In this document: positions 1 through 64,000 of the stretch, one piece after another
How the letters are laid out: every line of letters starts with the position of its first letter
Position numbering within the stretch: the first letter of the stretch is position 1
DNA from: Heterodontus francisci
Lineage: Eukaryota
DNA length: 64,000 bases
Assembly: GCF_036365525.1 (NCBI RefSeq)
Contig: NC_090413.1
Span: 7,130,001-7,194,000 of the forward strand
Direction of reading: 5' to 3'
The notes under the pieces: model-generated
Seen by the model: only the letters and a program-made list of their open reading frames with translations
Database searches by the model: none
Told to the model about the DNA's origin: nothing
Made by a program: the position numbers and the translations under genes

Positions 1-3000
1 CAATGTGATACGATACAATGTGATACGACACAATGTGATACGACACAATGTTATACGACTCAATGTGATACGAAACAATGTGATACGACACAATGTGATA
101 CGATACAATGTGATACGATACGACGTGATACGACACAGTGTGATACGACACAATGTGATACGATACGACGTGATACGACACAATGTGATACGATACGACG
201 TGATACGACACAATGTTATACGACACAATGTGATACGATACGACGTGATACGACACAATGTGATACGACACAATGTGATACGATACGACGTGATACGACA
301 CAATGTTATACGACTCAATGTGATACGACACAATGTGATACGACACAATGTGATATGACACAATGTGATACGACACAATGTGATACGACACAATGTGATA
401 TGACACAATGTGATATGACACAATGTTATACGACACAATGTGATACGATACGACGTGATACGACACAATGTGATAAGACTCAATGTGATACGACACAATG
501 TGATACGATACGACGTGATACGACACAATGTTATACGACTCAATGTGATACGACACAATGTGATACGACACAATGTGATACGATACGACATGATACGACA
601 CAATGTGATAAGACTCAATGTGATACGACACAATGTGATACGATACGACGTGATACGACACAATGTTATACGACTCAATGTGATACGACACAATGTGATA
701 CGACACAATGTGATACGATACGACGTGATACGACACAATGTGATAAGACTCAATGTGATACGACACAATGTGATACGATACGACGTGATACGACACAATG
801 TGATAAGACTCAATGTGATACGACACAATGTGATACGATACGACGTGATACGACACAATGTGATACGACACAATGTGATACGATACGACGTGATACGACA
901 CAATGTGATACGACACAATGTGATACGATATGACGTGATACGACACAATGTGATACGACACAATGTGATACGATATGACGTGATACGACACAATGTGATA
1001 CGACACAATGTGATACGACACAATGTGATATGACTCAATGTGATACGACACAATGTGATACGACACAATGTGATACGATACAACGTGATACGACACAATG
1101 TGATACGACACAATGTGATACGACACAATGTGATACGACACAATGTGATATGACTCAATGTGATACGACACAATGTGATACGACACAATGTGATACGATA
1201 CGACGTGATACGACACAATGTGATACGATACAATGTGATACGACACAATGTGATACGATACGACGTGATACGACTCAATGTGATACGACACAATGTGATA
1301 ATATGCGACGTGATATGACACAATGTTATACGACTCAATGTGATACGACACAATGTGATACGACACAATGTGATACGACACAATGTGATACGATACGACG
1401 TGATACGACACAATGTGATACGACACAATGTGATACGATACAATGTGATACGACACAATGTGATACGATATGACGTGATACGACACAATGTGATACGATA
1501 CAATGTGATACGACACAATGTGATACGATACGACGTGATACGACACAATGTGATACGATACAATGTGATACGACACAATGTGATACGATACGACGTGATA
1601 CTACTCAATGTTATACGACTCAATGTGATACGACACAATGTGATACGATACGACGTGATACGACACAATGTGATACGATACAATGTGATACGACACAATG
1701 TGATAATATGCGACGTGATACGACACAATGTTATACGACTCAATGTGATACGACACAATGTGATACGATACGACGTGATACGACACAACGTGATACGACA
1801 CAACGTGATATGACACAATGTGATACGACACAATGTGATATGACACAATGTGATACGACACAATGTGATACGACTCAATGTGATACGACACAATGTGATA
1901 CGACACAATGTGATATGACACAATGTGATACGACACAATGTGATACGACACAATGTGATACGACACAATGTTATACGACTCAATGTGATACGAAACAATG
2001 TGATACGACACACTGTGATACGACACAATGTGATACGATACGACGTGATACGACATAATGTTATACGACTCAATGTGATACGATACGACGTGATACGACA
2101 CAATGTGATACGACACAATGTGATACGATACGACGTGATACGACATAATGTTATACGACTCAATGTGATACGACACAATGTGATACGATACGACGTGATA
2201 CGACACAATATTATACGACTCAATGTGATACGACACAATGTGATACGACACAATGTGATACGACACAATGTGATACGATACGACGTGATACGACACAATG
2301 TGATACGACTCAATGTGATACGACACAATGTGATACGATACGACGTGATACGACACAATGTTATACGACACAATGTGATACGATACGGCGTGATACGACA
2401 CAATGTGATACGACACAATGTGATACGATACGACGTGATACAACACAATGTGATACGATACGACGTGATACGACACAATGTGATACGACACAATGTGATA
2501 CGACACAATGTGATACGACACAATGTGATACGACACAATGTGATATGACACAATGTGATACGATACGACGTGATACGACACAATGTGATACGACACAATG
2601 TGATACGACACAATGTGATATGACTCAATGTGATACGACACAATGTGATACGACACAATGTGATATGACTCAATGTGATACGACACAATGTGATACGACA
2701 CAATGTGATACGACACAATGTGATACGATACGATGTGATACGACTCAATGTGATACGACACAATGTGATACGACACAATGTGATACGATACGATGTGATA
2801 CGACTCAATGTGATACGACACAATGTGATACGATGCGACATGATACGACACAATGTTATACGACTCAATGTGATACGACACAATGTGATACGATACGACG
2901 TGATACGACACAATGTGATACGACACAAAGTGATATGACACAATGTGATACGACACAATGTGATACGACACAATGTGATATGACACAATGTGATACGACA

Positions 3001-6000
3001 CAATCTTATACGACTCAATGTGATACGACACAATGTGATACGTCACAATGTGATACGACACAATGTGATATGACACAATGTGATATGACACAATGTGATA
3101 CGACTCAATGTGATACGACACAATGTGATACGACACAATGTTATACGACTCAATGTGATACGACACAATGTGATACGACACAATGTGATACGACACAATG
3201 TGATACGACACAATATGATACGACTCAATGTGATACGACACAATGTGATACGACACAATGTTATACGACTCAATGTGATACGACACAATGTGAAACGACA
3301 CAATGTGATACGACACAGTGTGATATGACTCAATGTGATACGACACAATGTGATACGACTCAATGTGATACGACACAATGTGATACGACACAATGTTATA
3401 CGACTCAATGTGATACGACTCAATGTGATACGACACAATGTGATACGACACAATGTGATACGATACAATGTGATATGATACGACGTGATACGACACAATG
3501 TGATACGACACAATGTGATACGACACAATGTGATACGACACAATGTGATACGACTCAATGTGATACGACACAATGTTATACGACACAATGTGATACGATA
3601 CAATGTGATACGATACGATGTGATACGATACGATGTGATACGACACGATGTGATATGACTCAATGTGATACGACACAATGTGATACGACACAATGTGATA
3701 TGACACAATGTGATACGACACAATGTGATACGATACAATGTGATACGATACGATGTGATACGATACGATGTGATACGACACGATGTGATACGACACAATG
3801 TGATACGACACAGTGTGATATGACACGATGTGATACGACACAATGTGATACGACACAGTGTGATACGACACAATGTGATATGACACAATGTGATACGACA
3901 CAATGTGATACGACACAATGTGATACGACACAATGTGATATGACACAATGTGATACGACACAATGTGATACGACACAATGTGATACGATACAATGTGATA
4001 CGATACGATGTGATACGATACGATGTGATATGACACGATGTGATACGACACAATGTGATACGACACAGTGTGATATGACACGATGTGATACGACACAATG
4101 TGATACGACACAGTGTGATACGACACAATGTGATACGACACAATGTGATACGACACAATGTGATACGACACAATGTGATACGACACAATGTGATACGACA
4201 CAATGTGATATGACACAATGTGATACGACACAATGTGATACGACACAATGTGATACGACTCAATGTGATACGACACAATGTTATACGACACAATGTGATA
4301 TGACACGCTGTGATACGACACAATGTGATGCGACACAATGTGATACGACACAATGTGATACGACACAATGTGATACGACACAATGTGATATGACACAATG
4401 TGATACGACACAATGTGATACGACACGATGTGATACGACACAATGTGATATGACACGATGTGATGCGACACAATGTGATACGACACAATGTGATATGACT
4501 CAATGTGATACGACACAATGTGATATGACACAATGTGATACGACACAATGTGATACGTGTGATGTGATACTTGCGATGTGATACGACACAATGTGATACG
4601 ACACGATGTTATGCGACACAATGTGATACGACACAATGTGATACGACACAATGTGATATGGTGCGATGTGAGATGACACAATGTGATACGACACAATGTG
4701 ATGCGACACAATGTGATACGACACAATGTGATACGACACAATGTGATACGGTGCGATGTGAGACGACACAATGTGATACGACACAATGTGATACGATACA
4801 ATGTGATACGATACGATGTGATACGATACGATGTGATACGACACGATGTGATACGACACAATGTGATACGACACAGTGTGATATGACACGATGTGATACG
4901 ACACAATGTGATACGACACAGTGTGATACGACACAATGTGACACGACACAATGTGATACGACACAATGTGATACGACACAATGTGATATGACACAATGTG
5001 ATACGACACAATGTGATATGACACAATGTGATACGACTCAATGTGATACGACACAATGTTATACGACACAATGTGATATGACACGATGTGATACGACACA
5101 ATGTGATGCGACACAATGTGATACGACACAATGTGATATGACACAATGTGATACGACACAATGTGATATGACACAATGTGATACGACACAATGTGATACG
5201 ACACGATGTGATACGACACAATGTGATATGACACGATGTGATGCGACACAATGTGATACGACACAATGTGATATGACTCAATGTGATACGACACAATGTG
5301 ATATGACACAATGTGATACGACACAATGTGATACGTGTGATGTGATACTTGCGATGTGATACGACACAATGTGATACGACACGATGTTATGCGACACAAT
5401 GTGATACGACACAATGTGATACGACACAATGTGATACGGTGCGATGTGAGACGACACAATGTGATACGACACAATGTGATGCGACACAATGTGATACGAC
5501 ACAATGTGATACGACACAATGTGATACGACACAATGTGATACGACACAATGTGATACGACTCAATGTGATACGACACAATGTGATACGACTCAATGTGAT
5601 ACGACACAATGTGATACGACACAATGTGATACGGTGCGATGTGATGCGACACAATGTGATACGACACGATGTGATATGACACAATGTGATACGACACAAT
5701 GTGATACGACTCAATGTGATACGACACAATGTGATACGACTCAATGTGATATGACACAATGTGATACGACACAATGTGATACGACACAATGTGATACGAC
5801 ACAATGTGATACGACTCAATGTGATACGACACAATGTGATACGACTCAATGTGATACGACACAATGTGATACGACACAATGTGATACGACACAATGTGAT
5901 ACGACTCAATGTGATACGACACAATGTGATATGACACAATGTCATACGATACGACGTGATACGACACAATGTGATACGACACAATGTGATACGACACAAT

Positions 6001-9000
6001 GTGATACGACACAATGTGATACGACACAATGTGATACGACTCAATGTGATACGACACAATGTGATATGACACAATGTGATACGATACGACGTGATATGAC
6101 TCAATGTGATACGACACAATGTGATACGACTCAATGTGATACGACACAATGTGATACGACACAATGTGATACGATACGACGTGATATGACTCAATGTGAT
6201 ACGACACAATGTGATACGACTCAATGTGATACGACACAATGTGATACGACACAATGTGATACGATACGACGTGATATGACTCAATGTGATACGACACAAT
6301 GTGATACGACACAATGTGATACGACACAATGTGATACGATACGACGTGATACGACACAATGTGATACGACACAATGTGATACGATGCGACATGATACGAC
6401 ACAATGTTATACGACTCAATGTGATACGACACAATGTGATACGATACGACGTGATACGACACAATGTGATACGACACAATGTGATATGACACAATGTGAT
6501 ACGACACAATGTGATACGACTCAATGTGATACGACACAATGTGATACGACACAATGTTATACGACTCAATGTGATACGACACAATGTGATACGACACAAT
6601 GTGATACGATGCGACATGATACGACACAATGTTATACGACTCAATGTGATACGACACAATGTGATACGATACGACGTGATACGACACAATGTGATACGAC
6701 ACAATGTGATATGACACAATGTGATACGACACAATGTGATACGACTCAATGTGATACGACACAATGTGATACGACACAATGTGATACGACACAGTGTGAT
6801 ATGACACAATGTGATACGACACAATGTGATACGATACGACGTGATACGGCACAATGTGATACGACACAATGTGATACGACACAATGTGATACGACACAAT
6901 GTGATACGACACAATGTGATACGACTCAATGTGATACGACACAATGTGATACGACACAATGTGATACGACTCAATGTGATACGACACAATGTGATACGAC
7001 ACAATGTGATACGACACAATGTTATACGACTCAATGTGATACGACACAATGTGATACGACACAATGTGATACGACACAATGTGATACGACACAATGTGAT
7101 ACGACTCAATGTGATACGACACAATGTGATATGACACAATGTGATACGATACGACGTGATATGACTCAATGTGATACGACACAATGTGATACGACTCAAT
7201 GTGATACGACACAATGTGATACGACACAATGTGATACGATACGACGTGATATGACTCAATGTGATACGACACAATGTGATACGACTCAATGTGATACGAC
7301 ACAATGTGATACGACACAATGTGATACGATACGACGTGATATGACTCAATGTGATACGACACAATGTGATACGACACAATGTGATACGATACGACGTGAT
7401 ACGACACAATGTGATACGACACAATGTGATACGATGCGACATGATACGACACAATGTTATACGACTCAATGTGATACGACACAATGTGATACGATACGAC
7501 GTGATATGACACAATGTGATACGACACAATGTGATATGACACAATGTGATACGACACAATGTGATACGACTCAATGTGATACGACACAATGTGATACGAC
7601 ACAATGTTATACGACTCAATGTGATACGACACAATGTGATACGACACAATGTGATACGATGCGACATGATACGACACAATGTTATACGACTCAATGTGAT
7701 ACGACACAATGTGATACGATACGACGTGATACGACACAATGTGATACGACACAATGTGATATGACACAATGTGATACGACACAATGTGATACGACTCAAT
7801 GTGATACGACTCAATGTGATACGACACAATGTTATACGACTCAATGTGATACGACACAATGTGATACGACACAATGTGATATGACACAGTGTGATATGAC
7901 ACAATGTGATACGACACAATGTGATACGATACGACGTGATACGGCACAATGTGATACGACACAATGTGATACGACACAATGTGATACGACACAATGTGAT
8001 ACGACACAATGTGATACGACACAATGTTATACGACTCAATGTGATACGACACAATGTGATACGACACAATGTGATACGACACAATGTTATACGACTCAAT
8101 GTGATCCGACACAATGTGATACGACACAATGTGATACGACACAATGTTATACGACTCAATGTGATACGACACAATGTGATACGACACAATGTGATACGAC
8201 ACAATGTGATACGACACAGTGTGATATGACACAATGTGATACGACACAATGTGATACGACACAATGTGATACGATACGACGTGATACGGCACAATGTGAT
8301 ACGACACAATGTGATACGACACAACGTGATACGACACAATGTGATACGACACAATGTTATACGACTCAATGTGATACGGCACAATGTGATACGACACAAT
8401 GTGATACGACACAATGTGATACGACTCAATGTGATACGACTCAATGTGATACGACAGAATGTGATACGACACAATGTGATACGATACAATGTGATATGAC
8501 TCAATGTGATACAACACAATGTGATACGTTGCGATGTGATACGACACAATGTGATATGACACAATGTAATACGGTGCGATGTGAGACGACACAATGTGAT
8601 ACGACACAATGTGATACGATACAATGTGATACGATACGACGTGATACGACACAATGTGATACGACACAATGTGATACGATAAAATGTGATACGATACGAC
8701 GTGATACGACACAATGTGATACGACACAATGTGATACGACACAATGTGATACGACACGATGTGATATGACACGATGTGATGCGACACGATGTGATACGAC
8801 ACAATGTGATACGACACAGTGTGATACGACACAGTGTGATACGACTCAATGTGATACGACAGAATGTGATACGACACAATGTGATACGATACAATGTGAT
8901 ATGACTCAATGTGATACGACACAATGTGATACGACACAATGTGATACGATACAATGTGATACGACACAATGTGATACGACACAATGTGATACGACACAAT

Positions 9001-12000
9001 GTGATATGACACAATGTGATACGACACAATGTGATACGACACAATGTGATACGATACAATGTGATACGATACGATGTGATACGATACGATGTGATACGAC
9101 ACGAGGTGATACGACACAATGTGATACGACACAGTGTGATATGACACGATGTGATACGACACAATGTGATACGACACAGTGTGATACGACACAATGTGAT
9201 ACGACACAATGTGATATGACACAATGTGATACGACACAATGTGATACGACACAATGTGATACGACACAATGTGATATGACACAATGTGATACGACACAAT
9301 GTGATACGACACAATGTGATACGACTCAATGTGATACGACACAATGTTATACGACACAATGTGATATGACACGCTGTGATACGACACAATGTGATGCGAC
9401 ACAATGTGATACGACACAATGTGATACGACACAATGTGATACGACACAATGTGATATGACACAATGTGATACGACACAATGTGATACGACACGATGTGAT
9501 ACGACACAATGTGATATGACACGATGTGATGCGACACAATGTGATACGACACAATGTGATATGACTCAATGTGATACGACACAATGTGATATGACACAAT
9601 GTGATACGACACAATGTGATACGTGTGATGTGATACTTGCGATGTGATACGACACAATGTGATACGACACGATGTTATGCGACACAATGTGATACGACAC
9701 AATGTGATATGACACAATGTGATATGGTGCGATGTGAGATGACACAATGTGATACGACACAATGTGATGCGACACAATGTGATACGGCACAATGTGATAC
9801 GACACAATGTGATACGGTGCGATGTGAGACGACACAATGTGATACGACACAATGTGATACGATACAATGTGATACGATACGATGTGATACGATACGATGT
9901 GATACGACACGATGTGATACGACACAATGTGATACGACACAGTGTGATATGACACGATGTGATACGACACAATGTGATACGACACAGTGTGATACGACAC
10001 AATGTGATACGACACAATGTGATACGACACAATGTGATACGACACAATGTGATATGACACAATGTGATACGACACAATGTGATATGACACAATGTGATAC
10101 GACTCAATGTGATACGACACAATGTTATACGACACAATGTGATATGACACGATGTGATACGACACAATGTGATGCGACACAATGTGATACGACACAATGT
10201 GATATGACACAATGTGATACGACACAATGTGATATGACACAATGTGATACGACACAATGTGATACGACACAATGTGATACGACACGATGTGATACGACAC
10301 AATGTGATATGACACGATGTGATGCGACACAATGTGATACGACACAATGTGATATGACTCAATGTGATACGACACAATGTGATATGACACAATGTGATAC
10401 GACACAATGTGATACGTGTGATGTGATACTTGCGATGTGATACGACACAATGTGATACGACACGATGTTATGCGACACAATGTGATACGACACAATGTGA
10501 TACGACACAATGTGATACGGTGCGATGTGAGACGACACAATGTGATACGACACAATGTGATGCGACACAATGTGATACGACACAATGTGATATGACACAA
10601 TGTGATACGACACAATGTGATACGACACAATGTGATACGACACAATGTGATACGACTCAATGTGATACGACACAATGTGATACGACTCAATGTGATACGA
10701 CACAATGTGATACGACACAATGTGATACGGTGCGATGTGATGCGACACAATGTGATACGACACGATGTGATATGACACAATGTGATACGACACAATGTGA
10801 TACGACTCAATGTGATACGACACAATGTGATACGACTCAATGTGATATGACACAATGTGATACGACACAATGTGATACGACACAATGTGATACGACACAA
10901 TGTGATACGACTCAATGTGATACGACACAATGTGATACGACACAATGTGATACGACTCAATGTGATACGACACAATGTGATACGACACAATGTGATACGA
11001 CACAATGTGATACGACTCAATGTGATACGACACAATGTGATATGACACAATGTCATACGATACGACGTGATACGACACAATGTGATACGACACAATGTGA
11101 TACGACACAATGTGATACGACACAATGTGATACGACACAATGTGATACGACTCAATGTGATACGACACAATGTGATATGACACAATGTGATACGATACGA
11201 CGTGATATGACTCAATGTGATACGACACAATGTGATACGACTCAATGTGATACGACACAATGTGATACGACACAATGTGATACGATACGACGTGATATGA
11301 CTCAATGTGATACGACACAATGTGATACGACTCAATGTGATACGACACAATGTGATACGACACAATGTGATACGATACGACGTGATATGACTCAATGTGA
11401 TACGACACAATGTGATACGACACAATGTGATACGACACAATGTGATACGATACGACGTGATACGACACAATGTGATACGACACAATGTGATACGATGCGA
11501 CATGATACGACACAATGTTATACGACTCAATGTGATACGACACAATGTGATACGATACGACGTGATACGACACAATGTGATACGACACAATGTGATATGA
11601 CACAATGTGATACGACACAATGTGATACGACTCAATGTGATACGACACAATGTGATACGACACAATGTTATACGACTCAATGTGATACGACACAATGTGA
11701 TACGACACAATGTGATACGATGCGACATGATACGACACAATGTTATACGACTCAATGTGATACGACACAATGTGATACGATACGACGTGATACGACACAA
11801 TGTGATACGACACAATGTGATATGACACAATGTGATACGACACAATGTGATACGACTCAATGTGATACGACACAATGTGATACGACACAATGTGATACGA
11901 CACAGTGTGCTATGACACAATGTGATACGACACAATGTGATACGATACGACGTGATACGGCACAATGTGATACGACACAATGTGATACGACACAATGTGA

Positions 12001-13935
12001 TACGACACAATGTGATACGACACAATGTGATACGACTCAATGTGATACGACACAATGTGATACGACACAATGTGATACGACACAATGTTATACGACTCAA
12101 TGTGATACGACACAATGTGATACGACACAATGTGATACGACACAATGTTATACGACTCAATGTGATACGACACAATGTGATACGACACAATGTGATACGA
12201 CACAATGTGATACGACACAATGTGATACGACTCAATGTGATACGACACAATGTGATATGACACAATGTGATACGATACGACGTGATATGACTCAATGTGA
12301 TACGACACAATGTGATACGACTCAATGTGATACGACACAATGTGATACGACACAATGTGATACGATACGACGTGATATGACTCAATGTGATACGACACAA
12401 TGTGATACGACTCAATGTGATACGACACAATGTGATACGACACAATGTGATACGATACGACGTGATATGACTCAATGTGATACGACACAATGTGATACGA
12501 CACAATGTGATACGATACGACGTGATACGACACAATGTGATACGACACAATGTGATACGATGCGACATGATACGACACAATGTTATACAACTCAATGTGA
12601 TACGACACAATGTGATACGATACGACGTGATATGACACAATGTGATACGACACAATGTGATATGACACAATGTGATACGACACAATGTGATACGACTCAA
12701 TGTGATACGACACAATGTGATACGACACAATGTTATACGACTCAATGTGATACGACACAATGTGATACGACACAATGTGATACGATGCGACGTGATACGG
12801 CACAATGTGATACGACACAATGTGATACGACACAATGTGATACGACTCAATGTGATACGACTCAATGTGATACGACACAATGTTATACGACTCAATGTGA
12901 TACGACACAATGTGATACGACACAATGTGATATGACACAGTGTGATATGACACAATGTGATACGACACAATGTGATACGATACGACGTGATACGGCACAA
13001 TGTGATACGACACAATGTGATACGACACAATGTGATACGACACAATGTGATACGACACAATGTTATACGACTCAATGTGATACGACACAATGTGATACGA
13101 CACAATGTGATACGACACAATGTTATACGACTCAATGTGATCCGACACAATGTGATACGACACAATGTGATACGACACAATGTTATACGACTCAATGTGA
13201 TACGACACAATGTGATACGACACAATGTGATACGACACAATGTGATACGACACAGTGTGATATGACACAATGTGATACGACACAATGTGATACGACACAA
13301 TGTGATACGATACGACGTGATACGGCACAATGTGATACGACACAATGTGATACGACACAACGTGATACGACACAATGTGATACGACACAATGTGATACGA
13401 CACAATGTTATACGACTCAATGTGATACGGCACAATGTGATACGACACAATGTGATACGACACAATGTGATACGACTCAATGTGATACGACTCAATGTGA
13501 TACGACAGAATGTGATACGACACAATGTGATACGATACAATGTGATATGACTCAATGTGATACAACACAATGTGATACGTTGCGATGTGATACGACACAA
13601 TGTGATATGACACAATGTGATACGGTGCGATGTGAGACGACACAATGTGATACGACACAATGTGATACGATACAATGTGATACGATACGACGTGATACGA
13701 CACAATGTGATACGACACAATGTGATACGATAAAATGTGATACGATACGACGTGATACGACACAATGTGATACGACACAATGTGATACGACACAATGTGA
13801 TACGACACGATGTGATATGACACGATGTGATGCGACACGATGTGATACGACACAATGTGATACGACACAGTGTGATACGACACAGTGTGATACGACTCAA
13901 TGTGATACGACACAGTGTGATACGACTCAATGTGA
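1..13935. repeat. 15-bp satellite (CAATGTGATACGACA)n, ~930 units, running off the left window edge
   Basis: Direct reading. The unit resolves into three related pentamers (GATAC/GACAC/AATGT). Recurrent variants are TATGAC, ACTCAA, TTATAC and GATACGACGT. Phase breaks occur at ~4555, 5333, 9621 and 10414. Confidence 0.98.
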
Positions 13936-14234
13936 GTCCCTCCCCGACTCCCATCCATGTTCCACACGGGTCTCTGCTGAAAAATACCACCTCAGTTCTC
14001 TCAACGCAACCACTGTGAAAGCTGCCGGCAGTCCTTTAAACCTGCTTCACTCAGGCACACTGCCGACTGCCATGTCCCACCTGTCATCCCTGATTGGGTG
14101 ACAATCCTGGAGGCGGGTTTTTAATTCGATGCTCTGGTAAGATTGGGCTGGAAATTTCGCCAATCACGAGTGTGGGTTACTGATCATAAAATGGCCCCAA
14201 CTTCTGAAAATAACGAAAGCAGCAAGATTGAGTT

Positions 14235-14531
14235 AGAATGCCCGGATCAGGACACAGAATGTCTAGACCAGGGGACAGAATGTCTAGACCAGGAGACAGA
14301 ATGTCTAGAGCAGGGGAAAGAATGTCTAGACCAGGAGACAGAATGTCTAGACCAGGAGACAGAATGTCTAGAGCAGGGGAAAGAATGTCTAGAGCAGGGG
14401 AAAGAATGTCTAGACCAGGAGACAGAATGTCTAGAGCAGGGGAAAGAATGTCTAGACCAGGAGACAGAATGTCTAGACCAGGAGACAGAATGTCTAGAGC
14501 AGGGGAAAGAATGCCTGTATCAGGAGACAGA
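14235..14531. repeat. 21-bp minisatellite (CCAGGAGACAGAATGTCTAGA)n, left half
   Basis: About 14 tandem 21-bp units, with variant GCAGGGGAAAGAATGTCTAGA. Same unit as 22627-22842. Confidence 0.95.
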
Positions 14532-14616
14532 GGCCAGGATTTTATGAGTCCCGCAATGTTCCGGAACAGCGTAATGTCCACTTCCACCATTTTTCTCGTT
14601 TCACACGCAATTTAAA

Positions 14617-15134
14617 ATAGAATCATTTAAAGAATCATTGAAAGTTTACGGCACAGAAAGAGGCCACTTGGCCTATCGTGCCTGACCCTGTGTAAACACT
14701 CACTGACCTCTGACCCTGTATAAACTATAACTGACCCTACAACCCTGACCCTGTATAAACATAGACTCAGAGAAACATTACGGCACAGAAAGAGGCCACT
14801 TGGCCCATCGTGTCTGTGCCGCTCGAAAAACAATCCACCCAGTCTAATCCCACCTTCAGGTCCGAAGCCCTGCAGATTACGGCACTTGAGGTGCATATCC
14901 AGACTCCTTTTGAATGAGTTGAGGGTTCCTGCTTGAACTACCCTTTGGTAGTGAGTTGCAGACCATCACCATCCTCTGGGTGAAAAACCTTTTCCTCATC
15001 TCCCCTCTGACCTTTCCCAATCACATTAAATCTATGCTCCTAGACACTGACCTCTCTGCTATGGTGAATAGACCCTTCACCTCCACTCTATTCAGGCCCC
15101 TCAAAGTTTGGACATTCCAATCAAATCTCCGCTC
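14617..15134 (-). mobile_element. CR1 LINE 3' fragment(s), with the 3' tail region present twice (~14640 and ~14775)
   Basis: CR1-type 3' UTR complement (CGGCACAGAAAGAGGCCACTTGGCC) and decayed ORF2 C-terminal coding on the minus strand (LRGLNRVEVKGLF). Confidence 0.7.
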
Positions 15135-15276
15135 AAAGAACAAAGAACAAAGAACAGTACAGCACAGGAACAGGCCATTCGGCCCTCCAAGCCTGCGCCG
15201 ATCTTGATGCCTGCCTAACCTAACACCTTCTGCACTTCCGGGGCCCATCTCCCTCTATTCCCTTTCTATTCATGTA

Positions 15277-15547
15277 ACCAGAGCTGGCGGGCAGCCATGA
15301 AGACGGAGCTAAAGTGTGGCGAGTCGAAGAGACTTAGTAGTTGGCAGGAAAAAAGACAGAGGCGCAAGGGGAGAGTCAACTGTGTAACAGCCCCGACAAA
15401 CAAATTTCTCTGCAGCACCTGTGGAAGAGCCTGTCACTATAGAATTGGCCTTTATAGCCACTCCAGGCGCTGCTTCACAAACCACTGACCACCTCCAGGC
15501 GCATATCCATTGTCTCTCGAGATAAGGAGGCCCAAAAGAAAAAGAAG
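15277..15547 (+). mobile_element. RTE-clade LINE, 5'-truncated 3' end
   Basis: ORF 15297-15488 ends in RQRRK...FLCSTCGRACHYRIGLYSHSRRC, the C-terminal zinc-finger motif typical of RTE ORF2. Short 3' UTR and AAG-rich tail. Flanked by a ~230-bp direct duplication. Confidence 0.8.
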
Positions 15548-15641
15548 AGACACTGACCTCTCTGCTATGGTGAATAGACCCTTCACCTCCACTCTATTCA
15601 GGCCCCTCAAAATTTTGTACATTCCAATCAAATCTCCGCTC

Positions 15642-15955
15642 AAAGAACAAAGAACAGTACAGCACAGGAACAGGCCATTCGGCCCTCCAAGCCTGCGCCG
15701 ATCTTGATGCCTGCCTAAACTAAAACCTTCTGCACTTCCGGGGCCCATATCCCTCTATTCCCTTTCTATTCATGTATTTGTCAAGATGTCTCTTTCGCTA
15801 TCGTATCTGCTTCCACCACCTCCCCCGGCAGCAAGTTCCAGGCACTCACCACCCTCTGTGTAAAGAACTTGCCTCGCACATCCCCTCTAAACTTTGCCCC
15901 TCGCACCTTAAACCTATGTCCCCTAGTAACTGACTCTTCCACCCTGGGAAAAAGC
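15642..15955 (-). mobile_element. CR1 LINE 3' fragment (its 3' end is duplicated at 15135-15276)
   Basis: (CAAAGAA)n tail. Minus-strand translation FPRVEESVTRGHRFKVRGAKFRGDVRGKFFTQRVVSAWNLLPGEVVEA matches the CR1 ORF2 C-terminus. Confidence 0.9.
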
Positions 15956-15962
15956 AATGACA

Positions 15963-16220
15963 TGACATCCTTAGGTGTCTCTGGCACTGCCTCTCTGGCA
16001 GTTGAAGGTAATTTGTCCTTGTTCTGAGGATGCGATGATGTGCCAGTGCCCGGCTTTGATAAGGCCATTCCTGGATGTTATCATTCGGAGCCTCCTTACC
16101 TTCCTATTCTGCCCGTTGCTGGCACTCAGGCAACATGAGTTGAGGGAAAAGAGCCCTCATTAGGCTCTCTCTTTGCTCTTCTTCCCATGGTACTATACAA
16201 AGTGGGTGTCTGAGACCCAT
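15963..16220 (-). pseudogene. Harbinger/HARBI1-like transposase N-terminal remnant
   Basis: One frame reads MGLRHP...QQRAE*EGKEAPNDNIQEWPYQSRALAHHRILRTRTNYLQLPERQCQRHLRMS. This resembles, from memory, the RVYRxRxxYLxLxExQCxRRLRxS motif of vertebrate Harbinger transposases. One in-frame stop, truncated, and located between the TIRs. Confidence 0.55.
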
Positions 16221-16280
16221 GTCGCTGTGGCTTTTCTGAACAATAAATAAGCAATTTAGCCCTCTGTTGCCAGTGAGCTG

Positions 16281-18308
16281 GAACATAGGAACATAGAACT
16301 TTGGAGCAGGAGTAGGCCATTCAGCCCATCAAGACTGCTCCACTATTCAACTTGATCATGGATGATCATCCACTTCAATGCCTTTTTCCACACACTATCT
16401 TCATATCCCCTTATGCCATTTGTATTTAGAAATCTGTCAATCTCTGCTTTAAACATACTCAATGACTGAGCTTCCACAGCCCTCTGGGATAGAGAATTCC
16501 AAAGATTCACAACCCTCTGAGTAAAGAAATTTCTCCTCATCTCTGTCCTAAGTGACATCTCCCTTATTTTGAAATTGTGTCCCCTGGTTCTAGACTCTCC
16601 AGACAAGGGAAACATCTTAGCTGCATCTACCCTGTCTATACCTTTAAGCATTTTGTAGGTTTCAATGAGATCACTTCTCACTCTTCAAAACTCTAGAGAA
16701 TACAGGCCCAGTTTCCCCAATCTCTCTTCATAGGACAGTCCCACCATCCTAGGAACAAGTCTGGTGAACCTTCATTGCACTCCCTCTATGGCAATAATAC
16801 CTTCCTAAGGTAAGGGGATCAAAACTGCTCACAGTACTCCAGGTGCAGTCTAACCAAGGTTCTATACAACTGAAGCAAGACTTCACTATTCCTGTATTCA
16901 GATCCTCTTGCAATAAAGGCAAACATACCATTAGCCTTCCTAATTTCTTGCTGCACCTGCATGTTAGCTTTCAGTGATTTATGGACAAAGACACCCAGGT
17001 CCCTTTGTGCATCTACACTTTCTAATCTCTGACCATTTAAGAAATACTCTGCACATCTATTCCTCCTAATAAAATGGATAACCTCATATTTCTCCACATA
17101 TTCCATTTACCATGTTCTTGCCCACTCACTAAGTCTGTCCAAATCCCCTTGAAGTCACTTTGCATCTTCCTCACAACACACATTCCCACCTAGTTTTGTG
17201 TCATCTGCAAACTTGGAAATATTACATTTGGTCCCCACATCCAAATCATTGATATATATTGTGAACAGCTGGGGCCCCAGGTACTGATCCCTGTGGTACC
17301 CCATTAGTCACAGCCTGCCAACGCGAGAATGACCCATTTATTCCTACTCTCTGCTTTCTGCCTGTGAACCACTCCTTCACCCATGCCAGGATATTACCTC
17401 CTATCCCATGTGCTTTAAATTTTGCTAACCAACCTTATGTGAGAACTTTATCAAAAGCCTTTTGAAAATCCAAGTATACCACGTCTACCGACTCCCCTTT
17501 GTCAATTCTGTTAGTAACATCCTCAAAAAACTCCAACAGGTTCGTCAAACATGATTTCCCATTCATAAATCCATGTTGACTATGTCCAATTGGATCATTA
17601 TTATCCAAGTGTCCATTTATCACATCCTTTAGAATATATTCTAACATTTTCCCTACGACTGATATAAGGCTAACAGATCTGTACTTCCCTGTTTTCTCTC
17701 TCCCTCCCTTCTTAAATAGTGGGGTGACATTTTCTTCCTTCCAATCTGCAGGAACCACTCCAGAATCTATAGAATTTTGGAAGATGATCACCAATGCATC
17801 CATTATCTCCATAGCTACCTCTTTCAACACTCTGGGATGTAGAATATCAGGTCCTGGGGACTTATCAACCTTCAACCCCATTAATTTCTCCAATACAACC
17901 TTCTTACTCATACTAATTTCCTTCAATTCCTCATTCTCCCTTGGATCTCTAATTTTGGGAAATTTGTTGTATATTCCTCAGTGAATTTAGACACAAAGCA
18001 ATCATTTAGCTTCTCTGCCATTTCTCTATTCCCCATTATAAATTCTTCTGACTCTGCCTGTAATGGACCCCCATTTGTCTTAGCCAAACGTTTCCTTTTT
18101 ATGTACCTATAGAAGCTTTTACAGTAGGTTATTATATTTTTTGCTAGCTTACATTTATATTCTATTCTCCCTTTCTTTATCAGTTTCTTGGTCCTCCTTT
18201 GCTGTATTCTAAAATCCTCCCAAACCTCAGGTTTACTACTATTTCTGGTAACTTTATAAGCCTTTTCTTTTCATCTTATATAATCCTTAACTTCCTTTGT
18301 TAGCCATT
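16281..18308 (-). mobile_element. CR1 LINE, 5'-truncated ~2 kb, frameshifted RT
   Basis: Fragments KSPGPD-LHPRVLKE, QHGFMNGKSCLTNLLEFFE, VDVVYLDFQKAFDKV and RNFFTQRVVNLWN. GAACATAG tail repeats at 16281. Confidence 0.95.
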
Positions 18309-19416
18309 GAGGCAATGAACAGCTCCCTTATATCTGCCTTCAAATTGCAGCCAGGTAGAAGACACACCCACTGTCATTTGCCTCTTCCCACTCTCCTTGC
18401 ATCTGTAAGTGGCCACCTGGTTTCCATTATAATTGGAGAAAATGGTGCACATGGAATCCAACCTTCTGCAACCTTCCAGCTTGAACCCACCACCTATGTT
18501 ACCCACCCAATGTTACCTTCCCTCCATTACCATTGAGCCTCCCTCCATTACCATACACAATGTAATCATCAACGTATTTATGCCATCCCTTCTCCTCCCT
18601 GTTCCTACTCCCATTACTATCAACATGCCGACTCTTACTATTGAACCTCCTCACATTGAACTGACCATTGTTGTTGAATCCCATTCCCCTCCATACGAAG
18701 CTGTCGAATACCCTCCCATTAGTGTTGACCTTCTCCCCTACAGAATCCATTTGTCCCCATTGACTGTGACCATTCCCTCTGTTAGTCAGTACTCTCAAGT
18801 TGCCCCACAGCTCCCCGATGTCGACATCACTCATCCCTCCGTGAAGGCCATTGCCGACTATTTTCTGACTGTAATGTTCTAATCAATCGACCACCCCCAC
18901 AGCCGACCACATCCAGCTTGAGCAGCATTAGCAACCATTACACACCCTGGACGCTCTGCTCCACCGCCCCCCCACCCCCTCCCGCTACTCCATGAAGACC
19001 CCCCCAATGCCTTCACCACCATCCCCTGAGATTATCACCCTTGCTGGAGCCAAACCTGGAAGGAAACATCCATTCCAATGCTGGCGTTCATTTTGAAGAT
19101 GAGTTAAAGAGAGAACAACACAGACCTGAGACTCAACTGCACAAAGCAGACTGTTTGCAGGCCACGGTGAAACAATTGTGTACCAGGTGGCACGGGAATA
19201 GCGCTCACTGTTCATTTAATCTGGCAGGTAGGACTGAACAGTAACTAAGTGTAGGGTAATGAATATTCATGGTATGTAAATGAATGCAAAGCTGCAATCT
19301 GCCACCATGCAGGAGGAGCCCCAGAACACTTAGAAGTAGAATTAGAATTAGAACATTACAGCGCAGTACAGGCCCTTCGGCCCTCGATGTTGCGCCGACC
19401 TGTGAAACCATCTGAC

Positions 19417-22311
19417 CTACACTGTTCCATTTTCATCCATATGTCTATCCAATGACCACTTAAATGCCCTTAAAGTTGGCGAGTCTACTACTGTTGCAGG
19501 CAGGGCGTTCTACGCCCCTACTACTCTCTGAGTAAAGAAACTACCTCTAACATCTGTCCTATATCTATCACCCCTCAGCTTAAAGCTATGTCCCCTCGTG
19601 TTTGCCATCACCATCCGAGGAAAAAGACTCTCACTATCCACCCTATCTAACCCTCTGATTATCTTATATGTCTCTATTAAGTCACCTCTCCTCCTCCTTC
19701 TCTCTAACGAAAACAACCTCAAGTCCCTCAGCCTTTCCTCGTAAGACCTTCCCTCCATACCAGGCAACATCCTAGTAAATCTCCTCTGCACCCTTTCCAT
19801 AGCTTCCACATCCTTCCTATAATGCGGTGACCAGAACTGCACGCAATACTCCAGGTGCGGTCTCACCAGAGTTTTGTACAGCTGCAGCATGACCTTGTGG
19901 CTCCGAAACTCGATCCCCCTACTAATAAAAGCTAACACATCATATGCCTTCTTAACAGCCCTATTAACCTGGGTAGCAACCTTCAGGGATTTATGCACCT
20001 GGACACCAAGATCTCTCTGTTCATCTACACTACCAATAATCTTCCCATTAGACCAGTACTCTGCATTCCTGTTACTCCTTCCAAAGTGAATCACCTCGCA
20101 CTTTTCCGCATTAAACTCCATTTGCCATCTCTCAGCCCAGCTCTGCAGCCTATCTATGTCCCTCTGAACCCTACAACATCCTTCGGCACTATCCACAACT
20201 CCACCGACCTCAGTGTCATCCGCAAATTTACTAACCCACCCTTCTACACCCTCTTCCAGGTCATTTATAAAAATGACAAACAGCAGTGGCCCCAAAACAG
20301 ATCCTTGCGGTACACCACTAGTAACTAAACTCCAGGATGAACATTTGCCATCAACCACCACCCTCTGTCTTCTTTCAGCTAGCCAATTTCTGATCCAAAG
20401 CTCTAAATCACCTTCAACCCCATACTTCCGTATTTTCTGCAATAGCCTACCGTGGGGTACCTTATCAAACGCCTTACTGAAATCCATATACACCACATCC
20501 ACTGCTTTACCCTCATCCACCTGTTTGGTCACCTTCTCAAAAAACTCAATAAGGTTGGTGAGGCACGACCTACCCGTCACAAAACCGTGCTGACTATCGC
20601 TAATGAACTTATTCTTTTCAAGATGATTATAAATCCTGTCTCTTATAACCTTTTCCAACATTTTACCCACAACCGAAGTAAGGCTCACAGGTCTATAATT
20701 ACCAGGGCTGTCTCTACTCCCCTTCTTGAACAAGGGGACAACATTTGCTATCCTCCAGTCTTCCGGCACTATTCCTGTCGACAATGACGACATAAAGTTC
20801 AAGGACAAAGGCTCTGCAATCTCCTTCCTAGCTTCCCAGAGAATCCTAGGATAAATCCGATCTGGCCCAGGGGACTTATCTATTTTCACACTTTCCAAAA
20901 TTGATAACACCTCCTCCTTGTGAACCTCAATCCCATCTAGCCTAGTAGCCTGAATCTCAGTATTCTCCTCGACAACATTTTCTTTCTCTACTGTAAATAC
21001 TGACGCAAAATATTCATTTAACACTTCCCCTATCTCCTCTGATTCCACACACAACTTCCCACTACTATCCTTGATTGGCCCTAATCTAACTCTCGTCATT
21101 CTTTTATTCCTGATATACCTATAGAAAGCCTTAGGGTTTTCCCTGATCCTACCCGCCCATGACTTCTCGTGTCCTCTCCTTGCTCTTCTTAGCTCTCCCT
21201 TTAGATCCTTCCTGGCTAGCTTGTAACTTTCAAGCGCCCTAACTGAGCCTTCACGTCTCATCCTAACATAAGCCTTCTTCTTTCTCTTGACAAGCGCTTC
21301 AACTTCTTTCGTAAACCACGGCTCCCTCGCTCGACAACTTCCTCCCTGCCTCACAGGTACATACTTATCAAGGACACGCAGTAGCTGCTCCTCGAATAAG
21401 CTCCACATTTCGATTGTTCCCATCCCCTGCAGTTTCCTTCCCCATCCTACACATCCTAAATCTTGCCTAATCGCATCATAATTTCCTTTCCCCCAGCTAT
21501 AATTTTTACCCTGCGGTATATACCTGTCCCTGCCCATCGCTAAGGTAAACCTAACCGAATTGTGATCACTATCACCAAAGTGCTCACCTACATCTAAATC
21601 TAACACCTGGCCGGGTTCATTACCCAGTACCAAAACCAATGTGGCATCTCCCCTGGTTGGCCTGTCTACATACTGTGTCAGAAAACCCTCCTGCACACAC
21701 TGGACAAAAACTGACCCATCTAAAGTACTCGAACTATAGTATTTCCAGTCGATATTTGGAAAGTTAAAGTCCCCCATAACAACTACCCTGTTACTCTCGC
21801 CCCTGTCGAGAATCATCTTCGCTATCCTTTCCTCTACATCTCTGGAACTATTTGGAGGTCTATAAAAGACTCCCAACGGGGTGACCTCACCTCTCCTGTT
21901 TCTAACCTCGGCCCATACTACCTCAGTAGACGAGTCCTCAAACGTCCTTTCTGTCGCTGTAATACTCTCCTTGATTAACAATGCCACACCCCCCCCCCCT
22001 CTTTTACCATCTTCTCTGTTCTTACTGAAACATCTAAATCCCGGAACCTGCAACATCCATTCCTGGCCCTGCTCTACCCATGTCTCCGAAATGGCCACAA
22101 CATCGAGATCCCAGGTACCAACCCATGCTGCAAGCTCACCCACCTTATTCCAGATGCTCCTGGCGTTGAAGTAGACACACTTTAAACCAGGTTCTTGCTT
22201 GCCAGTGCCCTCTTGCGTCCTTGTAACCTTATCCCTGACCTCACTACTCTCAACATCCTGTACACTGGCACTACATTTTAGGTTCCCATTCCCCTGCTGA
22301 ATTAGTTTAAA
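19417..22311 (-). pseudogene. CR1 ORF2 (APE endonuclease + reverse transcriptase) with a single nonsense mutation
   Basis: Open from 22311 to 19513. Motifs: FNARS, AISETW, GDFN, SDH, KSPGPD, QHGF, GVPQGSVLGP, FADD. TAG at 19512-19510 replaces the conserved W of RVVxxWNALP. The frame continues NALPATVVDSPTLRAFKWSLDRHMDENGTV to TAG at 19419-19417. Confidence 0.93.
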
Positions 22312-22500
22312 CCCCCCCGAAGAGCACTAGCAAATCTCCCCCCCAGGATATTGGTACTCCTCTGGTTCAGGTGAAGACCATCCTGTTTGTAGAGGTCCCA
22401 CCTACCCCAGAAACAGCCCCAATTATCCAGGAAACCAAAACCCTCCCTCCTGCACCATCCCTGCAGCCACGTGTTCAACTCCTCTCTCTCCCTTTTCCTC
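22302..22500 (-). pseudogene. CR1 ORF1 C-terminus (SGNH esterase-like)
   Basis: Translation ...DGLHLNQRSTNILGGRFASALRGGLN* with the DxxH esterase motif. TAA at 22304-22302. Confidence 0.85.
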
Positions 22501-22626
22501 GCTTCTTTGCCGACTTAATTTCTCTAAAATATCCCTCCAACAGGAATCTGAAAAAAAACTCCTGCTTAATTAAATCCCCCCACACGCCACCAAATCTGCT
22601 CTTGCAGAGCCCATAAAATTCCATCC

Positions 22627-22842
22627 AGAATGTCTGGACCAGGAGACAGAAGGTCTGGACCAGGAGACAGAATGTCTGGACCAGGAGCAGAAGGTCTGGA
22701 CCAGGAGACAGAATGTCTAGACCAGGAGACAGAATGTCTAGACCAGGAGACAGAAGGTCTGGACTAGGAGACAGAAGGTCTGGACCAGGAGACAGAATGT
22801 CTGGACTAGGAGACAGAAGGTCTGGATCAGGAGACAGAATGT
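22627..22842. repeat. 21-bp minisatellite (CCAGGAGACAGAATGTCTGGA)n, right half
   Basis: About 10 units of the same monomer as 14235-14531. Confidence 0.95.
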
Positions 22843-22854
22843 TGGCATCACCAT

Positions 22855-22860
22855 TTTATT
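22855..22860 (-). promoter_or_regulatory. Candidate polyadenylation signal (AATAAA) of the LRRC8E-like gene
   Basis: TTTATT on the plus strand, ~475 nt past the stop and preceded by AT-rich sequence. A second AATAAA lies at 23300-23295. Confidence 0.5.
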
Positions 22861-23335
22861 ATATTAAATAGTGTATAAAATTACAAATAAGGTTGTAAAA
22901 TGTGTTACAAATACTACATTTCCACGAGAATCTTGATAATGGAACATTGCCCATGGTTCCCAAATGGATGATTCCATCAGTCACACTGGTTCCGCTCACT
23001 CTGCTTTCCATTCATAAATCACAAGTCCTGCAAGCTTTTAACCAATGGTGGGCTGTGTGGCAGAATGAAGCTTTCTATTGGACAATCCAACTAAATCAGC
23101 TTGGCCCAACGTTCAGTTGTGAAAGGCACCAGAGTAAATAAATCATCAAACCAATTGTCCAAAATTCCCTCTCTCGATGTCTAGGTATCTTTGTGTGAGG
23201 TTGTCATTAAATGAACTCCACTGACCTGGAACAAACCCATCATTCTGTCCATCTCCCACTTCCTGTTCACTTCAGCTTTGCTCAGAGCAGCTCATTTATT
23301 TTTAAATCGCGGTGTTCTATGTTGTCCGCCTGGAT

Positions 23336-25597
23336 TCAGTCATCCTTCATCCGCTCTCTGACATCTAAAGGAAGGGCTTGAAACAAAGATTCCTCCACAA
23401 TGAGGGCTCTGCGGGTCAGGCTGCTGCACTCGCCCACCTCAGGGGGCAACACATCCAGGTGATTGCCCTTCAGTTCCAGCCTTGCCAGCAGGGACAGGCT
23501 TGTGATTCTGGGCGAGAGGGCAGTTAGACAATTGTGGGCAACCTTCAGCGTCTTCATTTTCTTACAAAAGAATAGCTCATTGGGCAGAGACTCGACGCTG
23601 TTGTAGGAAATGGAAAAGTATTGGAGGTTTTGAAGGACGCCGATTTCCGGGGGGATTGAACTGATGCGATTGTGAGAGAAGTCCAGATGTCGGAGTTTGT
23701 TGCACAGGAAGAGTTGTGGGGGTATGTGCTCAATCTGATTATTGTTGAGATAAAGGCATTCCAAAGAGCTGAGCTTTTTGATATGTTCGGGAATGTAGAC
23801 GATATGATTATACCACAGCTTCAGGCACGTTAGTTTGTGGCAGTGTTGGAGGCTGAGGATTTCCTCAATGGATCGGAGGTTGTTGTCCTTCAAGTTGAGC
23901 TCCTCTAAATTCAAGAGGCTGAACACAGTGTGAGGGATGTGCTCGAGCTCGCAGTTAATGAGCTCCAACTCCCTGAGCTGCTGCAGCTTCTTCAGGCTGT
24001 TCAATGTCATGAGTTTGGTGCCATTGTTGTGGATGGTCAACTTCTGAAGGTGGCTGGCAACCTCCACCAGGTTTGGAGGGATCTTGGTCAAGTTGCTCTT
24101 CAGAGAGAGGACCTTAAGACTATGAAGCTCACCAAGAGAATCGAGGAAAAGGCATTTTGCACTATCTTGAGTCAGCGAGCCTGTGAGATAGAGTTCCTCC
24201 ACATTTCTCATGGTGTGTGCCCAGACAGGAATCTCCTGGCTGCTGTTGAAACGGATCTGGAGGACTTTGAGATGCTCCCTCAAAAAACCCAATGCAGCCA
24301 CATGAAGTTTGATGGGACAGTTCAACAACGCCAACTCCTGAAGGTTGACTAACTGCACAGTCTTTGCTGGCAACTCGAGATCACTAATCAATTCTAGTTT
24401 CAGGGACTCGATTTCAGTCACCTCGAAGGTGGAAGTGGGAACTCCCGGAGCCATAAACAGATGGAGCTCAAGACGGTTCTGGCTGTTCCTCTGCAGCCTC
24501 TGCCGTAGCTTATCCTCGGTCCATTCATGGTTCAGGTTCAGCTGCATCAACTTACTCTCACTAACTTCAGAGAGAAAGACAGCAAACCTCTTGGAGTACA
24601 GAGAATCGTACTGGTCTATCAGGTGAAGCATGAAGGCAAAATCATTCTTCACATCCGGAATATCGCTGATCCCCGACTCCTGCCGCACATATTCAAAGGA
24701 ATATTCCTTGAGGGGTCGGTAGAAGAGCCAGTACAGGGTATAGAGGCAGGTGCAGCCATACACTGACACAAAGCAGATGTAGCAGACGGCTAGTTTGAAG
24801 AAAAGATGGGCCTTTGTGTGATTGCAACAGAAATTGTTGTAACCAGTCACATCCTTAATATTGACTGTGCAGGGAACCACAACATGTATGTTCAGAACCA
24901 GTGACGCATTGTAAAGGATTATCACGACGAACTTGAGAACCCGGACAATTGTTTGCCGAATGTACATTACGTAAAGGATGTCTCCTTCCTCCACATGCAG
25001 CCGGAACTTCTTCACCTTTTCGAACAAAGCCTTGGCCTGCTCGCCCTCCTTTTTATCGAGTGCACTCAGGCTCCCCTTGTCCACAACCACTTTATCCACA
25101 CTGGACTGGATACCCGGAGATTCAACGAAACTGACCTCTTCAGTGGGCAACCTGGACTCAGACTTGGAGTTGGACCGAGACAAGAAATCCAGTGACCGAC
25201 TTTGCTGCGCTTTCTCCTGATTCTCACTCGAAACCTCACTCAGCGCCCGCGTTGTCCATGGGGAGTCGAAGCACTTGCCCAAAATGGAAACAAAGTGCTC
25301 AATTTTGGAGCTGGTTCCTGGGAACTTGAACCAAAAGCTGCCACAGATCATGAAGATGAGGGTGTGCATGAGCACCAGATACGGAAAGTATTTGGCGTAC
25401 CAGTGAAGGGCTTTCTCATAACAGATCTGGTTAATGAAGCTATATTGCTGCAGGTCCAGGTTGGTCTTTAACCCATTCATTTCATGTCTTGAGCTAGTTG
25501 AGGGCTTTAGTTGCATCATGAACTCGGAACAATTGATATGCAACTCTGAGTGTGCAGATGAAGGTCCAGGGAGACAGATAATCTTGTCTTGCGTCAC
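23336..25597 (-). CDS. LRRC8E: LRRC8E-like VRAC subunit, large last coding exon (753 aa; pannexin-like TM region + LRRs)
   Basis: Acceptor ...ttctgtttAG|GTG ACG CAA GAC. Motifs: [84 protein letters not shown], LRRs. E-type rather than C-type states: VTQ, GTSSK, FCCNHTK, RPLKEY, QYDSLY, SES, LNHEW. TGA at 23338-23336. The LRRC8C/E clade is certain; E versus C is by eye. Confidence 0.85.
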
Positions 25598-25789
25598 CTA
25601 AACAGAAGGAAATGGTTGGTTTCAATTCATACAGACGCAGTAGACACATGGTTACACCTCAGTGTATATTCGTCCTAACCCCTGTATATGAGTATCATAA
25701 TGTGTATATTGACCCTGTGTATATGAATAGCACTGTGGGTATATTGATCCTGTCTGAGTGTATATTCATCATGTTTGCATCTTTATAAG

Positions 25790-28372
25790 AATAATTTGGG
25801 ACAAAATTAATAGTCACATGGACAAATGCGAGTTAACTAAGGAAAGCCAGCATGGATTTCTTAAGGGAAAATCATGCTTAACTAATTTGCTGGAGTTTTT
25901 TTGAGGAGGTAACAGAGAGGGTTGATGAGGGAAATGCTGTTAACGTGGTGTACATGGACTTTCAAAAGGCATTTGATATAGTGCCTCACAACAGACTTGT
26001 GAGCAAAGTCAACATGGATTTACAAAAGGGAAATCATGCTTGACAAATCTACTGGAATGTTTTGAGGATGTAACTAGTAGAATAGATAAGGGAGAACCAG
26101 TGGATGTGGTGTATTTGGACTTTCAGAAGGCTTTCGATAAGGTCCCACATAAGAGATTAGCATGCAAAATTAAAGCACATAGGATTGGGGGTAAGGTACT
26201 GACATGGATAGAGAACTGGTTGGCAGATAGGAAACAAAGAGTAGGAATAACCAGGTCTTTTTCCGAGTGGCAGGTAGTGACTAATGGGGTACCGCAGGGA
26301 TCAGTGCTAGGACCCCAGCTATTCACAATATATATTAATGATATAGATGAGGGAATTAAATGTAATATATCCAAATTTGCAGATGACACAAAGCTGGGTG
26401 GGAGTGTGAGCTGTGAGGAGGATGCAGAGAGGCTTCAGTGTGATTTGGACAGGTTGAGTGAGTGGGCAAATACATGGCAGATGCAGTATAATGTGAATAA
26501 ATGTGAGGTTATTCACTTTGGTTGTAAAAATTGAAAGACAGATTATCTGAACAGCGATAGATTGGGAAAGGGGGAGGTGCAGCGAGACCTGGGTGTCCTT
26601 GTGCACCAGTCGCTGAAAGTAAGCATGCAGATGCAGCAGGCAGTTAAGAAGGCAAATGGTATGTTGGCCTTCATAGCGAGAGGATTCGAGTACAGGAGCA
26701 AGGATGTCTTGCTGCAATTATACAGGGTCTTGATGAGACCACATCTGGAGTATTGTCTGTGGTTTTGCTCTCCATATCTGAGGAAGGATGTTCTTGCTAT
26801 ACAGGGAGTGCAGCGAAGGTTTACCAGACTGATTCCTGGGATGGTAGGACTGACGTGTGAAGAGAGATTGAGTCGATTAGGCTTATATTCACTAAAGTTG
26901 AGAAGAATAAGAGGGGATCTCATAGAAACCTACAAAATTCTAACAGGACTGGACAGACTCGATGCAGGAAGGATGTTCCCAATGGCGGGGGGGTCCAGGA
27001 CCAGGGGTCACAATCTAAGGATAAGGGGTAAGCCATTTAGGACTGAGATGAGGAGAGATTTCTTCACCCAGAGTGTGGTGAACCTGTGGAATTTTCTACC
27101 ACAGAAAGCAATTGAGGCCAAATCGTTAAATATATTCAAGAATGAGTTAGATATAGTTCTTAGGGCTAATGGGATCAAGTGATGTGGGGAGAAAGCGGGA
27201 ACAGGGTACTGAGTTTGGATGATCAGCCATGATCGTATTGAATGGCGGTGCAGGCTCGAAGGGCCGAATGGCTCCTATTTTCTATGTTTCTATGTTATAG
27301 TTCATGGAATAAAAGGAACGGTAGCAACATGGATACGAAATTGGTGGAGTGATAGGAAACAAAGAGTAGTGGTTAATGGATGTTTTTTGGGCTGGAGGAA
27401 GGCTTGTAGTGGAGTTCCCCAGGGATCAGTGTTGGGACCCTTGCTTTTCCTGATATATTTTAATGGCCTAGACCTTGTTATCAAAGTTTGCAGTTGATAC
27501 GCATTGTGAAATGTGAGGAGGATAGTGCAGAAATTCAAAAGGGCATAGACAAGTTGGTGGAATGGGCAGACAGGTGGCAGATGAAGTTTAACGCAGAGAA
27601 ATGCAAAGTGATTCATTTTGTTAGGAAGAACATGGAGAGACAATATAGAATAAAGTGTATAATTCTAAAAGGGGTGCAAGAGCAGAGGGACCTGGGTGTA
27701 TATGTGCGTAAGTCATTAAAGGTGACAGGACAGGTTGAGAGAGCGGTTAATAAAGCATACAGTATCCTGGGCTTTATTAATAGGGGCATAGAGTACAAGA
27801 GCAATGAAGTTATATTGCACTTGTACGGCCTCAGCTGGAGTATTGCGTCCAGTTCAGGGCGCTGCACTTGAGGAAAGACGTGAAGGTACTGGAGAGAGTA
27901 CAGAAAAGATTTGCAAGAAAGATTCCAGGGATGAGCAACTTCAGTTACAAAGATAGATTGGAGAAGTTGGGAAGTTTTCCTTGGAGAAGAGAAGGCTGAG
28001 AGGTGATTTGATAGAGGTATTCAAAATCATGAGGGGTCCGGACAGAGAGAAACTGTTCCCATTGGTGGAAGGATCGAGGACGAGAGGGCACAGATTTCAA
28101 GTATTTGGTAAGAGAAGCAAAAGTGACATGAGGAAAAACTTTTTCACACAGCAAGTGGTTAAGGTCTGGAATGCACTGCCTGAGGACGTGGTGGAGGCAG
28201 GTTCAATTGAAGCACTTAAAAGGGAATTAGACAGTTATATGAAAAGGAAGAATGTGCAGGGTTACGAGGAGAAAGTGGGGGGAATGGCACTAGTATAACT
28301 GCTCTTTTGGAGAGCCGGTGCAGACACGATGGGCCGATTGGCCTCCTTCTGCACTGTAACAATTCTGTGATT
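25790..28372 (+). mobile_element. CR1 LINE fragment A, interrupted by a younger CR1 at ~26009
   Basis: RT coding reads ...PHNRLVSKV|IVHGIKGTVATWIRNW... across the insert. 3' UTR ends CTGCACTGTAACAATTCTGTGATT. Confidence 0.9.
26007..27295 (+). mobile_element. CR1 LINE fragment B nested in A
   Basis: ORFs 26040-26534 and 26562-27182 are the CR1 RT and C-terminus. (TTTCTATG)n tail at ~27280-27295. Confidence 0.95.
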
Positions 28373-30997
28373 TTATATTGATCCCATGTGAGTGTACATT
28401 GGCCTTGTGTGAGTGTGTGTATTGATCCTATTTTGGTATATTGATCCCATTTGTGTGTGAATATTGATGCTGTATGAGTACATTGTTCCTGTGTGTGTAT
28501 ATTGATCCTGTATGCGTACATTGTTCCTGTGTGTGTGTATAACTCCTGTGTGTGTATATATTGATCCGGTGTGTGTATATTGATCCTTTGTTTGTATATA
28601 TTGATCCTGTGTGTGTATATTGACCCTGTATGTGTACATTGTACCTGTGTGTGTATATTGATCCTGTGTGTACATTGTTCCTGTGTGTGCATATTGATCC
28701 TGTGTGTATATATATCGATCCTGTATGTGTACATTGTTCCTGTGTGTATTGATCCTGTGTATATGCATATTGACCTGTGTGCGTGTATTGATCCAGTGTG
28801 TGTGTATTGATCCAGTGTGTGTGTGTATTGATCCAGTGTGTGTGTGTGTGTATGGATCCAGTGTGTGTATATTGATCCTGTGCGTGTGTATATTGATCCT
28901 GTGCATGTGTAGATTGATCCTGTGTGTGTATATCGATTGTGTGTGTGTGTACATTAATCCTGTGTGTGTACATATTGATTCAGTGTGTGTGTATATTGAT
29001 CCAGTTTGTGTGTGTATTGATCCAGTGTGTGTGTATATTGATCCTGTGTGTGCATATATTGATCCTCTCTGTGCATATTGATCTTGTGTGTGAGTATATT
29101 GATCCTGTGTCTGTGTATATTGATCCTGTATGTGTGCATATTGATCCAGTGTGTGTGTATTGATCCTGTGTGTGTGTGTGTTAATTGATCCTGTGTGTGT
29201 GCATATTGATCAAGTGTGTACATTGATCCTGTGTGTGTATATTTATCCTGTGTGTATATTGATATGTGTACATTGATCCCATTTGTGTGTATATTGATCC
29301 TGTGTGTGTGTATATATTGATCCTGTGTATGCACATTGATCTTGTGTGTGTATATTGATCCTGTGTGTGTACATTGATCCTGTGTGTGTATATTGATCCT
29401 GTGTGTGTGTGTATTGATCCTGTGTGCGCATATTGATCCAGTGTATGTGTGTATTGATCCAGTGTGTGTGTGTGTGTGTGTGTGTATTGGTCCAGTGTGT
29501 GTGTGTGTATTGATCCAGTGTGTGTATATTGATCCTGTGCGTGTGTATATTGATCCTGTGTGTATGTAGATTGATCCTGTGTGTGTATATTGATCCTGTG
29601 TGTGTATATTGATTGTGTGTGTGTGTACATTAATCCTGTGTGTGTATATTGATTCTGTGTGTGCATATTGATCTTGTGTGTGAGTATATTGATCCTGTGT
29701 TTGTGTATATTGATCCTGTATGTGTGCATATTGATCCAGTGTGTGTATTGATCCTGTGTGTGCGTGTGTGTGTGTGTATTGATCCTGTGTGTACATTGAT
29801 CCTGTGTGTGTATATTGATCCTGTGTGTATATTGATATGTGTATATTGATCCTGTGTGTGTATAATGATCCTGTGTGTGTGCATATATTGATCCTGTGTG
29901 TGCATATTGATCTTGTGTGTGTATATTGATCCTGTGTGTGTACATTGATCCTGCATGTGTATATCGATCCTGTGTGTGTACATTGATCCTGTGTATGTAT
30001 ATTGATCCTGTGTGTGTATATTGGTCCTGTGTGTGCATATTGATCTTGTGTGTGAGTATATTGATCCTGTGTGTGTATTTTGATCCTGTGTGTGTATATT
30101 GATCCTGTGTGTATATTGATCCTATGTGTGTGTATATTGATCTTGTGTCTGTGTATATTGATCCTGTATGTGTGCATATTGATTCAGTGTGTGTGTATAT
30201 TGATCCAGTGTGTGTGTATATTGATCCAGTGTGAATGGGTATTGATCCTGTGTGTGTATATTGATCCTGTGTGTGCATATTGATCTTGTGTGTGAGTATA
30301 TTGATCTTGCGTGTGCATATTGATCCTGTGTGTGTATTTTGATCCTGTGTGTGTATATTGATCCTGTGTGTGTATATTGATCCTGTGTGTGTATATTGAT
30401 CCTGTGTGTGTGTATATTGATCTTGTGTCTGTGTATATTGATCCAGTGTGTGTGTATATTGATCCTGTGTGTATGGGTATTGATCCTGTGTGTGTATTTT
30501 GATCCTGTGTGTGTATATTGATCCTGTGTGTGTGTATATTGATCTTGTGTCTGTGTATATTGATCCTGTATGTGTGCATATTGATTCAGTGTGTGTGTAT
30601 ATTGATCCAGTGTGTATGGGTATTGATCCTGTGTGTGTATATTGATCCTGTGTGTGCATATTGATCTTGTGTGTGAGTATATTGATCTTGTGTGTGCATA
30701 TTGATCCTGTGTGTGTATTTTGATCCTGTGTGTGTATATTGATCCTGTGTGTGTGTATATTGATCTTGTGTCTGTGTATATATTGATCTTGTGTCTGTGT
30801 ATATTGATCCTGTATGTGTGCATATTGATTCAGTGTGTGTGTATATTGATCCAGTGTGTGTGAATATTGATCCTGTGTGTGTGTATATATTGATCTTGTG
30901 TCTGTGTATATTGATCCTGTATGTGTGCATATTGATTCAGTGTGTGTGTATATTGATCCTGTATGTATGGGTATTGATCCTGTGTGTGTATTGATCC

Positions 30998-31028
<31 letters not shown>

Positions 31029-31035
31029 TGATCCT
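28372..31035. repeat. Intronic compound minisatellite TATATTGATCC(TG)n, unit ~17-25 bp
   Basis: Recurrent ATTGATCC core separated by variable TG tracts. Degenerate copies also occur at ~25660-25770. Confidence 0.97.
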
Positions 31036-31085
31036 GACCCTGTAGTGAGTCTAATGGTACTGATGTGTCACTATCAGTTCCCTAC

Positions 31086-31223
31086 CTGCAACGTGCAGCC
31101 GAAGACACCAATCATCAACATGGCCGCACAGATATACTCTGTAAACACGTCCCACCAGGGCTTCAGCAGCCGGAATGCTGGCTGTTGGTCTGTGAACTGT
31201 TTCAACTCTGTCAGTGGGATCAT
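31086..31223 (-). CDS. LRRC8E: LRRC8E-like first coding exon (46 codons)
   Basis: [46 protein letters not shown]. Acceptor ttctgtgcAG|GG ATG ATG (exon starts 31228, extra in-frame ATG at 31226). Donor CAG|GTAGG at 31086/31085. Phase-0 join to 25597, the same TLQ|V intron position as in mammalian LRRC8C/E. Confidence 0.93.
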
Positions 31224-31599
31224 CATCCCTGCACAGAAAGGGAAATAAATTGTCATCAGACACCAATGCTCACAGCTCGTAAGATCTGGGCTCTTCCTGT
31301 GCTTTACTGGCCCCATTGAGCAGCATGCCCGACACAAGATCTGGACTCTGAGACCAAGCAACAAAAGAAGTTAGAAGGTGATACCTGAGGGTTGGGAATC
31401 AGAGTCTCTGCTCCGATATCAGGGGCACAGGGCTCACAATGCATGTGTTTCCAAGAATTGGTCTGTGTGCCTAGTGGAGAGAAGCATCATTGCCTGCGTT
31501 ACGGAGCGTCCCAAGTAGACTGAGGTGGCACTGGAGCTGCCCTTAACCCTGGCACCCTGGACTAATTAATCAAGCATTGCTCTCCTCCCTGAGTGTTTC

Positions 31600-32178
31600 A
31601 GAATCACATAATTGTTACAGTGCAGAAGGAGGCCATTCGGCCCATCATGTCTGCACCAGCTCTCTGAATGAACAATTCACTCAGTTTCATTCCCCTGCCT
31701 TCTCCCCATAACCCTGCACATTCTTCCTTTTCATATAACTGTCTAATTCCATTTTGAATGCTTCAATTGAACCTGCCTCCACCACACACCCGGGCAGCAC
31801 ATTCCAGACCTTAACCACTCGCTGCATGAAAATGTTTTCCCTCATGTCCCCATTGTTTCTTTTACCCATTACTTTAAATCTGTGCCCTCTCGTTCTCAAT
31901 CCTTTCAAAAGTGGGAACAGTTTCTCTCTATCTACTCTGTCCAGATCCCTCATGATTTTGAATACCTCTATCAAATCACCTCTCAGCCTTCTTTTCTCTC
32001 CAGAAAATTGTCCTAATTCTCCAAACTATCTTCATAACTGAAATTCCTCATCCTAGGAACCATTCTCGTGAATCTTTTCTGTACACTCTCCAATGCCCTC
32101 ACGTCCTTTCTAAAGTGTGACACCCAGAACTGGACACAAAAGTCCAGCTGAGTTGTGTCTTACAGAAATTCTCTTGTA
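31600..32178 (-). mobile_element. CR1 LINE 3' fragment C (same subfamily as A); remnant resumes at ~33182-33215
   Basis: ORF 31687-31974 is the CR1 C-terminus. The 3' UTR is ~90% identical by eye to the reverse complement of the end of A. INRGIEYKSKE coding resumes after the Penelope insert. Confidence 0.9.
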
Positions 32179-33187
32179 TAATAATAAAAGCAAAATACTG
32201 CGGATGCTGGAAATCTGAAAGAAAAACAAGAAATGCTGGAATCACTCAGCAGGTCTGGCAGCATCTGTGGAAAGAGAAGCAGAGTTAACGTTTCATCAGA
32301 ACTGGAAAATATTAGAAATGTAATAGGTTTTAAGCAAATAAAGTGGGGGTGGGGCAAGAGATAACAAAAGAGAAGGCGTAGATAGGACAAGATCACAGAG
32401 AATAACTGACCAGAAGGTCATGGAGCAAAGACAAACGGTATGTTAATGGTGTGCTGAATGACAAAGTATCAGTACAGAGAGGGTGTCAATTGACAGAAAA
32501 ATGAACAACCCTGGCCCCAAGCACAAACATGAAAAAAACAGTGGGTAGGCACAGTAGAAACAAACTAAAATAAAATAAACGAAGAAAAATGAAAAAAGAA
32601 AAAAAGAAAAAATAACTAAAAATAGAAATAAAATGGGGGGCCTGTCATGCTCTGAAATTATTGAACTCAATGTTCAGTCCGGCAGGCTGTAGCGTGCCTA
32701 ATCGGTAAATGAGATGCTGTTCCTCGAGCTTGTGTTGATGTTCACTGGAACACTGCAGCAATCCCAGGACAGAGATGTGAGCATGAGAGCAGGGGGGAGT
32801 GTTGAAATGGCAAGAAACCGGAAGCTCAGGGTCCTGCTTGCAGACTGAGTGGAGGTGTTCCGCAAAGCGGTCACCCAGTCTGCGTTTGGTCTCCCCAGTG
32901 TAGAGGAGACCACATTGTGAGCAGCGAATACAGTATACTACATTGAAAGAAGTACAAGTAAATCACTGCTTCACCTGAAACAGTGATTTGGAGCCTTGGA
33001 TAGTGAGGAGAGAGGAGGTAAAAGGTCAGGTATTACATCTCCTATGATTGCAGGGGAAGATGCCGTGGGAAGGGGACGAAGTGGTGGGGGTAATGGAGGA
33101 GTGGACGAGGGTGTCGTGGAGGGAACGATCCCTTCAGAATGCTGACAGGGGAAGGGCAGGGAAGATGCGCTTGTTAGTGGCTCCTTG
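32179..33187 (-). mobile_element. Penelope-like retroelement fragment (GIY-YIG endonuclease + pLTR region)
   Basis: The minus strand at ~32940-32650 reads VYCIRCSQCGLLYTGETKR..., a GIY-YIG motif. The terminal block AAAGCAAAATACTGCGGATGCTGGAAATCTGAAA...CTCAGCAGGTCTGGCAGCATCTGTGG resembles shark Penelope pLTRs. CTCTTGTA occurs at both flanks (32171, 33188). Confidence 0.85.
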
Positions 33188-33679
33188 CTCTTGTACTCTA
33201 TGCCCCTATTGATAATAATAATATTAATAAGTTTCTTCAGACTCCATATGACTCTAGGCCAATAGCCTGGCACTGGAAGCTCAGAACTAAGCCAGCTCTC
33301 TGGAGCAGGCTGGACTGTCCCATAGTTGAGACAGGCAGCCCTGCATTATCCTGGAGCCCTGTGGATCAACAGGTGACCTGGATCAGTAATGGGCCCTGGG
33401 AGCAGTAGGCCTGTGATAGTGAGGTTTGGGATTCCTCCTACTCAGTATATGTGACTCTTTAACCAACACGCCTGTTCAGCTTCAGCAGGAACAGCAGCCC
33501 TAGGTAAGCTGGGCGGTGTTAACTGGTAATTTGGGGGCCTGAATGGTTTAACTCAGCCAACCTGCACCAAACTATCTGGACTCAGGAAAGAGACTACAAT
33601 CCTGCTGGGAATGAGAGAGATCTGCATATCAGACAAACAGGTGTCTGACAGGTGAGTGCAGATTCTTCAAACAGTCACA

Positions 33680-34815
33680 GTCTCCTTCAGCTGAACATTA
33701 GAAAGACCAAAGCCATTGTCTTTGGCACCTGCCATAAACTCTGCTGCCTTGTCACAGATTCAATCCTCCACCCCAGCCTCTGACTCAGGCTGAAAATTAT
33801 CCTTTCACCCTCAACTCAGCATCAAGCTCCATGTCCTACCCGACACCGTCTGCCTCCTATCGTCCCCCCCCCGCAACAATCTTTGTTCCCAGCCTGACTG
33901 CAGTCACTTCATCATCTTCAACCTCAAACATTTCAATGCCTGGCCTGCCTTCCATCCACCGACTCCCCCCCCCCCGCCCCCCCAACCCCCTCTCTAACTT
34001 GTCCAATGCTCTGTTTGCCTGTATCCTATTGCACACTGTGCTGCTGCTATATCATCCCTTTCCTCACCAGTCCCCAACGCAAAGATTGTCAAATCCTCAT
34101 TCCCCTCCTCACCGTCCGCCATGGCGTTGCCCCCTCCCTTCTCTGTAACCCTCTAACCCATCATCATGCTTCTGACTCTGCCCTCTTGTGCCCACTTCTA
34201 CCACCCCACCCTTCACCACCTCAGCCCTCCTGTCTGGAACCTCCATCTGTAAACCTTTTCTTTTAGGTGTGAACTGTAACTCGGTGGGCAGTGCTCTCAC
34301 CACTGAGTCAAGCGTTCGTGGCTTCACCACCCCCCCAACCCCACCACTCCAGGGACTCAAGCACATAATCCAGGCCGACACTCCCAGTGCAGTACTGAGG
34401 GAGTGCTGTCTTTCAGATCACACGTTAAACTGAGGCCCTGTCTGCTCTTTCAGGTGGGCGTAAGAGATTGCATTATTTTAAGAAGAGCAAGGGAGTTCTC
34501 CCAGTGACCAGCTAATATCAAACTCTCAACTAATATCACTTAAAGAACAGATTATCTGCTCATTACCACATTATGGGATCTTGCTGTGCGGCATTTGTTG
34601 CTCTGTGACTATGCTTCAAAAGTACATCATTGTCTGTAGAGAGCTTTGGTATGTCCTCAGGTGTTGCAAAGGAGTACATAAATCTTTCAGTCACCCTTCC
34701 TAATTACCCTTTCCGCGGCTTTGTGTCTTACATAGTCCTATTTTTTTCTCCTCTCTATGAAGCCCCTGGGGCATTTTCTACATAAATGCTGCTACATTAA
34801 CACATTGTTGTTCTT
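33680..34815 (+). mobile_element. Old L2 LINE 3' portion, interrupted by a SINE
   Basis: LLQLNIRKTKAIVFG matches the L2 LQLNxxKTEAIVFG motif. Degenerate L2-type tail at ~34755-34815. Confidence 0.65.
34266..34688 (+). mobile_element. Deu-domain SINE (SacSINE1/AmnSINE1-related)
   Basis: tRNA-like head, then CAGTGCAGTACTGAGGGAGTGCTG...CGTTAAACTGAGGCCCTGTCTGC...GAAGAGCAAGGGAGTTCTCCC...CAGATTATCTG...CTTCAAAAGTAC, collinear with the Deu-SINE consensus as recalled. Confidence 0.85.
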
Positions 34816-35409
34816 TGAAGCCTTATTGTAACCCTTACACACGAACACCCCACCTCTGACCAGTCATTCAAGCAGCCGATTTGCCTTTTGATCCATATTG
34901 CCTCCATGACTTTGAAAGTGACAAGTCCAGTGTCGCTTCAGGTTGATTTCCAAGTTTCCCTATACTAATCCAATTACCTTCCTTATATTCCTGTGCATTA
35001 ACCGGAGTGGGGGGTGGTGGGGGGCTGGAGTGAGACTGCAGCACATCCACTGGAGGTGGGATGGAATTACAGTGTGACAAGTTCACATAGGATTTCCATT
35101 CAAAGTGAGGACAAGGAAATTTACAGTGGCAAAAGTTGACAAGAAGTGACTGCAGACTGAAGATTCTTAATATAACATTGGTGGATGGGTTTAAAGTAAT
35201 ACTGGATAAAATCAGTGCTGTAAACTGTCTCCAATAAACACCAACCTCACAGGGCTTAATATAGAGCCTCACAGAATTCCCCAGAATTTCAAGTACTATT
35301 CACTTCAAATCTTATTTCAACCAGATTTGTTTGTTCTCCCAGGATTGAGGTCACTGCGCGCTGAGTGAGTGCCAGCGTTCACCAGTAACACTCCATGTGA
35401 TGGGGAGCA

Positions 35410-38400
35410 TTGAGCTACTCCCAGTCCCATCAGCCGGAAGCTCACTCTCCCTGTCCCATCGGCTCGGAGACACTCTCCCAGTCCCATCGGCTAGGAGACA
35501 CTCTACAAGTCCCATCGGCTAGGAGACACTCTCCCAGTCCCATCGGCTCGAAGACAATCTCCCAGTCCCATCGGCTCGAAGACACTCACCCAGTCCCATC
35601 GGCATGAGACACTCTCCCAGTCCCATCGGCTCGGAGACACTCTCCCAGTCCCATCGGCTCGGAGACAATCTCACAGTCCCATCGGCTAGGAGAAACTGAC
35701 ACAATCCCGTCGGCTAGGAGACACTCTCCCAGTCCCATCGGCTCGGAGACAATCTCACAGTCCCATCGGCTAGGAGAAACTGACACAATCCCGTCGGCTA
35801 GGAGACACTCTCCCAGTCCCATCGGCTCGGAGACACTCTCCCAGTCCCATCGGCTCAAAGACACTCTTCCAGTTCCATCGGCTAGGAGACAGTCTCCCAG
35901 TCCCATCGTCTAGGAGACAGTCTCCCAGTCCCATCGGCTCAAAGACACTCTTCCAGTCCCATCGGCTAGGAGACAGTCTCCCAGTCCCATCGGCTCAAAG
36001 ACACTCTCCCACTCCCATCGGCTCGGAGACACTCTCCCAGTCCCATCGGCTAGCAGACACTCTCCCAGTCCCATCGGCTAGGAGACACTCTCCCAGTCCC
36101 ATTGGCTCGAAGCCACCCTCCCAGTCCCATTGGCTCGAAGACACTCTCCCAGTCCCATCGGCTCGGAGACACTCTCCCAGTCCCATCGGCTCAGAGACAT
36201 TCTCCCAGTCCCATCGGCTCAGAGACACTCTCATAGTCCCATCGGCTATGATACACTCTCCCAGTCCCAACGGCTAGGAGACACTCCCCCATTCCCATCG
36301 GCTCAGAGACACTCTCCCATTATCATCGGCTCGGAGACAGTCTCCCAGGCCCATGGGCTCGAACACACTCTCCCAATCCCATCGGCTAGGAGACACTCTC
36401 CCAGTCCCATCGGCTAGGAGACACTCTCCCAGTCCCATCGGCTAGGAGACTCTCTCCGAATCCCATCGGCTCGGAGACACTCTCCCAGGCCCATCGGCTC
36501 AATGACACTCTCCCAGTCCCATCGGCTCGGAGACACTCTCCCAGGCCCATCGGCTAGGAGACACTCTCCCAGTCCCATCGGCTAGGAGACAATCTCACAG
36601 TCCCATCTGCTCGAAGACACTCTCCCAGTCACATCGGCTCGAAGACACTCTCCCGGGCCCATCGGCTCAATGACACTCTCCCAGTCCCATCGGCTCGAAG
36701 AGACTCTCCCAGTCCCATCGGCTCGAAGACACTCTCCCAGGCCCATCGGCTCAATGACACTCTCCCAGTCCCATCTGCTCGAAGACAATCTCCCAGTCCC
36801 ATCGGCTCGAAGACACTCTCCCAGTCCCATCGGCTCGAAGAGACTCTCCCAGTCCCATCGGCTCGAAGACACTCTCCCAGGCCCATCGGCTCAATGACAC
36901 TCTCCCAGTCCCATCGGCTCGACGACAATCTCCCAGTCCCATCGGCTCGAAGACACTCTCCCAGTCCCATCTGCTCGAAGACACTCTCCCAGTCCCATCG
37001 GCTCGAAAACACTCTCCCAGTCCCATCGGCTCGAAGACAATCTCCCAGTCCCATCGGCTCGAAGACACTCTCCCAGTCCCATCGGCTCGAAGAGACTCTC
37101 CCAGTCCCATCGGCTCGAAGAGACTCTCCCAGTCCCATCGGCTCGAAGAGACTCTCCCAGTCCCATCGGCTCGAAGACACTCTCCCAGTCCCATCGGCTC
37201 GAAGAGACTCTCCCAGTCACATCGGCTCGAAGACAATCTCCCAGTCCCATCGGCTCGAAGACAATCTCCCAGTCCCATCGGCTCGAAGAGACTCTCCCAG
37301 TCCCATCGGCTCGAAGACACTCTCCCAGTCCCATCGGCTCGAAGACACTCTCCCAGTCCCATCAGCTCGAAGACAATTTCCCAGTCCCATCGGCAAGGAG
37401 ACACTTTCCCAGTCCCATCGGCTTCAAGACACTCTCCCAGTCCCATCGGCTCGAAGAGACTCTCCTCGTCCCATCGGCTCGAAGACAATTTCCCAGTCCC
37501 ATCGGCTGGGAGACACTCCCCCGGTCCCATCAGCTAGGAGACACTCTCCCGGTCCCATCGGCTGGGAGACACTCCCCCGGTCCCATCAGCTAGGAGACAC
37601 TCTCCCGGTCCCATCGGCTTGGAGACACTCTCCCAGTCCCATCAGCTAGGAGACACTCTCCCGGACCCATCGGCTCGAAGACACTCTCCCAGTCCCATCG
37701 ACTCGAAGACAATCTCCCAGTCCCATCGGCTCGAAGAGACTCTCCCAGTCCCATCGGCTCGAAGACACTCTCCCAGTCCCATCGGCTCGAAGACACTCTC
37801 CCAGTCCCATCGGCTCGAAGACACTCTCCCAGTCCCATCGGCTCGAAGACACTCTCCCAGTCCCATCGGCTCGAAGACACTCTCCCAGTCCCATCAGCTC
37901 GAAGACAATTTCCCAGTCCTATCGGCAAGGAGACACTCTCCCAGTCCCATCGGCTCGAAGAGACTCTCCCAGTCCCATCGGCTCGAAGACAATTTCCCAG
38001 TCCCATTGGCTGGGAGACACTCCCCCGGTCCCATCAGCTAGGAGACACTCTCCCGGTCCCATCGGCTTGGAGACACTCTCCCGGTCCCATCGGCTTGGAG
38101 ACACTCTCCCGGTCCCATCGGCTTGGAGACACTCTCCCGGTCCCATCGGCTCGAAGACACTCTCCCATTCTCTTTGGCTCGAAGACACTCTCCCAGTCCC
38201 ATCGTCTAGGAGACAGTCTCCCAGTCCCATCGGCTCAAAGACACTCTTCCAGTCCCATCGGCTAGGAGACAGTCTCCCAGTCCCATCGGCTCAAAGACAC
38301 TCTCCCAGTCCCATCGGCTCGGAGACACTCTCCCAGTCCCATCGGCTAGCAGACACTCTCCCAGTCCCATCGGCTAGGAGACACTCTCCCAGTCCCATTG

Positions 38401-41400
38401 GCTCGAAGCCACCCTCCCAGTCCCATTGGCTAGCAGACACTCTCCCAGTCCCATCGGCTAGGAGACACTCTCCCAGTCCCATTGGCTCGAAGCCACCCTC
38501 CCAGTCCCATCGTCTAGGAGACAGTCTCCCAGTCCCATCGGCTCGGAGACACTCTTCCAGTTCCATCGGCTAGGAGACAGTCTCCCAGTCCCATCGTCTA
38601 GGAGACAGTCTCCCAGTCCCATCGGCTCAAAGACACTCTTCCAGTTCCATCGGCTAGGAGACAGTCTCCCAGTCCCATCGTCTAGGAGACAGTCTCCCAG
38701 TCCCATCGGCTCAAAGACACTCTTCCAGTCCCATCGGCTAGGAGACAGTCTCCCAGTCCCATCGGCTCAAAGACACTCTCCCACTCCCATCGGCTCGGAG
38801 ACACTCTCCCAGTCCCATCGGCTCGGAGACACTCTCCCAGGCCCATCGGCTAGGAGACACTCTCCCAGTCCCATCGGCTCGGAGACACTCTCCCAGTCCC
38901 ATTGGCTCGAAGCCACCCTCCCAGTCCCATTGGCTCGAAGACACTCTCCCAGTCCCATCGGCTCGGAGACACTCTCCCAGTCCCATCGGCTCAGAGACAT
39001 TCTCCCAGTCCCATCGGCTCAGAGACACTCTCATAGTCCCATCGGCTATGATACACTCTCCCAGTCCCAACGGCTAGGAGACACTCCCCCATTCCCATCG
39101 GCTCAGAGACACTCTCCCATTATCATCGGCTCGGAGACAGTCTCCCAGGCCCATGGGCTCGAACACACTCTCCCAATCCCATCGGCTAGGAGACACTCTC
39201 CCAGTCCCATCGGCTAGGAGACACTCTCCCAGTCCCATCGGCTAGGAGACTCTCTCCGAATCCCATCGGCTCGGAGACACTCTCCCAGGCCCATCGGCTC
39301 AATGACACTCTCCCAGTCCCATCGGCTCGGAGACACTCTCCCAGGCCCATCGGCTAGGAGACACTCTCCCAGTCCCATCGGCTAGGAGACAATCTCACAG
39401 TCCCATCTGCTCGAAGACACTCTCCCAGTCCCATCGGCTCAATGACACTCTCCCAGTCCCATCGGCTCGAAGAGACTCTCCCAGTCCCATCGGCTCGAAG
39501 ACACTCTCCCAGGCCCATCGGCTCAATGACACTCTCCCAGTCCCATCGGCTCGAAGAGACTCTCCCAGTCCCATCGGCTCGAAGACACTATCCCAGTCAC
39601 ATCGGCTCGAAGACAATCTCCCAGTCCCATCGGCTCGAAGACAATCTCCCAGTCCCATCGGCTCGAAGAGACTCTCCCAGTCCCATCGGCTCGAAGACAC
39701 TCTCCCAGTCCCATCGGCTCGAAGACACTCTCCCAGTCCCATCAGCTCGAAGACAATTTCCCAGTCCCATCGGCAAGGAGACACTTTCCCAGTCCCATCG
39801 GCTTCAAGACACTCTCCCAGTCCCATCGGCTCGAAGAGACTCTCCTCGTCCCATCGGCTCGAAGACAATTTCCCAGTCCCATCGGCTGGGAGACACTCCC
39901 CCGGTCCCATCAGCTAGGAGACACTCTCCCGGTCCCATCGGCTGGGAGACACTCCCCCGGTCCCATCAGCTAGGAGACACTCTCCCGGTCCCATCGGCTT
40001 GGAGACACTCTCCCAGTCCCATCAGCTAGGAGACACTCTCCCGGACCCATCGGCTCGAAGACACTCTCCCAGTCCCATCGACTCGAAGACAATCTCCCAG
40101 TCCCATCGGCTCGAAGAGACTCTCCCAGTCCCATCGGCTCGAAGACACTCTCCCAGTCCCATCGGCTCGAAGACAATCTCCCAGTCCCATCAGCTCGAAG
40201 ACACTCTCCCAGTCCCATCGGCTCGAAGACACTCTCCCAGTCCCATCGGCTCGAAGACACTCTCCCAGTCCCATCGGCTCGAAGACAATCTCCCAGTCCC
40301 ATCGGCTCGAAGAGACTCTCCCAGTCCCATCGGCTCGAAGACACTCTCCCAGTCCCATCAGCTCGAAGACAATTTCCCAGTCCTATCGGCAAGGAGACAC
40401 TCTCCCAGTCCCATCGGCTCGAAGACAATTTCCCAGTCCCATTGGCTGGGAGACACTCCCCCGGTCCCATCAGCTAGGAGACACTCTCCCGGTCCCATCG
40501 GCTTGGAGACACTCTCCCGGTCCCATCGGCTTGGAGACACTCTCCCAGTCCCATCGGCTCGAAGACACTCTCCCATTCTCTTTGGCTCGAAGACACTCTC
40601 CCAGTCCCATCGGTTAGGAGACACTCTCCCAGTCCCATCGGCTAGGAGTCACTCTCCCAGTCCCATCGGCTGGGAGACACTCCCCCGGTTCCATCGGCTC
40701 GAAGACACTCTCCCATTCTCATTGGCTCGAAGACACTCTCCCATTCTCATTGGCTCGAATACCCTCTCCCAGTCCCATCGGCACGAAGACACTCTCCCAG
40801 TCCCATCGGTTAGGAGACACTCTCCCATTCTCATCGGCTCGGAGACAGTCTCCCATTCTCATCGGCTCGGAGACAGTCTCCCAGTCCCGTCGGCTCCGAG
40901 ACACTCTCCCAGTCCCATCAGCACGAAGACACTCTCCCAGTCCCATCAGCACGAAGACACTCTCCCAGTCCCATCGGCTTGAAGACAATCTCCCAGTCCC
41001 ATCGGCTTGGAGACACCCTCCCAGTCCCATCGGCTCGAAGACACTCTCCCATTCTCATCGGCTCGGAGACACCCTCCCAGTCCCATCGGCTTGGAGACAC
41101 CCTCCCAGTCCCATCGGCTCGAAGACACTCTCCCATTCTCATCGGCTCGGAGACACCCTCCCAGTCCCATCGGCTTGGAGACACCCTCCCAGTCCCATCG
41201 GCTCGAAGACACTCTCCCATTCTCATCGGCTTGGAGACACCCTCCCAGTCCCATCGGCTCGAAGACACTCTCCCATTCTCATCGGCTTGGAGACACCCTC
41301 CCAGTCCCATCGGCTCGAAGACACTCTCCCATTCTCATCGGCTCGGAGACACCCTCCCAGTCCCATCGGCTCGAAGACACTCTCCCATTCTCATCGGCTC

Positions 41401-42125
41401 GGAGACACCCTCCCAGTCCCATCGGCTTGGAGACACCCTCCCAGTCCCATCGGCTCGAAGACACTCTCCCAGTCCCGTCGGTTCGGAGACACTCTCCCAG
41501 TCCCATTGGCTTGGAGACACCCTCCCAGTCCCATTGGCTTGGAGACACCCTCCCAGTCCCATCAGCTTGAAGACACTCTCCCAGTCCCATCGGCTCGAAG
41601 ACACTCTCCCATTCTCATCGGCTGGGAGACACTCTCCCAGTCCCATCGGCTTGGAGACACCCTCCCAGTCCCATCAGCTCGAAGACACTCTCCGAGTCCC
41701 ATCGGCTTGGAGACACCCTCCCAGTCCCATCAGCTCGAAGACACCCTCCCAGTCCCATCAGCTCGAAGACACTCTCCCAGTCCCATCGGCTTGGAGACAC
41801 CCTCCCAGTCCCATCAGCTCGAAGACACTCTCCCAGTCCCATCGGCTTGGAGACACCCTCCCAGTCCCATCAGCTCGAAGACACTCTCCCAGTCCCATCG
41901 ACTCGGAGACACTCTCCCAGTCCCATCGGCTGGGAGACACTCTCCCAGTCCCATCGGCTTGGAGACACTCTCCCAGTCCCATCGGCTTGGAGACACCCTC
42001 CCAGTCCCATCAGCTCGAAGCCAATCTCCCATTCCCATCGGCTGGGAGACACTCTCCCAGTCCCGTCGGTTCGGAGACACTCTCCCAGTCCCATTGGCCG
42101 GGAGCTCCCTGTCCCAGTCCCATCT
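35410..42125. repeat. 28-bp satellite (GACACTCTCCCAGTCCCATCGGCTCGAA)n, ~240 units
   Basis: Direct reading. Strict 28-bp phase. Variants at the CTCGAA/CTAGGA/CTTGGA position. Confidence 0.98.
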
Positions 42126-42855
42126 GCCCGGAACTCACTAACAGCTCAGCTGACTGTTAGAAATCACTCCACACAGATTGACTTCAGTGGCACTTTGCTT
42201 TTAGATTTTCTTTCGAGCATCAGTGGTCTGCCCGAACACAACACCTCTAAACCCCTCACCACACAGTCCCTCTCCCTCCTCCCACACCACTCCCCCCTCC
42301 CACCCCCTACACCCTCTCCAGCCTCTCCCTTCTCCAGCTCCCTCCTCTCATCCTCTTCCACCTCCCACACTTCTACTACAATCCATCCCCCGCCCCTCCC
42401 GGTCCTTCTCCCTCCTCCCACCACTTTCCCTCCTCTCATCACCAAACGCCCCTACCCGCTCTCTCCGCCCACTCCCTCTCCCTCACCCCACCCCTCTCCA
42501 TCCTCCCACTTCTTTTCTTGCCTCTCATCCCTCTCCCCCAGACCATTCCCGACTCAATATGTACCCATCCCTCCCCCTATCCCCAACCCTGCTCTGAGGG
42601 ACAGTTCAAACAAACATCTCTAGTCAGACAGGCCTCATCTCCAGATAGCAGCTGACTTTATTCAACAATTCTAGAATGTGCTGGGTGTTGTAGTTAACAG
42701 CCGTGAGTCAGGGTGAATCACAGGGTGAATCACTGGCGGGGCATGGGTCACTTAATTGTCAAAAAACACATTCCTAAAAAGGGAATTTACTTAAAAAAGA
42801 ATTTTTGAATGTTCTCTCTCACTCGGGCTGGGATCCGTTAAACCAGCAGACACTT
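42126..42855 (-). promoter_or_regulatory. Unique island: candidate promoter and non-coding exon 1 of the LRRC8E-like gene
   Basis: Minus-strand donor GTGAGT at 42138-42133. Polypyrimidine/polypurine tract ~42250-42590. TGAGTCA at 42704-42710 and TGAATCA at 42714 and 42726. The first coding exon has an acceptor, so an upstream exon is required. Confidence 0.4.
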
Positions 42856-45800
42856 CACTGAATAACACTGGGGTACAGTACTGGTGGGTATGGGTCTGTC
42901 ACTGTATAACTCTGGGGTACAGTACTGGTGGGGACAGATCTGTCTTTGTAACACTGGGGTGCAGTACTGTTGGGTACAGGGCTGTCACTGTAAAACACTG
43001 TGGTACAGTACTGGTGGGGACAGGTCTGTCACTGAATAACACTGGGATACAGTACTGGCGGGTACGAGTCTGTCACTGAATAACACTGGGGTACAGTACT
43101 GGCGGGTACGAGTCTGTCACTGAATAACACTGGGGTACAGTACTGGTGGGTACGGGTCTGTCACTGAATAACACTGGGGTACAGTACTGGTGGGGACAGG
43201 GCTGTCACTGAATAACACTGGGATACAGTACTGGCGGGTACAGATCTGTCTGTGTAACACTGGGGTACAGTACTGGTGGGTACGAGTCTGCCACTGAATA
43301 ACACTGGGGTACAGTACTGGTGGGTACGGGTCTGTCACTGAATAACACTGGGATACAGTACTGATGGGGAAAGATCTGTCACTGTATAACACTGGGGTAC
43401 AGTACTGGTGGGGACAGGTCTGTCACTGAATAACACTGGGATACAGTACTGGAGGGTACGAGTCTGTCACTGAATAACACTGGGGTACAGTACTGGCGGG
43501 TACGAGTCTGTCACTGAATAACACTGTGGTACAGTACTGGTGGGTACGAGTCTGTCAATGAATAACACTGGGGTACAGTACTGGGGGGTACGAGTCTGTC
43601 ACTGAATAACACTGGGGTCCAGTACTAGTGGGGACAGGTCTGTTACTTTATAACACTGGAGTGCAGTACTGGTGGGGACAGGTCTGTTACTTTATAACAC
43701 TGGGGTACAGTACTGGTGGGGTCAGGTCTGTTACTTTATAACACTGGAGTGCAGTACTGGTGGGGACAGGTCTGTTACTTTATAACACTGGGGTACAGTA
43801 CTGGTGGGGACAGGTCTGTTACTTTATAACACTGGTGTACAGTACTGGTGGGGACAGGTCTGTTAATTGTAACACTGGGGTACAGTACTGGTGGGGACAG
43901 GTCTGTTAATTGTAACACTGGGGTACAGTACTGGTGGGGACAGGTCTGTTACTTTATAACACTGGTGTACAGTACTGGTGGGGACAGGTCTGTTAATTGT
44001 AACACTGGTGTACAGTACTGGTGGGGACAGGTCTGTTAATTGTAACACTGGGGTACAGTACTGGTGGGGACAGGTCTGTTACTTTATAACACTGGTGTAC
44101 AGTACTGGTGGGGACAGGTCTGTTACTTGATAACACTGGGGTACAGCACTGGTGGGGACAGGTCTGTTATTTGATAACAATGGGGTACAGTACTGGTGGG
44201 GACAGGTCTGTTACTTTGTAACACTGGGGTACAGTACTGGTGGGGACAGGTCTGTTACTTTTTAACACTGGGGTACAGTACTGGTGGGGACAGATCTGTC
44301 ACTGTGTAACACTGGGGTACAGTACTGGAGGGTACAGGTCTGTCACTGAATAACACTGGAGTACAGTATCGGTGGGCATGGGTGTGTCACTGCATAACAC
44401 TGGCGTACAGTACTGATGTGGACAGATCTGTCTGTGTAACACTGGGGTACAGTACTCGTGGGTACAGGTCTGTCATTGGAAAACACTGGGGTACAGTACT
44501 GGTGGGGACAGGTCAGTCACTGTATAACACTTGGGAACAGTACTGGTGGGGCAGATCTGTCTGTGTAACACTGGGGTGCAGTACTGTTGGGTACAGGTCT
44601 GTCACTGTAAAACACTGTGGTACAGTACTGGTGGGGACAGGTCTGTCACTGAATAACACTGGGATACAGTACTGGCGGGTACGAGTCTGTCACTGAATAA
44701 CACTGGGGTGCAGTACTGGCGGGTACGAGTCTGTCACTGAATAACACTGTGGTACAGTACAGGCGGGTACGAGTCTGTCAATGAATAACACTGGGGTACA
44801 GTACTGGCGGGTACGAGTCTGTCACTGAATAACACTGGGGTACAGTACTGGTGGGTACGGGTCTGTCACTGAATAACACTGGGGTACAGTACTGGTGGGG
44901 ACAGGGCTGTCACTGAATAACACTGGGATACAGTACTGGCGGGTACAGATCTGTCTGTGTAACACTGGGGTACAGTACTGGTGGGTACGAGTCTGCCACT
45001 GAATAACACTGGGGTACAGTACTGGTGGGTACGGGTCTGTCACTGAATAACACTGGGATACAGTACTGATGGGGACAGATCTGTCACTGTATAACACTGG
45101 GGTACAGTACTGGTGGGGACAGGTCTGTCACTGAATAACACTGGGATACAGAACTGGCGGGTACGAGTCTGTCACTGAATAACACTGGGGTACAGTACTG
45201 GCGGGTACGAGTCTGTCACTGAATAACACTGTGGTACAGTACTGGTGGGTACGAGTCTGTCAATGAATAACACTGGGGTACAGTACTGGGGGGTACGAGT
45301 CTGTCACTGAATAACACTGGGGTCCAGTACTAGTGGGGACAGGTCTGTTACTTTATAACACTGGAGTGCAGTACTGGTGGGGACAGGTCTGTTACTTTAT
45401 AACACTGGGGTACAGTACTGGTGGGGTCAGGTCAGTTACTTTATAACACTGGAGTGCAGTACTGGTGGGGACAGGTCTGTTACTTTATAACACTGGGGTA
45501 CAGTACTGGTGGGGACAGGTCTGTTACTTTATAACACTGGTGTACAGTACTGGTGGGGACAGGTCTGTTAATTGTAACACTGGGGTACAGTACTGGTGGG
45601 GACAGGTCTGTTAATTGTAACACTGGGGTACAGTACTGGTGGGGACAGGTCTGTTACTTTATAACACTGGTGTACGGTACTGGTGGGGACAGGTCTGTTA
45701 ATTGTAACACTGGTGTACAGTACTGGTGGGGACAGGTCTGTTAATTGTAACACTGGGGTACAGTACTGGTGGGGACAGGTCTGTTAATTGTAACACTGGG

Positions 45801-48800
45801 GTACAGTACTGGTGGGGACAGGTCTGTTACTTTATAACACTGGAGTGCAGTACTGGTGGGGACAGGTCTGTTACTTTATAACACTGGGGTACAGTACTGG
45901 TGGGGACAGGTCTGTTAATTGTAACACTGGGGTACAGTACTGGTGGGGACAGGTCTGTCAATTGTAACACTGGGGTACAGTACTGGTGGGGACAGGTCTG
46001 TTAATTGTAACACTGGGGTACAGTACTGGTGGGGACAGGTCTGTTACTTTATAACACTGGTGTACAGTACTGGTGGGGACAGGTCTGTTAATTGTAACAC
46101 TGGTGTACAGTACTGGTGGGGACAGGTCTGTTAATTGTAACACTGGGGTACAGTACTGGTGGGGACAGGTCTGTTACTTTATAACACTGGTGTACAGTAC
46201 TGGTGGGGACAGGTCTGTTACTTGATAACACTGGGGTACAGTACTGGTGGGGACAGGTCTGTTACTTTATACCAATGGGGTACAGTACTGGTGGGGACAG
46301 GTCTGTTACTTGATAACACTGGGGTACAGTACTGGTGGGGACAGGTCTGTTACTTTTTAACACTGGGGTACAGTACTGGTGGGGACAGATCTGTCACTGT
46401 GTAACACTGGGGTACAGTACTGGAGGGTACAGGTCTGTCACTGAATAACACTGGAGTACAGTATCGGTGGGCATGGGTGTGTCACTGCATAACACTGGCG
46501 TACAGTACTGATGTGGACAGATCTGTCTGTGTAACACTGGGGTACAGTACTCGTGGGTACAGGTCTGTCATTGGAAAACACTGGGGTACAGTACTGGTGG
46601 GGACAGGTCAGTCACTGTATAACACTTGGGAACAGTACTGGTGGGGCAGATCTGTCTGTGTAACACTGGGGTGCAGTACTGTTGGGTACAGGTCTGTCAC
46701 TGTAAAACACTGGTGTGCAGCACTGGTGGGAACAGGTGTGTCACAGTATAACACTGGGGTACAATACTGGTGGGGACAGGTCTGTTACTTTACAACACTG
46801 GGGTACAGTACTGGTGGGGACAGGTCTGTTACTTTATAACAATGGGGTACAGTACTGGCGGGGACAGGTCTGTTACTTTATAACACTGGGGTACAGTACT
46901 GGTAGGGACAGGTCTGTTACTTGATAACACTGGTGTACAGTACTGGTGGGGACAGGTCTGTTACTTTATAACACTGGGGAACAGTACTGGTGGGGACAGG
47001 TCTGTTACTTTATAACACTGGAGTGCAGTACTGGTGGGGACAGGTCTGTTACTTTATAACACTGGGGTACAGTACTGCTGGGGAGAGGTCTGATAATTGT
47101 AACACTGGGGTACAGTACTGCTGGGGAGAGGTCTGATAATTGTAACACTGGGATACAGTACTGGCGGGTACGAGTCTGTCACTGAATAACACTGTGGTAC
47201 AGTACTGGTGGGGACAGGTCTGTCACTGAATAACACTGGGATACAGTACTGGCGGGTACGAGTCTGTCACTGAATAACACTGGGGTACAGTACTGGCGGG
47301 TACGAGTCTGTCACTGAATAACACTGTGGTACAGTACTGGCGGGTACGAGTCTGTCAATGAATAACACTGGGGTACAGTACTGGCGGGTACGAGTCTGTC
47401 ACTGAATAACACTGGGGTACAGTACTGGTGGGTACGGGTCTGTCATTGAATAACACTGGGGTACAGTACTGGTGGGGACAGGTCTGTCACTGAATAACAC
47501 TGGGATACAGTACTGGCGGGTACAGATCTGTCTGTGTAACACTGGGGTACAGTACTGGTGGGTACGAGTCTGCCACTGAATAACACTGGGGTACAGTACT
47601 GGTGGGTACGGGTCTGTCACTGAATAACACTGGGATACAGTACTGATGGGGACAGATCTGTCACTGTATAACACTGGGGTACAGTACTGGTGGGGACAGG
47701 TCTGTCACTGAATAACACTGGGATACAGTACTGGCGGGTACGAGTCTGTCACTGAATAACACTGGGGTACAGTACTGGCGGGTACGAGTCTGTCACTGAA
47801 TAACACTGTGGTACAGTACTGGTGGGTACGAGTCTGTCAATGAATAACACTGGGGTACAGTACTGGGGGGTACGAGTCTGTCACTGAATAACACTGGGGT
47901 CCAGTAATAGTGGGGACAGGTCTGTTACTTTATAACACTGGAGTGCAGTACTGGTGGGGACAGGTCTGTTACTTTATAACACTGGGGTACAGTACTGGTG
48001 GGGTCAGGTCTGTTACTTTATAACACTGGAGTGCAGTACTGGTGGGGACAGGTCTGTTACTTTATAACACTGGGGTACAGTACTGGTGGGGTCAGGTCTG
48101 TTACTTTATAACACTGGAGTGCAGTACTGGTGGGGACAGGTCTGTTACTTTATAACACTGGGGTACAGTACTGGTGGGGACAGGTCTGTTAATTGTAACA
48201 CTGGGGTACAGTACTGGTGGGGACAGGTCTGTTACTTTATAACACTGGTGTACAGTACTGGTGGGGACAGGTCTGTTAATTGTAACACTGGGGTACAGTA
48301 CTGGTGGGGACAGGTCTGTTAATTGTAACACTGGGGTACAGTACTGGTGGGGACAGGTCTGTTACTTTATAACACTGGTGTACGGTACTGGTGGGGACAG
48401 GTCTGTTAATTGTAACACTGGTGTACAGTACTGGTGGGGACAGGTCTGTTAATTGTAACACTGGGGTACAGTACTGGTGGGGACAGGTCTGTTACTTTAT
48501 AACACTGGTGTACAGTCCTGGTGGGGACAAGTCTGTTAATTGTAACACTGGGGTACAGTACTGGTGGGGACAGGTCTGTTACTTTATAACACTGGAGTGC
48601 AGTACTGGTGGGGACAGGTCTGTTACTTTATAACACTGGGGTACAGTACTGGTGGGGACAGGTCTGTTAATTGTAACACTGGGGTACAGTACTGGTGGGG
48701 ACAGGTCTGTCAATTGTAACACTGGGGTACAGTACTGGTGGGGACAGGTCTGTTAATTGTAACACTGGGGTACAGTACTGGTGGGGACAGGTCTGTTACT

Positions 48801-51800
48801 TTATAACACTGGTGTACAGTACTGGTGGGGACAGGTCTGTTAATTGTAACACTGGGGTACAGTACTGGTGGGGACAGGTCTGTTACTTTATAACACTGGT
48901 GTACAGTACTGGTGGGGACAGGTCTGTTAATTGTAACACTGGGGTACAGTACTGGTGGGGACAGGTCTGTTACTTTATAACACTGGGGTACAGTACTGGT
49001 GGGGACAGGTCTGTTACTTGATAACACTGGGGTACAGTACTGGTGGGGACGTGTCTGTTATTTGATAACAATGGGGTACAGTACTGGTGGGGACAGGTCT
49101 GTTACTTTGTAACACTGGGGTACAGTACTGGTGGGGACAGGTCTGTTACTTGATAACACTGGGGTACAGTACTGGTGGGAACTGGTCTGTTACTTTATAA
49201 CAATGGGGTACAGTACTGGTGGGGACAGGTCTGTTACTTGATAACACTGGGGTACAGTACTGGTGGGGACAGGTCTGTTACTTTATACCAATGGGGTACA
49301 GTACTGGTGGGGACAGGTCTGTTACTTGATAACACTGGGGTACAGTACTGGTGGGGACAGGTCTGTTACTTTATTACACTGGGGTACAGTACTGGTGGGG
49401 ACAGGTCTGTTACTTTATAACACTGGGGTACAGTATTGGTGGGGACAGGTCTGTTACTTTATAACACTGGGGTACAGTACTGGTGGGGACAGGTCTGTTA
49501 CTTTATAACACTGGGGTACAGTACTGGTGGGGACAGGTCTGTTACTTTATAACACTGGGGTACAGTACTGGCGGGTACGAGTCTGTCACTGAATAACACT
49601 GGGGTACAGTACTGGTGGGTACGGGTCTGTCACTGAATAACACTGGGGTACAGTACTGGTGGGGACAGGTCTGTCACTGAATAACACTGGGATACAGTAC
49701 TGGCGGGTACAGATCTGTCTGTGTAACACTGGGGTACAGTACTGGTGGGTACGAGTCTGCCACTGAATAACACTGGGGTACAGTACTGGTGGGTACGGGT
49801 CTGTCACTGAATAACACTGGGATACAGTACTGATGGGGACAGATCTGTCACTGTATAACACTGGGGTACTGTACTGGTGGGGACAGGTCTGACACTGAAT
49901 AACACTGGGATACAGTACTGGCGGGTACGAGTCTGTCAATGAATAACACTGGGGTACAGTACTGGCGGGTACGAGTCTGTCACTGAATAACACTGGGGTC
50001 CAGTACTAGTGGGGACAGGTCTGTTACTTTATAACACTGGAGTGCAGTACTGGTGGGGACAGGTCTGTTACTTTATAACACTGGGGTACAGTACTGGTTG
50101 GGTCAGGTCTGTTACTTTATAACACTGGAGTGCAGTACTGGTGGGGACAGGTCTGTTACTTTATAATACTGGGGTACAGTACTGGTGGGGCAGGTCTGTT
50201 AATTGTAACACTGGGGTACAGTACTGGTGGGGACAGGTCTGTTACTTTATAACACTGGTGTACAGTACTGGTGGGGACAGGTCTGTTAATTGTAACACTG
50301 GGGTACAGTACTGGTGGGGACAGGTCTGTTAATTGTAACACTGGGGTACAGTACTGGTGGGGACAGGTCTGTTACTTTATAACACTGGTGTACAGTGCTG
50401 GTGGGGACAGGTCTGTTAATTGTAACACTGGTGTACAGAACTGGTGGGGACAGGTCTGTTACTTTATAACACTGGTGTACAGTACTGGTGGGGACAGGTC
50501 TGTTAATTGTAACACTGGTGTACAGTACTGGTGGGGACAGGTCTGTCAATTGTAACACTGGGGTACAGTACTGGTGGGGACAGGTCTGTTAATTGTAACA
50601 CTGGGGTACAGTACTGGTGGGGACAGGTCTGTTACTTTATAACACTGGTGTACAGTACTGGTGGGGACAGGTCTGTTAATTGTAACACTGGTGTACAGTA
50701 CTGGTGGGGACAGGTCTGTTAATTGTAACACTGGGGTACAGTACTGGTGGGGACAGGTCTGTTACTTTATAACACTGGTGTACAGTACTGGTGGGGACAG
50801 GTCTGTTACTTGATAACACTGGGGTACAGCACTGGTGGGGACAGGTCTGTTATTTGATAACAATGGGGTACAGTACTGGTGGGGACAGGTCTGTTACTTT
50901 GTAACACTGAGGTACAGTACTGGTGGGGACAGGTCTGTTACTTGATAACACTGGGGTACAGTACTGGTGGGGACTGGTCTGTTACTTTATAACAATGGGG
51001 TACAGTACTGGTGGGGACAGGTCTGTTACTTTATAACACTGGGGTACAGTACTGGTGGGGACAGGTCTGTTACTTGATAACACTGGGGTACAGTACTGGT
51101 GGGGACAGGTCTGTTACTTTATACCAATGGGGTACAGTACTGGTGGGGACAGGTCTGTTACTTGATAACACTGGGGTACAGTACTGGTGGGGACAGGTCT
51201 GTTACTTTTTAACACTGGGGTACAGTACTGGTGGGGACAGATCTGTCACTGTGTAACACTGGGGTACAGTACTGGAGGGTACAGGTCTGTCACTGAATAA
51301 CACTGGAGTACAGTATCGGTGGGCATGGGTGTGTCACTGCATAACACTGGCGTACAGTACTGATGTGGACAGATCTGTCTGTGTAACACTGGGGTACAGT
51401 ACTCGTGGGTACAGGTCTGTCATTGGAAAACACTGGGGTACAGTACTGGTGGGGACAGGTCAGTCACTGTATAACACTTGGGAACAGTACTGGTGGGGCA
51501 GATCTGTCTGTGTAACACTGGGGTGCAGTACTGTTGGGTACAGGTCTGTCACTGTAAAACACTGGTGTGCAGCACTGGTGGGAACAGGTGTGTCACAGTA
51601 TAACACTGGGGTACAATACTGGTGGGGACAGGTCTGTTACTTTACAACACTGGGGTACAGTACTGGTGGGGACAGGTCTGTTACTTTATAACAATGGGGT
51701 ACAGTACTGGCGGGGACAGGTCTGTTACTTTATAACACTGGGGTACAGTACTGGTAGGGACAGGTCTGTTACTTGATAACACTGGTGTACAGTACTGGTG

Positions 51801-54800
51801 GGGACAGGTCTGTTACTTTATAACACTGGGGAACAGTACTGGTGGGTACAGGTCTGTTACTTTATAACACTGGTGTACAGTACTGGTGGGGACAGGTCTG
51901 TTACTTTATAACACTGGAGTGCAGTACTGGTGGGGACAGGTCTGTTACTTTATAACACTGGGGTACAGTACTGCTGGGGAGAGGTCTGATAATTGTAACA
52001 CTGGGGTACAGTACTGCTGGGGAGAGGTCTGATAATTGTAACACTGGGATACAGTACTGGCGGGTACGAGTCTGTCACTGAATAACACTGTGGTACAGTA
52101 CTGGTGGGGACAGGTCTGTCACTGAATAACACTGGGATACAGTACTGGCGGGTACGAGTCTGTCACTGAATAACACTGGGGTACAGTACTGGCGGGTACG
52201 AGTCTGTCACTGAATAACACTGTGGTACAGTACTGGCGGGTACGAGTCTGTCAATGAATAACACTGGGGTACATTACTGGCGGGTACGAGTCTGTCACTG
52301 AATAACACTGGGGTACAGTACTGGTGGGTACGGGTCTGTCATTGAATAACACTGGGGTACAGTACTGGTGGGGACAGGTCTGTCACTGAATAACACTGGG
52401 ATACAGTACTGGCGGGTACAGATCTGTCTGTGTAACACTGGGGTACAGTACTGGTGGGTACGAGTCTGCCACTGAATAACACTGGGGTACAGTACTGGTG
52501 GGTACGGGTCTGTCACTGAATAACACTGGGATACAGTACTGATGGGGACAGATCTGTCACTGTATAACACTGGGGTACAGTACTGGTGGGGACAGGTCTG
52601 TCACTGAATAACACTGGGGTACAGTACTGGCGGGTACGAGTCTGTCACTGAATAACACTGTGGTACAGTACTGGTGGGTACGAGTCTGTCAATGAATAAC
52701 ACTGGGGTACAGTACTGGGGGGTACGAGTCTGTCACTGAATAACACTGGGGTCCAGTAATAGTGGGGACAGGTCTGTTACTTTATAACACTGGAGTGCAG
52801 TACTGGTGGGGACAGGTCTGTTACTTTATAACACTGGGGTACAGTACTGGTGGGGTCAGGTCTGTTACTTTATAACACTGGAGTGCAGTACTGGTGGGGA
52901 CAGGTCTGTTACTTTATAACACTGGGGTACAGTACTGGTGGGGTCAGGTCTGTTACTTTATAACACTGGAGTGCAGTACTGGTGGGGACAGGTCTGTTAC
53001 TTTATAACACTGGGGTACAGTACTGGTGGGGACAGGTCTGTTAATTGTAACACTGGGGTACAGTACTGGTGGGGACAGGTCTGTTACTTTATAACACTGG
53101 TGTACAGTACTGGTGGGGACAGGTCTGTTAATTGTAACACTGGGGTACAGTACTGGTGGGGACAGGTCTGTTAATTGTAACACTGGGGTACAGTACTGGT
53201 GGGGACAGGTCTGTTACTTTATAACACTGGTGTACGGTACTGGTGGGGACAGGTCTGTTAATTGTAACACTGGTGTACAGTACTGGTGGGGACAGGTCTG
53301 TTAATTGTAACACTGGGGTACAGTACTGGTGGGGACAGGTCTGTTACTTTATAACACTGGTGTACAGTCCTGGTGGGGACAAGTCTGTTAATTGTAACAC
53401 TGGGGTACAGTACTGGTGGGGACAGGTCTGTTACTTTATAACACTGGAGTGCAGTACTGGTGGGGACAGGTCTGTTACTTTATAACACTGGGGTACAGTA
53501 CTGGTGGGGACAGGTCTGTTAATTGTAACACTGGGGTACAGTACTGGTGGGGACAGGTCTGTCAATTGTAACACTGGGGTACAGTACTGGTGGGGACAGG
53601 TCTGTTAATTGTAACACTGGGGTACAGTACTGGTGGGGACAGGTCTGTTACTTTATAACACTGGTGTACAGTACTGGTGGGGACAGGTCTGTTAATTGTA
53701 ACACTGGGGTACAGTACTGGTGGGGACAGGTCTGTTACTTTATAACACTGGTGTACAGTACTGGTGGGGACAGGTCTGTTAATTGTAACACTGGGGTACA
53801 GTACTGGTGGGGACAGGTCTGTTACTTTATAACACTGGGGTACAGTACTGGTGGGGACAGGTCTGTTACTTGATAACACTGGGGTACAGTACTGGTGGGG
53901 ACGTGTCTGTTATTTGATAACAATGGGGTACAGTACTGGTGGGGACAGGTCTGTTACTTTGTAACACTGGGGTACAGTACTGGTGGGGACAGGTCTGTTA
54001 CTTGATAACACTGGGGTACAGTACTGGTGGGAACTGGTCTGTTACTTTATAACAATGGGGTACAGTACTGGTGGGGACAGGTCTGTTACTTGATAACACT
54101 GGGGTACAGTACTGGTGGGGACAGGTCTGTTACTTTATACCAATGGGGTACAGTACTGGTGGGGACAGGTCTGTTACTTGATAACACTGGGGTACAGTAC
54201 TGGTGGGGACAGGTCTGTTACTTTATTACACTGGGGTACAGTACTGGTGGGGACAGGTCTGTTACTTTATAACACTGGGGTACAGTATTGGTGGGGACAG
54301 GTCTGTTACTTTATAACACTGGGGTACAGTACTGGTGGGGACAGGTCTGTTACTTTATAACACTGGGGTACAGTACTGGTGGGGACAGGTCTGTTACTTT
54401 ATAACACTGGGGTACAGTACTGGCGGGTACGAGTCTGTCACTGAATAACACTGGGGTACAGTACTGGTGGGTACGGGTCTGTCACTGAATAACACTGGGG
54501 TACAGTACTGGTGGGGACAGGTCTGTCACTGAATAACACTGGGATACAGTACTGGCGGGTACAGATCTGTCTGTGTAACACTGGGGTACAGTACTGGTGG
54601 GTACGAGTCTGCCACTGAATAACACTGGGGTACAGTACTGGTGGGTACGGGTCTGTCACTGAATAACACTGGGATACAGTACTGATGGGGACAGATCTGT
54701 CACTGTATAACACTGGGGTACTGTACTGGTGGGGACAGGTCTGACACTGAATAACACTGGGATACAGTACTGGCGGGTACGAGTCTGTCAATGAATAACA

Positions 54801-57800
54801 CTGGGGTACAGTACTGGCGGGTACGAGTCTGTCACTGAATAACACTGGGGTCCAGTACTAGTGGGGACAGGTCTGTTACTTTATAACACTGGAGTGCAGT
54901 ACTGGTGGGGACAGGTCTGTTACTTTATAACACTGGGGTACAGTACTGGTTGGGTCAGGTCTGTTACTTTATAACACTGGAGTGCAGTACTGGTGGGGAC
55001 AGGTCTGTTACTTTATAATACTGGGGTACAGTACTGGTGGGGCAGGTCTGTTAATTGTAACACTGGGGTACAGTACTGGTGGGGACAGGTCTGTTACTTT
55101 ATAACACTGGTGTACAGTACTGGTGGGGACAGGTCTGTTAATTGTAACACTGGGGTACAGTACTGGTGGGGACAGGTCTGTTAATTGTAACACTGGGGTA
55201 CAGTACTGGTGGGGACAGGTCTGTTACTTTATAACACTGGTGTACAGTGCTGGTGGGGACAGGTCTGTTAATTGTAACACTGGTGTACAGAACTGGTGGG
55301 GACAGGTCTGTTAATTGTAACACTGGGGTACAGTACTGGTGGGGACAGGTCTGTTACTTTATAACACTGGTGTACAGTCCTGGTGGGGACAGGCCTGTTA
55401 ATTGTAACACTGGGGTACAGTACTGGTGGGGACAGGTCTGTTACTTTATAACACTGGAGTGCAGTACTGGTGGGGACAGGTCTGTTACTTTATAACACTG
55501 GGGTACAGTACTGGTGGGGACAAGTCTGTTAATTGTAACACTGGGGTACAGTACTGGTGGGGTCAGGTCTGTCAATTGTAACACTGGGGTACAGTACTGG
55601 TGGGGACAGGTTTGTTATTTGTAACACTGGGGTACAGTACTGGTGGGGACAGGTCTGTTACTTTATAACACTGGGGTACAGTACTGGTGGGGACAGGTCT
55701 GTTAATTGTAACACTGGTGTACAGTACTGGTGGGGACAGGTCTGTTAATTGTAACACTGGGGTACAGTACTGGTGGGGACAGGTCAGTTACTTTATAACA
55801 CTGGTGTACAGTACTGGTGGGGACAGGTCTGTTAATTGTAACACTGGGGTACAGTACTGGTGGGGACAGGTCTGTTACTTTATAACACTGGGGTACAGTA
55901 CTGGTGGGGACAGGTCTGTTACTTGATAACACTGGGGTACAGTACTGGTGGGGACAGGTCTGTTATTTGATAACAATGGGGTACAGTACTGGTGGGGACA
56001 GGTCTGTTACTTTGTAACACTGGGGTACAGTACTGGTGGGGACAGGTCTGTTACTTGATAACACTGGGGTACAGTACTGGTGGGGACTGGTCTGTTACTT
56101 TATAACACTGGGGTACAGTACTGGTGGGGACAGGTATGTTACTTGATAACACTGGGGTACAGTACTGGTGGGGACAGATCTGTTAATTGTAACACTGGGG
56201 TACAGTACTGGTGGGGACAGGTCTGTTACTTTATAACACTGGGGTACAGTACTGGTGGGGACAGGTCTGTTACTTTACAACACTGGGGTACAGTATTGGT
56301 GGGGACAGGTCTGTTACTTTATAACACTGGGGTACAGTACTGGTGGGGACAGATCTGTTACTTTATAACACTGGGGTACAGTACTGGTGGGGACAGGTCT
56401 GTTACTTTATAACACTGGGGTACAGTACTGGTGGGTGCGGGTCTGTCACTGAATAACACTGGCGTACTGTACTGGTGGGGACAGGTCTGTCACTGAATAA
56501 CACTGGGATACTGTACTGGCGGGTACAGATATGTCTGTGTAACACTGGGGTACAGTATTGGTGGGTACGAGTCTGCCACTGAATAACACTGGGGTACAGT
56601 ACTGGTGGGTACGGGTCTGACACTGCATAACACTGGGATACAGTACTGATGGGGACAGATCTGTCACTGTATAACACTGGGGTACAGTACTGGTGGGGAC
56701 AGGTCTGTCACTGAATAACACTGGGATGCAGTACTGGCGGGTACGAGTCTGTCAATGAATAACACTGGGGTACAGTACTGGCGGGTACGTGTCTGTCACT
56801 GAATAACACTGGGGTCCAGTACTAGTGGGGACAGGTCTGTTACTTTATAACACTGGAGTGCAGTACTGGTGGGGACAGGTCTGTTACTTTATAACACTGG
56901 GGTACAGTACTGGTGGGGTCAGGTCTGTTACTTTATAACACTGGAGTGCAGTACTGGTGGGGACAGGTCTGTTACTTTATAACACCTGGGTACAGTACTG
57001 GTGGGGACAGGTCTGTTAATTGTAACAATGGGGTACAGTACTGGTGGGGACAGGTCTGTTACTTTATAACACTGGTGTACAGTACTGGTGGGGACAGGTC
57101 TGTTAATTGTAACACTGGGGTACAGTACTGGTGGGGACAGGTCTGTTACTTTATAACACTGGTGTACAGTACTGGTGGGGACAGGTCTGTTAATTGTAAC
57201 ACTGGTGTACAGTACTGGTGGGGACAGGTCTGTTAATTGTAACACTGGGGTACAGTACTGGTGGGGACATGTCTGTTACTTTATAACACTGGTGTACAGT
57301 CCTTGTGGGGACAGGTCTGTTAATTGTAACACTGGGGTACAGTACTGGTCGGGACAGGTCTGTTACTTTATCACACTGGAGTGCAGTACTGGTGGGGACA
57401 GGTCTGTTACTTTATAACACTGGGGTACAGTACTGGTGGGGACAGGTCTGTTAATTGTAACACTGGTGTACAGTACTGGTGGGGACAGGTCTGTTAATTG
57501 TAACACTGGGGTACATTACTGGTGGGGACAGGTCTGTTACTTTATAACACTGGGGTACAGTACTGGTGGGGACAGGTCTGTTACTTGATAACACTGGGGT
57601 ACAGTACTGGTGGGGACAGGTCTGTTACTTGATAACACTGGGGTACAGTACTGGTGGGGACAGGTCTGTTACTTTATAACAATGGGGTACAGTACTGGTG
57701 GGGACAGGTCTGTTACTTGATAGCAATGGGGTTCAGTACTGGTGGGGACAGGTCTGTTACTTTATAACACTGGGGTACAGTACTGGTGGGGACAGGTCTG

Positions 57801-60800
57801 TTATTTGATAACAATGGGGTACAGTACTGGTGGGGACAGGTCTGTTACTTTATAACACTGGGGAACAGTACTGGTGGGTACGAGTCTGCCACTGAATAAC
57901 ACTGGGGTACAGTACTGGTGGGTACGAGTCTGCCACTGAATAACACTGGGGTACGGTACCAGTGGGACGGATCTGTCACTGTATAACACTGGGGTACAGT
58001 ACTGATGGGGACAGATCTGTCACTGTATAACACTGGGGTACAGTACTGGTGGGGACAGGTCTGTTACTTTATAACACTGGGCTACAGTACTGGTGGGGAC
58101 AGGTCTGTTACTTTATAACAATGGGGTACAGTACCGGTGGGGACAGGTCTGTTAATTGTAACACTGGGGGACAGTACTGGTGGTGACAGGTCTGTTACTT
58201 TGTAACAATGGGGTACAGTACTGCTGGGGACAGGTCTGTTAATTGGAACACTGGGGTAAAGTACTTGTGGGGATAGGTCTGTTACTTAATAACAAGGGGG
58301 TACAGTACTGGTGGGGACAGGTCTGTTACTTTGTAACAATGGGGTACAGTACTGCTGGGGACAGGTCTGTTAATTGGAACAATGGGGTACAGTACTTGCG
58401 GGGACAGGTCTGTTACTTTATAACAAGGGGGTACAGTACTGGTGGGGACTGGTCTGTTACTTTATAACACTGGGGTACAGTACTTGTGGGGTCAGGTCTG
58501 TTACTTTATAACACTGGGGTACAGTACTGGTGGGGACAGGTCTGTTACTTTATAACAATGGGGTACAGTACTGGTGGGGACAGATCTGTTAATTGTAACA
58601 CTGAGGTACAGTACTTGTGGGGACAGGTCTGTTACTTTATAACAAGGGGGTACAGTACTGGTGGGGACTGGTCTGTTACTTTATAACACTGGGGTACAGT
58701 ACTGGTGGGGACAGGTCTGTTACTTTATAACACTGGGGTACAGTACTGATGGGGACAGGTCTGTTAGTTTATAACAAGGGGGTACAGTACTGGTGGGGAC
58801 AGGTCTGTTACTTTATAACACTGGGGTACAGTACTGGTGGGGACAGGTCTGTTACTTTATAACACTGGGTTACAGAACTGGTGGGAACAGGTCTGTTACA
58901 TTATAACACTGGGTTGCAGTACTGGTGGGGACAGGTCTGTTACTTTATAACAATGGGATTCAGTACTGGTGGGGACAGGTCTGTTAATTTTAACACTGGG
59001 GGACAGTACTGGTGGGGACAGGTGTTACTTTATAACACTGGGGTACAATACTGGTGGGGACAGCTCTGTTACTTTATAACACTGGGGTACAGAACTGGTG
59101 GGGACAGGTCTGTTAATTTATAACACTGGAGTGCAGTACTGGTGGGGACAGGTCTGTTACTTTATAACACTGGGGTACAGTACTGGTGGGGACAGCTCTG
59201 TTATTTCTCACACTGGGGTACAGAACTGGTGGGGACAGGTCTGTTAATTTATAACACTGGAGTGCAGTACTGGTGGGGACAGGTCTGTTAATTTATAACA
59301 CTGGGGTACAGTACTGGTGGGGACAGGTCTGTTATTTCTCACACTGGGGTACAGAACTGGTGGGGACAGGTCTGTTATTTCTCACACTGGGGTACAGAAC
59401 TGGTGGGGACAGGTCTGTAAATTTATAACACTGGAGTGCAGTACTGGTGGGGACAGGTCTGTTACTTTATAACACTGGGGTACAGGACTGGTGGGGACAG
59501 GTCTGTTACTTTATAACACTGGGGTACAGTACTGGTGGGGACAGGTCTGTTACTGTATAACACTGGGGTACAGTACTGGTGGGTACGAGTCTGCCACTGA
59601 ATAACACTGGGGTGCAGTACTAGTGGGACGGAGCTGTCACTGTATAACACTGGGGTACAGTACTGGCGGGGACAGGTCTGTCACTGAATAACACTGGGAT
59701 ACAGTACTGATGGGGACAGATCTGTCACTGTATAACACTGGGGTACAGTACTGATGGGGACAGATCTGTCTCTGTATAACACTGGGGTACAGTACTGGTG
59801 GGGACAGGTCTGTTACTTTATAACAATGGGGGACAGTACTGGTGGGGACAGGTCTGTTACTTGATAACACTGGGGTACAGTACTGGTGGGGACAGGTCTG
59901 TTACTTTATAACACTGGGGAACAGTACTGGTGGGTACGAGTCTGCCACTGAATAACACTGGGGTACAGTACTGGTGGGTACGAGTCTGCCACTGAATAAC
60001 ACTGGGGTACGGTACCAGTGGGACGGATCTGTCACTGTATAACACTGGGGTACAGTACTGATGGGGACAGATCTGTCACTGTATAACACTGGGGTACAGT
60101 ACTGGTGGGGACAGGTCTGTTACTTTATAACACTGGGCTACAGTACTGGTGGGGACAGGTCTGTTACTTTATAACAATGGGGTACAGTACCGGTGGGGAC
60201 AGGTCTGTTAATTGTAACACTGGGGGACAGTACTGGTGGTGACAGGTCTGTTACTTTGTAACAATGGGGTACAGTACTGCTGGGGACAGGTCTGTTAATT
60301 GGAACACTGGGGTACAGTACTTGTGGGGATAGGTCTGTTAATTAATAACAAGGGGGTACAGTACTGGTGGGGACAGGTCTGTTACTTTGTAACAATGGGG
60401 TACAGTACTGCTGGGGACAGGTCTGTTAATTGGAACAATGGGGTACAGTACTTGTGGGGACAGGTCTGTTACTTTATAACAATGGGGTACAGTACTGGTG
60501 GGGACTGGTCTGTTACTTTATAACACTGGGGTACAGTACTTGTGGGGTCAGGTCTGTTACTTTATAACACTGGGGTACAGTACTGGTGGGGACAGGTCTG
60601 TTACTTTATAACAATGGGGTACAGTACTGGTGGGGACAGATCTGTTAATTGTAACACTGAGGTACAGTACTTGTGGGGACAGGTCTGTTACTTTATAACA
60701 AGGGGGTACAGTACTGGTGGGGACTGGTCTGTTACTTTATAACACTGGGGTACAGTACTGGTGGGGACAGGTCTGTTACTTTATAACACTGGGGTACAGT

Positions 60801-63800
60801 ACTGATGGGGACAGGTCTGTTAGTTTATAACAAGGGGGTACAGTACTGGTGGGGACAGGTCTGTTACTTTATAACACTGGGGTACAGTACTGGTGGGGAC
60901 AGGTCTGTTACTTTATAACACTGGGTTACAGAACTGGTGGGAACAGGTCTGTTACTTTATAACACTGGGGTACAGTACTGGTGGGGACAGGTCTGTTACT
61001 TTATAACAATGGGATTCAGTCCTGGTGGGGACAGGTCTGTTACTTTATAACACTGGGGTACAGAACTGGTGGGGACAGGTCTGTTAATTTATAACACTGG
61101 AGTGCAGTACTGGTGGGGACAGGTCTGTTACTTTATAACACTGGGGTACAGTACTGGTGGGGACAGCTCTGTTATTTCTCACACTGGGGTACAGAACTGG
61201 TGGGGACAGGTCTGTTAATTTATAACACTGGAGTGCAGTACTGGTGGGGACAGGTCTGTTAATTTATAACACTGGGGTACAGTACTGGTGGGGACAGGTC
61301 TGTTATTTCTCACACTGGGGTACAGAACTGGTGGGGACAGGTCTGTTATTTCTCACACTGGGGTACAGAACTGGTGGGGACAGGTCTGTTAATTTATAAC
61401 ACTGGAGTGCAGTACTGGTGGGGACAGGTCTGTTACTTTATAACACTGGGGTACAGGACTGGTGGGGACAGGTCTGTTACTTTATAACACTGGGGTACAG
61501 TACTGGTGGGGACAGGTCTGTTACTGTATAACACTGGGGTACAGTACTGGTGGGTACGAGTCTGCCACTGAATAACACTGGGGTGCAGTACTAGTGGGAC
61601 GGAGCTGTCACTGTATAACACTGGGGTACAGTACTGGCGGGGACAGGTCTGTCACTGAATAACACTGGGATACAGTACTGATGGGGACAGATCTGTCACT
61701 GTGTAACACTGGGGTACAGTACTGATGGGGACAGATCTGTCTCTGTATAACACTGGGGTACAGTACTGGTGGGGACAGGTCTGTTACTTTATAACAATGG
61801 GGGACAGTACTGGTGGGGACAGGTCTGTTACTTGATAACACTGGGGTACAGTACTGGTGGGGACAGGTCTGTTACTTTATAACACTGGGGAACAGTACTG
61901 GTGGGTACGAGTCTGCCACTGAATAACACTGGGGTACAGTACTGGTGGGTACGAGTCTGCCACTGAATAACACTGGGGTACGGTACCAGTGGGACGGATC
62001 TGTCACTGTATAACACTGGGGTACAGTACTGATGGGGACAGATCTGTCACTGTATAACACTGGGGTACAGTACTGGTGGGGACAGGTCTGTTACTTTATA
62101 ACACTGGGCTACAGTACTGGTGGGGACAGGTCTGTTACTTTATAACAATGGGGTACAGTACCGGTGGGGACAGGTCTGTTAATTGTAACACTGGGGGACA
62201 GTACTGGTGGTGACAGGTCTGTTACTTTGTAACAATGGGGTACAGTACTGCTGGGGACAGGTCTGTTAATTGGAACACTGGGGTACAGTACTTGTGGGGA
62301 TAGGTCTGTTACTTTATAACAAGGGGGTACAGTACTGCTGGGGACAGGTCTGTTGATTGGAACAATGGGGTACAGTACTTGTGGGGACAGGTCTGTTACT
62401 TTATAACAAGGGGGTACAGTACTGGTGGGGACTGGTCTGTTACTTTATAACACTGGGGTACAGTACTTGTGGGGTCAGGTCTGTTACTTTATAACACTGG
62501 GGTACAGTACTGGTGGGGACAGGTCTGTTACTTTATAACAATGGGGTACAGTACTGGTGGGGACAGATCTGTTAATTGTAACACTGAGGTACAGTACTTG
62601 TGGGGACAGGTCTGTTACTTTATAACAAGGGGGTACAGTACTGGTGGGGACTGGTCTGTTACTTTATAACACTGGGGTACAGTACTGGTGGGGACAGGTC
62701 TGTTACTTTATAACACTGGGGTACAGTACTGATGGGGACAGGTCTGTTAGTTTATAACAAGGGGGTACAGTACTGGTGGGGACAGGTCTGTTACTTTATA
62801 ACACTGGGGTACAGTACTGGTGGGGACAGGTCTGTTACTTTATAACACTGGGTTACAGAACTGGTGGGAACAGGTCTGTTACTTTATAACACTGGGGTAC
62901 AGTACTGGTGGGGACAGGTCTGTTACTTTATAACAATGGGATTCAGTACTGGTGGGGACAGGTCTGTTAATTTTAACACTGGGGGACAGTACTGGTGGGG
63001 ACAGGTGTTACTTTATAACACTGGGGTACAATACTGGTGGGGACAGCTCTGTTACTTTATAACACTGGGGTACAGAACTGGTGGGGACAGGTCTGTTAAT
63101 TTATAACACTGGAGTGCAGTACTGGTGGGGACAGGTCAGTTACTTTATAACACTGGGGTACAGTACTGGTGGGGACAGGTCTGTTATTTCTCACACTGGG
63201 GTACAGAACTGGTGGGGACAGGTCTGTTAATTTATAACACTGGAGTGCAGTACTGGTGGGGACAGGTCTGTTAATTTATAACACTGGGGTACAGTACTGG
63301 TGGGGACAGGTCTGTTATTTCTCACACTGGGGTACAGAACTGGTGGGGACAGGTCTGTTATTTCTCACACTGGGGTACAGAACTGGTGGGGACAGGTCTG
63401 TTAATTTATAACACTGGGGTACAGGACTGGTGGGGAGAGGTCTGTTATTTTATAACACTGGGGTACAGTACTGGTGGGTACGAGTCTGCCACTGAATAAC
63501 ACTGGGGTGCAGTACTAGTGGGACGGAGCTGTCACTGTATAACACTGGGATACAGTACTGATGGGGACAGATCTGTCACTGTATAACACTGGGGTACAGT
63601 ACTGATGGGGACAGATCTGTCTCTGTATAACACTGGGATACAGTACTGATGGGGACAGATCTGTCACTGAATAACACTGGGATACAGTACAGATGGGGAC
63701 AGATCTGTCACTGTATAACACTGGGGTACAGTACTGATGGGGACAGATCTGTCTCTGTATAACACTGGGGTACAGTACTGGTGGGGACAGGTCTGTTACT

Positions 63801-64000
63801 TTATAACAATGGGGGACAGTACTGGTGGGGACAGGTCTGTTACTTGATAACACTGGGGTACAGTACTGGTGGGGACAGGTCTGTTACTTTATAACACTGG
63901 GGTACAGTACTGGTGGGGACAGGTCTGTTACTTTATAACACTGGGGTACAGTACTGGTGGGGACAGGTCTGTTACTTTATAACACTGTGGTACAGTATTG
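42855..64000. repeat. 44/43-bp satellite (AACACTGGGGTACAGTACTGGTGGGGACAGGTCTGTTACTTTAT)n, running off the right edge
   Basis: Direct reading. Subtypes end in GTTACTTTAT, GTCACTGAAT or GTTAATTGT (43 bp). Core palindrome CAGTACTG. Confidence 0.98.

Follow-up and report, generated by a model that had tools for sequence, protein, structure and literature searches.

How ORF2 of a CR1-type LINE comes to be translated when no start codon lies ahead of its catalytic motifs is the question raised by a 5'-truncated copy on the minus strand at 19337..22505 (5' boundary approximate) of the window, i.e. the whole analysed stretch of 64,000 nucleotides of Heterodontus francisci DNA. LINE ORF2s are generally explained by reinitiation. 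The initial annotation had proposed that a programmed -1 ribosomal frameshift joins ORF1 to ORF2 in this element. The copy begins with an ORF1 remnant (22302..22505) of only ~67 codons, the C-terminal part of an SGNH/GDSL esterase ending G-L-N-stop, with its boundary placed near 22505 by loose ends of family similarity. On the remnant alone the Pfam match was weak (Lipase_GDSL_2, E 5e-4, below cut-off); the 70 residues that lead up to the stop were 83% identical to the end of the full-length esterase ORF1 P0001, and the ORF1 homologues carry PF13472. Named homologues came from sharks, rays, chimaera, frogs and eel and, more distantly, from snake, lizards, turtles and sturgeon, and taken by themselves they point to a cartilaginous fish as the likely host. 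ORF2 encodes an apurinic-like endonuclease domain (21562..22185; LKCVYFNARS ... SETW ... GDFN ... SDHN; Pfam Exo_endo_phos, E 1.5e-15) and a reverse transcriptase domain (20029..20724; RVT_1, E 3.7e-36), and the 3' tail (19337..19354) consists of short ATTCTA-type repeats resembling the ATTCTRTG repeat of bird CR1 (PMC2612034). The copy was accordingly assigned to the esterase-type CR1 elements by its SGNH esterase ORF1, its APE endonuclease followed by reverse transcriptase, and its short tandem-repeat 3' end lacking poly(A). The TAG closing the ORF2 frame (19510..19512) is likely a premature stop specific to this copy, because the frame is open for 30 codons more. Being 5'-truncated and carrying this probable premature stop, the window copy is unable itself to make ORF1 or a fusion, and the frameshift claim therefore concerns the source elements of the family. 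The truncation had not been mentioned in the initial annotation. Other CR1 pieces within the 64-kb window are without the junction.

Direct reading of the minus strand showed that ORF1 ends GGG GGT TTA AAC TAA. The heptamer T TTA AAC (22305..22311, read from 22311 to 22305) thereby stands in the X XXY YYZ, zero-frame register that defines a slippery site (PMC3542737), and the stop TAA (22302..22304) adjoins it. The -1 frame forms a single stop-free stretch from 22326 to 19510 (938 codons, FKLIQQGNGNLK...GLKCVYFNARSIWNKVGELAAW), which opens just 5 codons 5' of the heptamer and contains the Pfam-matched endonuclease and reverse transcriptase domains. The linker from the heptamer to the endonuclease start (22186..22311) comprises 42 codons in the -1 frame, with neither Met nor stop. 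ORF2 has no in-frame ATG before codon 91, at 22056 (22054..22056), which lies 3' of both NARS and SETW, motifs that carry catalytic residues of APE endonucleases; seven other ATGs between 22360 and 22040 are all out of the ORF2 frame. The register of the heptamer, the unbroken -1 frame and the missing upstream ATG were thus as the initial annotation had described them. TTTAAACTAR occurred once in the window, with 0.02 expected. Inside ORF2 an in-register slippery heptamer was found at 1 of 939 codon positions, a rarity that makes its presence at the last two ORF1 codons unexpected by chance.

To see how far this arrangement extends, related junctions were collected from animal DNA in genome and metagenome collections. 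The 31 distinct junctions (13 from one search, 2 loci and 16 copies within one assembly) read T TTA AAC in 28 cases, T TTA AAG in two and G GGA AAC in one. Excluded from this set were same-place duplicates, contigs ending before the ORF1 stop (e.g. L049, L055, L058, L062, L064 and L069), weak esterase matches, several of them apparently bacterial (e.g. L014, L080 and L091), and esterase matches complete to the end that carry no heptamer (L046, L052/L053, L061, L065 and its near-copies, L072, L074, L076 and L093). In this last group L046 has a distant endonuclease with its own AUG, and no endonuclease was found downstream in the others. No relatives were found in viral contig collections or in plasmid and phage searches, and 178 of 179 genomes of the family of G001 gave no match.

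Seven lineages were compared at the level of codons (the window copy, L050, L073, L048, L063, L004 and L001), the ORF1 tails of which are 15–41% identical, save one pair at 58%. The terminal Leu was encoded by TTA in 6/6 and the Asn by AAC in 7/7, against pooled background usages of 0.096 of Leu codons for TTA and 0.489 of Asn codons for AAC. The codon preceding the Leu was GGT, CAT, GCT, ACT, TAT or TTT, so that the T demanded by T TTA AAC is present under six different codons; in L048, which reads CAG GGA AAC TAG, CAG precedes GGA. The joint chance of the pattern is ~9e-13 if the lineages were independent, a figure that is overstated because they share ancestry. As a control, the three other conserved Leu columns of ORF1 used 3–4 codons each, and a single codon was fixed in just 1 of 14 control columns of ORF1 and in 1 of 25 of the endonuclease. 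Conservation of L-N for the function of the protein was considered and rejected, codon choice being fixed only at these two codons. The heptamer and its -1 relation to ORF2, for which the initial annotation had advised a check of conservation, were therefore retained in related copies and in seven distant lineages at synonymous sites where control codons vary. An in-register X_XXY_YYZ heptamer, an open -1 frame leading into a conserved ORF and synonymous-site conservation, all canonical features of eukaryotic -1 frameshifting, are present here together. Both G_GGA_AAC and U_UUA_AAC count among the most shifty heptamers (PMC5009743); the G GGA AAC form rests on a single DNA locus, L048.

The ends of ORF1 proteins gave a second view of the same bases. 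From 265 matches, 165 with the esterase DGxH motif and a tail of 18–50 residues were retained, 126 of which end in -LN and 8 in -GN. Dereplication at 70% left 62 tails (28 -LN, 7 -GN and 27 other); since those 27 end otherwise, not every esterase element carries the signal. The residues without a T-ending codon (E, Q, K, M and W) preceded -LN in 0/28 tails, while the three positions ahead of that one had them in 25/84 cases (Fisher p 4e-4), and the residue before -GN was Q in 7/7. This is the residue pattern that T TTA AAC and G GGA AAC, respectively, would leave. In an esterase tree built without the tails, every -QGN protein fell in one clade (99/95) that also includes -LN members, so that the swap would have occurred at least once, with later returns; in the teleost outgroup clade the tails end otherwise.

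Variation within and between families was examined in contigs from four runs aligned to 22100-22520, runs with small word shares (X20–X24) being left out. In run X1 (3,971 contigs), 21 places differed in at least 4% of contigs; among the 16 of the 21 places listed, none lay between 22277 and 22314 and none created an in-frame ATG. The three T's of T TT, including the synonymous Gly position, were unchanged at the 4% level, because all four plus-strand-A changes in X1 fall elsewhere; this statement covers those three T's, with 22305-22308 and the stop outside it as 16 of the 21 places were listed. In run X5, from another organism, summed depth peaked only at 22280-22339 and 22415-22474, the junction being one of two DNA-similarity islands in the contigs of this second organism, and loose contig ends accumulated at 22281, from 41 contigs in one DNA run and 49 in the other. 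These peaks and ends indicate that the junction plus 24 nt forms an island of DNA similarity between families.

The reading frame downstream behaves as a -1 extension of ORF1 in most relatives. Of the 28 related copies with the endonuclease start in view, 22 had it in the -1 frame and the remaining 6 had indels. In 11 intact representatives, window included, the distance from the heptamer to N(A)RS ranged from 35 to 90 codons, and over 510 codons the -1 frame held 0 stops vs 27 and 58 in the other frames, a test that is partly circular because the copies were chosen as intact. Natural long ORF1–ORF2 fusion proteins were represented by three matches, each of a single member, that argue neither for nor against the reading: P0281, which continues out of ORF1 into the -1 frame, has the look of an indel in one copy, and P0282 and P0283 carry the esterase at the C-terminus.

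Start codons in the linker bear on the main alternative, namely that a separate ORF2 protein is made by termination–reinitiation just past the ORF1 stop, at an AUG or, lacking one, at any codon, with the conserved bases positioning the terminating ribosome. Such reinitiation has been reported for SART1, where a downstream element takes part, and for L1 (PMC5972666, PMC5009743), and that of the L1 type can be AUG-independent (PMC5009743). It would account for the open linker and for a stop that directly follows the heptamer in 6/7 lineages (TAG in most relatives, TAA in the window copy). Among tetrapod-type loci, moreover, an AUG lies two bases 3' of the stop, in the ORF2 frame, in 4/10, and GTG or TTG stands there in 3 more. 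In other lineages, however, the codon at this place is CAG, AGG, AAG, GGG or TCG, and the window copy has no AUG before codon 91. An in-frame AUG before NARS is absent in 4/7 lineages and elsewhere occurs at unrelated places; among the 22 related copies that are in frame, 8 have one in the linker, and L048 and L063 have a Met at the endonuclease start, after 49–64 open codons. No AUG is thus conserved across the relatives, a finding that would have spoken against the initial annotation had it gone the other way. Reinitiation also gives no reason for the X XXY YYZ form upstream of the stop, including the joint swap of the last base of the -3 codon with the Leu/Gly codon, and leaves L063 unexplained, where the stop lies 10 codons on and a hairpin stands at frameshift distance. 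Because linker AUGs do occur in some relatives, we retain reinitiation as a rival or second route, though an unlikely one.

Frameshifting at the heptamer, the reading we prefer, would ordinarily be expected to come with a stimulator, a structure 5–9 nt downstream being part of the textbook signal (PMC3542737). No hairpin or pseudoknot at about that distance was found in the window copy: 5 folds of window stretches gave z from -1.35 to +1.69 against shuffles, pseudoknots being assessed without a dedicated tool. With the folds no better than shuffles and a G-run present, the earlier remark that there is no obvious 3' pseudoknot, only G-runs, proved accurate. Among the 15 junctions folded, 14 showed no 3' structure, bar a marginal signal in L054 (z -2.3 at 100 nt), and Rfam gave no match at the junction. 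The best long-range partner of the G-block was no better than 5 shuffles each in 6/8 loci; that of L004 (-21.9) barely passed its best shuffle (-21.5), and that of L063 is its hairpin. L063 is the only lineage with neither an adjacent stop nor a G-run. Its hairpin of 14 bp starts 10 nt after the heptamer (z -4.9, 0/200 shuffles; one locus), which is a textbook frameshift arrangement.

What follows the stop in the other lineages is a G-rich block (22281..22301 in the window copy), a candidate stimulator marked out by base conservation across lineages and by the similarity break at 22281 in contigs of two organisms. The G-run of the window copy (22294-22291) starts 11 nt after the heptamer; a run at +11 to +14 is found in 5/7 lineages and is shifted to +13 in L048. 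Counted from the heptamer, +8 G, +10 A and +14 G were found in 7/7 lineages and +11 G and +13 G in 6/7. Of these, +8, +11 and +14 fall on third codon positions in the -1 frame, with a G background of 0.25. A G-quadruplex or coding constraint could also underlie this conservation. G-quadruplexes stimulate shifting in synthetic constructs; ViennaRNA predicted one in 2 of 15 junctions, and for the window copy a quadruplex is unsupported, because its G4Hunter score of 0.92 is matched or exceeded by 31% of ORF2 windows. As to the stop, an umbravirus frameshift site needs one nearby (PMC5009743).

The same block invites two further explanations. One is that the motif serves as a signal in RNA or DNA for another job, such as RNP assembly, RNA stability or reverse transcription, and that translation of ORF2 begins within the linker, internally or at a non-AUG codon. 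This would suit the conservation of G at -1-frame third positions (+8 and +14 in 7/7) without predicted structure, and near-cognate codons are present in the linker of the window copy (ATT at 22302 and ACG at 22218). These codons are not conserved, however, and a signal of this kind provides no reason for the codon register with the end of ORF1 or for the alternation between two known shifty heptamers; we consider it very improbable. The other is that ORF2 acquires a start codon on a spliced or subgenomic RNA, with a splice site at the junction. G-runs are known splicing elements, and the TAG after the heptamer in most relatives offers a potential 3' splice AG; yet the window copy has TAA, and the site lacks a pyrimidine tract ahead of it. 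Two RNA-type contig sets listed no joint at the junction, a weak argument as contigs drop rare forms and the RNA type was guessed. Taken together, splicing seems extremely improbable. A splice donor after the stop was also considered and rejected, since it fits only some loci.

From the observed anatomy, conservation and covariation we infer, with good though not full confidence, that esterase-type CR1 LINEs rely on programmed -1 frameshifting at the final two ORF1 codons to express ORF2 as an ORF1–endonuclease–reverse transcriptase fusion. The comparative evidence, namely the conserved heptamer, its swap in L048 and the hairpin in stop-less L063, thus argues for the gag-pol-like fusion put forward in the initial annotation. 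With UUA in the P site and AAC in the A site, a fraction of ribosomes would slip back one base to UUU AAA rather than terminate. Translation would then go on from CUA through the linker into ORF2, with the junction G-L-N followed by L-I-Q-Q-G, and the fusion would be made in small amounts relative to free ORF1 protein. The pause may come from the stop codon together with the linear G-rich motif 11 nt downstream, not from a pseudoknot, which is the most weakly inferred step; the motif might act as a protein-binding site or a G-quadruplex, and one lineage (L063) would use an ordinary hairpin instead.

A bolder version extends this to esterase CR1 LINEs across the range of sharks to tetrapods, and to those of other animals. 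A Gag-Pol-like ORF1p–ORF2p fusion would there depend on a structure-free stimulator (the adjacent stop and the G-run at 11 nt, to which a host protein or ORF1p itself would bind) that is evolutionarily interchangeable with a plain hairpin, itself seen at the single DNA locus L063. We offer this version tentatively and would sooner doubt than assert it.

CR1 is the main interspersed repeat of birds and makes up 11.8% of chicken chromosomes (PMC11835228). It is also widespread in other vertebrates. If the fusion is real, ORF2 should be annotated from the heptamer, not from an AUG, and frameshifting would set the ORF1:ORF2 ratio and explain the loading of ORF2p into the particle. The junction would be a short, directly testable frameshift cassette, seemingly without the usual RNA structure; a structure-free stimulator, if true, would represent a new class of cellular -1 stimulator, and a fusion made in this way would tie a membrane-binding esterase directly to a reverse transcriptase.

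The literature searched (PMC11835228, PMC4700185, PMC2699510, PMC2734521, PMC8665684, PMC3905857, PMC4120745, PMC5972666, PMC3542737, PMC5911963, PMC5006619 and PMC2612034) contained, in the passages available, no proposal of frameshifting for CR1; the original CR1 papers lay outside it and may raise the idea. The CR1 descriptions in these passages give two ORFs, with no route for ORF2 translation and no mention of frameshifting, and 'CR1' is not mentioned in the available part of PMC5009743. Elements described there as esterase CR1 (type IV ORF1; chicken CR1 and the ZfL2-1-like esterase) share with the window copy the SGNH ORF1, the APE and RT of ORF2, the short-repeat 3' tail and 5' truncation.

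Compared with known systems, SART1 and L1 resemble CR1 as bicistronic LINE RNAs with ORF2 close behind the ORF1 stop. Unlike them, the window copy has no stop–start overlap and no nearby AUG, and SART1 and L1 are not described as keeping a slippery heptamer. Viral -1 frameshifting (coronavirus-type U_UUA_AAC and retroviral gag-pol; PMC3542737, PMC5009743) shares with CR1 an in-register heptamer ending a structural ORF and an enzyme ORF in the -1 frame without its own start. CR1 differs in having no hairpin or pseudoknot 5–9 nt downstream in 6/7 lineages and a stop that adjoins the heptamer, and, as a LINE, it has no protease to process the fusion. In our reading the CR1 site works like a viral -1 frameshift site, yet it lacks the 3' structure in most lineages. 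In the PRRSV nsp1beta/PCBP system the place of a structure is taken by a linear motif that lies 11 nt downstream of the shift site (PMC5009743), and the CR1 G-run is also at +11; the PRRSV motif is C-rich and the CR1 block G-rich, so that the likeness is one of spacing only, CR1 being without a known binding protein. The Dictyostelium elements TRE5-A and TRE3-A belong to another clade with another ORF1 type and are compared here by the statement of a review alone, but they too have an APE–RT ORF2. Since they are stated to need a -1 frameshift for ORF2 (PMC5911963), frameshifting in a LINE has precedent.

Satellite DNA makes up the majority of the window (1-13935, 28374-31036, 35418-42132 and 42862-63997; units of 15/30/45, ~20/40, 28 and 44 bp). 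A related 21-bp minisatellite forms two arrays (22626-22842 and 14248-14531), one of which lies ~120 bp upstream of the 5' end of the CR1 copy. Four further CR1 3' fragments are present (16508-18327 and 31813-32150 on the minus strand, 25788-27083 and 27264-28160 on the plus strand); they are more diverged, with ~30-65% identity to the ORF2 of this copy, and none of the four reaches the ORF1-ORF2 junction. An LRRC8-like gene with a 753-codon open frame encoding Pannexin_like and leucine-rich repeat (LRR) domains is present at 23336-25597 (minus strand). The CR1 copy lies ~830 bp beyond its stop codon on the same strand, and is possibly contained in the 3' UTR of this gene.

In two ray gene models (P0281 and P0025), one of which bears the name hydroxyacid oxidase 2, a CR1 copy continues from ORF1 into the FKL frame of the linker preceding the endonuclease. 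Records labelled as bacterial, comprising MAG contigs and one Pseudomonas protein, hold animal CR1 elements (loci L001-L012, including the 1.4-Mb contig L004, and protein P0002), reflecting host contamination of public assemblies.

Besides the -LN and -GN termini, other ORF1 endings were observed. In the proteins of one esterase clade (P0231, P0261, P0264, P0217, P0220 and P0244), for which no corresponding DNA was found, K-N or F-L/F-F occurs a few residues upstream of the ORF1 stop, the residues expected if the heptamer were A AAA AAC or U UUU UUN. Three ORF1s (P0108, P0187 and P0215), all within an -LN clade, end in -SN, which may reflect either decayed copies or a non-canonical site.

The tetrapod-type loci L051, L057, L066 and L073 share a small hairpin ~28 nt 3' of the heptamer, which is beyond the distance fitting a canonical stimulator.
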